From: Phycisphaeraceae bacterium
GTDB lineage: Bacteria; Planctomycetota; Phycisphaerae; Phycisphaerales; Phycisphaeraceae
Direction of reading: 5' to 3'
Length of the DNA stretch: 64,000 bases
Assembly: GCA_963674705.1 (NCBI GenBank)
Contig: OY771506.1
Coordinates: forward strand, 768,001 to 832,000
Shown: piece by piece, positions 1 through 64,000 of the stretch
Layout: the number at the start of each line of letters is the position of its first letter
How positions within the stretch are numbered: position 1 is the first letter of the stretch
Program-made: the position numbers and the translations under genes
Notes under the pieces: generated by a model
The model's database searches: none
What the model was told of the DNA's origin: nothing
The model's input: only the letters and a program-made list of their open reading frames with translations

Positions 1-14
1 TTTGATGTTGACGC

Positions 15-40
15 AACCCGGGCTTCCGCTCGGGGCTATT
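15..40 (-). repeat. REP-like palindrome, family A copy 1
   Basis: Reverse complement AATAGCCCCGAGCGGAAGCCCGGGTT nearly matches 25904-25930 (AATAGCCCCGGGTGGAAGCCCGGGGTT); imperfect hairpin; intergenic. Confidence 0.7.
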
Positions 41-82
41 ATGTGGTGTGGTTGATGAAGAATGTGATAAGCTTCAAACAAG

Positions 83-892
83 ATGACAGAGAACAACCCT
101 TACAACGCTACGCTGCTGAATCGCAAGGATATCAACGAAGCGCTGGCCATCTTCACGGTCGGCTTTGTTGGCGATGAAAAGCTCGACTTCGAGCCGGGCC
201 AGTTCACGACGCTTGCGCTGATCGATCCCGACGCCCCGCCTCGCCCCGCCGGTTCGCGCAGGCGCGGCCCGAAGATGATCCGCCGGGCTTACTCGATCGC
301 CAACACACCCGGCCAGCAATCGCAAGCAGAGTTCTACATCGTGCGTGTAAACGATGGCAAACTCACGCCGATGCTCTGGCAACTCAAACCGGGTGACCCC
401 TTGTTCATGGATACCAAGGTCAAGGGTGAATTCACGCTCGAAGGTGTTCCTGCAAACAAGCACCTGATCCTGATCGCCACCGGCACAGGCCTCGCCCCCT
501 ACTGGTCCATGATCAACACGTACCGTGGCAATAACCGCTGGCGGAAACTGATCCTGATTGAGAGCTGCCGCAACGCGGTAGATCTGGCTTATCACGATCA
601 ACTTAAAAACATGGCGGCGGGGGATGATTCGATCATCTACCTGCCCACCGTTACGCGCGAGCCGGTAGATTCACCATGGCAAGGCCTGAGAGGCCGTATC
701 GGGAACATCCTTAAGCCCGAAGCATTCAAGTACATCACGAATATCGAACTCGATCCCGAAAAGTGCTTCGCCATGCTCTGCGGCAATCCTCAGATGATCG
801 AACAGACAACTGAATCACTAAGCAGATTAGGCTTCACCACTGGGGATCGCGATCAACCCGATGGAAACATCCGGCTAGAACGGTACTGGTAA
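83..892 (+). CDS. fpr: Ferredoxin/flavodoxin-NADP+ reductase (bacterial Fpr type)
   Basis: FEPGQF, RAYS FAD motif, ATGTGLAP, LCGNPQMI, C-terminal ERYW. Confidence 0.9.
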   Translation: MTENNPYNATLLNRKDINEALAIFTVGFVGDEKLDFEPGQFTTLALIDPDAPPRPAGSRRRGPKMIRRAYSIANTPGQQSQAEFYIVRVNDGKLTPMLWQLKPGDPLFMDTKVKGEFTLEGVPANKHLILIATGTGLAPYWSMINTYRGNNRWRKLILIESCRNAVDLAYHDQLKNMAAGDDSIIYLPTVTREPVDSPWQGLRGRIGNILKPEAFKYITNIELDPEKCFAMLCGNPQMIEQTTESLSRLGFTTGDRDQPDGNIRLERYW

Positions 893-969
893 ATTCACTT
901 TAAACAAATTTTCACTTTCATTTATGGATACTCGGAACCCGCGCTATGGGTTCGGCGTAACCATGAGTA

Positions 970-2448
970 ATGAGAGTCAAATTCATTCTTCCGGCGTTGA
1001 CTGAAGCAAAGAGTCCCTACTGGCGACCGATCAAGTATTCGCTGTTCCCGCCGCTCGGGATGGCAACGCTTGCGGCGTATCTAAAGCCGAACGATGAAGC
1101 GGTGATCGTCGATGAGCATGTTGAAACGCTGCACACTGATGATGAGCCGGACCTGGTCGTTATCCAGGTTTACATCACCAATGCCTATCGCTCATATGCG
1201 ATCGCTGATGCGTACCGGGAGCGTGGCGTTTTCGTTGCGCTGGGTGGGTTGCATGTCACCGCGCTGCCGGATGAAGCGGTGCTGCATGCGGATGCGATCT
1301 TTACGGGGCCGGGCGAGGATACGTTCCCGAGGTTTCTCGAAGACTTTAGACATAAAAGACCGGGCAAGTGTTACGCGTCGCCGAAGCGCACACTCGTCGG
1401 CATCCCGCCGATCCGCCGGGACCTGATCCGACGCAATCTTTACCTCGTGCCGAACTCCATCGTCGTGACGCGCGGCTGCCCGCATCACTGCGACTTCTGC
1501 TACAAGGATGCGTTCTTTAAAGGCGGCAAGTCGTTTTACACGCAGGATGTCGATGATGCGCTGGCGGAGATCGATCGCCTGCCGGGTCGGCATCTATATT
1601 TTCTTGACGATCATCTGCTTGGCCATACGGGGTTCGCCTCGACGTTATTCGAGGGGATGCGCGGGATGGGCAGGATATTCCAAGGGGCGGCGACGATTGA
1701 TTCGATCCTGCGCGGGAGCCTGATTGAACAGGCGGCGCAGGCCGGGCTGCGCAGTTTGTTTGTCGGCTTCGAAACGCTGAGCGAAGACAACCTTTCATCA
1801 AGCAACAAGAAACAGAACCTGGGGCGCGACTACCGAGAGGCGATCCGTCGGCTGGATGATCTTGGGATCATGATCAACGGCAGCTTTGTCTTTGGCATGG
1901 ATCACGACGGGCCGGATGTCTTTAAACGCACCGTTGACTGGGCGATCTCGCAGGGCATCACCACCGCGACCTTCCACATCCAGACGCCCTATCCCGGCAC
2001 GGCTTTGCACGATCGCATGCTCGCAGAAAAGCGTATCATCACCAACAACTGGGACCTGTACGACACCCGCCATGTCGTCTACCGCACGGTCGGTATGTCG
2101 GGCGCAGAGCTTAAGGCGGGTTACGACTGGGCATACAAAGCGTTCTATACCTGGCGATCGATCGCCGCGGCGAGCCTGAACCACGGCACGGCCAAGCATC
2201 GCGCAAAACACTTTGCCTACGCAGGGGCATGGAAGAAACTTGAACCCATGTGGAACTTCGCGATCAAATCCAAGGCATTGCCGCTTGCCAGGCCCTTGCT
2301 GGAAGCCGTGCTGTCACGCGTCAAACAGCAGAACCGGCAGCGGCGAACACGCTCAACACAAGATATTAATCTCCTGAACACGACACCGGTGACAGTATCC
2401 GCCCTGTCGAAGAAGCTGCGGGCAGGCGCGCAATCTTCATCGCAGTAA
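970..2448 (+). CDS. Cobalamin-binding-domain radical SAM protein
   Basis: PPLGMATLAA and GGLHVT in the N-terminal B12-binding-like domain; RGCPHHCDFC (CxxxCxxC); FVGFE; TPYPGT. Confidence 0.9.
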   Translation: MRVKFILPALTEAKSPYWRPIKYSLFPPLGMATLAAYLKPNDEAVIVDEHVETLHTDDEPDLVVIQVYITNAYRSYAIADAYRERGVFVALGGLHVTALPDEAVLHADAIFTGPGEDTFPRFLEDFRHKRPGKCYASPKRTLVGIPPIRRDLIRRNLYLVPNSIVVTRGCPHHCDFCYKDAFFKGGKSFYTQDVDDALAEIDRLPGRHLYFLDDHLLGHTGFASTLFEGMRGMGRIFQGAATIDSILRGSLIEQAAQAGLRSLFVGFETLSEDNLSSSNKKQNLGRDYREAIRRLDDLGIMINGSFVFGMDHDGPDVFKRTVDWAISQGITTATFHIQTPYPGTALHDRMLAEKRIITNNWDLYDTRHVVYRTVGMSGAELKAGYDWAYKAFYTWRSIAAASLNHGTAKHRAKHFAYAGAWKKLEPMWNFAIKSKALPLARPLLEAVLSRVKQQNRQRRTRSTQDINLLNTTPVTVSALSKKLRAGAQSSSQ

Positions 2449-2493
2449 TGGCAGGATTCATAAAACCTGAATACAACCGGCTACACTATTGCC

Positions 2494-3138
2494 ATGCAAC
2501 TTATCTCGATCAATACTGGGCGGGTACGCGACCACCTCATGGACGGCAAGCTGGTGCGCAGCGGGATTGTCAAGCAACCCGCACAAGGCCCCGTCATGAT
2601 GAATCGCGACGGGCTTGAAAGTGATGAGATCGCGAACACGAAACATCACGGCGGGCCGGACCAGGCGGTCTACGCTTATGCGGCTGAGCACTACGACACG
2701 TGGGCGAAGGAGCTGGATCGCGATGATCTGTCGTTCGGGCAGTTCGGCGAGAACCTGACCATCAGCGGCTTCTTTGAAGAGAATATATGCATCGGTGACA
2801 CGTTCCGTATCGGCAAAACCGTCGTGCGTGCGACGGGCCCGAGGATTCCCTGCAGCAAGTTGGACTGGTGCGTCGGTGACAAAACTACATCAAAGAAGAT
2901 GACGGACAGCCGGCGCTTCGGCATCTACCTGCGCGTCATCGAGCCCGGCATCATCAACGCGGGCAATGAAGTTGAGTTGATCGATAAAGGCGCATCCAAC
3001 CTTGGGCTGATTGCGTTGGCAGAGTTATTCCTGTTTCGGACGAAGGATATCGAGGCGATGCGTTCGGCGCTACAAGTAAAAGAGCTGGGTGAGCGCGTGC
3101 GTGCCAGGTTTGAAGAGCGCATCGCGGCCGCAGGTTGA
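2494..3138 (+). CDS. MOSC-domain protein, YiiM-like
   Basis: HHGGPDQAV, FGENLT, ICIGDTFRIG, PRIPCSKL, GIYLRVIEPG. Confidence 0.9.
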   Translation: MQLISINTGRVRDHLMDGKLVRSGIVKQPAQGPVMMNRDGLESDEIANTKHHGGPDQAVYAYAAEHYDTWAKELDRDDLSFGQFGENLTISGFFEENICIGDTFRIGKTVVRATGPRIPCSKLDWCVGDKTTSKKMTDSRRFGIYLRVIEPGIINAGNEVELIDKGASNLGLIALAELFLFRTKDIEAMRSALQVKELGERVRARFEERIAAAG

Positions 3139-3139
3139 A

Positions 3140-4054
3140 TCAGGGGTCCTGCCCTTCATCGATATCGCACGATGTGTTGAGTCTTAGGTAGTGGGGATAA
3201 ATCTCGGGTAGAACCTGTGGGCCGATGTAGTCCGGCAGGTTCATATAGATACCGCGGATCACGTGAGCCAGTTCGTTGCCCTGCTCTTCGAGGGCTTTTA
3301 ACGATGCGTCGGCCGTATCGTTTTCGTAATAGGTGTAATAAATCCCCATGAACGCATACGGGCGGAAGTCGTAGATATGTTTGGTGTTAACCAGGTAGAC
3401 ATCGTCTCTCAGGATCGGGTTGATGTAGCTGTGGACACCACGGTGCTCCTGCTCCATCCAATACACGAAGGTCCAGTCACCGTCGATGACGGTGTGTTGA
3501 TGTTTAACAGGCCCGGCAAATTGCTTGTAGAGCGGTATGTTGGTCACGTGCTCGGTCGAGAGTTCGATCCGCCACCACGCGGGGGTGTGTTCGTGCAGAT
3601 CGCGCACGTACTGTTCGACATCGGACGGGTTGTAGCCGTCAACGGGATACGCTTGCGCTTCTTCATAGGTCTGATTTGCGATCAGATCGACCAACTCATC
3701 GACTTCCACCCGTCCCGCACGATCGGCGACATCCAGTTCATCCGCATTGTCGGCAAAGAACATCTCGTTGAGCAGCCCACCCGAGCCGAAGTCGGCCCGC
3801 CGGTGTTTGTTGAACTCCACGCCGGGTGCGGGCGCGTACTGCGCCTGTCGCCAGGCCTCGTATCGATCCGTCACGCTCGACCGCTGTAAACGCGTCATCG
3901 CCAGGCCGAAGAAAAACAGCAGCGCCAGGACGATGAAAATCAACGGCAAGACAAGCACGGTCTCCGTCATCGCCGAACCGCGGTAGCGCGGAGATATCAG
4001 CGTTGAGCGTGTGCTTTGCTGATCTTGATTGAATGCCTTCATCATGCTTCTCAT
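3140..4054 (-). CDS. TadE-like pseudopilin/minor pilin
   Basis: Prepilin-type N-terminus RYRG|SAMTETVLVLPLIFIVLALLFFFG (Gly at -1, Glu at +5, hydrophobic helix). Confidence 0.7.
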   Translation of the reverse strand: MRSMMKAFNQDQQSTRSTLISPRYRGSAMTETVLVLPLIFIVLALLFFFGLAMTRLQRSSVTDRYEAWRQAQYAPAPGVEFNKHRRADFGSGGLLNEMFFADNADELDVADRAGRVEVDELVDLIANQTYEEAQAYPVDGYNPSDVEQYVRDLHEHTPAWWRIELSTEHVTNIPLYKQFAGPVKHQHTVIDGDWTFVYWMEQEHRGVHSYINPILRDDVYLVNTKHIYDFRPYAFMGIYYTYYENDTADASLKALEEQGNELAHVIRGIYMNLPDYIGPQVLPEIYPHYLRLNTSCDIDEGQDP

Positions 4055-4082
4055 GGCTTCTGTGATCTCAATAGTTCAATCC

Positions 4083-6143
4083 TCAATGGTTCAGCATCAC
4101 CGGTGCTAATGGTTCAACGATACGCAGGTTCTCCGCCATTTCGCTGATCACCTGCGATTCCAGGTCCGACGATATGTTCGGCCCGATGTTCACCGCATCT
4201 TCAGCCTTTTGCACCCAATCGTCGAAGTGGTCCACATCCACCGGCTCGAGGTTTGCCTGCCAGGATTGCGTCCACAAGTCCCACGAGTGGTTGTTGAAGA
4301 CGTATGCCTGCGCGATGGCGGTGTTGTAGGGGTAAGGCTTATCGCCTTGGAAGCGCGTGGGCCAGAACTTGGGACTATTCGACTGCCTTGCTACGCCGAG
4401 GAACGTGAGATACTCCAGACTGGCGCCGTAGTTATTCGGGGGTAATAGCTGATGGTCGATGTCGATCGGCGCGGGCGCATCATCCGCATTCTTGTCAAAA
4501 CCTTCCCAGGGATTGGTTACTTCGATCTGCTCGCCGACGTTGACGCCCACGAGCATGTAGTCGACCTGCCAATACACTTCCTGGGCCACATAGACCCGGG
4601 TACCATCACTACTCGTGCTCAGCTTGGGAGCCAGACCGATGGAAGGATCGCCGCCAAGGTCCGGCCCTTCGGGGTCTGTCTCGTAAACCGCGGACATCCG
4701 CCAGATGTGGTCATCGACTTTCTTCCACGTGGGCCCACTGACAATGCTTGCTGGGTCAACCGAATAAGGAGGGTGCGTAGAAGCATCGGGAACAGCAGAG
4801 CCACCACGGAAATCCACGCGCGGAGAGCGTCGGTAAGGAATGTCGACATAGTCCCAGGTAATCCCCTGCCGCTGCGGCAATCCCGGATCATCCTTGATAC
4901 GGCTCTTGATCTCCACGATGACGTACATCACCTCGGCGATCTCCGTGGAGTCATACTTTCGAGCATATTCGCTGTTGCGATCGGACGACCGTTCGTCATC
5001 GTAGTCGATGTCGATTTCCCACTTGGTGTCTTGAACTGTTCGGCTTGTGAGATCAGACCAGAGGTAACTCGATTTGCATGAGTAGATGTTACCCAAGTGG
5101 TCGCGAAGCCGACTGAATTCCCGCCGCGGTACGGTACGCCAGAGCATCACATGCTCCGGACCAAAGACACGGTATTCCTCGGGCTCCCTTCCCAACCTTG
5201 CTCGTCCCATCTGCGGTGGTAAACGGCTGGTCGTCGGAATACTGCCCGGGTCTTCATCGATCCGGTCCGTGGTGCGCCAACCGAACAGCGCATCCCATGG
5301 CCCGCGGATGGTTTCCTCGTTATCGATCTGTCCGAATCCGATCCCGGTACCATCATAATTCAGCCGTCGATCCGAACCGGGGAGCAGGCCGAACCTCATG
5401 GGCCGTTCGTAATCCGCAAACTTGCCGCGTTGCCAGGGAATGTATGGCGCAGCGGGCAGAAGCAGCCCGGCGGTGGCTTCGCCTTGCTGCCCCAGATTCG
5501 CCTGCACCGATTGGATGGCTGCGGTTTGTGCTGCTTCTGCCAGCGTCGACATCACCGCCTGGCTGTGTGCGTCCATCGAACGCATCGCCTGATGCATCTT
5601 GCCCATATTTCCGGATGGCGCCTGGTAGTGCGTCATTTCGGGGATCAGGTTCGGCTGGTTGCGGAATAGTTCATCCAGCTCGCGCATGTACTGCCGTTCT
5701 GCGATGACGCTGTCAGAATTACTCTCATCGATCATTTCACGCAGCTTGCGTGCGAACCAGACGTCCGTCACCCCCGCGCGGAGCTGACCGCTGACCGCCT
5801 GCGCCAGCGCATCAACATCACCGAGCTCAGACTCGGTCTCGTCGGTGATCGACAGGTCCACCGCCAGAGGCACGCCATCGAGATAACTGACCGCGGCGAT
5901 CAGCCGGGCCGTCTCGACGTTGTTCATCGCGACCGTGTTCATGCTGCGCGCCACCTGGCTGGCGCCGCCGATCGCCGCCGAATCCGCGGCGTGCTGGGTG
6001 ACGACACGGCTTTGCACGCTCGTGCCGACGTTGAAGACGTAGAAGAGCAGCGACGCGATCAGGATGATCGCCAGGAGTGTGATTACCATCACCACGCCCC
6101 CGCTGCGCACGCGAGACGGTGCTAAATTCAGGGCGTTATCCAT
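4083..6143 (-). CDS. TadG-like (Tad domain) large pseudopilin/tip adhesin candidate
   Basis: RSG|GVVMVITLL hydrophobic helix followed by VG..VQSR..TQHAADSAAIGGA, the Tad/TadG N-terminal signature; long soluble C-terminal region. Confidence 0.75.
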   Translation of the reverse strand: MDNALNLAPSRVRSGGVVMVITLLAIILIASLLFYVFNVGTSVQSRVVTQHAADSAAIGGASQVARSMNTVAMNNVETARLIAAVSYLDGVPLAVDLSITDETESELGDVDALAQAVSGQLRAGVTDVWFARKLREMIDESNSDSVIAERQYMRELDELFRNQPNLIPEMTHYQAPSGNMGKMHQAMRSMDAHSQAVMSTLAEAAQTAAIQSVQANLGQQGEATAGLLLPAAPYIPWQRGKFADYERPMRFGLLPGSDRRLNYDGTGIGFGQIDNEETIRGPWDALFGWRTTDRIDEDPGSIPTTSRLPPQMGRARLGREPEEYRVFGPEHVMLWRTVPRREFSRLRDHLGNIYSCKSSYLWSDLTSRTVQDTKWEIDIDYDDERSSDRNSEYARKYDSTEIAEVMYVIVEIKSRIKDDPGLPQRQGITWDYVDIPYRRSPRVDFRGGSAVPDASTHPPYSVDPASIVSGPTWKKVDDHIWRMSAVYETDPEGPDLGGDPSIGLAPKLSTSSDGTRVYVAQEVYWQVDYMLVGVNVGEQIEVTNPWEGFDKNADDAPAPIDIDHQLLPPNNYGASLEYLTFLGVARQSNSPKFWPTRFQGDKPYPYNTAIAQAYVFNNHSWDLWTQSWQANLEPVDVDHFDDWVQKAEDAVNIGPNISSDLESQVISEMAENLRIVEPLAPVMLNH

Positions 6144-8730
6144 CCTCGCCTCCCTCTCTGTCCTTACTTTCGGCCAAACCCTTGGTGACCTGCTCTCGCA
6201 ATGCAGTCAATTCATCGGTAACCCGGATCTTCGCCGCGGTTGACAATATCCCACGCGCGCTTGGCCATTGTTCGTTGGCGATATACCCACGGGCCTGGGC
6301 GAGCAGATGATTGAACTCGGTGTCGTCCAGCCTCTGCTCGATCTCTTCGGTTTTCATCACATCGCGGGCGCTGCGAAACGCCTGCTTGGCCTGGGCGTAT
6401 CGGCCTTGCTCGGCATAGCCGTCGCCCTGCTTGAGAAGCTCGCGGTAACGCACGTGGCGGGCGTGGCGTTCCATCGCTTCGGCGACCGCCGGGCTGTCCG
6501 GCTGCAATTCCTTCGCTTCGTCCAGCACTTCGCCGGCCCGTTCGAGTTGACCTTGTGCTATCAACTGCTCGGCCTGCGCCAATGCCGCCCCGGCCTCAAC
6601 ACGATTCAGCGCCGACTGGACTTGCTCATCAGGCCCGCTCTGTAACGCGGCGCGGTAGTGGCTGGCCGCTTGCAAAAGATCGCCGGAGGCTTCTGCTCGT
6701 TTACCGGCCTCGATATACGAACGCTTTTCGATTGTCACGTTCATGCGCGCAAGCCAACCGCGAGCCTCGGCGTTATTCGGATCAAACGCCAATGCATTGG
6801 TGAACGCCGCCTGGGCCCCCGCTTCATCGCCGGATTCGACCAACGCTCGCCCTTTTGTCATCGCCGCCTTCGACTTGAGTATCTGAATGCGTGACGAAAG
6901 TGAGTCGTCTTCCATGAGCGCAATCGCCTCTTCGAATGACTGGATCGCCTTGTCGTAATCCGCGCTGCGCTCCGCCGATTCACCGCCGGCCACCAGTTCA
7001 CGGAAAGACTTCAGCACCGTCAGCGACTCGATCTTCTCGTCGATGCGCGGATTTTGCAGACGCCGTTTCACGCCGGACAGGTGGTTGATCGCGCCGGACA
7101 CGTTGTTTTGTTCGACCATTTCATCTGCAGTTGCCAACGCCTCATCAACCTGTTCGCGTTCAAGCTCCGCATCGATCCGAACCTGGAAGTCCAGAAGCGC
7201 CTTGGATTCATTTTCCGTCAGTTCGTTGCGCTGTGCTTCCTTGATAACGTTGCGTGCCTGTGCAAATTCCCCGGCTTCAAGATGGGTCTGCACCTCGGCA
7301 ACCGTATTGTCAAACGCCTGGCGTCGATCGACCTCATCGCTTAACGCTTTGACGGCTTCACGGCTGGCGGGGCCCGCCTCGGCCAGCATTTCGAGGTCCG
7401 TGGTCAGGCTGCGCGCTTCGTCGTACCGGTTTTCCGACAGCGCGATCTGCGCCTTGGCAATCAGTGCGCCGACTTTGCCGTGTAAAGCAAGCTCATCCCC
7501 CGGCTCGGGCCAGGCAGTAGCCTGTGCTTCATACAGTGAGATCGCATCCGCGAAGCGCCCGGCCCTGTAGGCGACGTCCGCATCTGCAAGCGATGACGCC
7601 GCGAGCGAACGCTTGTGTTCGTATGCGTTCTTGTTGATCGTGCTGACGGTAAACCACACGCCAAGTGAGAGCACAACCACGACCGCGGCCGCGATCCCGA
7701 TGACCATCGGTTTCTTGCTGGGCTGCGGCAGTTCGGTCGTATCGCCCGGGCCGGTCGCTTTGATTTGTGCGCCGGAAGGTGTGAATGCATCGGGGGAGGC
7801 TTCTGCTTTGACGATGGCGTCCTGCCCGAAGTGGCGCTGGATGGCTTCAAGCAACTGCTCGCCCGATGCGATACGCTTGCTGCGGTCTTTGGCCATCATC
7901 CTGGAAATCAGGTCGCTTAAACGCACGGGTACGCGGGGATTCAGTTCGTGCAGGTGCGGCGCCTGGACGCGCGCGTTGGTGTGCCACTTCATCCAGCGCA
8001 TCGCAGAGTTGCGCTTATCGCCGATCACTGCATTGAATACATGCTCGAACGCACCACGCCCGGCAAGCATCTCGTAGGCGATGATCCCAAGCGCGTAGAT
8101 GTCCGACCGTGCATCCCCCGCCACGCCGTGGAATAATTCCGGCGCCATGTACCGGGCCGCGTCCGGGCTAAGCGCCTCTTGCTCGGCGATCAAACCCGTG
8201 ACACCCGCATCAACGACCTGAACACCGCCGCTCAAGCGCAGCACAATGTTGCTCGGTCGCAAGCCGCCGTGGATCATCCCGAGCTTGTGCAGTTGGCTTA
8301 GCACCTTGGCGGTGCTGTGTACGATCCGCAGGCCGCGCACAAGATCGAACGGGTCGGGCCGGCTGTTCAAAAGCTGTTCGATACTCGCGCCGCCGGCATA
8401 ATCGGACACCAGGAACGCCCCGCGGGGATCGTCGATCAATTCCTTCAAGAGCACGACCCGCCGCCCGGACTCACCGAGTTTGCCCTGCTTGTCGATTTCT
8501 TTCTGGCAACGCTCTAAAAACGAACGCTCACGCGACATCGGCGAACCCGGGATCAACTCGCGCACCATCGCGTCAGCACCCGTTTGCGTATGCTGTGCTC
8601 GCCAGACAACGCACGTCTCAGCCGCACTGAGCAGACTGACGATCTGGTAAGACCCCACGGTATCGCCGACCTTCAGGACCGGTTGCACGTCGGAGGCAGC
8701 ATCTTGTGGTATTTCGTTGGCGTCTGTCAT
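6136..8730 (-). CDS. Hanks-type Ser/Thr pseudokinase + single TM helix + long TPR-like extracytoplasmic region
   Basis: Kinase fold motifs YMAPE, RSDIYALG..YEMLAG are present but catalytic motifs are degenerate; TM MVIGIAAAVVVVLSLGVWF; TPR-like repeats such as AQAAFTNALAFDPNNAEAR. Confidence 0.85.
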   Translation of the reverse strand: MTDANEIPQDAASDVQPVLKVGDTVGSYQIVSLLSAAETCVVWRAQHTQTGADAMVRELIPGSPMSRERSFLERCQKEIDKQGKLGESGRRVVLLKELIDDPRGAFLVSDYAGGASIEQLLNSRPDPFDLVRGLRIVHSTAKVLSQLHKLGMIHGGLRPSNIVLRLSGGVQVVDAGVTGLIAEQEALSPDAARYMAPELFHGVAGDARSDIYALGIIAYEMLAGRGAFEHVFNAVIGDKRNSAMRWMKWHTNARVQAPHLHELNPRVPVRLSDLISRMMAKDRSKRIASGEQLLEAIQRHFGQDAIVKAEASPDAFTPSGAQIKATGPGDTTELPQPSKKPMVIGIAAAVVVVLSLGVWFTVSTINKNAYEHKRSLAASSLADADVAYRAGRFADAISLYEAQATAWPEPGDELALHGKVGALIAKAQIALSENRYDEARSLTTDLEMLAEAGPASREAVKALSDEVDRRQAFDNTVAEVQTHLEAGEFAQARNVIKEAQRNELTENESKALLDFQVRIDAELEREQVDEALATADEMVEQNNVSGAINHLSGVKRRLQNPRIDEKIESLTVLKSFRELVAGGESAERSADYDKAIQSFEEAIALMEDDSLSSRIQILKSKAAMTKGRALVESGDEAGAQAAFTNALAFDPNNAEARGWLARMNVTIEKRSYIEAGKRAEASGDLLQAASHYRAALQSGPDEQVQSALNRVEAGAALAQAEQLIAQGQLERAGEVLDEAKELQPDSPAVAEAMERHARHVRYRELLKQGDGYAEQGRYAQAKQAFRSARDVMKTEEIEQRLDDTEFNHLLAQARGYIANEQWPSARGILSTAAKIRVTDELTALREQVTKGLAESKDREGGEDG

Positions 8731-8754
8731 GTGGCTCGGTCGTTCACTCTTCCG

Positions 8755-9570
8755 TTAGTTATGAGGTATGCGCGGCAGCGAGGGCGGATCGGGCAATTCG
8801 GGGTCGAGCCCTTCGTTGGTCAACGTGTAATGCGCGGTGACCAGCGCGTATCGTCCACGGCCGTCGGTATGTTCGCCATCCGCGAATAATGCCCCCACAT
8901 AGGGGACGGATAAATTAAACCGGTGTTCAACACGGACCGTGATCGGATCACGCGGACCAAAGACGTGCCCTTCCGATCCGATGTCGTAGAACTCGACCGC
9001 CCCGTCGTCGTCATCGACTTCCACGATGTAGACATCGGTGTTGTCAGCCGCGTAATGCAACCGCTCTGCTGCCAGTGTCTCGACCCATCTTGGCGTATCC
9101 TGCCCATAGTCAGAGAAGTAGCTTTCAAGCCCGGCCACGTATGCCTCGGGGTCCACATCTTCATTGCTATCCGTCCGCTTGCCGCAGACCGGTGCGACCG
9201 CCAGGTACGCCGCGGAGCGGATCGCGTCGAACTTAGTCCGGCCCTTCACAGGCATGATCGCGTTGCGGCCCTCTTCGCCAAGGTCGGAATAATCCTGCGA
9301 GATATAGACGATCGCCGAACGTGTCGCCGCGAATGCGGAATAATGCACGTACTGGTTGCCCACCATCAGCAGCGTCGACTGAAGCAGGATGAGCACGAGG
9401 AACAGGACGATCGGCAGGACCATGCAGAACTCGATCGTGGCGGTGCCTGATTCGGGGCGCAACAGGGCGCGGTAAAGGCGCTTCGCGATCGAACCGGTGA
9501 GGGCCGATGCGATAAAACCACCCCTTGCGGGCGGGCCCATGATTACTTGGCCGTCAGCTTGGCTGGGCAT
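8755..9570 (-). CDS. TadE-like pseudopilin
   Basis: ESG|TATIEFCMVLPIVLFLVLILLQ...YSAFAATRSA TadE signature; start placed at ATG 9570 after AAAGGAG RBS. Confidence 0.8.
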   Translation of the reverse strand: MPSQADGQVIMGPPARGGFIASALTGSIAKRLYRALLRPESGTATIEFCMVLPIVLFLVLILLQSTLLMVGNQYVHYSAFAATRSAIVYISQDYSDLGEEGRNAIMPVKGRTKFDAIRSAAYLAVAPVCGKRTDSNEDVDPEAYVAGLESYFSDYGQDTPRWVETLAAERLHYAADNTDVYIVEVDDDDGAVEFYDIGSEGHVFGPRDPITVRVEHRFNLSVPYVGALFADGEHTDGRGRYALVTAHYTLTNEGLDPELPDPPSLPRIPHN

Positions 9571-9802
9571 CGTCTCCTTTCGGTCCCCAGGACTGGCCCC
9601 GGCACACCCCAATCAACCCCGGAACGCGGTTGCCTATTCTACCCGATGCCCCCCGGGTGGACGATCGTAAAACGCACGAAACGGGACCGGATTTCAGCCC
9701 TGAGAGGCGGTCAGGGCTAAAAATCGTATCTTGTATCTTGAGTGAACCATGATCTAACCGTAAATTGAGGTGTTTGGCTTGGACATCTCGTGAGACTTTC
9801 AT

Positions 9803-11455
9803 ATGCAGACAACGTCGTATGAACTGCGGGGGAACGTGGTGGATATCGTCCGCCGAAGGGTTTTTCCCGGGATCGTGGTTATAGAAGATGGCCGGATCAG
9901 CTCGGTCACCGATGATACCGAGGCCGGGCCGCAGACCTGCCAGACCTACCTCATGCCCGGGTTCGTCGATGCCCATATCCACGTCGAGAGTTCGATGCTC
10001 ACGCCCTGCCAGTTCGCCCGCCAGGCGGTGGTCCACGGGACGGTCGCGACGATAAGCGACCCGCACGAGATCGCGAACGTGCTGGGGATCGAAGGTGTAC
10101 GGTTCATGCTGGACGATGCGGCTAATACGCCTTTGAAGATCATGTTCGGCGCGCCGTCGTGCGTGCCGGCGACGGCGTTCGAGTCGGCCGGCGCGACCAT
10201 GGATGCCGCGGCGGTGGCGAAGCTGCTGGACGATCCGCGGATCGGATACTTAAGCGAGGTGATGAACTTCCCGGGCGTGCTGATGGGCGATCGCGAGATG
10301 ATCGCGAAGTTGGACGCCGCGAAACAGCGCGGTAAGCCGATCGACGGCCATGCCCCGGGCTTGCGTGGCGAGCAGGCTGCTGCTTACGTCCGGGCAGGGA
10401 TCAGCACCGATCACGAATGCTATACCAAGGATGAAGCGCTCGACAAACTGGCCGCCGGCGCGTTTATCCAGATCCGAGAAGGCTCAGCAGCTCGCAACTT
10501 CGAGGCGCTGTACACGCTGATCGATGAGTTCCCCGACAAGGTGATGCTTTGCAGTGATGACAAGCATCCCGATGAACTCGTAAACGGCCACATCAACGAG
10601 CTTGCCCGCCGGGCCGTTGCCAAGGGGATGGATCCGATGAACGTGATACGGGCCGGCTGCGCGAATCCGGTGCATCACTATGGTCTGGATGTGGGCTTGC
10701 TACAGCCGGGCGATCCGGCAGACCTGATCGAGGTTGACAGCCTCGAGTCTTTCAATGTGCTGCGTACGTTCATCGATGGCACTTGCGTTGCGGAGCGGGG
10801 TGGGGCTCTACTGCCCGAGCCCGCCGCTATCGAGCCGATCAACCAGTTCAAAGCGGAGCCGGTCAAACCGAGCGACCTGAAACTGAAGAACGGCAGCGGT
10901 AAAGCTCGCGTCATCGGTGCAATGGATGGCCAACTCGTCACCGAATGCCGTATCCTTGATGTTAAACAATCCGCAGACCAGATCATCGCCGATCCTGAAA
11001 AGGATATCCTCAAGATCGCTGTGGTGAACCGCTATTCCAAGTCCGCCCCGGCGGTCGGCCTGATCCAGGGGTTCGGCCTGAAGCGGGGGGCGATCGCGTC
11101 CAGTGTCGCGCATGATTCGCACAACGTCATCGCTGTCGGCACGAACGATCACGACCTTGCCAACGCTATCAACCTCGTCATCGATAACACAGGCGGGCTC
11201 AGCGCGGTCGACGGCTCTGACAAGCAGGTCCTGCCCCTGCCGATCGCCGGACTCATGGCGACGGGGTCGTGCGGTGAAGTCGCCGATGCCTACGCGAAAC
11301 TGGACCGGACCACAAAAGACATGGGCTCGTCCTTGCGTGCACCGTACATGACACTTTCGTTCATGGCGCTACTGGTCATCCCCAGCCTGAAGCTAAGCGA
11401 CAAGGGGCTCTTCGACGGCGAGAACTTCGAATTCACCACGGTGCATGTGGAATAG
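9803..11455 (+). CDS. ade: Adenine deaminase
   Basis: PGFVDAHIHVESS, DPHEIANV, DGHAPG, TDHEC, SSVAHDSHN. Confidence 0.95.
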   Translation: MQTTSYELRGNVVDIVRRRVFPGIVVIEDGRISSVTDDTEAGPQTCQTYLMPGFVDAHIHVESSMLTPCQFARQAVVHGTVATISDPHEIANVLGIEGVRFMLDDAANTPLKIMFGAPSCVPATAFESAGATMDAAAVAKLLDDPRIGYLSEVMNFPGVLMGDREMIAKLDAAKQRGKPIDGHAPGLRGEQAAAYVRAGISTDHECYTKDEALDKLAAGAFIQIREGSAARNFEALYTLIDEFPDKVMLCSDDKHPDELVNGHINELARRAVAKGMDPMNVIRAGCANPVHHYGLDVGLLQPGDPADLIEVDSLESFNVLRTFIDGTCVAERGGALLPEPAAIEPINQFKAEPVKPSDLKLKNGSGKARVIGAMDGQLVTECRILDVKQSADQIIADPEKDILKIAVVNRYSKSAPAVGLIQGFGLKRGAIASSVAHDSHNVIAVGTNDHDLANAINLVIDNTGGLSAVDGSDKQVLPLPIAGLMATGSCGEVADAYAKLDRTTKDMGSSLRAPYMTLSFMALLVIPSLKLSDKGLFDGENFEFTTVHVE

Positions 11456-11569
11456 CACATGAATGCCTAATGTACAGGCACAAACTTCCACAATTGATCC
11501 ATGGGTTTTTATGGGTCCGGGGCTATAATGCGGGATCAGGCCCAATGTATCCGAAACAATAGATCAGAC

Positions 11570-13045
11570 ATGCTCAAATCCGCTTCCACATCACGCGACC
11601 ACCTGGTGCTGTTTATCAACGGCGAGCGCCATGATGTAGCCGGTGGGGATGCTTTCGCGACGCTATCTGATTACCTGCGTATTCAATCCGGTATGGTCGG
11701 TACGAAGATCGTCTGTTCGGAAGGCGACTGCGGCGCGTGCAGTGTGTTGGTCGGCAAAGTGGATCAAGCAACCGGCCGATTGACGTATCGCGTGATCGAT
11801 TCGTGCATCCAGTTCATGTACCAGCTCGACCGCACGCATATCGTCACCGTCGAAGGGCTCAAACGCAACGGCCTGCTCAGCCCGATCCAGGACGCGATGG
11901 TCAAACATCACGGCTCGCAGTGCGGCTTCTGCACGCCGGGCTTCGTCACGACGATGACGGGCCTGCTTGAAGGTGATGGGCACGACAGGCAATCGCCGCT
12001 ATCACGCGAGGAGTTATCGCACGGCCTATCCGGGAACCTTTGTCGATGCACCGGGTATCTGCAGATCCTCGATGCGGGTTGTGCTGTTGATCCGGGCAAA
12101 ACTGCGCGGCTGTGTGAACTGTATCCCGATGAGCCTATCGCCGAACATTTCGCGGAGCTTGATCAGGATGATGTCCTGGTCCGTGATGCCGAGCGTGTGG
12201 TGGCTATTCCGTCCAGTCTCGACGTTGCGGTTGCTTTCAAAGCTGATCGCCCCCAATGCACGGTCGTGGCCGGTGCTACCGATATCGGCGTACAACACAA
12301 CAAGGGCAAGATCGCTCCGAGCGAAGTGCTTTGCCTGGCGAATGTCGGCGAGATTCAATCGATCGAACGCAACGATGGCCGGCTGACTATCGGAGCGGGG
12401 GCCACATGGTCGCAGATTGAGCGGGAAGTTAAGGAGCTTGTTCCGCCGTTTCATGACATCCTTACGGTGTTCGGCTCGCCACAGATCCGCAATAGCGGGA
12501 CGATCGGCGGTAATATCGCCAACGCCAGCCCGATCGCGGATTCCTTGCCGTTCCTGTTCGTGACTGAAGCCGAATTAGAACTTGTCGGCCCGGCCGGTTC
12601 GCGTCGCGTGAATATCAATGATTTTTATTTGGGGTACAAAAAGTTCGACCTTAAAGCGGACGAACTGATCGCGCGTGTGCATGTTCCGTTGCCAGCCGAT
12701 TCACAAACGCTGAAGCTCTACAAGGTATCTCGACGACGTGACCTGGATATCTCCACGTTTACCGCCGCGATATTGATGGAACAGGACGACTCGACCGCCG
12801 TTATCAAGACTATCCGCATCGCGATGGGCGGCGTAGCACCGGTTGTGCTGCGATTGCCGAAGACAGAAGCGTTTTTGGCCGGCAAACCACCGGCAGAAGA
12901 AGTCTTCCAAGAAGCAGGCCGGCTCGCCCGCACGGAGGTTACCCCAATCTCCGATGTGCGCGGCAGCGCCGACTTCCGCCTGCAATTAGCGGAAAACATC
13001 CTGAGCAAGTTCTATTACGATTGTGTTCAACCGGTAACGAAATAA
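11570..13045 (+). CDS. xdhA: Xanthine dehydrogenase small subunit (2Fe-2S/FAD)
   Basis: CSEGDCGAC, QCGFCTPG, GNLCRCTGY, GTIGGNIANASP; start uncertain (11501, 11528 or 11570). Confidence 0.93.
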   Translation: MLKSASTSRDHLVLFINGERHDVAGGDAFATLSDYLRIQSGMVGTKIVCSEGDCGACSVLVGKVDQATGRLTYRVIDSCIQFMYQLDRTHIVTVEGLKRNGLLSPIQDAMVKHHGSQCGFCTPGFVTTMTGLLEGDGHDRQSPLSREELSHGLSGNLCRCTGYLQILDAGCAVDPGKTARLCELYPDEPIAEHFAELDQDDVLVRDAERVVAIPSSLDVAVAFKADRPQCTVVAGATDIGVQHNKGKIAPSEVLCLANVGEIQSIERNDGRLTIGAGATWSQIEREVKELVPPFHDILTVFGSPQIRNSGTIGGNIANASPIADSLPFLFVTEAELELVGPAGSRRVNINDFYLGYKKFDLKADELIARVHVPLPADSQTLKLYKVSRRRDLDISTFTAAILMEQDDSTAVIKTIRIAMGGVAPVVLRLPKTEAFLAGKPPAEEVFQEAGRLARTEVTPISDVRGSADFRLQLAENILSKFYYDCVQPVTK

Positions 13046-13066
13046 GGACAAACGTTCAGAAGCATC

Positions 13067-15400
13067 ATGCCCAACGTAGGCCAATCCATCCCGCACGACT
13101 CAGGCCCCGGTCACGTCACCGGTGAAGCGCTGTACATCGACGACCTCACGCCGATGGAGGGTGAGTTGTTTGTCGAGTTCGTCGGCTCGCCTGTCGCTTG
13201 TGGCACAGTAAAAACCGTCGACGTTTCCACTGCTAAACAAACACCCGGCGTCGTCGGCATCTTCACCTACAAAGACATCCTCGGCCCAAACCACTTCGGC
13301 GCGATCTTCCACGATGAACCTTTTCTCGTTGAAGACCACATCGATTACGTCGGCCAACCGATCGTACTGATCGCCGCCACCTCGCGTGAAGCCGCCCGCG
13401 AGGCTCGCAAGGCGGTCACCGTTGCGGTCGAAACCGAAACACCTGTTCTCGATATCGATACCGCGATCGAAAAGAATCAATTCCTCGGCCCGGAGCGTCG
13501 TATCGAACGAGGCGACTTCGATAACGCCTGGCAGAACGCCGAAAACACCCTCGAAGGCACGTTTGAATCCAACGGCCAGGAACAGTTCTACCTTGAAAGC
13601 CAGGCGGCAATCGCATATCCCGGCGAGCAAGGCCAACTCACCGTCGAATCCTCCACGCAGAACCCGACGGAAACGCAGGCTGTCATCGCGGAGGTGTTAG
13701 GTCTCGGTATGCACGAGGTGGTCGTACGCTGCAAGCGGATGGGCGGAGCCTTTGGCGGCAAGGAATCACAAGCCGCGATCCCTGCGCTGATGGCGGCGCT
13801 TGTCACACAAAAAACAGGTAAACCCGCGCGCGTCGTCTACACCAAAGACGACGACATGAAGATCACCGGCAAACGCCACCCTTACAAGACGTGGTACAAG
13901 GTCGGCTTCGATTCTGATGGCAAACTCGACGCCATCCAGCTCGACTTTTACTCCGATGGCGGCGCGTTTGCTGATCTATCGACCGGCATCATGGAGCGCA
14001 CGCTTCTTCATGCGGATAACGCGTATTACCTGCCGAACATCAAGATCAAGGGCCGGATCTGCAAGACGAACATCCCGCCGAATACGGCGTTCCGTGGGTT
14101 CGGCGGGCCGCAGGCGATCGCGGTGATCGAGAATATCATCCAGGAAGTCGCCGCGGCGCTGGGCAAAGATGCTTACGAAGTCCGCAAGCTAAACTGCTAC
14201 AGCGAAGCTCCGCACAACACCACGCCCTATGGCCAAGAAGTCAAGAACAACCTCCTGCCGCAGATCTTCGACCAGCTTGCAGAGAGCAGCGACTATAAAG
14301 CACGGCTCGCTGAGGTCGAAGCGTTTAACAAGCAATCGCCGACGCATCTCAAAGGCATTGCCATGACGGCGGTGAAGTTCGGCATCTCCTTCACCACCAA
14401 GTTCCTCAACCAGGGCAACGCGCTGGTGCATGTTTACACCGACGGCACGATCCAGGTTTCCACCGGCGCAACGGAGATGGGCCAGGGTGTCAACACCAAG
14501 ATACGCCAGATCGTCGCCGATGAGTTCGGCCTGTCGATCGAGCGTGTGATGATGATGACGACCTCGACGGAGAAAAATATCAACACCTCCCCCACCGCCG
14601 CCAGCGCGGGGACGGACCTCAACGGCGCCGCGGCCGTAAATGCATGTGCGACAATCAAGAATCGCATGGCCGATTTTGCGGCCGAGTTGTTCACCGAATC
14701 CAACAAAAACCTCGGGCCAAGTCCTGAAGATATCCGCTTCGAAGACGGCTTCGTCTTTGACCGACGCGCAACTGACAACCGCATACCGTTCGGGCAGTTC
14801 ACCAACCAGGCTCGCATGGCTCGCGTCGACCTGGGCGCACGTGGGTTCTACTCAACACCCGGCATCGACTTCGATCGGGAGGCCGGCAAAGGCAATCCAT
14901 TCTTCTACTTCACCACCGGCGCTGCGGTCGCTGAAGTACTCATCGACCGCTTCACGGGCGACCTGCGTGTGACCGGCATCGACATGCTCATGGACATCGG
15001 CCGCATGATCAACCCCGGTATCGATCAAGGCCAAGTCATCGGCGGGTTCGTCCAGGGCATGGGCTGGTGTACGACCGAAAACCTCGTCTATAACGATGAT
15101 GGCGAACTGCTCAGCTACTCGCCGACAACATACAAGATCCCCAACATCACCGACATACCGGAGCGGTTCAACATCGCGTTTATGGATAACAACGCCAACA
15201 CGAAGAACATCCGAAGCTCCAAGGCAGTCGGCGAACCGCCGTTAATGTTGGGCATCGCTGCGTGGGCGGCTGCGAAGCACGCGCTGGGGTGTGTAGCCGG
15301 GAAAAACAAAGTCCCGCTAAAACTTCCGGCGACGAATGAAGAAGTGTTGATGTGTTTGACGAAGATAAAGCAAACCGAACAACACACAATCAACAAGTAA
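13067..15400 (+). CDS. xdhB: Xanthine dehydrogenase molybdopterin-binding subunit
   Basis: HVTGEALYIDD, MGGAFGGKE, AFRGFGGPQ, TEMGQG, SKAVGEPP. Confidence 0.95.
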   Translation: MPNVGQSIPHDSGPGHVTGEALYIDDLTPMEGELFVEFVGSPVACGTVKTVDVSTAKQTPGVVGIFTYKDILGPNHFGAIFHDEPFLVEDHIDYVGQPIVLIAATSREAAREARKAVTVAVETETPVLDIDTAIEKNQFLGPERRIERGDFDNAWQNAENTLEGTFESNGQEQFYLESQAAIAYPGEQGQLTVESSTQNPTETQAVIAEVLGLGMHEVVVRCKRMGGAFGGKESQAAIPALMAALVTQKTGKPARVVYTKDDDMKITGKRHPYKTWYKVGFDSDGKLDAIQLDFYSDGGAFADLSTGIMERTLLHADNAYYLPNIKIKGRICKTNIPPNTAFRGFGGPQAIAVIENIIQEVAAALGKDAYEVRKLNCYSEAPHNTTPYGQEVKNNLLPQIFDQLAESSDYKARLAEVEAFNKQSPTHLKGIAMTAVKFGISFTTKFLNQGNALVHVYTDGTIQVSTGATEMGQGVNTKIRQIVADEFGLSIERVMMMTTSTEKNINTSPTAASAGTDLNGAAAVNACATIKNRMADFAAELFTESNKNLGPSPEDIRFEDGFVFDRRATDNRIPFGQFTNQARMARVDLGARGFYSTPGIDFDREAGKGNPFFYFTTGAAVAEVLIDRFTGDLRVTGIDMLMDIGRMINPGIDQGQVIGGFVQGMGWCTTENLVYNDDGELLSYSPTTYKIPNITDIPERFNIAFMDNNANTKNIRSSKAVGEPPLMLGIAAWAAAKHALGCVAGKNKVPLKLPATNEEVLMCLTKIKQTEQHTINK

Positions 15401-15425
15401 ATCTTCCAGAATATAGATTATGTTC

Positions 15426-15556
15426 CTCCCTTCTCCCCCCGGGAGACCCCGGAATAGGCAAGGATGAGGGCCGGGTTCATTTTGTAACCCGATTCAACAC
15501 CGGCCACGCAAACACATTCGGCCCTCACCCCGGCCCTCTCCCGAGGGGAGAGGGAG
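15426..15556. repeat. Inverted doublet of CCCTCTCCC/GGGAGAGGG palindromic repeat (family B)
   Basis: 15426-15472 is a degenerate copy with an insertion; 15520-15556 GGCCCTCACCCCGGCCCTCTCCCGAGGGGAGAGGGAG is in the opposite orientation. Confidence 0.8.
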
Positions 15557-15607
15557 TAAACCGCCGTATTCACATACTCGTCAATAAACAACTAAAATAC
15601 CCGCATC

Positions 15608-16405
15608 ATGCAAACCACAGAACATATGCAGCGTTACATGGAACTCGCTTCGGCCGGGACGCCGTTTGTCAGCGTCACGATGGTTCAAGCCATTGGCAGC
15701 ACGCCACAGGACGCGGGCAGCAAGATGCTTGTCACAGCCGACGGCCTGTTTCACGGCACGGTCGGCGGCGGACAGGTCGAAGCCAAGGCCATCGAACACG
15801 CGCAAGCGATGCTCGAAAATAAAACCGGCACGCAAGGCCACACCGATCTCGTCGAATGGAACCTGAAAAAAGACGTCGGCATGACCTGCGGCGGCACGGT
15901 CACGCTTTACTTCGAGTCGGTCAATCACAACGTCTGGCCGATCGTCATCTTCGGCGCGGGCCACGTCACCCAGGCGCTGGTCAACCTGTTAACCACACTG
16001 CCCTGCCGAGTCACCTGCATCGACCCGCGCGGAGACTGGCTCGACAAACTGCCCAAGGCGGCCAACATCCAGACAATCCGGACAGACGATCCACCCGCGC
16101 AGGTCGCAACGCTACCCGACGGCGCATTTGTCATCAGCATGACGCGTGGCCATGTCACTGACCTGCCTGTTTTGATCGAAGCCTTCAAGCAAAAACGCAA
16201 GTTCCCCTTCCTCGGCGTGATCGGCAGCAAGTCCAAGGCCGCGATCTTAAGACGCGAACTCACCGAGGCCGGCATCCCCGAAGATCAACAGACGTTCCAA
16301 TGCCCGCTCGGTCTGCCAATCGGCACGAATCATCCCGGTGAAATCGCGATCAGTATCGCGGCGCAGTTGCTGGAAGTGAGAGATAGATTGGCCGCAAAGA
16401 AGTGA
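15608..16405 (+). CDS. xdhC: Xanthine dehydrogenase accessory (Moco insertion) protein
   Basis: GSTPQDAGSKM, GTVGGG, GMTCGG, FGAGHV, GVIGSKSK, PGEIAISIAAQL. Confidence 0.93.
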   Translation: MQTTEHMQRYMELASAGTPFVSVTMVQAIGSTPQDAGSKMLVTADGLFHGTVGGGQVEAKAIEHAQAMLENKTGTQGHTDLVEWNLKKDVGMTCGGTVTLYFESVNHNVWPIVIFGAGHVTQALVNLLTTLPCRVTCIDPRGDWLDKLPKAANIQTIRTDDPPAQVATLPDGAFVISMTRGHVTDLPVLIEAFKQKRKFPFLGVIGSKSKAAILRRELTEAGIPEDQQTFQCPLGLPIGTNHPGEIAISIAAQLLEVRDRLAAKK

Positions 16406-16462
16406 TTTTTAGCCGCGAATAAACGCTAATAGACGCGAATCAAGAAACTGAATCTGCTCCGG

Positions 16463-16499
16463 TCCCCTCTCCCCCCGGGAGAGGGCTAGGGTGAGGGCC
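16463..16499 (+). repeat. Family B palindromic repeat copy
   Basis: TCCCCTCTCCCCCCGGGAGAGGGCTAGGGTGAGGGCC. Confidence 0.85.
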
Positions 16500-16560
16500 C
16501 GTATCTGCTTAATCATCAGAACTTCAAATAGCACAACAGGCACCAGCCACGAACCACAAC

Positions 16561-16585
16561 AAAAAACCCGACCAAAATGGTCGGG
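16561..16585 (-). terminator. Intrinsic terminator for guaD
   Basis: Minus strand CCCGACCA-TTT-TGGTCGGG followed by TTTTTT. Confidence 0.7.
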
Positions 16586-16639
16586 CTATATAGAATCACT
16601 CTTCTCATTCGCGTCTATTAGCGTTCATTTGCGGCATAA

Positions 16640-17896
16640 CTATTCCTGGCTGTAAACCACTTCCCCATTCACCACTGTTGCTTTCACCCATCGGTCATCG
16701 AAGGCAAACATCACCATACCGAGTGGATTGTGCGCTTCCTGCCAGGGGATGTCGGGGTGGATCACCACCAGGTCCGCCTCCATTGCTTCCTGGATGCGTC
16801 CCGTGTTAGGCCAACCCATCGCATCGGCGTTGCCCGTTGTGATCTGCCACCACGCCTCGGTGGCGCTGGGCACATCTTCCGTCTCGGCGCCCGCGTAGAA
16901 CGTCGCTTCCATCATCGCCTTTGCGACGCGGATCATACTGCGTTCGTAACCGCCGCCGATGTCACTGCCCAATGACAACGTGATGCCTGCATCGCGTAAA
17001 CGCTTGCGATCCATCGTGCCGGAACGCAAAAACGAATTGGCGGTCGGGCAGTGTGCCGCGATGCTGCCTGTCTCGGCAAGCACGGCACGTTCACTATCTG
17101 ATAAGTAAATGCAATGCCCCAGTATCGTGCGCGGCCCGAGCAGGCCGGCCTTTTGGTACACGCTCGTGTAATCGGGGCCGCCGTGCAGTCTGGCGACGGC
17201 TTCCAACTCCGGCTTCATCTCCGCCAAGTGTGTCTGCACATAGGCATCGTGCTCGCGCGCCAGGTCCCCCGCCGCTTTGAGAAGACCTTCGCTGCACGTG
17301 ATCGCAAACCTTGGCGTCACGGCTGTACTCACACGGTTGCCCGTGGCGCGCTGCCCCGGTTCACTCGGCCAAGCGTTCAATAGCGCTTCCGTTTCAGCCA
17401 GACATGCATCCGCGTCGCGCAGCATCGAATCCGGTGCTTGCTGATCGATCAAGACCTGCCCGACCAACGCACGCAAACCCCAGCGGGCACATGCCTGAAG
17501 CGCCCGCCGCGTGGCTTCGTGGTGCACCGTTGCGTAGGCGGCAAAACTCGTCGTGCCGACCGAAACCAGTTGCCCGATGACGCGCTCGGTCATCTCGGCT
17601 GCGTAATCCGCATCTGCCCACTTCGCTTCATTGGGGAACGTGACCTGCTCGAGCCAGTCCAATAACGACATGCCATGCGCACCGATCAGGTCGAACTGTG
17701 GCAGGTGCATATGTGTGTCAATGAAGCCAGGCGAGATCAAGCAGTCCTCACCCCCAAGATCAAATGACGCCGGCATCCCGCTTTCATGAACCTCAACGAT
17801 GCGGCCGCCGTCGGTGCGGATCCAACCGGTTGCGATCCTGACACCGGGTCGCAACCGGGCCGGGTCTGGAAGCAGTAATTTGCCGGCAAGTATCAA
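16640..17896 (-). CDS. guaD: Guanine deaminase
   Basis: PGFIDTHMHLPQ, TPRFAITCS, VQTHLAE, AHCP, GSDIGGG; next to xdh; TTG start with AGGAG RBS. Confidence 0.88.
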   Translation of the reverse strand: MILAGKLLLPDPARLRPGVRIATGWIRTDGGRIVEVHESGMPASFDLGGEDCLISPGFIDTHMHLPQFDLIGAHGMSLLDWLEQVTFPNEAKWADADYAAEMTERVIGQLVSVGTTSFAAYATVHHEATRRALQACARWGLRALVGQVLIDQQAPDSMLRDADACLAETEALLNAWPSEPGQRATGNRVSTAVTPRFAITCSEGLLKAAGDLAREHDAYVQTHLAEMKPELEAVARLHGGPDYTSVYQKAGLLGPRTILGHCIYLSDSERAVLAETGSIAAHCPTANSFLRSGTMDRKRLRDAGITLSLGSDIGGGYERSMIRVAKAMMEATFYAGAETEDVPSATEAWWQITTGNADAMGWPNTGRIQEAMEADLVVIHPDIPWQEAHNPLGMVMFAFDDRWVKATVVNGEVVYSQE

Positions 17897-18207
17897 TCCA
17901 ATCGCTCCTGATAAGTGAATTCTGGATATCTATCCTAACGGCATTGGGTTAAGGCCAACACCAAATATCTGATAAATTTAAAAACAATCCATCGGCAGAT
18001 GATCCTCGAACAAACCGGCCAGATCCATTCCATGGTTAATATGGGTTAACTCAACAAAACGAATCGTATGCCATTTAAAGGCGTTTATCTGCGTACTAAC
18101 CCCTGCCCACATAAACATCTTAGATATACATGCCGATGATGAACATAATCGGGGTAATATCCGCCGAAAGGTGGAGATTATAGGTCGTTGGGAGCGTGTG
18201 AGGGCCG

Positions 18208-20703
18208 ATGATCGAAACGAAAGAGACCAACAATATCGATCAGCCCGCGAAGGTTGGCGGCCGGTTATCTTTGTCCCATCGAAGAAAAGGAATCGGCACG
18301 GCTACTATCGCGATGATCTCCTCGCTGATCCTGATCGTAGCCGGTATCGCCTGCCTGGCACAGCAACTGCATCTCCGCCATTCGCTATACGTATCGCAAT
18401 CGACGCAAGCGGCGATCCAGGACTTCGGCGCGGACATTCAGGTCTATGCGCTGCAGTGTCGCCGGTACGAAAAAGACTACTTCCTGAATATCGACAATCC
18501 CGCGGTCAGAGCAGAGCATCTTCAGAAGTGGCATGACGCTTGGGACGGGATGTCCTTGCACTTCAGCAAACTTAAGCAGCAACAGCCATCTGGCAGACAA
18601 ATGATTGATATCCCGATTGATGATTGGGAAGAAGATGCGCAACAATACAAACAGGCGTTTCTTGGTGTCGTGGCGGATATCGACAACAAACATATCACAA
18701 CGTCTGCACAGGCAAATGAAGCCCTAAACCAAAACAAGAATTCAATCAGGCGGATTATCAACGCTACGGATGAGGTCAAGGAAGAGGCCGAGCAGGCCAT
18801 CGAGGCTGAAAACAGCCGGTTGATGAGCGAATTCAGATTTACGATCGTACTGACGATGTGTCTGATGTTCGCCCCCGCGATCCTGATCATCATGGGTCAG
18901 TTTCTATACAATCGCCAGAAAGCCGCAATGCAGCAGAAGCTGGTTGAACAAAATGAAGCGCTGCAGAAGCAGGAAAACGAGAACTGCATGCTTGCCGCAA
19001 TCACCCGGATCACCGACAAGAGCGTGGTCGTATGCAATACGGATCACCAAATCGTCTGGGTAAACGACAGCTTTTACCAGATGCACGGCCTGACGACAGA
19101 ACAAACCATCGGCTTGCCCATTAACACTGTTATGGGAAACACACCAGCACAAGTCGATGCTGTTAATCAAATTGGAGAAGAGCTTGCCAAAGGCAAGAAT
19201 GTGACGACCGTTCTGGAGTTCCATAACGCCGCCGGCAAACAGTATTGGATTGACCTGGAAGCGCGTCCGATCCACGGCAGGCACAATGAAGTCACCGGCT
19301 ATGTCGCGATCCAAAAGGATATCACGGAACAGAAATACAACGAAAACACCCTGTACAACGCCGCTCGCAGCGATCGACTCACCTCTCTACCGAACCGCAC
19401 CGCAATTAATGAGCAGCTCAAGCAAGCGATCGAGCATGCTCAACAGGGAACAGACGGTCGCTTTGCGTTGCTCTTCCTCGACTTCGACCGTTTCAAGATC
19501 ATCAACGACAGCCTGGGCCATGACATCGGCGACATGCTATTGATCGAGATCGCCAATCGCCTGCGTGCCTACATCCGTGCCTGCGATGCTGAAGAATCCT
19601 GGACCCCGGCACGCCTGGGCGGTGATGAATTTGTCCTGCTGATGCACGGGGTCAATTCGATGGATACAGCCAAAACACACGCCAATCAGTTGCTGGAAAC
19701 GCTCGCGGACTGCTACAACCTTGCAGGTAATGAGGTGCGCAGCACCGCGAGTATCGGGATCGTCCTGGCGGATGAACATTACCATCGTGCCGAGGACGTG
19801 ATCCGCGACGCAGATACGGCGATGTACCGTGCCAAAGCCGGAGGCAAGGCCCGCGCCGTTCCGTTCGACCGTGAGATGCTCAACGCCGTCCAGGCCCGGC
19901 AGAAACTCGAGACCGACCTGCATCACGCCGTCAAACGCAATGAACTGACGCTCGAATACCAGCCGATCGTCTCACTGAATACCGGCGTCGTCCACGGATT
20001 CGAGGCCCTGGTCCGGTGGGACCACACGCATCTGGGGCGGGTTAAACCCAACGAGTTCATCTTCATCGCCGAAGAGACCGGCCTGATCATCAACATCGGC
20101 AACTGGGTGCTGAAAAACGCCTGTAAACAACTCACACAATGGCGGCGGCAGTACCCGGACGTCGCGTGGTCCATGAGTGTCAACGTCTCGGGTAATCAAT
20201 TGATGCATCCCAAGGTGATAGATGACATCCGCTCCGCGATCGAGGAATCCGGCGCTCAGCCGCAGTGGATACAGCTGGAAATCAGCGAGGCCGCAATCTC
20301 GCGAGACCTCAAGGTCGCCAAGAACGTGCTCAATCAGCTCAAGATGATCGGCGTCAAGATCGTTATGGACGACTTCGGTGAAGGCCAATCCTCCCTGCAC
20401 TTCCTCCAGGAACTGCCGCTTGACATGCTCAAGATCGATAAATCCTTCGTCGGCAATCTTGAGACCAACATGGTCTACCCCGCGCTGATCCAGTCGATCG
20501 CCACCCTCTCACACAACTTGGGTATCGAACTGGTCGCCGAAGGCATCGAATCGCCCAACCAGGTCGCCCACCTGCAGGCGCTGGATTGCGAACTGGCACA
20601 GGGCTACCTGTTTGCCCGTCCCATGACGGCAGAGAAGTGCATCGAATACATCAACCAGTCAGCCGACAAAACTATCTTGCCCACGCTCAGAAGGTCGGCA
20701 TGA
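18208..20703 (+). CDS. Membrane sensor diguanylate cyclase/phosphodiesterase (periplasmic helical domain, PAS, GGDEF, EAL)
   Basis: Two TM helices around RRYEKDYFL; PAS ending DITEQK; RLGGDEF; FEALVRW; DDFG..SS; KIDKSF; AEGIE; QGYLF. Confidence 0.93.
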   Translation: MIETKETNNIDQPAKVGGRLSLSHRRKGIGTATIAMISSLILIVAGIACLAQQLHLRHSLYVSQSTQAAIQDFGADIQVYALQCRRYEKDYFLNIDNPAVRAEHLQKWHDAWDGMSLHFSKLKQQQPSGRQMIDIPIDDWEEDAQQYKQAFLGVVADIDNKHITTSAQANEALNQNKNSIRRIINATDEVKEEAEQAIEAENSRLMSEFRFTIVLTMCLMFAPAILIIMGQFLYNRQKAAMQQKLVEQNEALQKQENENCMLAAITRITDKSVVVCNTDHQIVWVNDSFYQMHGLTTEQTIGLPINTVMGNTPAQVDAVNQIGEELAKGKNVTTVLEFHNAAGKQYWIDLEARPIHGRHNEVTGYVAIQKDITEQKYNENTLYNAARSDRLTSLPNRTAINEQLKQAIEHAQQGTDGRFALLFLDFDRFKIINDSLGHDIGDMLLIEIANRLRAYIRACDAEESWTPARLGGDEFVLLMHGVNSMDTAKTHANQLLETLADCYNLAGNEVRSTASIGIVLADEHYHRAEDVIRDADTAMYRAKAGGKARAVPFDREMLNAVQARQKLETDLHHAVKRNELTLEYQPIVSLNTGVVHGFEALVRWDHTHLGRVKPNEFIFIAEETGLIINIGNWVLKNACKQLTQWRRQYPDVAWSMSVNVSGNQLMHPKVIDDIRSAIEESGAQPQWIQLEISEAAISRDLKVAKNVLNQLKMIGVKIVMDDFGEGQSSLHFLQELPLDMLKIDKSFVGNLETNMVYPALIQSIATLSHNLGIELVAEGIESPNQVAHLQALDCELAQGYLFARPMTAEKCIEYINQSADKTILPTLRRSA

Positions 20704-20722
20704 GCCGTTGTTTCTGAACTCA

Positions 20723-21277
20723 TTACATGCGAAATAGTGCGTGGCTCACGTAGGCGTTAAACACCTCAAACGCAAAAAGCAGAACGCATATGGGGATCAG
20801 CCACTTTTTACCGCGCCGGCCCAGCAAAACTCCAAAGACGAGAAACATCAGCGTGAATAAACCGGCGACCCCAAAGAAGGCGTACTCCTGAAGCAGCTTG
20901 TCCAGCCCTGTTAAAAATGATATCCAGACCGAAGCGTATAGACCCGGCAACACAGGAAACGCTTTCACCCATATGCCTCGATACGTCCCCCACGGGTAAT
21001 CGATCCAGAACACCCATGTGTTCGGCAGATATATTGCCAGCGAGACGCACGTGATCGTTAACCACCACGGTAGCCGTCGCCACAGCTTGACCGGCTTCAG
21101 TGTTGCCGGATCAAATGCTTTCCCACATTCCGGACACCTTGTTTCGGTCGTGCCCGTCAAGTCATATCCACAAGTTGGACAGCCCTTGCCCGCAAAAGGC
21201 ATCTGTGCATTCTCTGACTTCCCGGTTGCTTGAGGCATCTTTTCGTGCTCCCGGGGCATTGTACAAACCAACCTCAA
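20723..21277 (-). CDS. Zinc-ribbon membrane protein (hypothetical)
   Basis: CPTCGYDLTGTTETRCPECG followed by about four hydrophobic helices; start uncertain. Confidence 0.7.
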   Translation of the reverse strand: MRLVCTMPREHEKMPQATGKSENAQMPFAGKGCPTCGYDLTGTTETRCPECGKAFDPATLKPVKLWRRLPWWLTITCVSLAIYLPNTWVFWIDYPWGTYRGIWVKAFPVLPGLYASVWISFLTGLDKLLQEYAFFGVAGLFTLMFLVFGVLLGRRGKKWLIPICVLLFAFEVFNAYVSHALFRM

Positions 21278-21374
21278 AGATTATTGATGGAATAATCCTG
21301 CCCGCTGCTGGGTAGGAATACTGCGTGCGGCACAGGGCCGTGCCGATCCAGGCCACGAGGTGGGACCGCTAGCC

Positions 21375-23654
21375 GTGAATCCGATCGCCCGATATACGCA
21401 TTGGCTGCACTCACGCTGGCCCGCCGGGCACGTGGAAAAGCTGCCCGTGGTCAATCCCGACGGCTCCACCGCCGTGCCGGGGCTGTATGTGGTGGGCGAT
21501 ATCACGGGCATCCCCCTGCTGAAGTTCTCTTCGGATACCGGCGCACGCGCGGTCCAAACCATCCTCGCTGATCCGTCTTTCCAAAAACGCAAGGTCAAAC
21601 AAATTGACCCCGAGGTACTCGACCTCGTCATCATCGGTGCGGGTGTTTCCGGCGTCGCCGCCGCCATCGAGGCGCGTAAAAACAACCTGTCATTCGAGCT
21701 GCTCGAAGCCTCCGAAGCTTTCTCCACGATCGTCAACTTCCCCAAGCGCAAACCCATCTACACCTATCCAACCGACATGACCCCCGCCGGGGAATTGCAA
21801 TTCGGTGAAAAGTCCGCGGTCAAGGAAGGCCTCGTCGAAGAGCTGCACGGCTACCTCGATCAATACAACATCCAACCCAGACACATGCGCGTCGAGCGCG
21901 TCGCACGCAAATCCGGCCTGCTTGAAGTCATCAACCCGGACGGCGAAAGCCTGCTCGCGCACCGCGTTATCATCGCTATCGGCCGATCGGGAAACTTCCG
22001 CAAACTCAACGTTCCCGGAGAAGACAAAGACAAAGTCTACAACCGCCTGCACGATCCGAAAGACTATTGCGGACAAAACGTGCTCATCGTCGGCGGCGGT
22101 GACTCCGCGCTCGAAACAGCGATCGCGCTGGGCGCCTGCGGCTGCAACGTCACGCTCAGCTACCGCAAGCCGCAGTTCAGCCGCCCAAAACCGGAAAACA
22201 TCGAGCAGATCAGCAAGCAATCCATCAACCTCATGATGGCAAGCCGTGTCAAGGAGATCCGTGATAACGAAGTCGTCATCACTGACTCCGATGGCAACGA
22301 TCGTACTATTCCCAATGATTCGGTCTTCACCATGATCGGCAGGGAGGCCCCACTCGACTTCTTCCGCCGCTCCGGCGTACCGATCCACGGTGAACGCAAC
22401 GCCAAGTGGTGGATCAGCCTCGTGCTCGTGCTCACGCTATTCACCTTCATCTACCACTGGAAAAAACCCGGCGCAGGCATCCCCATCGGCGACTACTTCG
22501 CCAACCACCAGCTATTCCCCTACCAGGTCCCGCAGTGGATGGCAGGCATTAGCGCCGCCTTCGCCAATCCCGCCAACATCCTCGGCACGCTCAACAACTC
22601 ACTTGGCTCGCCGGGCTTTTACTATTCGCTCGCGTACTGCATCATCATGCTTATCTTCGGCATCCGCCGAATCAAGCGTCGCAAGACGCCTTACGTCACC
22701 GCACAAACATGGACCCTGCTTGCGGTGCAATGGTTGCCGTTGTTCATCCTGCCCTACATCCTTTTGCCTTGGATGGGCAACAACGGCTGGTTTGATGGCG
22801 GCGCACTCGGATGGCTTGCCGACCAACTTTTCCCACGCGTCGATTGGGACCCGAACGGGCGTGCTTACTATCACGCTTTCGGCTTCATCCTTGCCTGGCC
22901 GTTGTTCGTCTGGAACGTCTTCACCGAACAACCCATGTGGCTCTGGCTTGCAATCAGCTTCCTGCAAACGTTCGTCATCATCCCGCTGATGGTCTGGCGC
23001 TGGGGCAAGGGCGCATACTGCGGGTGGATCTGCTCCTGCGGCGGCATGGCGGAAACACTCGGCGACACACATAGACAGAAGATGCCGCACGGACCCGTAT
23101 GGAACCGCCTGAATATGATCGGCCAGGTCTTCCTCGCTGCGTGTTTGCTACTGCTCCTGCTACGCATCGGCGCATGGTTGCTGCCCGGCTCATTCATCAG
23201 CGCTGCCTATTACGGCATCCTCAAGAGCATTCCCGTCCTTAACTACACGTGGTTCATTGATCTGCTATTCGCGGGCATCATCGGCTTCGGGCTCTACTTC
23301 CACTTCTCCGGCCGGGTGTGGTGCCGATTCGCCTGTCCACTCGCCGCATTGATGCACATCTACGCACGCTTCAGCCAGTTCCGCATCGTCGCGGATAAGA
23401 AAAAGTGCATCTCGTGCAACGTCTGCACCAGCGTTTGCCATCAAGGCATCGACGTGATGAACTTCGCGAACAAAGGCAATCACATGGAAGACCCGGAATG
23501 CGTCCGCTGCTCAGCCTGCGTTCAAAGCTGCCCGACCGGTGTGCTCAGCTTCGGCCGCATCAATCGCAAGACCGGCAACATCATCGCCCTTGACAAACTC
23601 CAAGCCTCCCCCGTACGCATGGCCGAACTAACAATCAACGGACATACTATCTAG
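21375..23654 (+). CDS. FAD/NAD(P)H oxidoreductase (TrxR/YpdA-like, permuted) fused to a polytopic membrane 4Fe-4S ferredoxin domain
   Basis: IIGAGVSG, VGGGDSALE, N-terminal TAVPGLYVVGD; multiple TM helices; CGWICSCG, CRFACP, CISCNVCTSVC, CVRCSACVQSCP. Confidence 0.85.
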   Translation: MNPIARYTHWLHSRWPAGHVEKLPVVNPDGSTAVPGLYVVGDITGIPLLKFSSDTGARAVQTILADPSFQKRKVKQIDPEVLDLVIIGAGVSGVAAAIEARKNNLSFELLEASEAFSTIVNFPKRKPIYTYPTDMTPAGELQFGEKSAVKEGLVEELHGYLDQYNIQPRHMRVERVARKSGLLEVINPDGESLLAHRVIIAIGRSGNFRKLNVPGEDKDKVYNRLHDPKDYCGQNVLIVGGGDSALETAIALGACGCNVTLSYRKPQFSRPKPENIEQISKQSINLMMASRVKEIRDNEVVITDSDGNDRTIPNDSVFTMIGREAPLDFFRRSGVPIHGERNAKWWISLVLVLTLFTFIYHWKKPGAGIPIGDYFANHQLFPYQVPQWMAGISAAFANPANILGTLNNSLGSPGFYYSLAYCIIMLIFGIRRIKRRKTPYVTAQTWTLLAVQWLPLFILPYILLPWMGNNGWFDGGALGWLADQLFPRVDWDPNGRAYYHAFGFILAWPLFVWNVFTEQPMWLWLAISFLQTFVIIPLMVWRWGKGAYCGWICSCGGMAETLGDTHRQKMPHGPVWNRLNMIGQVFLAACLLLLLLRIGAWLLPGSFISAAYYGILKSIPVLNYTWFIDLLFAGIIGFGLYFHFSGRVWCRFACPLAALMHIYARFSQFRIVADKKKCISCNVCTSVCHQGIDVMNFANKGNHMEDPECVRCSACVQSCPTGVLSFGRINRKTGNIIALDKLQASPVRMAELTINGHTI

Positions 23655-23670
23655 TAAACAAAATACTTAC

Positions 23671-23707
23671 CCCCCCTCTCCCCCCGGAGAGGGCCGGGGT
23701 GAGGGCC
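23671..23707 (+). repeat. Family B palindromic repeat copy
   Basis: CCCCCCTCTCCCCCCGGAGAGGGCCGGGGTGAGGGCC. Confidence 0.85.
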
Positions 23708-23764
23708 AAAGACTTTACGTCTTCTATAAAACCAACACCCACCGATCACAATAAAAGGCACCCC

Positions 23765-24565
23765 ATGAACCCCCACCTAACCAAAATCCTCATCCTCCTT
23801 CTCCTGCTAACCTCCCCAACCTTCGCCCAAGAACAATCCAAGTTCCACAAACACTTCGCCGACTCCATCGCCACTGCCCATGGCATCAAAGCCTACGCCA
23901 AACAAAAAGCCCTCCAAGCCAACATCACCGTCACCTTCGGTGACAACACGACCAAAACCGTCACCACCTTCGATACACCCGTCGGAAAATCACACATTAA
24001 AACCGATGACGGCATCATCATGGTCCTCGATGGTAAGGACGCATGGGTCGCCCCAGCCGATGCGGATATCCCGCCCGGCCGTGCACGATTCATGCTGCTG
24101 ACCTGGCCCTACTTCATCGCCGCACCGTTCAAACTCGCAGACCCCGGCACGTCGATCACCGACCAAGGCAAACAACCGCTCGATGCACACCGTATCTATC
24201 CCGCCGGCAAACTCACCTTCGACGAAAACGTAGGTGACTCGCCCGACGACTGGTATATCCTCTACCGCAATCCCGACAACGACCGGCTCGCCGCCATGGC
24301 ATACATCGTGACCTATGGCAAATCGTCCGACGATCCTGGAAATTCGCCGCACATGGTCGTCTACGATACGTATGAAAAAGTGGACGGCGTCACACTCCCG
24401 ACGCGCATGAGCTTCTGGAACTGGGACCCCGCCATGGGTAAGATCGGCGAGCAGATCGGTGAAGTGACGGTAACCGACTACCAATTTGTCGAGCCGGATG
24501 AAGATTTGTTCACAAAACCCGAAGGTGCACGCATCGATGCCATGCCTTCAGAACACGAGGGGTAA
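23765..24565 (+). CDS. Secreted/periplasmic hypothetical protein (DUF6503-like)
   Basis: Signal peptide MNPHLTKILILLLLLTSPTFA|Q; AHG, WPYF..PFKLADPG, GDSPDDWY motifs. Confidence 0.7.
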   Translation: MNPHLTKILILLLLLTSPTFAQEQSKFHKHFADSIATAHGIKAYAKQKALQANITVTFGDNTTKTVTTFDTPVGKSHIKTDDGIIMVLDGKDAWVAPADADIPPGRARFMLLTWPYFIAAPFKLADPGTSITDQGKQPLDAHRIYPAGKLTFDENVGDSPDDWYILYRNPDNDRLAAMAYIVTYGKSSDDPGNSPHMVVYDTYEKVDGVTLPTRMSFWNWDPAMGKIGEQIGEVTVTDYQFVEPDEDLFTKPEGARIDAMPSEHEG

Positions 24566-24571
24566 CACACC

Positions 24572-25882
24572 ATGAGTAGCGACCGGGATGATGGCAACGG
24601 GACCCTTTTCGCCGACGCGATCGGCCGACTCGATGAAGCAGGCAATATCGCCGGGCTCGAACCCGAGGTTGTTCAACTGTTGCGTCATCCCAAGGCCGTA
24701 CTGCAGGTCTCCATCCCCGTGCGGATGGACGACGGCTCGTTGCGCGTCTTCAAAGGCTACCGCGTCCGACATAACAACCACCGCGGCCCGACAAAAGGCG
24801 GTATCCGCTACCACCCCAACGTCAGCCTCGATGAAGTTAAAGCACTCGCCTTCTGGATGACATGTAAGTGCGCCGTCGTCGGCATCCCCTACGGCGGAGC
24901 CAAGGGTGGCATCATCGTCGACCCACGCGAGCTTTCACACATGGAGCTTGAGCGCCTGTCGCGCGGCTTCATCGAAGAAGCCGCCAACTTCATCGGCCCC
25001 GATGTCGATATCCCCGCGCCTGATGTCTACACCAACGCCCGCATCATGGGCTGGATGATGGACGAGTATTCCAAGATCAAACGCCAGTACAGCCCCGCCG
25101 TTATCACCGGCAAACCTATCCCGCTCGGGGGCAGCCTCGGTCGAGACGACGCCACCGGGCGCGGCGCTTACTACTGCATCAAGGAATTGGAAAAGAAAAA
25201 ACATTGGAAGCCCTCTGACATCACCGTTGCCGTCCAAGGCTTCGGCAATGCCGGGCAACACGTAGCCAAACTCCTGCACGCCGATGGTTACCGGATCGTC
25301 GCCGTCAGCGACTCCAAGGGCGGCATCTACAAACCCGAAGGCTTCGACGTCCCCAGCCTGATCCAGTTCAAGAACGAATCCCGCAAACTCAAAGCCGTCT
25401 ACTGCGACGGATCGCTTTGCGAAGCCATCGACGCCGACACGATCACCAACGAAGAATTGCTTGAACTCGATGTGGATCTGCTCATCCCCGCCGCGTTGGA
25501 AAACCAGATCACCGAAAACAACGTCAACAACATCATGGCCAAAACGATCGTCGAAGTCGCCAACGGCCCGACCACATCCGCAGCCGACAAAATCCTCGCA
25601 AAGCGTGACACGCTCGTCATCCCGGACATCCTCGCCAACGCCGGCGGCGTCACCGTCAGTTACTTCGAATGGGTCCAGAACCGCGAAGGTTTCTACTGGC
25701 CTGTCGAGGATGTGCACGACCGGCTCAGCAAGATCATGCGAGACTCGTTCAACGCCGTCTACGACATGATGGAAGACCACAAGACCGACATGCGCACCGC
25801 CGCTTATGCCCACGCCCTGAAGCGCATCGGCGAGGCCGTTGAAGCCGGCGGCACCCAACGCTACTTCAAAGAACCTAATTAA
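24572..25882 (+). CDS. gdhA: Glutamate dehydrogenase (Glu/Leu/Phe/Val family)
   Basis: RGPTKGGIRYHP, GGAKGG, DIPAPD, QGFGNAG, ANAGGVTVSYFEW. Confidence 0.93.
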   Translation: MSSDRDDGNGTLFADAIGRLDEAGNIAGLEPEVVQLLRHPKAVLQVSIPVRMDDGSLRVFKGYRVRHNNHRGPTKGGIRYHPNVSLDEVKALAFWMTCKCAVVGIPYGGAKGGIIVDPRELSHMELERLSRGFIEEAANFIGPDVDIPAPDVYTNARIMGWMMDEYSKIKRQYSPAVITGKPIPLGGSLGRDDATGRGAYYCIKELEKKKHWKPSDITVAVQGFGNAGQHVAKLLHADGYRIVAVSDSKGGIYKPEGFDVPSLIQFKNESRKLKAVYCDGSLCEAIDADTITNEELLELDVDLLIPAALENQITENNVNNIMAKTIVEVANGPTTSAADKILAKRDTLVIPDILANAGGVTVSYFEWVQNREGFYWPVEDVHDRLSKIMRDSFNAVYDMMEDHKTDMRTAAYAHALKRIGEAVEAGGTQRYFKEPN

Positions 25883-25903
25883 CCGCACACCGCCTTCACC
25901 CCC

Positions 25904-25930
25904 AATAGCCCCGGGTGGAAGCCCGGGGTT
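25904..25930 (+). repeat. REP-like palindrome, family A copy 2
   Basis: TAG-CCCCGGG-TGGAAG-CCCGGGG hairpin; matches 15-40. Confidence 0.75.
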
Positions 25931-26078
25931 CACGGGGTTAAACCCCACGCCCCCGCATGAGGCTGGAGAATAAGTGCGATTTTCATATTTTGTGTAATCA
26001 ATTCAAGCGATCCACCGCACACCGAATATTCGCGTTAGAATGGATATTGAGCCATTAGCCCTTAGCACAGAAGTCGGG

Positions 26079-26113
26079 CCGAAACCCGATACCCGAATCC
26101 CGATACCCGACCC
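26079..26113 (+). repeat. Tandem heptamer repeat (CCGAnnC x5)
   Basis: CCGAAAC CCGATAC CCGAATC CCGATAC CCGACCC. Confidence 0.75.
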
Positions 26114-26117
26114 GCCG

Positions 26118-26990
26118 ATGTCTACACCCCAACCGCTTCAATTCGACAATCTGCCCAAGATGCCCGGATCGCGCATGGTCCTCGCACTCGATGGCTGGAT
26201 GGATGGCGGCGAGGTCTCGACCGGTACCGTCGGCTGGCTTATCGATCAACTCGGCGCAACCGAAGTCGCACAGCTCGACCCCGACCCGTTCTACCTGCTC
26301 AACTTCCCCGGCTCGATGGAAGTCACCGCCATGTTCAGACCGCATGTCGATGTGCAGAACGGCGAAGTCTATGACTACCAGGAACCGGTCAACGTCTTCT
26401 ACGCCGCGCCCGAGCACAACCTCGTCTTCTTCCAGGGCGAAGAACCCAACATCGCCTGGCAGCTCTACACCGACTGCGTCTTCCACCTCGCCAAAGAGAT
26501 CGGCGTCGAAACCGTCTACTTCATCGGCAGCTTCGGCGGGATGGTCCCCCACACCCGCGAGCCGCGCCTCTTCGCCAGCGTCTCCGACCGCAAGATGAAG
26601 CCCGGCCTCGAATCGCTCGGCATCAAGTTCAGCGACTACGAGGGTCCCGCCAGCGTCGCCACTCACCTGCTGACGCGCGCCGAAGAAAACGCCCTGACCA
26701 TGGCCAACCTCTCCGTCGAAATCCCCGCCTACATCGAAGGCCTCAATGCCAAAAGCATTGAAGCCGTCGCCCGAAAACTCACCGCCCTGCTCGACCTGAA
26801 CCTCAACTTCGAAAAACTCCGCAAAACCAGCGACCTCTGGGAAGCCAAACTCAACAAGGCCGTCGCCAAAAAAGAAGAGCTCGCCGAACACATTGAGCGC
26901 CTCGAAGAAGACTACGACCACGAAGTCTTCGACACCCAGATGGACGACCTGAAGGACTTCCTCAAGAAGCAGGGTGTGCGGGTGGATTGA
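26118..26990 (+). CDS. PAC2 family (proteasome assembly chaperone-like) protein
   Basis: LDGWMDGG, EEPN..W, VPHTR, YEGP, coiled C-terminus ending LEEDYD...DDLKDFLK. Confidence 0.8.
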   Translation: MSTPQPLQFDNLPKMPGSRMVLALDGWMDGGEVSTGTVGWLIDQLGATEVAQLDPDPFYLLNFPGSMEVTAMFRPHVDVQNGEVYDYQEPVNVFYAAPEHNLVFFQGEEPNIAWQLYTDCVFHLAKEIGVETVYFIGSFGGMVPHTREPRLFASVSDRKMKPGLESLGIKFSDYEGPASVATHLLTRAEENALTMANLSVEIPAYIEGLNAKSIEAVARKLTALLDLNLNFEKLRKTSDLWEAKLNKAVAKKEELAEHIERLEEDYDHEVFDTQMDDLKDFLKKQGVRVD

Positions 26991-27002
26991 ACATGTCTAT
27001 CT

Positions 27003-27335
27003 CTATTGGCTGTTACCCAACGTGCCCCACCCGTCTGAGTAGCCACCAAATGGCTTACTTAGCGTGTTCAATTCATCTTGCGCTGTCACCGCCGCGTCAT
27101 ATGTCAAAACTATTTCCTTGACGCAGATGACATCCCAATTTTCCATTTCGTCATCTTTGTACAACTCGGGGACATAACCGTGCAACCGAGCAACTTCGGC
27201 GAACTGTTGAGCCGTCGCTTCATCCGGCAGCACAACAGGAAAGTCCACTCTCATTGGCTGATCCATGTCATTCCCGCTCGATGCCACCCGGCGGAGGGCG
27301 TCACCATCAGCATCATTGGGATAGTCTTCAGGCAT
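27003..27335 (-). CDS. RraB-like domain protein
   Basis: DGDALRR...GNDMDQPMRVDF...FGGYSDGWGT, typical of RraB-family domains. Confidence 0.75.
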   Translation of the reverse strand: MPEDYPNDADGDALRRVASSGNDMDQPMRVDFPVVLPDEATAQQFAEVARLHGYVPELYKDDEMENWDVICVKEIVLTYDAAVTAQDELNTLSKPFGGYSDGWGTLGNSQ

Positions 27336-27377
27336 AATGGCTCTCGACAGGTCCCCCGGATAAACAACAGACTTGAA

Positions 27378-27449
27378 CAGGCCCACAGGGACTCGAACCC
27401 CGACTAAGTGAACCAGAATCACTCGTGCTACCGATTACACCATGGGCCT
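27378..27449 (-). tRNA. tRNA-Gln (anticodon CTG), CCA not encoded
   Basis: Cloverleaf: acceptor AGGCCCA/TGGGCCT, D arm GTG..CAC, anticodon arm AGTGA-TTCTGGT-TCACT, T arm CGGGG-TTCGAGT-CCCTG, discriminator G. Confidence 0.95.
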
Positions 27450-27473
27450 ATGGTGAGTATCCAGCCCCTGATG

Positions 27474-28148
27474 CTAAGCAGGCTCAGCCCCGCCGTCAAG
27501 CCTCCGTAGCATCTCCGCCAGCGGCATCTGATCCAGCGATTCCAGCAGCAGCCCCGCGTGAGAAAAATCCTGATACCCCGTCATCGCTGTGGGCACCGCA
27601 ACCGTCTTCATGCCCGCGGCATTGGCGGCCGTGATACCGAGCGCTGAATCCTCAAACGCCAATACCGACTCGGGCTTCACGTCAAGCAGTTCACATGCCC
27701 GCAGGTATGGGTCCGGGTCCGGCTTGTGTTTCTCCGTATCCTCGCAGCAGACGGTACATTGAAAGTGATTGAACAGGTCGAGTCGCTTCAGGTGCCCGTC
27801 CACCCAGCGGTGGGTCGAGCCCGAAGCGACCGCGAGTTTCAATCCCATGCCAAGCGCATCCCGGATCACCTCGCGCACGCCCGGCTGCACCGGTTGTTGA
27901 TCGAGTTTGTCGGCAACCACTTCACGATACTGTGCGATCACCGCATCGATATCGAGTTCGCGATTCAGTTCTTTGGCTAAGCGACGCGGAAACAGATCGA
28001 TCTTGACGGGCTTACCCATCACCTCGAGCCAAGCCTCCTCGGGTAGCTCCCGTCCATACATGGCAAAGATCTGCCGCCACGCCTCGCATTGCGGGCGTTC
28101 GGTTTCGAGTATGAGGCCGTCAAAGTCGAAGACGATTGCTTCGATCAT
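27474..28148 (-). CDS. HAD-superfamily phosphatase (beta-PGM/CbbY-like)
   Basis: FDFDG, VASGS, KPDPDPY, FEDSALG. Confidence 0.9.
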   Translation of the reverse strand: MIEAIVFDFDGLILETERPQCEAWRQIFAMYGRELPEEAWLEVMGKPVKIDLFPRRLAKELNRELDIDAVIAQYREVVADKLDQQPVQPGVREVIRDALGMGLKLAVASGSTHRWVDGHLKRLDLFNHFQCTVCCEDTEKHKPDPDPYLRACELLDVKPESVLAFEDSALGITAANAAGMKTVAVPTAMTGYQDFSHAGLLLESLDQMPLAEMLRRLDGGAEPA

Positions 28149-28852
28149 CGTGACGCGGCCCGTATGGCTTTGATGGCGGCGGCGCGATCAGGTTGGCCGA
28201 AAAGCGCCGTCGCGGTGACGGTGCAGTCAACGCCCGCAGCAACTGCCGAAGGCAACGTCTCGGTGTTGAGCCCGCCGTCCATCTGTATGCGCGTGCCTTT
28301 ACCGACGCGTTGCTTGAGCCAGCGTGCCTTGTCGAGCACCTCGGGCATGAACTTCTGGCCGGAGAATCCCGGGTTCACACTCATCACCAAGACCATCGCA
28401 AGCTCATCCAGATAAGGTCCGATCCCGGCCTCGAGTTGTTCGATCGTGGTCGGTGGATTGACCACCATCCCGGCGCTCATGCCGGCGTCTTTGATGCGCT
28501 TGATCAGCTCGGAAGCGTCGTCGCCGTCAGGCTTGTACGGCGCGCACACCTCCATGTGGAAGGCATAATGGTTGCAGCCGGCCTTGGCAAATTGCTCGAT
28601 GTAATCACCGGGCTTTTCCACCATCAAATGTGCGTCCAAAAACGACGCGTTTACGTTCCTGCGCACACCGGCGATCATATCCGCCCCCATGGTGAGGTTC
28701 GGCGCGAAGTGGCCGTCCATCACATCCACGTGAAGCAGGTCCGCGCCCTTCTCTAGAACATCCCGGCAGTCCTCAGCCATCCGGCCAAAGTCCGCGGACA
28801 GGATAGAAGCGGCAAGATACGTATGTTCAGGCGGTTGAGTCAGGTCAAGCAT
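28145..28852 (-). CDS. rpe: Ribulose-phosphate 3-epimerase
   Basis: SILSADF, HVDVMDGHFAPN, DAHLMV, VMSVNPGFSGQ, DGG. Confidence 0.95.
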   Translation of the reverse strand: MLDLTQPPEHTYLAASILSADFGRMAEDCRDVLEKGADLLHVDVMDGHFAPNLTMGADMIAGVRRNVNASFLDAHLMVEKPGDYIEQFAKAGCNHYAFHMEVCAPYKPDGDDASELIKRIKDAGMSAGMVVNPPTTIEQLEAGIGPYLDELAMVLVMSVNPGFSGQKFMPEVLDKARWLKQRVGKGTRIQMDGGLNTETLPSAVAAGVDCTVTATALFGQPDRAAAIKAIRAASR

Positions 28853-28867
28853 GCGGACATGATAGAT

Positions 28868-28974
28868 GAAAGCAGGAAACGCAGGAAATTCGGAAAGCAG
28901 GCAATAAGCAACCTGCCATCGAAAACGAATGACTGTATTTTCTGCTTTTCTGTTTTTACTATTTTCTGCCTTTT
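28868..28974. repeat. AAGCAG-rich imperfect palindrome, family D copy 1
   Basis: Left arm has AAGCAGGAAA-like units and right arm TTTTCTGC units; shares 19 bp TATTTTCTGCTTTTCTGTT with 41065-41083. Confidence 0.75.
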
Positions 28975-29005
28975 AAATAACCCTAATCCTCCGCCTTTTC
29001 AGCCA

Positions 29006-29989
29006 TTAAAACCGCATCATCGCACCGATGCGCACGAACGGTTCATCGCTGATATCGCGCAACGTGTCGTCGTCCCGGACGTCCCAGCCACGGCTGAATT
29101 CCTGGTCGAATGCATATCCGCCGGCCAGAGTGACCGTGACCCCGGGCAGGCGATTGTCGACATTGCCGTTCCAGGTCAGCCCGGCTTCGACGCGCTGCTG
29201 GGAGAACATGAGCCGGCGGTGCTCGGGATCGTCATCGAGTGTGTAGGCGTTGAATCGGCTGTCATAGCTGGCAAAGGCGGCCCAGCCGTCGACAAGCTCG
29301 TAACGCGCGTTGGCGTTGAAGTTCCAGGGGATGATGTAGGTCGCCTGCAGCCGGGTCTTCTCATTGGGGAAGACCGTGACGGTGCTGGCGGGGAAACCGA
29401 CCGCGTATTGCGCCCCCTCATACACGCCGTAATACACGAAGCCCGGCAGCGGCAAGTCGGGGAAGATGCTGCGGTTGCCGTTGTATGTGAGGATGTATTT
29501 ATACCCGTGAGTTTCATCGATCGGTTGTGTGACGATGACGTCGGCGATCCCGTAGTAGGCTCGTCCGTCGCCGAAGGCGTTGTCGCCTGCGTACCCAGCG
29601 CCGAGCGTGACCTGCAGATCCAAGTCGTTTTCCAGGTCAAAATGCATTGAACCGGCTGCGGAGACATCGATAAGCCTGTCCGGTATGACCGGGTCGTCGC
29701 TGTGGGTATTGAGCTGGTGGTAGAGCACACCGGCTACAGGCTGCTGGGGGTTGCCCGGATCAAGTTGCATTCGGCCGACCGCCACATATCGCGACAGCCG
29801 AACATCCTGCCCGGATTGCTTGGCTTCACCGCTGTTCTGCGACCAGTTGTTGACATAGAACTGGGCCGTCTCATCGCTCTGCCAGGGTACGACAAGGATG
29901 GTCGAAGCCGTCTGAGCGTAAGCGATCGTTGCCGACAACACACAAGCGATTATGCCAAAAAGCCCGCATCTGATAACCGTGAAACGCAT
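29006..29989 (-). CDS. Probable outer-membrane beta-barrel protein
   Basis: Signal peptide, alternating aromatic beta-strand pattern, LPLPGFVY, C-terminal Phe (MMRF); AGGAGG RBS before ATG 29989. Confidence 0.65.
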   Translation of the reverse strand: MRFTVIRCGLFGIIACVLSATIAYAQTASTILVVPWQSDETAQFYVNNWSQNSGEAKQSGQDVRLSRYVAVGRMQLDPGNPQQPVAGVLYHQLNTHSDDPVIPDRLIDVSAAGSMHFDLENDLDLQVTLGAGYAGDNAFGDGRAYYGIADVIVTQPIDETHGYKYILTYNGNRSIFPDLPLPGFVYYGVYEGAQYAVGFPASTVTVFPNEKTRLQATYIIPWNFNANARYELVDGWAAFASYDSRFNAYTLDDDPEHRRLMFSQQRVEAGLTWNGNVDNRLPGVTVTLAGGYAFDQEFSRGWDVRDDDTLRDISDEPFVRIGAMMRF

Positions 29990-30061
29990 GACGTACCTCC
30001 TGATCGGATCGGTCGGAGCCCTCGTGACTCCGTGCAAGACAGTATAACCTTCTCGGCGCAA

Positions 30062-30094
30062 GAAAAACCGGGTCTTTGACGCACAAAAACCCGG
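30062..30094 (-). terminator. Intrinsic terminator after pgk
   Basis: Minus strand CCGGGTTTTTG-TGCGT-CAAAGACCCGG followed by TTTTT. Confidence 0.65.
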
Positions 30095-30121
30095 CGGGTT
30101 CCGATTTAACTGGCTGATTAC

Positions 30122-31309
30122 TTACTTCTCGTCGAGCAGCTCAACGCTGGCGAACTTCTTGCCTTCGAGCATCTCCAGGCTCGCGCCACCGCCGGTGCTG
30201 ACGTGGCTGACCTTATCGGCGAAACCGAGCTGTTGGATGGCCGCGGCACTGTCGCCGCCGCCGATGATGCTGGTCGCGTTGGAGTCGGCGATCGCCTGGG
30301 CGACGGCCTTGGTGCCGGCATCGAACGGAGGCATCTCGAACACACCCATCGGCCCGTTCCAGACAACCGTGCCGGCATCCTTGACGGCGTCGCAGAACAG
30401 CTCGATCGATTTGGGACCGATGTCCAGTCCCTCGTAGCCGTCGGGGATGTCACCATCAACGATCTTCTTGTTGCAGTCACCTTTGAACGCGTCACCACAG
30501 TGCGTGTCGACAGGCAACATGAGTTTGTCACCACCGGCTTCGAGCATACGTTTGGCGTCTGCCACACGGTCCTGTTCGACCAGGCTGCCGCCAACCTTCT
30601 TGCCCTGCGCGAGGAAGAAGGTGTAAGCCATCGCACCACCGATAAGCACCTTGTCGCAGATGTTCAGGAGGTTGTCGATGACGGTGATCTTGTCGGAGAC
30701 TTTGGCTCCGCCGAGGATCGCAACAAACGGGCGTTTGGGGTTGGCGATCGCGTCGGTGAGGTACTTGATTTCCTTCTCGACGAGAAAGCCGCAGACGGCG
30801 GGTTTGCCGGCGGCCTTCATGGCCTGGGGCACGGCGACCATCGAGGCGTGCTCGCGGTGGCAGGTGCCGAAGGCGTCGTTGCAGTAGATGTCACCAAAAC
30901 CGGCGAGCGTCTGAGCGAAGTCGGGGTCGCCCTTCTTCTCAGCCTTGGCGAAGCGCAGGTTCTCAAGAACCAGGACCTGCCCGGGCTCGAGCGTCATTGC
31001 TTTGGCGCGGGCGTCTTCACCGATGGTATCGGTGGCAAACTTCACGTCGATCCGCAGCAGTTCGCCGAGGCGCTCGGCAGCGGGTTTGAGGCTGAATTCC
31101 GGCTCGGGGCCTTCACCCTTAGGTCGACCCAGATGGCTCATCAAGACCAGTGACCCCCCGCCATCCAAAACACTGTTAATCGACGGGAGAGCCATACGTA
31201 TCCGTCGATCGTCGGTAATCTGCCCGTCTTTCAACGGGACATTGAAGTCAACGCGCATCAGCACGCGTTTGCCTACCACGTTGGCGTCGGCAATTGTCAT
31301 TTTTGGCAT
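30122..31309 (-). CDS. pgk: Phosphoglycerate kinase
   Basis: [47 protein letters not shown]. Confidence 0.97.
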
Positions 31310-31462
31310 CGCTTGCTCCGAATTAAAAGGCAAGAAAATACAGGCGGGAGGCCAATCATAGTGAACCGCTACAGACTCGCAAATCTGAACTTTTTATGCA
31401 TCGTGACATGACGGCTTGTTTGGAATTGTTACAAAATTGAACTTTTAGATGGTCAGCGTAAG

Positions 31463-31900
31463 TCAACCGCGTATCTGATCCGACAGCGTGTTGATAGCCT
31501 TGTCAACAAAACGCAACAAGGCCCCTTTAAAGCCTGTGACAGGGGCATAGACCTCCAGTTGGCCAGCTTGCTCCAGGTGGGTACGCACCGCTTTCAATTC
31601 CTCTAACTCGCCCTTGTCTAACCAGATACCGTAGCACTTCGGACACATGTCCACGGCAACCAAGGTCTGTGGATACACGAAACAGGCCAAGGGCTCCATA
31701 CAGTCCGGGCATACCCTAGTGGTAAACTCTGCATTGTCGAGTACTTTCAGGTCTTTGGCGGCCACAGACAGTACCCGCGTCAGTGAACCGGGGTGAAACC
31801 ACAAGCCGCCACACTCCCGGCAGCGATCGACCCGGGCTTCCGGGTCTTTCTTCACGCGCTGAGCAACCAGCGTCCCGCTATGGCAATTAGGGCAGCGCAT
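31463..31900 (-). CDS. Tandem TFIIB-type zinc-ribbon protein
   Basis: CPNC..VDRCRECGGLWF and CPDC..VDMCPKCYGIWLDKGEL. Confidence 0.85.
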   Translation of the reverse strand: MRCPNCHSGTLVAQRVKKDPEARVDRCRECGGLWFHPGSLTRVLSVAAKDLKVLDNAEFTTRVCPDCMEPLACFVYPQTLVAVDMCPKCYGIWLDKGELEELKAVRTHLEQAGQLEVYAPVTGFKGALLRFVDKAINTLSDQIRG

Positions 31901-31911
31901 CCTGTTACTCC

Positions 31912-32757
31912 TTACCAGCTCCCCGTTGCTCCCCCACCGCCACTGGACCCGCCCCCGAACCCCCCGCCGAATCCGCCGCTGCTCCAGCCGCCACTGGAAT
32001 CCTGCGGCATGTGTCGGCTAATCGTTGCGACTACCGCTAACAACGCCATGATCAACATAATCAGTAAACCGACCGCCACCCAACCCCAGCCGCGTTTGCC
32101 GCTGCGGAACAGGCTGTAAGCGATAGCCCCCACGATTGGGATCGCAACAAGCAGGATGATCAGTGGCCAGTTGGTCCCCACCCGGACGCCGCCGAACTCC
32201 AGCATGACTGCTTTGACACCGGAACGGATACCCTCGGCGTAAGCGTCCTGCTTGAAGTACGGGATGATGTCGTTGTCCATAATCCGCACAGCGTCGCCGT
32301 CACGTGTTCGGCCGTAACCTGCGCCCAGTTCGATGCGTGCTTTGCGGTCCCGTCGAGCGACCAGCAACAGCACGCCGTTGTTCTCCGGCAAGTTGCCGAT
32401 GCCGTAGGTATCGAACAGCCCAGTGGCGAAGGATTCGATGGTCGTCTTCTCGGTAGCCGGGTAATCACGGATCGAATCGATGGTGACGACCGCGAATTCT
32501 ACGCCGGTTCTCGATTCGGTCTGCCAAAGCCAGCGTTCTATTTCTTCTTCCTGAGGTTGTGAGAGCAGGCCCGCCAGGTCGGTGACGTAGCCGTTGTCGG
32601 GCGCAGGATACGGCGCGAAGTGGCTGGTGTTACGGCCGACTTGTTGTCCCGGCGGCGGACCCGATTCCGTATCGCTCCTCTCTTCCTGCGCAGATGCCGT
32701 CGTCGCGCATACCAGCAGTAAGAGGCATAAACACAATCGAAGTAGCGGACTATTCAT
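31912..32757 (-). CDS. TPM-domain (YgcG-like) membrane protein with Gly-rich tail
   Basis: Signal peptide, YVTDLAGLL, GIG..NNGVLLLVA..DRKARIELGAG, two TM helices, GFGGGSSGGGGATGSW. Confidence 0.9.
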   Translation of the reverse strand: MNSPLLRLCLCLLLLVCATTASAQEERSDTESGPPPGQQVGRNTSHFAPYPAPDNGYVTDLAGLLSQPQEEEIERWLWQTESRTGVEFAVVTIDSIRDYPATEKTTIESFATGLFDTYGIGNLPENNGVLLLVARRDRKARIELGAGYGRTRDGDAVRIMDNDIIPYFKQDAYAEGIRSGVKAVMLEFGGVRVGTNWPLIILLVAIPIVGAIAYSLFRSGKRGWGWVAVGLLIMLIMALLAVVATISRHMPQDSSGGWSSGGFGGGFGGGSSGGGGATGSW

Positions 32758-33199
32758 CGTACGCCACCTCGTCCGGTATCTCGTTGATGTCGCCCGGTTG
32801 GATCGGGAAGTGTTCCGCGAGGGTGTTGCCGATCGCAATGATCGCCTGTTGCAGTGCGTGACCATGTTGTCCAGCCTTGAAGCCTTCGATGATCTGATCG
32901 CGTACCGAATTCCAGTAGTCGTCCTGGACATGCTGATGGATGCCCTGATCACCGTATATGAGTAACTCACGATTGGTGGTCACGATCATGATCATGACGG
33001 CATTACGTTGCGCGGTCTTGTCGAGGCCGTGCTTCCGAAACAACCGGGCCGCCTTGCGGCGCAGATCATCGATGCAATGCCGAACGATCAGCAGCTTGAA
33101 TTCGGCGGAGGTGCGTGATTCAGCCTCGGTGATGGCGCGGCTGACCTGTTCTGATTCCTCAGCGGTAAGGAAGTGCTTGGGATCATGCGAGCGTTTCAT
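32750..33199 (-). CDS. TPM-domain protein (partner type)
   Basis: AITEAESRTSAE, RNAV, GDQGIH, HFP...DINEIPD. Confidence 0.88.
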   Translation of the reverse strand: MKRSHDPKHFLTAEESEQVSRAITEAESRTSAEFKLLIVRHCIDDLRRKAARLFRKHGLDKTAQRNAVMIMIVTTNRELLIYGDQGIHQHVQDDYWNSVRDQIIEGFKAGQHGHALQQAIIAIGNTLAEHFPIQPGDINEIPDEVAYDE

Positions 33200-33373
33200 G
33201 GGCCCGGCTCCGGTGTCGATGCAGATAAGACAAGCCCATCTTAATCGACTTTCAACCCAAGTGCTTTGTTCAAGATCTGCTGTACACGCTGTCAGAGAAA
33301 TAGCGGAAATTGGATAACCGCTTGATTACGCCCTACATTCGTACAGGTTTAGCTAGAATTGAAGGACGGGTAT

Positions 33374-34594
33374 ATGGCCGAGACAAGAACGATCCATGCA
33401 ATTGAAGCCGATGCCGGCGCGGAATTTATCAGCTACGGTCCGACGGACGGCGGGGCCGTCGACATCGCTGAGAGCTTCGGCCGGTACGAGGTGGAATACG
33501 CTGCCATTCGCCAGCGGGTCGGGATCATGCACCTGCCACAGCGTGCCCTGCTGAACTTCACGGGCGCAGACCGGCAAGACTTCCTGCACCGGATGGTCAC
33601 GCAGAACATCAACGCGCTGAAAGGTGGCGCGACGGTGCGGTCGTTTCAGTTGAACCAGAAGGGTCGCATCCTGGCTGACATGCTGGTGCATCACGGCGAT
33701 GAAAACACGTGGTTGGAGATGGACCGTTTCGACCTGCCAACCGTTCAGAACCTGTATGAATCGCACCTCTTTGCTGACGACGTTGTGATCGAAGACTGGA
33801 CCGAAAAGCGTACGGCGTTAGCCCTACACGGGCCGAGTTCGGTTGAACTGCTTCGTGTGGTATGCGAAGAAGACCCGCAGCCCATGGCGGACATGCCCGG
33901 GACGCATCATGTGCTGACGCTCAAGGGCGCGAGAGTGACGGTGTATCGACATGACGTATGTGGATCGCCCGGCTTTGGGTTGTGGGTACCGAGCGAACAT
34001 GGGGCGGAGGTTTACGAGGCTTTGTTAACGGCGGCGGGATACGAGGCGGATGTGCCCGATCAACAGACGGACCCGCAGCAGGCGGCAGCGTTCGCGCAGC
34101 GGCGGCGAGAGAGTTTGCGTGGCCGGCCCGTGGGTTGGTCGGCGTTTAACACGGCAAGGATCGAGGCGGGCTCACCGATCTTTCATATCGACTTCGGTCA
34201 CGACTCGCTGCCGGCGGAGACGGGCGTGCTGGAGGAGGCGGTGAGTTTCACGAAGGGCTGCTATCTCGGGCAGGAGATCGTGGCGAGGATCCACAGCCAG
34301 GGGCATCCGAAGCGGTTGCTGGTGGGATTGCGTGTCAAGGGGGATGACCTGCCTGTTGCCGGGGCCCAGGTGTTGGAGGTGGGCAATGCCGATGAAACCG
34401 GTCACCCGAGTACGACACAGAACATCATCGGCGGTGTGACCAGTTCGGCGGTCTCCCCGGTTCTGGGCCAGCGGCCGGTGGTGTTTGCGGTGATGAAGTG
34501 GGGATACCACACGCCGGGCAGCCGCGTGCTGATCCCGACAGAGGGCGGCCTGGTCGAAGCCGAGGTGCAGGGGCTTAGGTTCCTGGATAGCTGA
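33374..34594 (+). CDS. ygfZ: YgfZ/GcvT-family folate-binding protein
   Basis: Signature SFTKGCYLGQE; FLHRMVTQ; ARIEAG. Confidence 0.88.
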   Translation: MAETRTIHAIEADAGAEFISYGPTDGGAVDIAESFGRYEVEYAAIRQRVGIMHLPQRALLNFTGADRQDFLHRMVTQNINALKGGATVRSFQLNQKGRILADMLVHHGDENTWLEMDRFDLPTVQNLYESHLFADDVVIEDWTEKRTALALHGPSSVELLRVVCEEDPQPMADMPGTHHVLTLKGARVTVYRHDVCGSPGFGLWVPSEHGAEVYEALLTAAGYEADVPDQQTDPQQAAAFAQRRRESLRGRPVGWSAFNTARIEAGSPIFHIDFGHDSLPAETGVLEEAVSFTKGCYLGQEIVARIHSQGHPKRLLVGLRVKGDDLPVAGAQVLEVGNADETGHPSTTQNIIGGVTSSAVSPVLGQRPVVFAVMKWGYHTPGSRVLIPTEGGLVEAEVQGLRFLDS

Positions 34595-34774
34595 TTAGCC
34601 TGTTAAGGTAGGCAAAAACATAAAGTCCGATATTTTCAGGCCCGGGAACACTTGAGGCCTCGGCACGTCTATTATTACTAGAGACCAAAGAAGCATCAGC
34701 CGTCGAAGTTACGGGCCAAAGGCCCGTGATGTCGATATGGTATTAGTGACATGTATCCAGGAAGCAGGCGGGGT

Positions 34775-35275
34775 ATGAATCAGCAGGCCTATCAGATTGA
34801 ACGGGACAAACGGGTACTGGTCGCCCGCCCTACCCGCAGCGAATGCAGCGGCAGTGATATCGCGGCGTTGATCGTGGAATTGTGCCAGCGGATCAATGAG
34901 GGCGAAGCGGACAGCGTCGTGATCGAGCTGAGCAACGTGCAGCACATGGACTCGGCGTGCATCGGGAAACTGCTTGGGCTGCGTGGACATACGCACGTGG
35001 TCGGCGGATCGGTCGCGCTGGCGGGTTGTCAGCCGAACGTCGAGTTTCTTTTCAAGATGACCCGGCTGGACAAGGTGTTCGGAATTTATGCGTCGACCGA
35101 GTTGGCGGTGGCGGAACTGCGAGAGCGGCGGACGCGGCCGAAGCCGGCGGCTCTGGAGGATGAGTCAGCGGACGGGCATCGTAACAGACAGTATGCCCCC
35201 CTGCTGAACGCCTTATTGCGTGCCCATCAGCGCAGACGGGCTCATGCGGGCGACCTGCGGCAACATGGGGCCTGA
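34775..35275 (+). CDS. STAS-domain anti-sigma-factor antagonist with C-terminal extension
   Basis: VVIELSNVQHMDSACIG, LFKMTRLDKVF. Confidence 0.85.
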   Translation: MNQQAYQIERDKRVLVARPTRSECSGSDIAALIVELCQRINEGEADSVVIELSNVQHMDSACIGKLLGLRGHTHVVGGSVALAGCQPNVEFLFKMTRLDKVFGIYASTELAVAELRERRTRPKPAALEDESADGHRNRQYAPLLNALLRAHQRRRAHAGDLRQHGA

Positions 35276-35425
35276 ATAACGGGCTTGTCGATCCGGCGGA
35301 TTCTTACGATTAGGCAAACAGACCAAACAGGATAATTGAGGCAAGGCTAGCTTTGACCTCAGCCTGTCTCATGGACGATCCGATAAAAGTGTGCGAGGCG
35401 GTACTTTGCTTTGAGGGTGTATGAG

Positions 35426-35779
35426 ATGTCTATGCTCCCAAATGGCTTTGAAGTTGAACAAGCTGGTCACCTGGTCACGGCACACCTACGCGCTGCCGAA
35501 GTCGCTCACGACGACATGCAGGCGCTGGTGCAGGAATGCATCGAGAAAATCCGCTACGACAAGGCCCAGAACTTCGTGTTCGATCTGGAACAGGTCGAGT
35601 TCCTGGCATCTGCGTGCATCGGATCGCTGGTGGAGTTCCTGCAGGAGGTCGAGCACTGCCGGGGGCAGATCGCGCTGGTGAATTGCCAGGAGAATGTTGC
35701 GTTCCTGTTCAAGGTGACCCGGCTGGACCAGGTGTTCCCGATGTACGACGACATCGAGGAAGCGATCGAGAATTTGTAA
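35426..35779 (+). CDS. STAS-domain anti-sigma-factor antagonist
   Basis: FDLEQVEFLASACIG, LFKVTRLDQVF. Confidence 0.88.
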   Translation: MSMLPNGFEVEQAGHLVTAHLRAAEVAHDDMQALVQECIEKIRYDKAQNFVFDLEQVEFLASACIGSLVEFLQEVEHCRGQIALVNCQENVAFLFKVTRLDQVFPMYDDIEEAIENL

Positions 35780-35945
35780 TCCGAGATTTGGGGGACCATA
35801 TCGGGGTCCGATAGTGCGTGGGGTTGAACAAGTCTTGCGCTATTGAATCACAGTAAATCACGAGCGTTGGTCCACTTCACCCGGTTTTTGGCCGAAGTTG
35901 TTGATGAGTGTCTATCCCAAGGCCAAGGTTATCGGGTGAACGATC

Positions 35946-36890
35946 ATGACAAAGCGATCCAGCTCTGAAGCAGGCGAAGACCAGCGATCCAAAGGTTCCA
36001 AGAAAAAGGGACGGCTTGGCAAGATCATCAAGCGCACGCTGATCATTGGCGTGTCAGTGGTATTGCTGATTGTGGGAACCACATACTTCCTGGCGCAATC
36101 TGAACCAGGTTATTGGAAAGAACACCAGCGGTTCATTACCGAAACCTCACCAACACGCATGCAGGCATTGGCTGACGAGGTTGAAGCGAAGATCGACGAG
36201 TTATCCAACCTTGGTCTGGAAGAGGCACAGGACAACCGGGGCGAAGTTGAATCGTGGATGCAGTCATTGACAAGGCCGACGGAACGCGTGGCCGATAGCG
36301 GAGATGACACAGAAGCAGGGCAAAATGAGGAACAGGACACGATCAAGCCGGAAGACGTAAAGATCAATGTCGAAAAAACGCTTACGCTCACGAACGAACA
36401 ACTCGCGGCAATCGTTGAAACGCGTTTTGATGAATGGATGAGTGAACGGGGTTACGAACGGCCAAAGGAAGTGCAGGACCCGATGGTCGTGGTTAGAGAC
36501 GGCGATCTTGTGATGGCGTTCCGCCTGGAGTCCGGTTCGTTTAGCGCGGTCATTTCAGGCAAATTCTTCGTCGAGATTCTGGACAACGGCATGGCGGAAT
36601 TAACGCTGCGCCGTTTCCAGGTCGGACAGTTACCCGTGCCTTCGGACATGCTCGGCGAACACCTGCGCAAAGCCTCGGGCGGAGATTCGCGGATGCAGCA
36701 GATTGGCGAGTGGTTGGGCAAACTGCAATTCATCGAAGTCAAGCCAGTGCTCGAAATCGAAAACCGACGACGCGCACGGGTGATGGATTACAAGATCGTC
36801 AACGACGGTTTGGAACTGACGGTGCGCGTGCAGGACTACAAGACGTATAAGTCAATGAACGAGGCGCTGGCAGATGTCCCGACGTATTGA
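35946..36890 (+). CDS. Membrane-anchored hypothetical protein
   Basis: Basic N-terminus, one TM helix, 314-aa ORF with normal codon use; no family recognised. Confidence 0.7.
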   Translation: MTKRSSSEAGEDQRSKGSKKKGRLGKIIKRTLIIGVSVVLLIVGTTYFLAQSEPGYWKEHQRFITETSPTRMQALADEVEAKIDELSNLGLEEAQDNRGEVESWMQSLTRPTERVADSGDDTEAGQNEEQDTIKPEDVKINVEKTLTLTNEQLAAIVETRFDEWMSERGYERPKEVQDPMVVVRDGDLVMAFRLESGSFSAVISGKFFVEILDNGMAELTLRRFQVGQLPVPSDMLGEHLRKASGGDSRMQQIGEWLGKLQFIEVKPVLEIENRRRARVMDYKIVNDGLELTVRVQDYKTYKSMNEALADVPTY

Positions 36891-37116
36891 TTCAACCCGT
36901 TCGCCGCAAAGCGTGCTTGTGTGAATCGTGTTTCCCACAAGCATGTATTGCCTCAAGTCTACTCAGACACATCATTTGTAAATATTATTTCACACCGGTT
37001 GAATTGGCCGACCAACAGAGGATATGATTATCTTGACACCGGGTGGCCATTGCGGCTGTCCGGGCATTTTGGTCGATCAGGTATCCAAACACATGTAGAA
37101 AAAGGAGGGAAGTAAG

Positions 37117-37656
37117 ATGCTTAGAACTATCCCATGCGCAGTACTGTGTGTTGTGATGACCTCTGCGAGTTACGGTTCGATCCTAGCTGGACCAACGGTC
37201 AATCCCGCGAACAATCACGTCTATTACCTGTTGGATATGACAAGCTGGACAAGCAGCGAAGCAGAAGCCGTATCGCTTGGTGGACACTTGGCGACAATCA
37301 ACGATGCCGCGGAAAACGCATGGGTGTTGAATACTTTCGGGCCACTGGTTTCGCGAAGCCTGTGGATCGGATTCAACGATGTTGCGGTGGAGGGCACGTT
37401 CGAATGGACGAGTGGCGAAGCCGTGACCTATACCAATTGGAACACGGGTGAACCGAACAACGGCGGTAGCGTGGTCGGCAACGAAGACTACACCGCCATC
37501 CTCGGTATGAGTTCACCTTACCCCGGCTACTGGAACGATACGATCAACGTCAGCGGCAACGGCATCGGCGAATACGGCGTGGTCGAGATCCCCGAGCCGG
37601 GAGCGGTGGTGATGTTAATGGTTTGTGGGATGGTGCTGATGGCGCGGCGAGGGTAG
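37117..37656 (+). CDS. C-type lectin-like domain protein with PEP-CTERM sorting signal
   Basis: Signal peptide; GGHLATIN..EN, WIGFND, YTNW..GEPNN, WND; IPEP-TM-RR; strong AGGAGG RBS. Confidence 0.88.
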   Translation: MLRTIPCAVLCVVMTSASYGSILAGPTVNPANNHVYYLLDMTSWTSSEAEAVSLGGHLATINDAAENAWVLNTFGPLVSRSLWIGFNDVAVEGTFEWTSGEAVTYTNWNTGEPNNGGSVVGNEDYTAILGMSSPYPGYWNDTINVSGNGIGEYGVVEIPEPGAVVMLMVCGMVLMARRG

Positions 37657-37717
37657 GTACCGTTGGTTAGTGGCTGGTGATGGATGAGGGGCTGGGTACG
37701 TATGATCGTGCCAATCC

Positions 37718-39793
37718 TCACGCAGATCGTCTGCGTGATAATATTGTCATACCAAATCCACACATACAAATAGTTGCTGGTTCAGGAACCATTTCGAGAA
37801 CTTGTGTGGGCGGAGCTGATCCACTGTTCCAGTTTTGCAGCAGCACATCGAGATCGTCGAGGCCGATGTAGCCGTCGCCGGAGATGTCGCCGGAAGATAG
37901 ATCGGCTAAGCCGACGTTTTGGTTCCAATTCAGCAATAGTGTGTCGAGATCGTCGAGGCTGACGAAGCCGTCGGCGTTGAGGTCGCCGGGGACGTAGTCC
38001 CAGTTGAGCGTGACCATGACGGCGTTGGATGTGTAGGCGACGTCAATGAGGCCTTCGTACATGGCGAGGCCGGTGATATGTTCGAACTGGCCGGTGAGTG
38101 TTCCTTGTAGGGATTCAATTACCGTGTAAGTTCCGGAGATCACAGGACCGACAGCCTGCAGGTCCATGATCGTCCCGGTCAAACTGATATCGATGTTTCC
38201 GGATACGTTGACCTGATCGCTCGTGTTGGCTTCGCCGCCGATCTCGATCCCAACGGTGCCGCCATTGATTTCGTAGTCGCCAAAAATGTCGGTTAATCCG
38301 ATCCCGTCCGCCGGCGCAAAGGTTCCGCCGTTCTGCACGAATGGAGCTTTGAGGTTGATGCTACCCACGCCGCGAAGTTCACCAGATAAGAAACTGAAGT
38401 TGGCAATACCCCCGCCGGCCACCAGCCGCCCACCGTGCAAACTTAAAGAGCCACCGGTTACATTCAAAGTGCCCTCAGAATAGTAGCCCTTACCAATAAA
38501 GACATCCCCAAAAACCTCAACATGGCTCAGCGGACCGATCCCAACACTCCCGACACCTGACTCACCCACGACCAAATCATCCCCGCTGGAGATGCTCGAA
38601 CCCGCTCCGCTGACAACCAACTCACCGCGCGAGCCCGGGTCCTGCCCGAGTGTGATGCCGTAAAGATGCGTTTCGAGGGTCGCGCCATTCTCAACGAGTA
38701 ATTGCCCCTGCCCCGCCTCGCCCACTACCAACTCTCTTGTATCAATCCACCGTGATTCGGCACCACTGAGGGTCACCTGGCCAACCGATTCTTGCTCATA
38801 ACCGATACGCGCGCCGTGGCAGTAAAGCAGGCTCCCGCCTGACACGTTTATGTGGGCTTCACCCGAGTAGCCGACCATCAGAATCCCCCCGCTGATATTC
38901 AGTGCGCTGTGGTCACTGACATTCACGATGCCGATCGCGTCGGCGTAGTAACCGACATAGCCCATCCTTTGGTTTACCTCGGCGTGATCGGTCACATCCA
39001 ACGTCCCGACGCCGGCGTTGCCCACGTAAAGATCGGATGCCCCGTTACCTCCCCATAACGAGCCCTCGCCGGTGACCAAGGCATACCCGACCGCCGAGTA
39101 GCCATACCCAACGTAGGCTCCCGCACCACAGGTCACGACACCCCCCGCTTCGATCGTTAAGCTGCCGTTGCCGAATCGGCCGGCCTGCATTTCACCTGTC
39201 GCGGTCCAGGTAGAGCCGGGGCCCGACACGAGAACGCTTGAGGTCGATGACTTTAGTCCAGCAATCCATCCGTTGTTGCTTGTGAGCAGCCCGCTGTTTT
39301 CAACAGTCAGTGTTGATGGGCCTTCCTGCCCTACCAGAACCGTGTACAGCGTGTTGAGCCTGGACCCCGCACCCGACACGAGAACGTTGCTTGATGAGCC
39401 TTCAAATGCGGAAAAGACCACCCCGCCGTAGCCGATGACACCGCCATCTAAAAGGTTTAATTCACCATGGCCGTAACGACCGACGGTCATCGCATATCGA
39501 TTAGCCCATGCGGCATCAGGCCCTGTGATCGTCACGATGCCGGTCGTCCCCGCATCCTTGCCGATCACACCGTGCGTGCTGGACACGTGACTGCTGCCAC
39601 TGACGGTCATCTGCCCGTCGCCCGCCGCACCCACTTCAAGGGGTTCGGACACCTCCCAGGGATCATCACCGGTATATGCAGGATCAAGATTGCCGGACAC
39701 ACTGATAGATGCGAAAGCCGAAGTGAAGGTATTCAGTAGTACGACACCACCCAAAAGTATTGCGGCAATCCGCCTCAATTCGTGAGCAATCAA
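37718..39793 (-). CDS. Beta-solenoid repeat exoprotein (T5SS/PEP-CTERM-associated repeats) with dockerin-like domain and PEP-CTERM
   Basis: Repeated VGxxGxGxLxV..IG..G.VxVSGxGSxW units; duplicated GDxxxDGxxxLDDLDxLLxNWN; VPEP-TM-RRR. Confidence 0.85.
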   Translation of the reverse strand: MIAHELRRIAAILLGGVVLLNTFTSAFASISVSGNLDPAYTGDDPWEVSEPLEVGAAGDGQMTVSGSSHVSSTHGVIGKDAGTTGIVTITGPDAAWANRYAMTVGRYGHGELNLLDGGVIGYGGVVFSAFEGSSSNVLVSGAGSRLNTLYTVLVGQEGPSTLTVENSGLLTSNNGWIAGLKSSTSSVLVSGPGSTWTATGEMQAGRFGNGSLTIEAGGVVTCGAGAYVGYGYSAVGYALVTGEGSLWGGNGASDLYVGNAGVGTLDVTDHAEVNQRMGYVGYYADAIGIVNVSDHSALNISGGILMVGYSGEAHINVSGGSLLYCHGARIGYEQESVGQVTLSGAESRWIDTRELVVGEAGQGQLLVENGATLETHLYGITLGQDPGSRGELVVSGAGSSISSGDDLVVGESGVGSVGIGPLSHVEVFGDVFIGKGYYSEGTLNVTGGSLSLHGGRLVAGGGIANFSFLSGELRGVGSINLKAPFVQNGGTFAPADGIGLTDIFGDYEINGGTVGIEIGGEANTSDQVNVSGNIDISLTGTIMDLQAVGPVISGTYTVIESLQGTLTGQFEHITGLAMYEGLIDVAYTSNAVMVTLNWDYVPGDLNADGFVSLDDLDTLLLNWNQNVGLADLSSGDISGDGYIGLDDLDVLLQNWNSGSAPPTQVLEMVPEPATICMCGFGMTILSRRRSA

Positions 39794-39924
39794 TGCACAC
39801 CCCCAGCCATGAAGGTAAGTTGAAATTTACTAACCACACACCGCTAAATCATATCGCATCCGCATGGACCGATACAAGCTTTAATCAATCTTCTACAATT
39901 TGCATGAGACGTTATGAACTAAGA

Positions 39925-40980
39925 CTAAAACCCGTGTGTCGACACAAAATGCCCGGGTTCGCTTGGTACTTCCTGTAAAGGTGGGCGGTCCAGGAGGCTT
40001 TGGCGGGTGATGTAGGTGATGCCGGCGTCGGTGTGTTCGTTGGGGCCGGTGGCTTTGGATGTGGGGTTGTCTGATTCTTTGAAGAAGTGAATCGGGCTGG
40101 GTACGTCGCCTTCTAGCATGATGCGTTGTTTTTTGCCGGTTGGTTGCGGGTTCGGCGCGGCGCTTAACAGCGCGCGCGTGTAGGGGTGCATCGGGTTGCG
40201 GTAGAGTGTGTCGCGGTCGGCGAGCTCAACGATCCTTCCTAAATACATCACAGCTACGCGGTCGCAGAAGTGTTCGACAACGGCAAGATTGTGCGCGATG
40301 AACAGATACGACAAACCAAACTCATCCTGAAGGTCGGCGAGCAGGTTGAGGATCTGCGATTGGATGGAGACGTCGAGCGCGGAAACAGGCTCATCGCAGA
40401 CGACGAACTTGGGCTCGAGCGCGAGGGCTCGCGCGATGCCGATGCGTTGGCGCTGGCCGCCGGAGAATTCGTGCGGGTATCGGTAGGCGTGGTCGGGTTC
40501 GAGGCCCACTTTTTGAAGAAGCGTAGCGACGCGGTCGCGCAGCTCAGAACCCTTGGCAAGTTTATGCACGATGATGGGTTCGCCGATGATTCGGCCGACG
40601 GTCATGCGAGGGTTCAGCGAGCCGACGGGGTCCTGGAAGATGATCTGCATTTCCTGGCGGAGTTTTTTGAGTTGGCCGCCGCCCATACCCCGGACGTCTT
40701 TGCCTTGGAAGGTGATGGACCCGCTGGTCGCGGGGATGAGCCGGAGGATGGTCCTGCCGACGGTGCTCTTGCCGCAACCGGATTCGCCGACAAGCCCGAG
40801 CGTTTCGCGTTTGCCGATATCAAAAGAGACGTTGTCCACCGCCCGGACCTCACCGACGATGCGTCGCATCAGGCCGCGCTTCACGGGGAAGTAGGTTTTC
40901 AGTTCCTTGACGCTGAGGATCGGCTGATCCTTCGGCGAAGCTTCGGCCGCGGGCGGGGTCTGGGTGGCGGTGGCTGTCAT
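39925..40980 (-). CDS. Oligopeptide/dipeptide ABC transporter ATPase (OppF/DppF-like)
   Basis: GESGCGKST, FSGGQRQR, VCDEPVSALD, HPYTRALL. Confidence 0.93.
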   Translation of the reverse strand: MTATATQTPPAAEASPKDQPILSVKELKTYFPVKRGLMRRIVGEVRAVDNVSFDIGKRETLGLVGESGCGKSTVGRTILRLIPATSGSITFQGKDVRGMGGGQLKKLRQEMQIIFQDPVGSLNPRMTVGRIIGEPIIVHKLAKGSELRDRVATLLQKVGLEPDHAYRYPHEFSGGQRQRIGIARALALEPKFVVCDEPVSALDVSIQSQILNLLADLQDEFGLSYLFIAHNLAVVEHFCDRVAVMYLGRIVELADRDTLYRNPMHPYTRALLSAAPNPQPTGKKQRIMLEGDVPSPIHFFKESDNPTSKATGPNEHTDAGITYITRQSLLDRPPLQEVPSEPGHFVSTHGF

Positions 40981-40995
40981 GGGGATAGTTTAGGG

Positions 40996-41102
40996 GAAAA
41001 ACAGTAAAGCAGAAAATGTGAAAAGCAGAAAATAAGGCTCCTGCCCGTGACGAGCGATTTGCCTTATTTTCTGCTTTTCTGTTGTTCTGATTTCCTGCTT
41101 TT
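40996..41102. repeat. AAGCAG-rich palindrome, family D copy 2
   Basis: Perfect 19-bp inverted repeat GAAAAGCAGAAAATAAGGC (41020-41038) / 41061-41079, flanked by further degenerate units. Confidence 0.85.
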
Positions 41103-41105
41103 GTC

Positions 41106-42740
41106 TTATTCCTCCGGCAACTGCAGCACGATGAACAGGGAGACGTAGGCCTTGCTGGCGGCGTCCCAGGTCTTGACGCGGACACGGATGCCTTCGGTGA
41201 TGTCGTGCTCAGCGATAGCGTCGACCAGCTCTTCGATGGTTGCGACGGGCTTGTTCATGACGTGGGTGATGATCATGCCGGGCTGCAAACGTTCGGCGGC
41301 GGCATAGGAGTTACGGCGGATCGATGTGATCTTCACGCCGGGTATGAAGTCGATACCAAGTTGCTTGGCGTTGTCTTCTGTGAAGTCCTGCAGGCCTGCG
41401 ACACCGAGCTTGCGCAGGGTGGTCATGCCTGCAGCATCTTCTTCTATCTGCTGCTGCTCGGGTTGCGAACGGAAAGCGACTGCATTCTCGGGGAACTCAC
41501 CGAGCGTGACATCCACGGTCTGCAGGTCACCGTTGCGGAATAGCTGCACTTCGACTTCCGCGCCGGGCTCGAAGTCGGCAACCATGCTGCGAAGGATGGC
41601 GATGGTTGGTGTGGGTTGGCCGTCAACCTTGGTGATGATGTCACCGCTCTGGATACCTGCCTTGTCGGCCGGGCCACCGGCGTTGACGTCGCTGACAAGC
41701 ACGCCATCACCATCGAAGCCGAAGGTCTTGGCCATGTTCTTGTCGAGGTCTTCAGCGGGTAAGGAGATGCCGAGGAAACCACGGCGGACAGAGCCGTCTT
41801 CGATGATACGGTCGGCGATGCCGGTGACCATATCGACGGGGATGGCAAAGCCGAGGCCGACGAACGTACCGTTACCCGGAGTCATCGGGCTATTGCCTGC
41901 GGCGATCGCGGTGTTCATGCCGACGACTTCGCCGTAGATGTTGGTCAGCGGTCCGCCGGAGTTGCCGGGGTTGATCATGGCGTCTGTCTGGATGAAGTTC
42001 TCATAGCCGCCGCCGCGCACACGGATGATGCCCAATTCACGACCTGTGGCGGAGATGATGCCCTGGCTCATGGAGAAGTCGAAGCTCAGAGGCGAACCGA
42101 ACGCAAAGACGATATCGCCCTGCTGCACGTCTTCCTTGGCGATCCCCGCGGGGATCAGGTCGTCGGCATCAACGGTCAGTACTGCCACGTCTGTACGTTC
42201 ATCGGTGTTCAACACCTTGGCTTCGTACTCAGCGCCGTCATGGAAACGGACTTTGATCTGGTCGGCGTTGCGCACGACGTGATTGTTGGTGATGATGTAG
42301 TCCTGGAACTTGTCGGGATCGTTCGGGTCGTGATGACGATAGACCCAGCCGGAGCCGGAACCGATTGGGCGGAGGGGTTGATATTTGTCGTAACGGTCGT
42401 TGTTGCGAGGTGTTTGCTCGCCGTCGGGTATTTCCAGATCCCTGAAGTGCTCCTGGAGGTCCGGTCGCAGTTGACGGAGTAATTCGTGCGGGTCGTTGTC
42501 GGTGCGTGCCAAAACGCGGATGGCTACGACACTCGGTTCAACCACCTGGGATACATCCCGGAAAGAATTACTGAGTTCGGCGAGAAAAGAACTGTTCTTG
42601 AGGGACTCACTGATGACCTGAACACGGGCGTTCCGGTGCTGGTAGGCGATATCACGCGCTACACCGGGGCCCAGGATCATGATCAACAGGACGGTTATCA
42701 ACAGGACGACGGTCGGTCCGTACCAGCGTATTCTTGACAT
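41106..42740 (-). CDS. HtrA/DegP-family serine protease with two PDZ domains
   Basis: TNNHV, DVAVL, INPGNSGGPL triad; RGFLGI PDZ; N-terminal TM. Confidence 0.93.
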   Translation of the reverse strand: MSRIRWYGPTVVLLITVLLIMILGPGVARDIAYQHRNARVQVISESLKNSSFLAELSNSFRDVSQVVEPSVVAIRVLARTDNDPHELLRQLRPDLQEHFRDLEIPDGEQTPRNNDRYDKYQPLRPIGSGSGWVYRHHDPNDPDKFQDYIITNNHVVRNADQIKVRFHDGAEYEAKVLNTDERTDVAVLTVDADDLIPAGIAKEDVQQGDIVFAFGSPLSFDFSMSQGIISATGRELGIIRVRGGGYENFIQTDAMINPGNSGGPLTNIYGEVVGMNTAIAAGNSPMTPGNGTFVGLGFAIPVDMVTGIADRIIEDGSVRRGFLGISLPAEDLDKNMAKTFGFDGDGVLVSDVNAGGPADKAGIQSGDIITKVDGQPTPTIAILRSMVADFEPGAEVEVQLFRNGDLQTVDVTLGEFPENAVAFRSQPEQQQIEEDAAGMTTLRKLGVAGLQDFTEDNAKQLGIDFIPGVKITSIRRNSYAAAERLQPGMIITHVMNKPVATIEELVDAIAEHDITEGIRVRVKTWDAASKAYVSLFIVLQLPEE

Positions 42741-42842
42741 TGGATAACTCCTGCATGTAACGATGCGTTTGTCGTTTGAACATTAAACGAAACCGACCTC
42801 CGTAGCAGTGTTAGCTGGCTATCGGCCGATCGGCTCTTTTTT

Positions 42843-43742
42843 CTATACGACCCCGGGACGGGATGGTTCGCCAGGTTTGCGTGTTTTCGTGTCGTAGTCT
42901 TCTTTTATCTGGTATGCCCCACCGTCCTTGAGGTATTCACCCCGGGAGACGGCCTTGACCCACGCGGCGGCGGCGGCCTGGACCTGGCTGCCCAGATCGA
43001 GCACCGGCGGCGCGAACGGGGGCTGCCAGTCCGATAGCTTCAGCAAATCGTGCAGCACGATGACATGGCCGTCGCAGGCGGGCCCCGCACCACAGCCGAT
43101 GACGGGGATCGGTTCACCGTCTTCCGGATCACGTGCGATCCGCTTGACGCGTTCGGCAACCTCGTCCGGGACGGCTTCGAGCAACAGGACAGAAGCGCCG
43201 CGTGCGACCATTACCTCGGCGGTATCAACAATCAGTGCGGCCTCACGTTGGGTTCGGCCGGCGGCTTTGTACCCGCCGGTAGCCCGGACCTGTTGAGGAC
43301 GTGAGCCCAGATGCGCTACTACTGGGATACCCGCGTGGCTCATGCGCTCGATCAGACCCGCGTGTGTCTCGTCGACCTCGACCTTGACCAGGTCCGCTCC
43401 ACCATCTTTGATAAAAGCAACCGCGTTATTCATCGCCTCATCAGCTCCGCACTGGTAGCTGCCGAAGGGCATGTCCGCGACGATCAGAGCGTTGGGTGCG
43501 CCGCGACGGACGGCTCTGGTGATTTCGAGCATGAAGGGCATCGGCGCGGGGAGCGTCGAGTCATGGCCGAGGATGAACTGTGCAGCGGTGTCGCCAACGA
43601 GCATCGTTCGGATGCCGCCGCGGTAGAGCCACTTGGCCGTGGTCGCGTCGTAGCAGGTGAGCATGGCGAACGGGTCGCCAGCCTTCGCCCAACGGCGCAG
43701 GGTGCGGAGGGTAATACGCTTATCGGGGGACAACTCAGCCAT
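42843..43742 (-). CDS. panB: 3-methyl-2-oxobutanoate hydroxymethyltransferase
   Basis: MLTCYDA, LVGD, ADMPFGSY, VKVE, IGCGAG..CDGHVIVLHD. Confidence 0.9.
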   Translation of the reverse strand: MAELSPDKRITLRTLRRWAKAGDPFAMLTCYDATTAKWLYRGGIRTMLVGDTAAQFILGHDSTLPAPMPFMLEITRAVRRGAPNALIVADMPFGSYQCGADEAMNNAVAFIKDGGADLVKVEVDETHAGLIERMSHAGIPVVAHLGSRPQQVRATGGYKAAGRTQREAALIVDTAEVMVARGASVLLLEAVPDEVAERVKRIARDPEDGEPIPVIGCGAGPACDGHVIVLHDLLKLSDWQPPFAPPVLDLGSQVQAAAAAWVKAVSRGEYLKDGGAYQIKEDYDTKTRKPGEPSRPGVV

Positions 43743-43796
43743 CGGAGTATTGTAGCCTGTTATGCGTGCCGGTCCTGTTAAGCCAGGTAAACAAAA

Positions 43797-44882
43797 TCAA
43801 GGCACGGTCGGGTCTGTTTCAAACGGCTCCCGAGCGGATTGGATCGCTGGCGTCGAGCTATCGGTCTTATCGACGTGAATACCCAAGGTGATCAGCACCG
43901 GCAGATGGTCAGAACCGGTTTCAGGCCCGATTGTGCGGTCAAGGCAAACCAAACCCTTGCTGGTCAGACAGTGGTCGATCGGCAGCTTCCAAGGGATGGG
44001 CAAGCCGGTCGGCCAGGTGCCCTGGTTGCCCCGGCCGTCCAGTGAGTTTCTAAGTTTGCGGTCCGCTGTCAGGATGCTGAACGCCGGAGACCAGGGTGTG
44101 GTGTTCAGGTCACCGACAATGATGTGCGGATCGGTCTGCCGGTTCGCCCAGTCTTTGGCCTGCTGTAAGATCGTGTTGCGTTGCCATGTGTAGGCAGCAT
44201 TCATTGGCGGCGGCGGGTGAATACTTAACAGCTTGATCGGTTGGCCTTCAAAAATGATCGTGGCTTCAACCGTAGGCCTGCCGAAACCATCTGCTTCGAG
44301 CAGTACGTGGGCATCTTCAATTCTGATGCGATCTGATTGGTCCAGTGATTTATTGGCAAGCAGCGCGATGCCGAACGAGTGATCGATCGGATGTGCCACG
44401 ACAACGTTGAACGGGATGTTGGACGACCGCAGCAGTTTATCCCACCAGGGATCGAGTTCCTGGATAATCATGATGTCCGCATTACAGGAACGGATGAATG
44501 CGAGCGCTTTATCTTTGTCGCGATTCTTGTGGAGGATGTTGACCTGCGCCAGATTCAACGGTGTATATGCCGGTTTATACATATTGGGAACATTGAATGG
44601 AAGTGCGGGAAAAATGGTGTAAACGTGCAGCGAGAGCAGCACGAGCATCACCAGCGCAACGCCCCGCCGGCGCAGGATCAGTGCCAGTGCGAGCACACAC
44701 GCGCAGCCCACGACGTAATACACCGCAAAATGGTTGAACAGATCGGCTACCCACCAGAATCGCCCGAGCAGGCTGATCGCGGTGGCGATTAAAAGCGCGA
44801 ACATTGCAAGCATGGTCAGCCGTGAGATCAGGCCGGGCTTTTTCTGGGATTTGGGCTGCACTTCTTGTGTTTGATCGGTCAT
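43797..44882 (-). CDS. Membrane-anchored endonuclease/exonuclease/phosphatase (EEP) protein
   Basis: Three N-terminal TM helices; IQE, GDLNTTPWS, PIDHCL, GSDHLP. Confidence 0.9.
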   Translation of the reverse strand: MTDQTQEVQPKSQKKPGLISRLTMLAMFALLIATAISLLGRFWWVADLFNHFAVYYVVGCACVLALALILRRRGVALVMLVLLSLHVYTIFPALPFNVPNMYKPAYTPLNLAQVNILHKNRDKDKALAFIRSCNADIMIIQELDPWWDKLLRSSNIPFNVVVAHPIDHSFGIALLANKSLDQSDRIRIEDAHVLLEADGFGRPTVEATIIFEGQPIKLLSIHPPPPMNAAYTWQRNTILQQAKDWANRQTDPHIIVGDLNTTPWSPAFSILTADRKLRNSLDGRGNQGTWPTGLPIPWKLPIDHCLTSKGLVCLDRTIGPETGSDHLPVLITLGIHVDKTDSSTPAIQSAREPFETDPTVP

Positions 44883-44937
44883 ACGGTCCCCGTTATAGCA
44901 AAGCCTGCACAAGCTGACTCATTAGGATAACCATCGG

Positions 44938-46011
44938 CTATTCAGGTTGCGCTTTCGTGAATTGATCTTGAGATGGTTGGTTACCGAAAGTTCTCTGGAC
45001 CGCTTGTGGGTCCAGCGCCAAGGTCACGCACAGAGGCAGGTGGTCTGAGCCGACGTATGGACCGACCGCACGTTCGAGGCAGTACATGTCCGTGCTGTGC
45101 AGGCAGTGGTCGATCGGCACGAGTAAGGGCAATGGGAAGTCGGCGCGTACGGTGCCCTGGTTGCCCCGGCCGTCCAACGTGCTGATCATCTGGCCGTCGG
45201 CGTCCATGATGGAAAAGGCGTAGGACCAGGGCGTCGTGTTGAAGTCGCCGATGATGATGTGCGGTGTCGTTTGTTTGTTCGCCCAGTTTTTAGCGGCACG
45301 TAACATGCGGTCCCGGGTGTTCGTCAGTTCGTTGCTGAACGGATGTGCGGGATGGATGCTTAAGACCGTGACCTCTTGGCCATTGACCGTGAAGACGGCT
45401 TCGATCGCAGGGCGGTCGATTTCTTGGGGCGCGACATCGAGGATGTGTGAAGTAACTAATCGCACTTCGTGCTCGGCGATGCGCATATCATCATCTCGCA
45501 TGAGCATCATGATGCCGAAACGTCCGTCACCTGTCTGCGATACAGTTTCGTGATACGGGATATCCGCTGCGCGCAGAGTATCCACCCACCAAGGCGACGC
45601 CTCCTGGATGAATACGGCATCGGCGTCGCAGTTGTTCAAAAAGGCAACGACACTCGGTTCATCACGATTGGGACGCAGGACGTTAAGGTGGGCAAGGCGC
45701 AATTGATATTGCGTATCAATCGAAGGCTGCGGCGGGGGCGATGCAATTAATTGCGGGTAGATCAGGAACAGATAGAAAACCGTTGCGGCCACGGCCACTA
45801 GCGCGAAGCCCCATCGCCTGAAAACCACGCAAATACACGTCAAAACCGCTGCAAAACACGCCAGGTACACCGCAAGGTGATTGGGCAGGTCCGCCGGCCA
45901 CCAGTATCGCCCGAACCGGCCCAGGACCGTGACCGCCAACAGGCCGAGTACGGCGACGGTTAGCAGTTTGGTGAGTCTTTTCGATGGTTTTCGGCCCGCG
46001 GAATCGCTCAA
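44938..46011 (-). CDS. Membrane-anchored EEP protein (tandem paralog)
   Basis: Three TM helices; IQE, GDFNTTPWS, PIDHCL, GSDHLP. Confidence 0.9.
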   Translation of the reverse strand: MSDSAGRKPSKRLTKLLTVAVLGLLAVTVLGRFGRYWWPADLPNHLAVYLACFAAVLTCICVVFRRWGFALVAVAATVFYLFLIYPQLIASPPPQPSIDTQYQLRLAHLNVLRPNRDEPSVVAFLNNCDADAVFIQEASPWWVDTLRAADIPYHETVSQTGDGRFGIMMLMRDDDMRIAEHEVRLVTSHILDVAPQEIDRPAIEAVFTVNGQEVTVLSIHPAHPFSNELTNTRDRMLRAAKNWANKQTTPHIIIGDFNTTPWSYAFSIMDADGQMISTLDGRGNQGTVRADFPLPLLVPIDHCLHSTDMYCLERAVGPYVGSDHLPLCVTLALDPQAVQRTFGNQPSQDQFTKAQPE

Positions 46012-46040
46012 GTGGCACCTCTCTGGTATAAATCCCGCCT

Positions 46041-46589
46041 ATGTCTACGAACGTCTGTGTTTATTGTTCATCAAGTGACGCGATCGACCGCAGGTTTTTT
46101 GACGTCGCACGAGAGTTGGGAACCGCGCTGGGCAAGCGCGGTGATACGCTGGTCTATGGCGGAGGCAGCGTCGGGCTGATGGGTGAGGTCGCCCGATCCT
46201 GCCACGAGCACGGCGGGAAAGTCCTTGGCGTAATCCCCGAATCGCTGAAGACCGAGGAGATCGCTTATCACCAGGCGGACGAGTTGATCGTCACCGAAAC
46301 GATGAGCGAGCGCAAGACAATCATGTTCACGAAAGGCGAAGCGTTCATCATCCTGCCCGGCGGATTCGGCACGCTGGAAGAGCTGGCGGAAGTGATCGTG
46401 TTAAAGATCCTCAAGTACCAGGACCGACCGATCGTAATCCTTAATTGCCTGGGCTTCTACGATCCGCTGATCACGCTATTCGATCACTTCATCAAAGAGA
46501 ACTTCGCCAAGCCGAAGCATCGCAAGCTGTATCGCATCGTTGATACGGTTGAAGAAGCGGTCGCTGCACTGGAAGGCGCAGCATCGTAG
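46041..46589 (+). CDS. LOG-family nucleotide phosphoribohydrolase
   Basis: VYGGG.VGLMG, MSERK, PGGFGTLEE. Confidence 0.92.
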   Translation: MSTNVCVYCSSSDAIDRRFFDVARELGTALGKRGDTLVYGGGSVGLMGEVARSCHEHGGKVLGVIPESLKTEEIAYHQADELIVTETMSERKTIMFTKGEAFIILPGGFGTLEELAEVIVLKILKYQDRPIVILNCLGFYDPLITLFDHFIKENFAKPKHRKLYRIVDTVEEAVAALEGAAS

Positions 46590-46770
46590 AAACATCTCGC
46601 CTAAAAGATTTACAAATCTTAAGTCATTCGTGTTCTGAAATGTGTATAAACATGGTGCTGAAGTAAATTTGCCCCTTGATTTCAGGCATTTATCCGTGAA
46701 ACTGCACTTTCTTCATCGAAGTTGAGTGAAAGTGCTTGCTTTTTATGACAATCAATCGCTACACTGCCAC

Positions 46771-46865
46771 GCAGTCAAGCGAATCACATCTGCTTGCAAC
46801 CATCAAACACAAATAACAACTATCCCAAGGCGCACCAGGGCGGGGCGCCGGGGATATTAGGTTTT
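46771..46865 (+). ncRNA. Candidate small RNA
   Basis: Promoter-like TTGCTT-N18-TACACT (46736-46765), 5' hairpin, A/C-rich linker, GC-rich 3' hairpin followed by a T-rich tail; no ORF. Confidence 0.3.
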
Positions 46866-46981
46866 ATAAATAACGACAAACCACTCGAATTATGGCGTGG
46901 CGCCACGTTCGGTTTCGAGAGCACTTGACAACAAATAAGACCAACAAGTATGACTATGTCTCGCACCCGTGAGATGGAGCC

Positions 46982-47329
46982 ATGTGGAAGACGCTTACAA
47001 CTCGTTACTTCATCCCACCGATTGGCTCGTCGCCGATTGGAACGGGTGTACTCATGGCGGTTGTATTAGCACTGCCGAGTCTGTGCTATCCCATTTGCGG
47101 CCAAATCTTTTTTATAAATAGTTATAGACGTGATGAACCCTTCTATCATTGGGTAGATGGCTCAGCCGCCGTAGCAGGCATGTTCTTTTACATCTTCGTC
47201 GGATTAACATTTCACTTCACCTACTACTGGAGTGAAAAACCTGCGCTTGAAAAGTACAGTGCAATCCTGGCGAACATATCCACGATCGCATGGCTGTCTT
47301 TAGCGATTCTATACGGAGTATTCCTGTGA
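46982..47329 (+). CDS. Small hydrophobic membrane protein (hypothetical, AT-richer)
   Basis: GGAG RBS, three hydrophobic segments; TTGACA at 46925 upstream. Confidence 0.55.
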   Translation: MWKTLTTRYFIPPIGSSPIGTGVLMAVVLALPSLCYPICGQIFFINSYRRDEPFYHWVDGSAAVAGMFFYIFVGLTFHFTYYWSEKPALEKYSAILANISTIAWLSLAILYGVFL

Positions 47330-47389
47330 TAAAGAACGAGGCGATCATCCCAGTTTTGATACGGGTAAATGTACTCTACCTATTACCAA

Positions 47390-49219
47390 CTACGCTTCGC
47401 TGGCGTGGATGAATTGGCGGTAGAGGTTGGCATACGTACCGCGTTTGGAAAGCAGTTCGGCGTGTGTGCCGCGTTCGATGATTTCACCCTGATCCAAAAC
47501 GAGCACGATATCGGCGTGGCGCACGGTACTAAGACGGTGTGCGACGACGAAACTGGTTCGGCCGCGCAACAACGTCGAAAGCGCCTGCTGGATGCGCGCC
47601 TCGGTCATGGTGTCGACGCTGGAGGTTGCTTCATCGAGGATGAGGATACGTGGATCGGCGAGCATGGCGCGCGTAAAACAAACGAGCTGGCGCTGGCCCA
47701 GCGACAGGTTGCCGCCGCGCTCACCGACCTCGGTCAACAGGCCATGCGGCATCGACTCGAATAAATCAAGACAATCCAGACGACGCGCCGCGTCGATCAC
47801 TTCCTCATCACTGGCATCCCCCCGGCCGATCCGGATATTGTCCATCACGGTGCCGGTGAACAAAAAGTTCTGTTGAAGCACGATGCCCAGTTGTTCTGTC
47901 AACGCACGCGCTTTGATCTTGCGGATCTCGGTCCCGTCGATGAGCAGCTCGCCGGCGGTCGGCAGGTAAAACTTGGCAATCAGGTTCGTGATGGTGCTCT
48001 TGCCGCTTCCGGTATGCCCCACCAGCGCGACGGTCTGCCCCGGTTCGACCGAGAAGCTGATGCCGTGCAGCACGGGTGTACCCTTGATGTACTCAAATCC
48101 GACTTCCCGGAACTCGACACGCCCCTCAATCTGCGGCGGATCGACCGCGTCGTCGTCATCCAGACGCTCGGGCTCTGAATCCAATAACGCAAACACGCGC
48201 TCCGCGCCCGCCATCGCTGTCAACGCCATGTTGTATTGTCGGCCCACCATCGTGATCGGGCCGAAGAAACTGGGCACCATGAAGAAGAAGACCCACATCG
48301 CATCGAACTGCTCTTTCGCCGTGCCCCCACCGATGTCAGGATTAACAAGCACCAGGTAACCACCCAGCACAAGCAGAACGCTGATAAACAATTGGTTGTT
48401 CAGCTCGATCAAAGGCAGAAACACACCGACCAGCCGATCCGCCCGCATGTTGTAACCCGCGTGGTCGGAGACCAAATCGCGAAAGAGTTCCGCGTTGACA
48501 TCCTCGCGCACAAACCCCTGTGTAACGCGGATACCTGTTACCGACTCGGCGAGCGTCGCGGTAACCCGGCTGAAACTTTCCTGCACGTTGCGCCAGGCGG
48601 TGCTCAGATGATGTCTGTAATAGTTGCTGATCAACAAGAGCACCGGCGCCATCACCAGCACCACCAGGAACAAGACCCAGTCGTAGTAAAGCATGATCAC
48701 CGCGGCGAAGAACATCTGCCCGCATTGAACGATCGAAACGAACAACACATCCTGCACACCTGCGCGGATCGCTTCGGAGTCGCTGGTCATTCGGCTGATG
48801 ATCCGCCCGAGCTTAGTCCGGTTGTAAAACCGCATCGGCATCTGCTGCAAGTGCTCGAAGATCCGGTTGCGCAGCTCGAAGATCACCACCTCGCCGATCT
48901 CAAGCCCGTAACGCATCCGGAAGTGGAACGTCAGCGATGTTAATGCCGCCAGCAGCACAAACCCGATCGCGTACACCCAGGTGCCTTTGTAGTCTCCGGC
49001 CGTGATCGGCCCGTTAATCGCCGCCGCAATCAGCAGGCCAAGCACGGGTAACTGCATCGCACGGAAAATACAAAGGAACAGCAGCATATTCCGCTTCCGC
49101 TTGTGCGGCGCCATCAAACTCATCACGCGCCGGATCAACGCCATATCCAGCGGGCGTTTGTGCGCCTCCTGGTCTTTGACGACGTGTGTCAGCATCTTTA
49201 TCTGCTTGGTGTCGCTCAT
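47390..49219 (-). CDS. ABC exporter half-transporter (TMD+NBD)
   Basis: Six-TM domain, GHTGSGKST, LSLGQRQ, ILDEATS, AHRLST. Confidence 0.93.
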   Translation of the reverse strand: MSDTKQIKMLTHVVKDQEAHKRPLDMALIRRVMSLMAPHKRKRNMLLFLCIFRAMQLPVLGLLIAAAINGPITAGDYKGTWVYAIGFVLLAALTSLTFHFRMRYGLEIGEVVIFELRNRIFEHLQQMPMRFYNRTKLGRIISRMTSDSEAIRAGVQDVLFVSIVQCGQMFFAAVIMLYYDWVLFLVVLVMAPVLLLISNYYRHHLSTAWRNVQESFSRVTATLAESVTGIRVTQGFVREDVNAELFRDLVSDHAGYNMRADRLVGVFLPLIELNNQLFISVLLVLGGYLVLVNPDIGGGTAKEQFDAMWVFFFMVPSFFGPITMVGRQYNMALTAMAGAERVFALLDSEPERLDDDDAVDPPQIEGRVEFREVGFEYIKGTPVLHGISFSVEPGQTVALVGHTGSGKSTITNLIAKFYLPTAGELLIDGTEIRKIKARALTEQLGIVLQQNFLFTGTVMDNIRIGRGDASDEEVIDAARRLDCLDLFESMPHGLLTEVGERGGNLSLGQRQLVCFTRAMLADPRILILDEATSSVDTMTEARIQQALSTLLRGRTSFVVAHRLSTVRHADIVLVLDQGEIIERGTHAELLSKRGTYANLYRQFIHASEA

Positions 49220-51123
49220 ATCCCGTCCCCCTCACCGCTGGCCATCCCCAGCAAGCGTTTGCTTTCGTGGTCCGCGATCTGAAGTGTCGCCGCGTGGCGG
49301 TAATGTCCCTGCGAACCCATCAGTTCCGCGTGTGTCCCGGTCTGCACGATCCTGCCCTTGTCCATCACGATGACCTTGTCCGCACGTCGCAGGGTGCTCA
49401 AGCGGTGGGCGACAACAAACGTAGTTCGGCCGCGCATCGCGTTGTTCATCGCTTCCAGGATCTCGTGCTCGGTCTGTGGATCGATCGCCGCGGTCGGGTC
49501 GTCCAGCAACAGGATCGAAGGCTCGAGCAGGATCGCACGTGCGATCGCCAGACGCTGACGCTGCCCGCCCGACAGATTTGATCCGCCCTCGCCGAGGATC
49601 GTGTCGTATCCTTTTTCCAAATCCATGATGAAGCCGTGCGCGGATGCGATCTTTGCCGCCTTCTCGATCTGCTCTTTCGTCGCCTCGGGGTGCCCGAACG
49701 CGATGTTCGCGGCAACCGTGTTGCTGAACAGGAAGCTCTCCTGGAAGACCAGCCCGATGTTGCGGCGGAGGTCCGCCAGGTCGTATCCACGGATGTCCCG
49801 ACCGTCGATCAACACACGCCCCTGCTGCGGGTCGTAAAAACGCGGGATCATGCTCAAGAGCGAACTCTTGCCCGCACCGGTCGCGCCCAGAATCGCGATC
49901 GTCTGGCCCGGCTCGGCGACAATACTTACCTGTGAAAGCGCCGGCTCGCCGGGCTGATACCCGAAGGTCACGCATTCCAATTCCACGCGACCCTCCGCCC
50001 GCGCCAGCGGGACCGCGTTCGGCGGGCTCGTCACAGTCGACGGCGTATCCAACACCTCAAACACACGCTGCGCACCGGTCAGGCTTTGCTGGATGCTGTT
50101 CGCGATCACCGCGATGCTGCCGACCTGGCTGGAAAACTGCTGCAACAAGCCCGCGAAGACGAAGAATCCGCTACCGATTCGGAACGTCGGGTCCGTCATG
50201 AACAGATGCCCGCCGTACACCATCAGCACCACGAGATTGAGCTGCGGCAGGAAACCGATCAGGGGTACGAACGTCGTGACCCGCCAGAATATCCACTGCT
50301 TCTGATCGCGCACCGCGGCGTTTGCTTGCGTGAACTTTTCGATCTCCTGTGGCTGCCGCGAGAAACCTTTGACCACGTGCACGCCCTGCACGTTCTCTGA
50401 TAACCGCAATACAGCCGTGTCGAACAGCTCACGGTTCCTCCGCCACGCCGGTTTCACCTGTCGCGAGAACATCACCGTCAGCAACCACAAAAACGGCGTC
50501 GTCGCCAGACACCAGATCGTCAGCCAGAAGTGGATGCTCAGCATGTACCCGACGAAGAACACCAGCGAGATCAGGAGCATCAGCACCTCGATCAGCACGC
50601 CGTCGATAAACATGCGCACCGCCTGCACGTCGCTGGTCACACGATTAATGATCGAGCCCGACGCGTTGGCATCGAAGAAGCTGAAGCTCAACCGCTGCAT
50701 CTTGTCGTAAACCTTCGCACGCAGGTCCACGATGATCCGCAGCACGAGGATCGCCTTGGCGATGCGCGAGGTCTTGTCCAGGTAGAAACGTATCGCCGCG
50801 ACCCCCAGCACCGCGGCCGCGACGACGCATACGGTCTTCATCGCCGACCAGTCACCCGGCGGGACGAGTCCGAAGGGGAACGCGGGGTCCGCCGCGTTCT
50901 CATCCAGCCCCTTGCGGATAACGTCGATGCCCAGACCCGTCAGCCCAAGCCCGGACAGCGCAAAGGCCAGCAGCACACACTGCAACCCGATCACGCCCAG
51001 GGCCGGGAGCTTGTAGTTCCAACCGAGCTTGAGCAGGCGCATGACAATACGGGCGTTGGAGGAGCTATCCTCATACATACGCCCGTCGCCTGATGTCTGA
51101 TTTGAGTTCGCTGGACCTGTCAC
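49216..51123 (-). CDS. ABC exporter half-transporter (TMD+NBD), degenerate-site partner
   Basis: GATGAGKSS, LSGGQRQR, Walker B LLDD (catalytic Glu replaced by Asp); overlaps partner by 4 nt. Confidence 0.93.
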   Translation of the reverse strand: MTGPANSNQTSGDGRMYEDSSSNARIVMRLLKLGWNYKLPALGVIGLQCVLLAFALSGLGLTGLGIDVIRKGLDENAADPAFPFGLVPPGDWSAMKTVCVVAAAVLGVAAIRFYLDKTSRIAKAILVLRIIVDLRAKVYDKMQRLSFSFFDANASGSIINRVTSDVQAVRMFIDGVLIEVLMLLISLVFFVGYMLSIHFWLTIWCLATTPFLWLLTVMFSRQVKPAWRRNRELFDTAVLRLSENVQGVHVVKGFSRQPQEIEKFTQANAAVRDQKQWIFWRVTTFVPLIGFLPQLNLVVLMVYGGHLFMTDPTFRIGSGFFVFAGLLQQFSSQVGSIAVIANSIQQSLTGAQRVFEVLDTPSTVTSPPNAVPLARAEGRVELECVTFGYQPGEPALSQVSIVAEPGQTIAILGATGAGKSSLLSMIPRFYDPQQGRVLIDGRDIRGYDLADLRRNIGLVFQESFLFSNTVAANIAFGHPEATKEQIEKAAKIASAHGFIMDLEKGYDTILGEGGSNLSGGQRQRLAIARAILLEPSILLLDDPTAAIDPQTEHEILEAMNNAMRGRTTFVVAHRLSTLRRADKVIVMDKGRIVQTGTHAELMGSQGHYRHAATLQIADHESKRLLGMASGEGDGI

Positions 51124-51394
51124 AACCCCACAACCACTTCCCAGCCCGTCAATCCATGACGAACTAAGTAACGACCATAGACTCGCCCGGCGAAGGTATC
51201 AAGCGGGTTGGGGCGATGTAACATAAAAAAAGTGTTTGAAACGCGCTTTTCCGGCAGACCAATTGGTGTGGATTCGTCCCGAATAAGGGGCCAGTTGACC
51301 ACGTACCCGACAGCGGCTAGGTTTGCGCCTCTCGACGCGGCTGCGATGTCGCGGGACCCGCTTTTCACCCTGCCTTAACCAAGGACAGAACGAG

Positions 51395-52558
51395 ATGACA
51401 GCCCCTACCCAGCGTTTGCTGACCCCAGGCCCCACAGCCGTGCCCCCGCGCGTGCTCGAAGCCATGGCTCAGCCGATCATCCACCACCGCACCAAGCAGT
51501 TCCAAGGCATCTTCAAAGAGGTCTCCGAGGGCTTACAGAAGCTCTTCAAGACCTCGGGCCCCGTCCTGTCGATCGCTGGTTCGGGCACCACGGCGTTTGA
51601 AGCCTCGCAGATCAGCCTCGCCAAGCCGGGCTCTAAGGCCATCACCGTCTCCGGCGGCAAGTTCGGTGAGCGTTGGCAGGATATCTACGATGTCTACGGC
51701 AAAACCCTCGGCATCGAGCAGATCAAGATTGACACCGCCTGGGGCGATCCCGTCCCGGTCGACCAGATCGAGCAGACTCTTAAGGACAACCCGGACGTCA
51801 GCGTGGTGACCGTCGTCTGGTCGGAAACCTCCACCGCGACAGCATCGGATATCAAGACCCTCGCTGCGCTGACGCAGAAGACCGACGCCCTGCTGCTGGT
51901 CGACGGGATCACGGCCGTGGGCGCTCTGGAATGCGAGATGGACGCTTGGGGGATCGACGCATTAGTGACCGGTTCGCAAAAAGCGATGATGCTCCCGCCG
52001 GGCCTGGGTTATGTCGGGCTGGGCGAGCGGGCGATGAAGCGCCTGGAAGAGGTCCCGGCCGGTGCGTACTACAACCTCGACCTGCGCAAGTGGGTCAAGA
52101 GCTGGCAGAAGAACGATGTGCCATTTACCCCGCCGGTCTCGTTGATCGTCGGCCAGAAGGTGGCGCTGGACATCATCTTCGAGAACACGATCGAAGGCAC
52201 GATCAAGCGCACCAGCAAGCTGGCTAAGGCCACGCGTGCGGCACTGACAGCGATCGGCTTGAAACTGATCAGTTCAAGCCCCAGCGATTCGGTGACCGGC
52301 CTGTACTATCCCGACGGCGTGGATGACTCGAAGTTCCGCGGCGCACTACGTGACAACCACGGCATCCACATCGCCGGCGGGCAAGACGGGCGCGGCGCAA
52401 AATGGAAGGGTAAGATTTTCCGCCTCAGCCACATGGGCTACGTCGACCACGAAGACACCCGCGCGGCGCTGGCGGCGATCGAAGTCGAACTGAACGCACA
52501 GGGCTTCAGCGTCCAAAGCGGCGCAGCGGTCGATGCGTTTAATAAGGTGTGGGGATAA
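51395..52558 (+). CDS. Class V PLP aminotransferase (alanine/serine-glyoxylate or phosphoserine type)
   Basis: LLTPGPT, IHHRT, SETST, VDGIT, GSQKAMMLPPG, FRLSHMG. Confidence 0.9.
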   Translation: MTAPTQRLLTPGPTAVPPRVLEAMAQPIIHHRTKQFQGIFKEVSEGLQKLFKTSGPVLSIAGSGTTAFEASQISLAKPGSKAITVSGGKFGERWQDIYDVYGKTLGIEQIKIDTAWGDPVPVDQIEQTLKDNPDVSVVTVVWSETSTATASDIKTLAALTQKTDALLLVDGITAVGALECEMDAWGIDALVTGSQKAMMLPPGLGYVGLGERAMKRLEEVPAGAYYNLDLRKWVKSWQKNDVPFTPPVSLIVGQKVALDIIFENTIEGTIKRTSKLAKATRAALTAIGLKLISSSPSDSVTGLYYPDGVDDSKFRGALRDNHGIHIAGGQDGRGAKWKGKIFRLSHMGYVDHEDTRAALAAIEVELNAQGFSVQSGAAVDAFNKVWG

Positions 52559-52583
52559 ATATCAGAAATACCATCGCATTGAT

Positions 52584-52618
52584 GCGGCCCTTCACTGATC
52601 AAGTGGAGGGCCGCTTTT
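52584..52618 (+). terminator. Intrinsic terminator
   Basis: GCGGCCCTTCACT-GATCA-AGTGGAGGGCCGC followed by TTTT. Confidence 0.75.
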
Positions 52619-52630
52619 ATTTGATAGGTC

Positions 52631-53038
52631 TCAATTGTATATGCGACTAAGACCGTCCAGACCGGAAGATAGTATGTAAATGGAGAGATATGCCGAGGTC
52701 AACAGGATCAGTGACGTAATCAGAATGACGTAGATGACGGAGAATCTATTCAATTCGCGACGATCAGAGACAACGTTTTTGCGCCAGAGACTGATTGAGC
52801 GAGCGATGCCCATACCGCTCAATATGAGTGACATACCCCAAGCCACCGCCGCAGGAATAATCCCAAGCACGAGAACAGGGCCAAAAAGTATGTCGTCTTT
52901 GTGATCATCTAGAAGCCACATCCAACCAATAGGAACCGCAAAAAGGATGAGTGCGATCGTAGACAATATCCAGGGGGCGCGGGGAGTCTTGATGCTTTGT
53001 GTGGTCGCTCGAATTCTCTGCTGCTTTTGGAACATCAT
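52631..53038 (-). CDS. Small hydrophobic membrane protein (hypothetical, AT-richer)
   Basis: Three hydrophobic segments; start uncertain. Confidence 0.5.
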   Translation of the reverse strand: MMFQKQQRIRATTQSIKTPRAPWILSTIALILFAVPIGWMWLLDDHKDDILFGPVLVLGIIPAAVAWGMSLILSGMGIARSISLWRKNVVSDRRELNRFSVIYVILITSLILLTSAYLSIYILSSGLDGLSRIYN

Positions 53039-53104
53039 TAATCGTCTACACAGATGGTGGCCGCACAGCACAAGGGTACTGCATCACAACCCATGTGGAC
53101 TATC

Positions 53105-53776
53105 CTACCCAATCAACAACATCCCAGCGAAGAGGCATATCCAGACGATGTCGAGGAAGTGCCAGTACATCGTCATGTATTTAACGGGGCTGCAGGACTC
53201 GTGGTCGTAGCCGTGTCGCCAGGCCTTTTTGGTGATAAAGCCGAGAGGAATCATGCCACCGAGCAGGTGAAGTGCGTGTACTAAGATCAGAAAGAACATC
53301 ATGCCGTAGGGAAGCAGGCCGATGGTGGAGTCTTCACGGAGTTGATCCATGTAGGCAATATTCTGCTGCAGCAGCTTCCAGAGACTGGGTGTCTGGATGA
53401 CAAGGAACATCACCGCCAGCGCACAGGTGACGGCGAGGCATTGCCGGAAGATGGTTTGACGTTCGTAACGGATCGCGCGCAGCGCCAGGTGCATGCTGAA
53501 GCTGGACGCGAGGATGATGGTAGTTGATATCCAGAGGCCGACCGGGACCTGTATCGAACCGAGCGGCGGGCCGGCTTGTCGGACAATCTGGCCGGTAATC
53601 GCATCGATACCGGGCTCGAGCGTGACAAGGCGGATGACCAGGTAGCCGACCATCGACGAAGCAAAGAGGATGCCCAGTGCGATCAGGAACAGCCACATCC
53701 CGAGCGTACCGGTGCCGGGCGGCAGGTGCGAATGCCTTTTCTGGAAGATGCCGGTTGGTTGGTTGGCCTGGGTCAT
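53105..53776 (-). CDS. Cytochrome c oxidase subunit III-like protein (second copy)
   Basis: GMWLFL, HALHLLGG, YWHFLDIVW. Confidence 0.88.
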   Translation of the reverse strand: MTQANQPTGIFQKRHSHLPPGTGTLGMWLFLIALGILFASSMVGYLVIRLVTLEPGIDAITGQIVRQAGPPLGSIQVPVGLWISTTIILASSFSMHLALRAIRYERQTIFRQCLAVTCALAVMFLVIQTPSLWKLLQQNIAYMDQLREDSTIGLLPYGMMFFLILVHALHLLGGMIPLGFITKKAWRHGYDHESCSPVKYMTMYWHFLDIVWICLFAGMLLIG

Positions 53777-53875
53777 GGTTTGGTAATAGCTAGTAGCGTA
53801 ACGATACGACTGCCGCGCGGGGGTTACGCGCGGTGCGGTGAATCATAGTCAGGAAACGATCGGCTGGGCGGCGGA

Positions 53876-54235
53876 TTACTGGGCGGGACGAACGGTCAGC
53901 GGGGCCTGGATATTCTGCTGATAGCTGCCGGTATCCATCAGCGAGATGCCGATGAATATCGCCAGGAACAGGAATGCACAGACGAGGATGAGCCCGTTAA
54001 ACGGTGCGTCGTAGCGCAGGTGCATGAAGTAGAGTGCGACCAGTGCGGCCTTGGCGACAGCAACACCCAGCGCGATCCAGATGTTGGCCGAGCCTAAGTC
54101 GACGAACGTCACCGCCACGGTCAGCACGGTCAGGCCGATCAGCAAAGCGAATACACCGATAAGGACAAACGGCGGTGAGATGTGGCCGATCGAGTCGTGG
54201 TGATCGTCGTGGGTTGCTGCCTGGGCATCAGTCAT
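53876..54235 (-). CDS. Cytochrome c oxidase subunit IV (caa3 type)
   Basis: LTVLTV, AVAKAALVALYFMHLRY. Confidence 0.88.
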   Translation of the reverse strand: MTDAQAATHDDHHDSIGHISPPFVLIGVFALLIGLTVLTVAVTFVDLGSANIWIALGVAVAKAALVALYFMHLRYDAPFNGLILVCAFLFLAIFIGISLMDTGSYQQNIQAPLTVRPAQ

Positions 54236-54270
54236 GGTTAATCTCGCATATCGCTAAGCTGCAAGCGGCT

Positions 54271-55290
54271 TTAGTGGATCAGGTACAACAGGGGGAACAG
54301 GAAGATCCAGATCAGGTCGACCAGGTGCCAGTACAGGCCGCCGACGTCGACGGGGGTGAAGTAGTCCTTGCCGAAGACGCCCTTGCGTGCTTTGAGGAAC
54401 AACCAGGCGATCACCGCCATACCGACGAGTACGTGGATGCCGTGCAACCCGGTCATCATGAAGTAGATGTCGAAGAACAGGTGAACCTTCTTCTGCTCTT
54501 CCGGCTTAAGGCTGTCCCATGTGAGTTGAGTATGTTGGGCGTTGCGCGTCTCGGAGATACCGGCATTGTCGATCGCGGAATTAACGACGCCGTGGTCGGC
54601 CGGGCTCGGAGGCGGCTTTATTAGTGAGACATCGGCTGGCGGCGCGAACGCGGCGTGGACGATGGTCGGCTTGGCCTCTTCGGCATGAGCCGCTTCTGAT
54701 GCGGTAGATTCAGCGTCGCCGTGTTCGGCCATCTCGGCGTGTTCAGCATGTGATCCTGTGGCATGCCCGCCGGTGTTTTTGCTGTCGATGTAAGCGATCG
54801 CGTGTTCGAGCGCTTCGGGGTACTTGGCCTGACCCGACGCTTCGAAGTAGAACGCGTTCTTCGTGCCGGGGAACAGGTGATGATCCCACTTGGCGTAGTA
54901 TTCAACACCTTTGATGCACATGAACCCGACGCCGCCCATGAAGGTCAAAAAGAGCATGGTCAACAGCAGCTTCTGCTTGCCGAGTTGTGCGGCGCGGACG
55001 GCCCAGGCCATTGTTAGCGAGCTAGCCAGCAGGACGACGGTGTTGGTCGCGCCCCACATCTTGTCCAGCGCGCCGTAGCCGTAGAGGAAAACATCCTGGT
55101 GGTTACCGCGGTAGATGGCGTAGGCACAGAACAACCCGCCGAACATCAGCACTTCGGTGGCGAGGAAAACCCACATCCCGAGCTTGCCTGATTCGAACTG
55201 CTGCTTGGGCGTCTCGTAATGGTGCGCCAGGTGCGGGGGGTGATCGTGCCCGTCATGCGCGTGATCGTTATGTGTCGCTTCGTTGCTCAT
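54271..55290 (-). CDS. Cytochrome c oxidase subunit III with His/Ala-rich insertion
   Basis: [34 protein letters not shown]. Confidence 0.92.
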
Positions 55291-55297
55291 GGGTGGT

Positions 55298-57016
<1,719 letters not shown>

Positions 57017-57071
57017 CGCTCTATCCTCGTTCCGCCCGCCCGGTTTCGCCGGGCATAACTATTAAAATCGC

Positions 57072-58157
57072 TTACTCTTGCGTCTGTGTTTCAGATTCTG
57101 TTCCGCTTTCGGTTGCGGCGCCTTCATCTGCCGGGGTCGACTCACCAGTACCCCCCGCCGGTTCATCCGTCGGCATCTCTTCAAGCACGAAGCCCTCGTA
57201 CTTCGAACTGATCGACTTAAGCAGTTCGATCACGCCGAGGATCTCCTGATCCTTGATCTGACCCTGGAAGGTCGGCATGACGTTCTCGTAGCCGGCGAGG
57301 ATGTGGTTACCGGGATTCAGGATCGAATCGCGGATGTATTCCTCGTCGGCAACCAGCTTTGTACCATCAGCGAACATGCGCTCGTTATTGAACACGTCCT
57401 TCCAGCTCGGGCCCGTCCCGGCTGTGCCGTCGAGTGAGTGACACGCGACGCAGCCCTTTTCCTGGTGGACGGTCTTGCCGACGTCGATCGGCTTTTGCCC
57501 TTCCCACCACTTGCCGCGCTCTTCCAGGTAAGCCAGAAAGTCGTCCATCGGCTCGACCACAACCTTCGTGATCATCGTCGAGTGTTGTTGGCCGCAATAT
57601 TCGGCACAGAACAGTTCATACTCTCCGACTTCCGTCGCCTCGAACCAGGTCTTGTTGAACCGGCCGGGCACAACATCCTTCTTCACGCGGAACGCGGGGA
57701 CGTAGAAGCTGTGGATCACGTCCTTGCTGGTCAGGACCAGGCTGATGGGTGTGTTTACCGGGACGTGCAGTGTGCCGTCGCTCTCGCCACCTTCATAGGT
57801 GAACGCCCAGTTCCACTTCGACGCGGTGACGACAACCTGGTACGCGCTGTTGGGCGCCTGGTTCAGATTGATGAAACCGCGGAAACCCCACGTGAAGATG
57901 ACCATCACGAGAATCAGCGGCGGCAGTGTCCAGCCCAGTTCGATCGCGGTGGAGTGGGTCGGCCCTTCGGGCACATCGTGCGGGCTCTTTCGACGGTACT
58001 TGATCACGAAGTAAACAAGCAGCCCCGCGATAAGTGCGGTGAAGAAAATACTCATCCAAAGCACGAAGTGGTACAGCCCGTCGTGCGCCGGCGCGATCGT
58101 CGACCGCGCGGGAGGCAGGAAGAAGGTCTTATCAGCTTGTGCAAGGATCGCCAGCAT
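57072..58157 (-). CDS. ctaC: Cytochrome c oxidase subunit II with fused cytochrome c
   Basis: DVIHSF, CAEYCGQQHSTM CuA site; CVACH haem c. Confidence 0.95.
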   Translation of the reverse strand: MLAILAQADKTFFLPPARSTIAPAHDGLYHFVLWMSIFFTALIAGLLVYFVIKYRRKSPHDVPEGPTHSTAIELGWTLPPLILVMVIFTWGFRGFINLNQAPNSAYQVVVTASKWNWAFTYEGGESDGTLHVPVNTPISLVLTSKDVIHSFYVPAFRVKKDVVPGRFNKTWFEATEVGEYELFCAEYCGQQHSTMITKVVVEPMDDFLAYLEERGKWWEGQKPIDVGKTVHQEKGCVACHSLDGTAGTGPSWKDVFNNERMFADGTKLVADEEYIRDSILNPGNHILAGYENVMPTFQGQIKDQEILGVIELLKSISSKYEGFVLEEMPTDEPAGGTGESTPADEGAATESGTESETQTQE

Positions 58158-58178
58158 CCGCTTGTTTATCCCTTAGGC

Positions 58179-59072
58179 TCAAGAGCCCTGTGCCGCGACA
58201 TCCGCGGCCGTGTGTGCATGTGTCTTAGCCCGTCGGCGGTATTCCCGCCACAAGAAAAATCCGATCACCCCGCCCAGGATGAGTATCGTCAGCACCCCGC
58301 CGATACGCATGATGCCCATCGCCGTCATTGAATACTTGCCGACGCTTGGATCGTAATGCAGGCAGGTCCAGAGGAACTGGTCCTTCAAGGTGCCGACCTT
58401 ACCCTCCGACGCTTCAACCAGCGACAGGCGGAATGTCTGTTCGTCATAACTGATCCCGGAGAGGTAGCGCGTGATCTTGCCGTCGGGCGAGAGGATCATG
58501 ATGACCGCGGGATGGGCGAACTGCTGCTGCTCACGGACCCACTTGAATCCGAAGCCGACTTCATCGGCAAGCCGTTCTATCATGTGCGACTCACCGGTCA
58601 TGAAGTACCAGCCGGTTTCGCCCTCAACGATGTCAAGATCCTTGACCGCCATCGAACGCTTCTGTCGAGCCAGCGATGGCTGTTCGGCCGGATCGATACT
58701 GACGGTGATGATCTGGTAATCCTCACCGAGTTTCAGGCTCGTTTCGGATGCGACCTTGTTCAATCCCTGGAAAACGAGCCCGCAGAGCATAGGGCAGTTG
58801 TAGTAGCCCAGTTGCAGTACGACGGGGCGCTTGCCGTCGAGGAAGTCACCCAGCTTGACGCGGTTGCCGTCCTGATCGGTGAAGACCAGGTCGGGCGAAA
58901 CCTGATCGCCGAGGTGGTAATCCATCTCGACGCCTTCAAGCTGCTGCGGCTTGGCATCGGCGGGAGCCGGGGACGATTGCGGCGTATAAGCCTGGCCGAG
59001 CGCGACGATCGCTGTACCCAGGATCAGGGTAATGGCCAGCAGTCGTGTTGTCGCGGTTGTTATCAATCGCAT
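58179..59072 (-). CDS. SCO1/SenC copper chaperone
   Basis: YYNCPMLC, TVSIDP, FAHP; position in oxidase operon. Confidence 0.9.
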   Translation of the reverse strand: MRLITTATTRLLAITLILGTAIVALGQAYTPQSSPAPADAKPQQLEGVEMDYHLGDQVSPDLVFTDQDGNRVKLGDFLDGKRPVVLQLGYYNCPMLCGLVFQGLNKVASETSLKLGEDYQIITVSIDPAEQPSLARQKRSMAVKDLDIVEGETGWYFMTGESHMIERLADEVGFGFKWVREQQQFAHPAVIMILSPDGKITRYLSGISYDEQTFRLSLVEASEGKVGTLKDQFLWTCLHYDPSVGKYSMTAMGIMRIGGVLTILILGGVIGFFLWREYRRRAKTHAHTAADVAAQGS

Positions 59073-59095
59073 GGTTTAACAGACGTTAATGCGTC

Positions 59096-59380
59096 TTAGT
59101 GTTGGGCATGCTCTTTCACCACTTGCTGCATCGCCCAGTCGATAGCGGTCGTCTCGCTACTTGCGGTCATCACCCGCTTGTTCAACTCAGCCAACTGTTC
59201 TTCTTCCAGTTTCACCAGCGGACGGAACGGCACATTGACAAATTTGCGTTCATTCTCCAGGGCAAATTCGTAACGGAACCACGCCTGCGCCGCGACGACC
59301 AGCGAGAACACGAGGATCGTGCTCACGATGCCCATCAGGGCGAGCAGTTTGACGTTGATGTCGTGTGAGCCGGAGGGCAT
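59096..59380 (-). CDS. Small single-TM subunit, ActG-like
   Basis: One TM helix, C-terminal AIDWAM; sits between actF and SCO. Confidence 0.55.
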   Translation of the reverse strand: MPSGSHDINVKLLALMGIVSTILVFSLVVAAQAWFRYEFALENERKFVNVPFRPLVKLEEEQLAELNKRVMTASSETTAIDWAMQQVVKEHAQH

Positions 59381-59402
59381 CGTTTACAGTTCCTTCAATT
59401 CA

Positions 59403-60875
59403 TCAATACATATTGACGTGGCCAAGCGAATCGCCAAGCCTCGGGTCGCCCGCAGCGATCAGGCCTTGCTTGGTTGCACGCTGCACAGCAGCGCCGACCG
59501 CGATCCCGCCCAGGCCGATCAGGCACAACAGTTCCACCGTCGGGACCTGTGGATTCGGGGTTGAGTAATTCGGCATGACGACCCACCATTGGTCGATCCA
59601 GTGCATCACCAGCAGCCACACCGCCCAGAACGCCAGCAACGGCCGACTACGCTTCACCCACCGGGACAAGAGCCCCAGGAACGGGATCAGCAGGTGTCCA
59701 AATAGTAGCGCGACGCCAACCCAGGTCCAACCCGAGACAAAGGGATTGCCCTGCTGTGTGGTCATGCCACGCAGTTCGAACCAGTAGGATTCTTCCGGGA
59801 TGTTGCCGTACCAGATCAGCATGAACTGGCTGTACGCGATGTAACCCCAGAAAAAGACGAAGGCGAACAGCAGCTTGCCCAAGTCGTGGTAGTGCTCATC
59901 CGAGACGCTGGGCAGGTAGCCGAACTTCTGCAAAGCCATCAAAGCCAGGATCAGCGTCGCGATCGAGCCCAGGGCACAGCCGGCAAAATAGTACACGCCC
60001 CACATCGTCGAGAACCACGCCGGGTCCATCGACATCAAAAGATCAAATGCTGCGAAGGTCAGCGTGATCGCGAAGATGAATGTGCCCGGCGCAGCGAGGA
60101 CTTCCATCTTGCGGGTCATCTTCGGCGCCTCGCCGCTTTCTAGCGTGACGTGATCCTGCTTCGAGGATGTCTTCAGATACCACAGGCCCAGGCCGGACCA
60201 GACCAACAAATAGATGGTCCAACGCAGTGTGAAGAACCACTTGGTCAGGTAAGGCTGCTTGCCCGGGACCAGTTCATCGGTCAGGGCCTGTTTGTAGTGC
60301 ATGTTTTCGGCGATCTGACCGTGTGCTTCACCATCACCGTGATCCATCTCGGCCGCATGTTCGTCAACGGCTTCGGGGTGATCGGCTGCAGATTCAGCCG
60401 CGGCGCCGTGTTCTTCGTTCGCGACGGTGATGATCCGGGCGTCGTGTGATTCCACGGCCGCAGCGTGTTCAGCCGCTTCGGGGTTGGTGTATTTATCGCT
60501 CGCCCAGGGGTACAGCATGCCGTTGCCCATCAGGACGTACAGCAGTACCGGGATGAAAAGCACAATCATGACCGAAGTGGTCGCGGCCATGACTTCGGCG
60601 ATACGACGCACCGCCACAACCCAACCGGCGCGGAACAGGTGCGTGATAAGCACGATAAACAACCCACCCAGCGCGATGCTCAAGACATACGCGAAGTTCA
60701 GGACGTAGGCGTAACCGAATCGCTCAAGCCCTCCACCCTGCAGCATGCTCAAGCCCAGCGCCAGAAGCAGCGCGATGACGCCTACCACAATCGCTGTCAG
60801 CCCGAACGACCGCGCGCCCGCGCCGAGCCGGCGTTTGTCGTCGTCATGCAGGATGGGCTCGTGATGATGAGCCAA
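59403..60875 (-). CDS. actF: Alternative complex III subunit ActF
   Basis: About ten TM helices; DLLMSMDPAWFST, HDLGKLLFAF, QFMLIWYGNIPEE. Confidence 0.9.
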   Translation of the reverse strand: MAHHHEPILHDDDKRRLGAGARSFGLTAIVVGVIALLLALGLSMLQGGGLERFGYAYVLNFAYVLSIALGGLFIVLITHLFRAGWVVAVRRIAEVMAATTSVMIVLFIPVLLYVLMGNGMLYPWASDKYTNPEAAEHAAAVESHDARIITVANEEHGAAAESAADHPEAVDEHAAEMDHGDGEAHGQIAENMHYKQALTDELVPGKQPYLTKWFFTLRWTIYLLVWSGLGLWYLKTSSKQDHVTLESGEAPKMTRKMEVLAAPGTFIFAITLTFAAFDLLMSMDPAWFSTMWGVYYFAGCALGSIATLILALMALQKFGYLPSVSDEHYHDLGKLLFAFVFFWGYIAYSQFMLIWYGNIPEESYWFELRGMTTQQGNPFVSGWTWVGVALLFGHLLIPFLGLLSRWVKRSRPLLAFWAVWLLVMHWIDQWWVVMPNYSTPNPQVPTVELLCLIGLGGIAVGAAVQRATKQGLIAAGDPRLGDSLGHVNMY

Positions 60876-60900
60876 GACTGTCGCTCCCTATTACAAGTGC

Positions 60901-61608
60901 TTACTGCCCTGTCGGGGCATCTTTGACCTTCTGTAACGACCGGACGTAGGCGACGATCGCCCAGCGGTCTTCCACCGGGATCTGCTTACCGTAAGCGGCC
61001 ATGTTGCGGATACCGTTGGTGATCGTGTTGAAAATATGTCCCGCCGGCCTTGCCGAACGTTCTTCGTCGGTCAGGTTGCTCGGGGGGACCCACACCGCTT
61101 TGATCTTCACCGCGCGCTGGTGGATCGGGCCGTTGCCGGCGCCGCCGTAGCCGTGGCACGGGAAGCAGTAGGTATTGAACTTCGCCTGGCCTCGCTTCAG
61201 CAGGGCTTCATTAACGACGATGTTTTCCGGGAAACCTTCGTAGTAGACCGTAACGGTTTGGCCGGACGCATCTTTCTCGTTGCGGTAGCCGCGGTAGTAA
61301 TGATCATCCTGGGCGAGCGCATCAGCACTCGGAACTTCGGGATTCTTACCCCACGCGACAGTGCCGGGTACGGGCTCGCGCATCGCCCTGCCGTCAGCGA
61401 AGACAGGCGAGTCGTCCTGAGCCTTGAGCTTGGTCTGCTGGTCCATATCCAGGAACATGTGGACGCGCGGCTTGGTCGAATCCGTCACCCGCGCGCGGGC
61501 GATGAACGCCAGCGGAACCAGATGCAGGCTCAGCAGGATCAATATCCCCGCGATCAGCCAGAACGGCGGGGCCGGGAGTTTGAATTCTTCAACGATCCAC
61601 TTGATCAT
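60901..61608 (-). CDS. actE: Alternative complex III monohaem cytochrome c ActE
   Basis: DMDQQ.K, PVPGTV, CFPCH, DRWAIVAYVR. Confidence 0.9.
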   Translation of the reverse strand: MIKWIVEEFKLPAPPFWLIAGILILLSLHLVPLAFIARARVTDSTKPRVHMFLDMDQQTKLKAQDDSPVFADGRAMREPVPGTVAWGKNPEVPSADALAQDDHYYRGYRNEKDASGQTVTVYYEGFPENIVVNEALLKRGQAKFNTYCFPCHGYGGAGNGPIHQRAVKIKAVWVPPSNLTDEERSARPAGHIFNTITNGIRNMAAYGKQIPVEDRWAIVAYVRSLQKVKDAPTGQ

Positions 61609-61648
61609 CGTTATCTCTGTTCACCTGTGTGCAGCACACGCCACACGT

Positions 61649-62275
61649 TTAGTCTTCAATCAGTTCAATCGACGTTGCACCTAGTCCTTTAAGGAACTCG
61701 GCCGTCTTATCCTTATCAAACCGGATATCGCGCGCCTGCACTTCGATAAAGAAGCGGTCGGCGGTCGAACGCCTGAAGTTCTTGCTCTTAAGTAGCGGGT
61801 TGTACAGCTTGGGCAGCCGGTTCAACAGCAGCATCCCGAACACGGCCCCGAACGCTGAGAGCAGAATCGTCGTCTCGAACGCGATCGGGATAAACGCGGC
61901 AAGGCTGTTGAAAGGTTTGCCCGAGATCAGGAACTTATAGCCACGGATCGGGGCGGCCGCGCCGGGCAAGCCGGGCAGGTCGATCCCGCTGGTCGCCATC
62001 GTTCCGATCGCCAGGCCTAAGCCGACCATGGTGCCGGTCAATCCACAAGCCAGAACAATCCAGGGCAGGATCGTGGCGCGGATACCCATCGCCGAGTCGA
62101 TGCCGTGGATCGGGAACGGGCTGTGCACATCCCAATGTTTGAAACCTTCATCGCGCGTCTTCTTGGCCGCACGCATGATGTCGTTGACGGTTTCGAACTC
62201 CGCGATGATCCCGTGCAGTTTGGCAGGGGCTTCGGTCGCTACATCTTCGGTGGGTGGGGTGAGAACCTGTGTCAT
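61649..62275 (-). CDS. actD: Alternative complex III subunit ActD
   Basis: [27 protein letters not shown] overlap with actC. Confidence 0.9.
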
Positions 62276-63765
62276 CGCTTCTTCCCCCATTCATAGTGCG
62301 GACGGTCCGGACGGTAGTCCGCCTGATCCTCGTCGGGGTTGTACGGCTCATCGGGATCGTGAACGATGTCGTGGGCCTGCGGCATCACGGTCTTGACTTC
62401 CGCCATCGCGATCACCGGCAGGAACTTGCAGAACAGCAGGAAGAACGTGAAGAACAGGCCGAACGACCCGATCAGCATGCCGTAGTCGACCCACGTCGGC
62501 TTGAACAATGCCCAGCTTGAAGGCAGGAAGTCACGCTGCAAACTCGTCACAACGATGACGTAGCGCTCGAACCACATGCCGACGTTCACGCACATCGCGG
62601 CGAACATGATCGTGGGCGTCCACCGCCTTGCCTTCTTGAACCAGAGCACGTGCGGTCCGACGCAGTTACAGAAGATCATCGTCCAGTACGCCCAAGCATA
62701 CGGGCCCATCAGACGATTCAGGAACGCGGCCTGCTCGTAGTGGTGGCCGGAGTACCAGGCAACGAAGAATTCGATGCTGTAAGCGTAGGTCACAATCATG
62801 CCCGTACCGAGCATGACCTTGCAGCAGTTTTCGATGTGCCGATCGGTGATGATGTCCTTAATGCCGAACATCGCGCGGGCGGGAACGGCGAGGGTAATCA
62901 CCATCGCGAATCCGCCATAGATAGCACCGGCAACGAAGTAAGGCGGGAAGATCGTGGTGTGCCAGCCGGGCAATTGAGAGATAGCGAAGTCGAAGGACAC
63001 CACCGAGTGCACGGAAAGCACAAGCGGGGTCGCCAAAGCTGCCAGCAGCAGGTAGGCCTTTTCATAACGGTGCCAGTGGCGTGAAGAACCGGTCCAGCCG
63101 AGGCTGAACAGACCGTAAGCAAACTGGCCGTACTTGTTCTTGCATCGGTCACGCAGCGTCGCAAGGTCCGGGATCATGCCGACGTACCAGAACAGTGCGG
63201 AAACGGTCGCATAAGTACCAACGGCGAACACGTCCCAAAGCAGCGGCGATCGGAACTGCGGCCACATGCCCATCTGGTTGGGAATCGGTTGCAGCCAATA
63301 GGCAAGCCACGGACGACCGACGTGGATACCGGGGAACAGGCCCGCACACATGACGGCGAAGATCGTCATCGCCTCGGCGAAACGGTTGATCGCGGTACGC
63401 CAGTTCTGACGGAACAGGAACAAGATCGCGGAGATCAGTGTCCCGGCGTGGCCGATGCCGACCCAGAACACGAAGTTGATGATCGGGAAGCCCCAACTGA
63501 CGGGCTGGTTATTACCCCAGACGCCGGGGCCGGTCGTGACCAGGTAGCCGATCAGGCCACCGAGCATGCCCAGCAGGGAAAGAGCAAACAGAAAGGCGAT
63601 CCACCACTTGGCCGGCGGCTTGCCCGCGGCGATGCCGGTGACCTTGTCCGTGATGCTCGTGAAGTCGTTATCCCCGAGCACCAGCGGTGCGCGGCGTGTC
63701 GGGTCGTCGGTCGTGTTATCGAACAACACCTGCGGTTTTTCGGGTTGGGTAGAAATCGTCGCCAT
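62272..63765 (-). CDS. actC: Alternative complex III quinol-oxidising subunit ActC (NrfD family)
   Basis: [55 protein letters not shown]. Confidence 0.95.
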
Positions 63766-63768
63766 GGC

Positions 63769-63999
63769 TTAGCTGTGTGCCTCCTGTGTATGGGAGGCCT
63801 CTTCACTTTGATGATGCCCGCCGCCGGTGCTTGCAAGCGAAGCATTGGGATTGCGGAGCTTGGCCAGATACTGCGTGCGTGATCTTGTATTCAACCCGTC
63901 GAGCACCTTGTAACCACGCGGGTTCTGCTGGCTCTTGGTGACTTCGCTGTTCGCGTCGTTCAGGTCGCCGAAGCTGATAGCCTGCGTCGGGCAGGACTG
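63769..63999 (-). CDS. actB: ActB C-terminal fragment (gene starts beyond window)
   Basis: Own translation [15 protein letters not shown]...[22 protein letters not shown]...HS-stop, directly upstream of actC. Confidence 0.85.
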
Positions 64000-64000
64000 C

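Follow-up and report, generated by a model that had tools for sequence, protein, structure and literature searches.

The four-gene cassette studied here is the detached, predicted tip-pilin half of the single, split Tad system of its genome, and the membrane kinase that it encodes is a duplicate of the core Tad kinase that then lost its catalytic residues. We estimate at about 0.5 the probability that this dead kinase is a membrane scaffold that would be phosphorylated by its intact twin, with FHA proteins of the pilus motor then docking on it.

A Tad system split between two loci

The cassette lies in a window of 64,000 nucleotides, the whole stretch of Phycisphaeraceae DNA that was analysed, whose source genome (G000) is 96.6% complete. 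As the preliminary description had claimed, it consists of four tightly linked genes on the minus strand, in the order TadE/kinase-TM-TPR/TadG/TadE, which is borne out by both open reading frames and Pfam matches. TadE-like minor pilin 1 (271 aa; 8755..9570), whose gene precedes the kinase gene in full operons and has an ATG start downstream of an AAAGGAG ribosome-binding site, matches PF07811 (TadE) with 24.5 bits for a cut-off of 22.9. It is followed by an 864-aa pseudokinase-TM-TPR protein (6136..8730; Pkinase at E 1e-22 and several TPR families), by a 686-aa TadG-like large minor pilin that is the predicted tip backbone (4083..6143; PF13400 (Tad), 24.7 bits for a cut-off of 22.3), and by TadE-like minor pilin 2 (304 aa; 3140..4054), which comes after TadG in full operons and matches PF07811 with 21.3 bits, slightly below cut-off, and with 25.8 bits in a genome search. 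The proposed assignment to Tad minor pilins and a pseudokinase is supported by Pfam and kinase alignments, the pilins matching the TadE and Tad profiles as given above. The genes are separated by gaps of 24 and 28 nt, and the kinase and TadG genes overlap by 8 nt. Because a promoter scan gave 0 sigma-70 sites and terminators no more frequent than by chance, it is only this spacing that argues for co-transcription.

The two TadE-like pilins have predicted class III prepilin cleavage sites read from the sequence, G42/TATIE and G26/SAMTE respectively, both with Glu+5, and the third class III signal peptide of the cassette, G16/VVMVI, is without Glu+5. The TadG-like protein has an 83-residue N-terminal helix and conserved N- and C-terminal parts flanking a variable middle. 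It was modeled by AlphaFold2 with a pLDDT of 89 and a pTM of 0.84, and its atlas neighbours are Tad-family clusters. It has no sequence match in the PDB, and Foldseek with the whole 686-aa model as one query returned nothing at E<=0.001. VIA-align of the whole model gave a best Z of 7.2, to inositol monophosphatases, which is within background, and a Z of 4.1 (rank 48) to GspK. The gene set, one large and two small minor pilins, and the TadG model fit a KilN/TadG-type tip, and by analogy with the tip described in PMC12075869 the three pilins very probably form a heterotrimer.

It had been noted that no Flp, ATPase, TadB/C or peptidase gene lies nearby, which holds for the window, where there is no TadV, RcpC or TadA either; each of these is present elsewhere in the genome. 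The core tad and FHA genes sought there are found in one locus (G000:C1:3368351-3378894), 2.6 Mb from the cassette, which encodes two TadA (one FHA-fused), two Flp, TadV, RcpC, TadB/C, a membrane FHA protein (G000:C1:3368351-3369292) and an intact kinase (G000:C1:3373926-3376472), the paralog of the cassette pseudokinase; an FHA network does exist. Both ATPases are of the TadA/CpaF type and far from PilB/GspE/PilT, their best NCBIfam match being TIGR03819 with 326 and 274 bits, both below its cut-off of 373. The FHA-fused one has the class III CpaF architecture (PF00498, 50 bits, residues 23-88). The tandem TadB and TadC genes (PF00482) and TadV (Peptidase_A24) match over cut-off, and RcpC/CpaB is represented by a PF16976 match. 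The two Flp pilins (67-76 aa, G/xxxxE) match Flp_Fap and Flp1_like at E 1e-5 to 1e-4, below cut-off. Each tad gene family is single-copy in the genome, except TadA and the kinase, with two copies each.

That the cassette is an exchangeable tip module, or one acquired horizontally, is not supported, given its single copy, its GC content of 0.57-0.60, which equals that of the window, and its shared flanks: there is one copy of each tip gene in G000, TadG occurs in 29/61 genomes at one locus in each, and the flanks are the same across most of the genus (4/5 loci examined).

Some expected parts are missing. An RcpA-type secretin (PF13629) is absent from G000 and present in 6/61 family genomes; five other secretins are encoded in G000, all outside tad loci, one of which the Tad system may share. 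No TadZ/CpaE is found in the core locus, where every gene has another assignment, and TIGR03815, an actinobacterial model and hence a partial test, gave four sub-cut-off matches in G000, none near tad genes. No PP2C phosphatase was found in this genome, which speaks against a PP2C partner for the Tad kinase.

The cassette kinase is a dead duplicate

Alignments to PknB and across the family reveal that the Hanks-kinase domain of the cassette protein (7816..8661, minus strand) is degenerate, as had been claimed. The β3 Lys is replaced by Arg57, HRD reads HGG (154-156), DFG reads DAG (D174) and the Gly loop reads SAAETC, with N161 and APE retained; at the DFG position, DAG, EAG, DVG or DIG is found across the window's genus. 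With both the VAIK Lys and the catalytic Asp gone, the protein is a pseudokinase, which is defined by loss of the VAIK Lys, the HRD Asp or the DFG Asp. The domain retains a family signature, RWMKWHTN (7975..7998), whose W/K/W/H/N residues are invariant in 70 sequences and kept in dead copies; we used it as a probe for the kinase family, and it probably lies in the αG region, on a partner-binding surface. The kinase domain is linked, via a juxtamembrane T331-x-x-L-P motif (7726..7740) that is a predicted phosphorylation and FHA-docking site, to a single transmembrane helix predicted by hydropathy (residues ~342-362; 7645..7707) and a ~495-aa TPR ectodomain (6139..7623, Pfam TPR families), predicted to be periplasmic. 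Planctomycete kinases with the same topology have been reported (PMC11032199). No EssB/YukC family is among the Pfam or NCBIfam matches of the cassette kinase at E<=1, and its context is tad.

The synteny of the kinase gene with tadE and tadG, a check set beforehand, is confirmed in the loci of the family, whose ancestral operon is cpaF-flp-flp-tadV-tadE-kinase-tadG-tadE-(small TM)-rcpC-FHA/cpaF-tadB-tadC-FHA/TM. This single-operon layout with one intact kinase occurs in 35 distinct loci and a layout with the kinase beside the motor in 27, and all 62 of these core-locus kinases keep Lys/Asp/Asn/Asp. The preliminary description saw an operon built around a pseudokinase; an intact Hanks kinase is in fact the family state (68 of 82 kinases), the dead form being derived and confined to one clade, and all 13 degenerate kinases among the 82 sit in detached tip cassettes. 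The kinase is found in 103/144 family genomes, with two copies in 16 of these 103, including all 11 of the window's genus.

In a FastTree tree of 72 of the 82 kinases (10 truncated ones, including 2 of the 13 degenerate, were dropped), the 11 degenerate kinases form one clade with the intact cassette kinase L079 (support 0.995) and display a stepwise series, from intact L079 through L040/L121, where the Lys is lost, to the fully dead copies of the window's genus. The base of the split between cassette and core kinase clades has a support of 0.0. The 13 dead copies descend from no more than two lineages within a single clade and are not independent of one another. The HLD variant is not monophyletic in the tree, which rules out a single common origin of it in both copies. 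In most relatives the system works with a single kinase, so that the family as a whole can do without the dead copy.

A candidate phospho-relay from kinase to motor

The juxtamembrane motif T-x-x-[LIV]-P, an FHA-type ligand, is present in 70 of 75 family members, including dead copies, versus 6.5% of shuffled linkers, and the remaining five keep T-x-x-[ILV]. Only 2 of the 117 single-pass proteins of G000 have it, and both are the Tad kinases. On the reader side, the phosphothreonine pocket of the membrane FHA protein is intact (GR in 31/31, SRxH in 30/31 and NG in 29/31), and the FHA domain of the TadA motor is degenerate, with the phosphothreonine-binding Ser in 8/45 sequences and the Asn in 5/45, so that it is doubtful whether phosphothreonine docks directly on TadA. 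A precedent is found in PknB, whose juxtamembrane region recruits FhaA (PMC6180346), and which phosphorylates the tail of the MviN pseudokinase, leading to FhaA recruitment (PMC12599244).

Taken as an analogy, this suggests how the system could operate. The TPR domains would sense a cue in the periplasm that clusters the kinases, and the intact core kinase would then phosphorylate juxtamembrane threonines, its own T326 and T331 of the dead copy. The membrane FHA protein would bind the phosphothreonines and then recruit or license the FHA-TadA motor, a step that would stand in for TadZ, absent from these loci. Phosphorylation of the dead kinase by its intact twin would thereby switch pilus assembly on. 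Phospho-control of the Tad pilus by a kinase is likely; for the part of the dead copy as a trans-phosphorylated dock, the odds are roughly even. The output would most likely be contact-triggered adhesion rather than killing.

Other roles for the dead copy and for the pilus

The dead copy might instead be an allosteric partner, activator or decoy, in a heterodimer with the intact kinase, which is compatible with docking and which we consider possible if rather unlikely. The Arg of HRD is missing from the core kinase (HLD/HQD/HMD) in 14/14 genomes whose cassette copy is degenerate; the 63 other intact kinases keep it, and so does the core copy of G438, where the cassette kinase is intact too. 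Kinases of the non-RD type get by without phosphorylation of the activation loop. Moreover, the TPR regions of the two-copy kinases both stay near the ancestral profile, with 382 (core) and 367 (tip) bits, versus an average of 247 among core kinases that occur as the single copy, and the MviN pseudokinase dimerises back-to-back (PMC12599244). However, these 14 genomes trace back to one or two events in evolution, the comparison does not include the core copy of G061, and the two kinase genes lie 2.6 Mb apart in separate operons.

The preliminary description favoured an adaptor dedicated to the tip, with TPRs that would bind the three pilins or act as chaperones for them. The kinase gene does have tadE and tadG as its neighbours in full operons, moved with the tip genes on duplication and overlaps tadG, and one genus (L131, L179) has a single intact kinase alongside tip genes. 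Such an adaptor is nevertheless improbable, since the kinase is only with the motor, away from the tips, in 27 loci, at least four detached tip cassettes (L039, L047, L048 and L050) are without kinase, and the above TPR scores of tip and core copies rule out a tip-specific retention of this region.

A further alternative concerns the machine itself, which could be a contact-killing apparatus akin to Kil of Myxococcus xanthus rather than an adhesion pilus. Kil likewise has an FHA-fused ATPase, further FHA proteins, two kinds of Flp and minor-pilin tip clusters at a distance from the motor (PMC8460266, PMC12075869). It differs, however, in its secretin, its single ATPase, its four tips and its T3SS* partner, and we find one tip set, two ATPases, no short KilC secretin in the loci and no recognisable toxin-like fold in TadG. 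The single FHIPEP gene of G000, with no second FlhA/SctV and hence no needle-less T3SS, rules out a T3SS* partner. FHA-TadA is also found in non-predators (class III CpaF, PMC12019362), and a killing role is therefore quite improbable.

Finally, it is very improbable, and largely refuted, that the dead copy is a superfluous duplicate which has been slowly decaying since the operon split: the cassette copy has been wholly lost in related lineages, motif loss is stepwise in the tree and the kinase gene of the relative L157 is in two frames, but the dead copy is present in 11/11 genomes of the genus, keeps the RWMKWHTN signature and the docking motif, and is under purifying selection, conserved as strongly as its intact paralog (mean identity 74.5% for the dead domain vs 74.1% for the intact one, pN 0.16 vs pS 0.53-0.56 for the kinase domains; 8 and 7 sequences).

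Relation to known systems and significance

The system shares Flp, TadV, TadA, TadB, TadC, RcpC, TadE and TadG with canonical Tad/Flp (type IVc) pili (PMC6668835), from which it differs by diderm loci without RcpA-type secretin or TadZ, and by the added kinase/FHA module. With class III CpaF Tad systems it shares the N-terminal FHA on TadA/CpaF, but the account of these in PMC12019362, as far as consulted, mentions no cognate kinase; the family here has a dedicated membrane kinase, an FHA-less second TadA and a membrane FHA protein, and loci without TadZ and RcpA. PknB-MviN-FhaA (PMC12599244, PMC6180346) likewise joins an FHA reader to an intact Hanks kinase and to a dead domain whose Thr is C-terminal or juxtamembrane, and its way of working is the one predicted for the system here. 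In MviN the dead domain forms part of a lipid II flippase, and what it controls is the synthesis of the wall (PMC12599244); the pseudokinase here works for a pilus, bears a TPR ectodomain and arose recently as a paralog of the very kinase predicted to act on it. A membrane pseudokinase or kinase is also paired with an FHA-bearing secretion ATPase in T7SSb (EssB/YukC and EssC-FHA) and T7SSc/d (TscD/TsdD), and in the FHA partner of EssB/YukC the phosphothreonine site is gone (PMC11217815), a loss that is partial in the TadA FHA here. However, the T7SS is a different machine, in which dead and intact kinases are split among variants, and here both occur in one cell.

FHA-bearing Tad motors are already known. 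The authors of the Kil studies proposed an upstream phosphorylation cascade and named no kinase, the word being absent from the main texts of PMC8460266 and PMC12075869, whose supplementary gene tables could list kinases. In open-access papers, supplements excluded, we found no description of a Tad-encoded kinase, pseudokinase or such pair. In this family, a single operon brings together the kinase, a reader whose pocket is intact and a site (T331/T326) that is a candidate for phosphorylation, and the kinase is present in 103/144 genomes. How the pilus of a diderm Tad system gets out of the cell without RcpA is another question that the system poses. More tentatively, and with some doubt, the intact non-RD kinase and its derived, co-evolved dead twin may form a receptor-kinase pair that gates the pilus, heterodimerizing via the TPRs and signalling through phosphothreonine to the FHA of the motor in place of TadZ. 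If true, bacteria would have an equivalent of the receptor pairs made of a kinase and a pseudokinase, seen here in a natural series that leads from a single intact gene to an intact/dead pair, and the kinase presumed to be required by FHA-bearing Tad motors, Kil among them, would have been found. The family offers a clean natural series for the origin of a bacterial pseudokinase: intact, Lys lost and fully dead, with the partner turning non-RD.

The cassette is one half of a split Tad system

Four linked genes on the minus strand of the window encode a TadE-like pilin (9570-8755, Pfam TadE), an 864-aa kinase-TM-TPR protein (8730-6136, Pfam Pkinase and TPR), a TadG-like protein (6143-4083, Pfam Tad), and a second TadE-like protein (4054-3140, Pfam TadE, above cut-off in the genome search); the intergenic gaps measure 24 and 28 nt and the one overlap 8 nt, so that both the arrangement and the pilin and kinase assignments of the preliminary description hold. 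TadG is predicted with confidence (pLDDT 89) to fold with a helix of 83 residues at its N terminus; its middle part is variable, and a fold search against solved structures gave no clear match. The cassette has an ordinary GC content and is flanked by housekeeping genes unrelated to Tad (flavin reductase, radical SAM, MOSC, and adenine deaminase by Pfam). The rest of the window includes an ordinary purine-catabolism cluster (9803-17896), with adenine deaminase by Pfam and what we take to be xanthine dehydrogenase and guanine deaminase; a presumed cytochrome c oxidase/alternative complex III-like cluster, also ordinary (53105-63765); and a repeat-rich 691-aa protein (37718-39793) whose C-terminal end presumably consists of a dockerin-like repeat and a tail of PEP-CTERM-like type.

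The cassette is real and conserved but is not the stand-alone module first proposed: the remainder of the system, including the core tad and FHA genes to be sought elsewhere, lies in the same genome (G000; a single contig, C1, of 5.54 Mb, 96.6% complete). This core locus (G000:C1:3368351-3378894) encodes TadA (369 aa), two Flp-like pilins, TadV, a kinase-TM-TPR protein (848 aa), RcpC, an FHA-TadA fusion (619 aa), TadB, TadC, and a membrane FHA protein (FHA-TM). Since a six-frame search with relatives' profiles found a single copy each of the pilins, peptidase, RcpC, and platform genes, and since the core kinase is the closest paralog of the window kinase (E 3e-134), the two loci are one Tad set. 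Its ATPase, platform, pilins, and RcpC make the system a Tad, although it departs in RcpA and TadZ features: an RcpA-type N domain, present in 6 of 61 family genomes, was not found in G000, and its tad loci contain no TadZ. All five secretins lie away from these loci; one of them, a stand-alone protein of 1123 aa whose N-terminal region is long (C1:5204014-5207385), could serve as a shared pore.

Tad ordinarily runs on one bifunctional motor. Nearly every complete locus in the family is flanked by two TadA-type ATPases, in G000 one without FHA (G000:C1:3377785-3378894) and one with it (3371126-3372985). G000 has unusually many type IV filament motors, with 18 T2SSE-family ATPases above cut-off; a stand-alone ATPase of PilB/GspE type (G000:C1:960899-962638, also L054:5899-7638), which has an FHA domain at its N terminus, is possibly a second filament motor under phospho-control. 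Immediately upstream of the core locus, in the same orientation, are a PilZ-domain gene and a B12-binding-domain gene (G000:C1:3379024-3380276), a possible c-di-GMP input.

The kinase co-occurs with TadG across family genomes

TadG occurs in 29 of 61 related genomes, always at a single locus. Among the 36 other family genomes of this survey, the kinase is found in 22 of 23 TadG-positive genomes, and none of the 13 TadG-negative ones is among its matches. Its signature, RW[MV]KWHTN, is carried by 103 of 144 genomes of the family. On genome contigs it yielded 80 loci, the best of 321, among which the strong matches bear the titles of Phycisphaeraceae for the most part, of other Planctomycetota, and of three Anaerolineales-labelled MAGs. 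Gene order takes one of three forms: a full operon, cpaF-flp-flp-tadV-tadE-KINASE-tadG-tadE-(small TM)-rcpC-FHA/cpaF-tadB-tadC-FHA/TM, in which the kinase indeed sits between TadE and TadG, as anticipated; a core locus with the order tadV-kinase-rcpC; and detached tip cassettes with the kinase or without it (loci L039, L047, L048, and L050). The Anaerolineales-titled MAGs (L133, L135, and L139) carry the full operon, and their kinases group with those of L134 and L137, both labelled as planctomycetes, which could reflect mislabelling or transfer.

Many operons also encode, between tadE and rcpC, an N-terminally anchored protein of 180-220 aa (L038:7330-7896, L042:11338-11916, L049:11940-12479) that is unannotated, has no Pfam family above cut-off, and was not found in G000. 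More distant planctomycetotal FHA-TadA loci have other kinases after tadC-FHA (L056, L064, L066, L146, and L148), that of L056 having a juxtamembrane motif similar to the family's. The L064 locus (L064:7826-18803) is a second FHA-TadA locus in its genome; its FHA gene is followed by a different kinase, and two unassigned envelope-type genes stand ahead of rcpC.

Catalytic loss is confined to detached cassettes

The window kinase has a single hydrophobic helix (residues ~342-362). Compared with its closest solved relative, PknB (E 7e-17), it has Arg57 in place of the β3 Lys, HGG for HRD, and DAG for DFG, whereas the core kinase retains GxGG, VAIK, HLDLKPAN, and DFG. Across 82 distinct family kinases (87 found, minus six duplicates, plus the window kinase), all those in full operons (35/35) and core-only loci (27/27) are intact. 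Each of the 13 degenerate kinases lies in a detached cassette. Another five kinases of cassette type are intact, including three that lie at the edge of a contig, and two of the 82 could not be given a location class. In a tree of 72 of these sequences, one clade (support 0.995) unites L079, an intact cassette kinase, with L040 and L121, which lack the Lys, and with the copies from the window's genus, which are fully dead. Core-only kinases form another (0.97), the node joining the two having no support. The intact cassette kinases L126 and L131 fall outside the L079 clade and appear to derive from an operon broken at a different point. Sixteen genomes, including 11 of 11 of the window's genus, have two copies. 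One relative has the dead kinase and tadG each split over two frames (L157:436-1932), by either frameshift or assembly error.

In all 14 genomes whose cassette copy is degenerate, the core kinase has lost the HRD Arg (HLD in G000), the other 63 intact kinases being HRD; this association rests on one or two events and is therefore a lead only.

A conserved threonine and its putative FHA readers

A T-x-x-[LIV]-P motif lies 8-15 residues ahead of the membrane helix in 70 of 75 family members, compared with 6.5% of linkers after shuffling; the five exceptions all have T-x-x-[ILV]. The threonine corresponds to T331 of the window protein and T326 of the core kinase, and these two proteins are the only matches among 117 single-pass proteins of G000. 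Phosphorylated T-x-x-I/L/V is an FHA ligand. FHA-TM proteins retain GR (31/31), SRxH (30/31), and NG (29/31). The TadA FHA domain retains GR and His, with Ser in only 8 and Asn in only 5 of 45, and is in this respect like EssC-FHA, described as lacking its site where bound to the EssB pseudokinase (PMC11217815). As for precedents, the PknB juxtamembrane region is reported to recruit FhaA (PMC6180346), as is the MviN pseudokinase tail once phosphorylated by PknB (PMC12599244).

Proposed mechanism and alternatives

Beyond what is observed here (the genes present, their history, selection, and conservation of the motif), we propose a mechanism whose phosphorylation and binding steps we infer, and whose chain as a whole has a probability of about 0.5. 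The three pilins would make up the tip of the Tad pilus of this genome. Upon a periplasmic cue, the intact kinase would phosphorylate the juxtamembrane threonines on itself and on its dead twin, where the membrane FHA protein, standing in for TadZ, would dock and license the motor. No PP2C was found in G000.

The dead twin could also be an allosteric heterodimer partner, a rather unlikely role that would be compatible with the phosphorylation model. Less likely still is the TPR adaptor dedicated to the tip, as originally suggested: in two-copy genomes both TPR regions are near the ancestral profile (382 and 367 bits for the core and tip copies, nine sequences each), which gives the tip copy no privileged link to ectodomain function. 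Killing as the machine's purpose is also improbable, since G000 has one tip set and no needle-less T3SS partner, its sole FHIPEP gene being taken to be flagellar FlhA. Kil has an FHA-ATPase, FHA proteins, and tip clusters, as its authors describe (PMC8460266, PMC12075869). A decaying duplicate is very improbable, because the dead domain is as conserved as its intact paralog (mean identity 74.5% vs 74.1%; eight and seven sequences) with pN 0.16 against pS 0.53-0.56, and so is not decaying.

Judged by the features compared, the system is neither Kil nor EssB. The Kil authors are on record as proposing a phosphorylation cascade, and the word "kinase" is absent from both main texts (PMC8460266, PMC12075869). 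The available text of a Bdellovibrio Tad preprint names only neighbouring TPR, FHA, and histidine-kinase genes (10.64898/2026.07.08.737194), and the main text of a pseudokinase review contains none of pilus, TPR, or Planctomyc (PMC12599244). Kinase-TM-TPR proteins are described as frequent in Planctomycetota and few in Phycisphaerae (PMC11032199), and FHA-fused CpaF as class III (PMC12019362). Searches of the main texts of open-access papers turned up no description of a Hanks kinase encoded with Tad genes. Tad and FHA-fused CpaF being known, what is new here is a dedicated kinase family, its intact/dead pair, and a named, testable candidate phosphosite.
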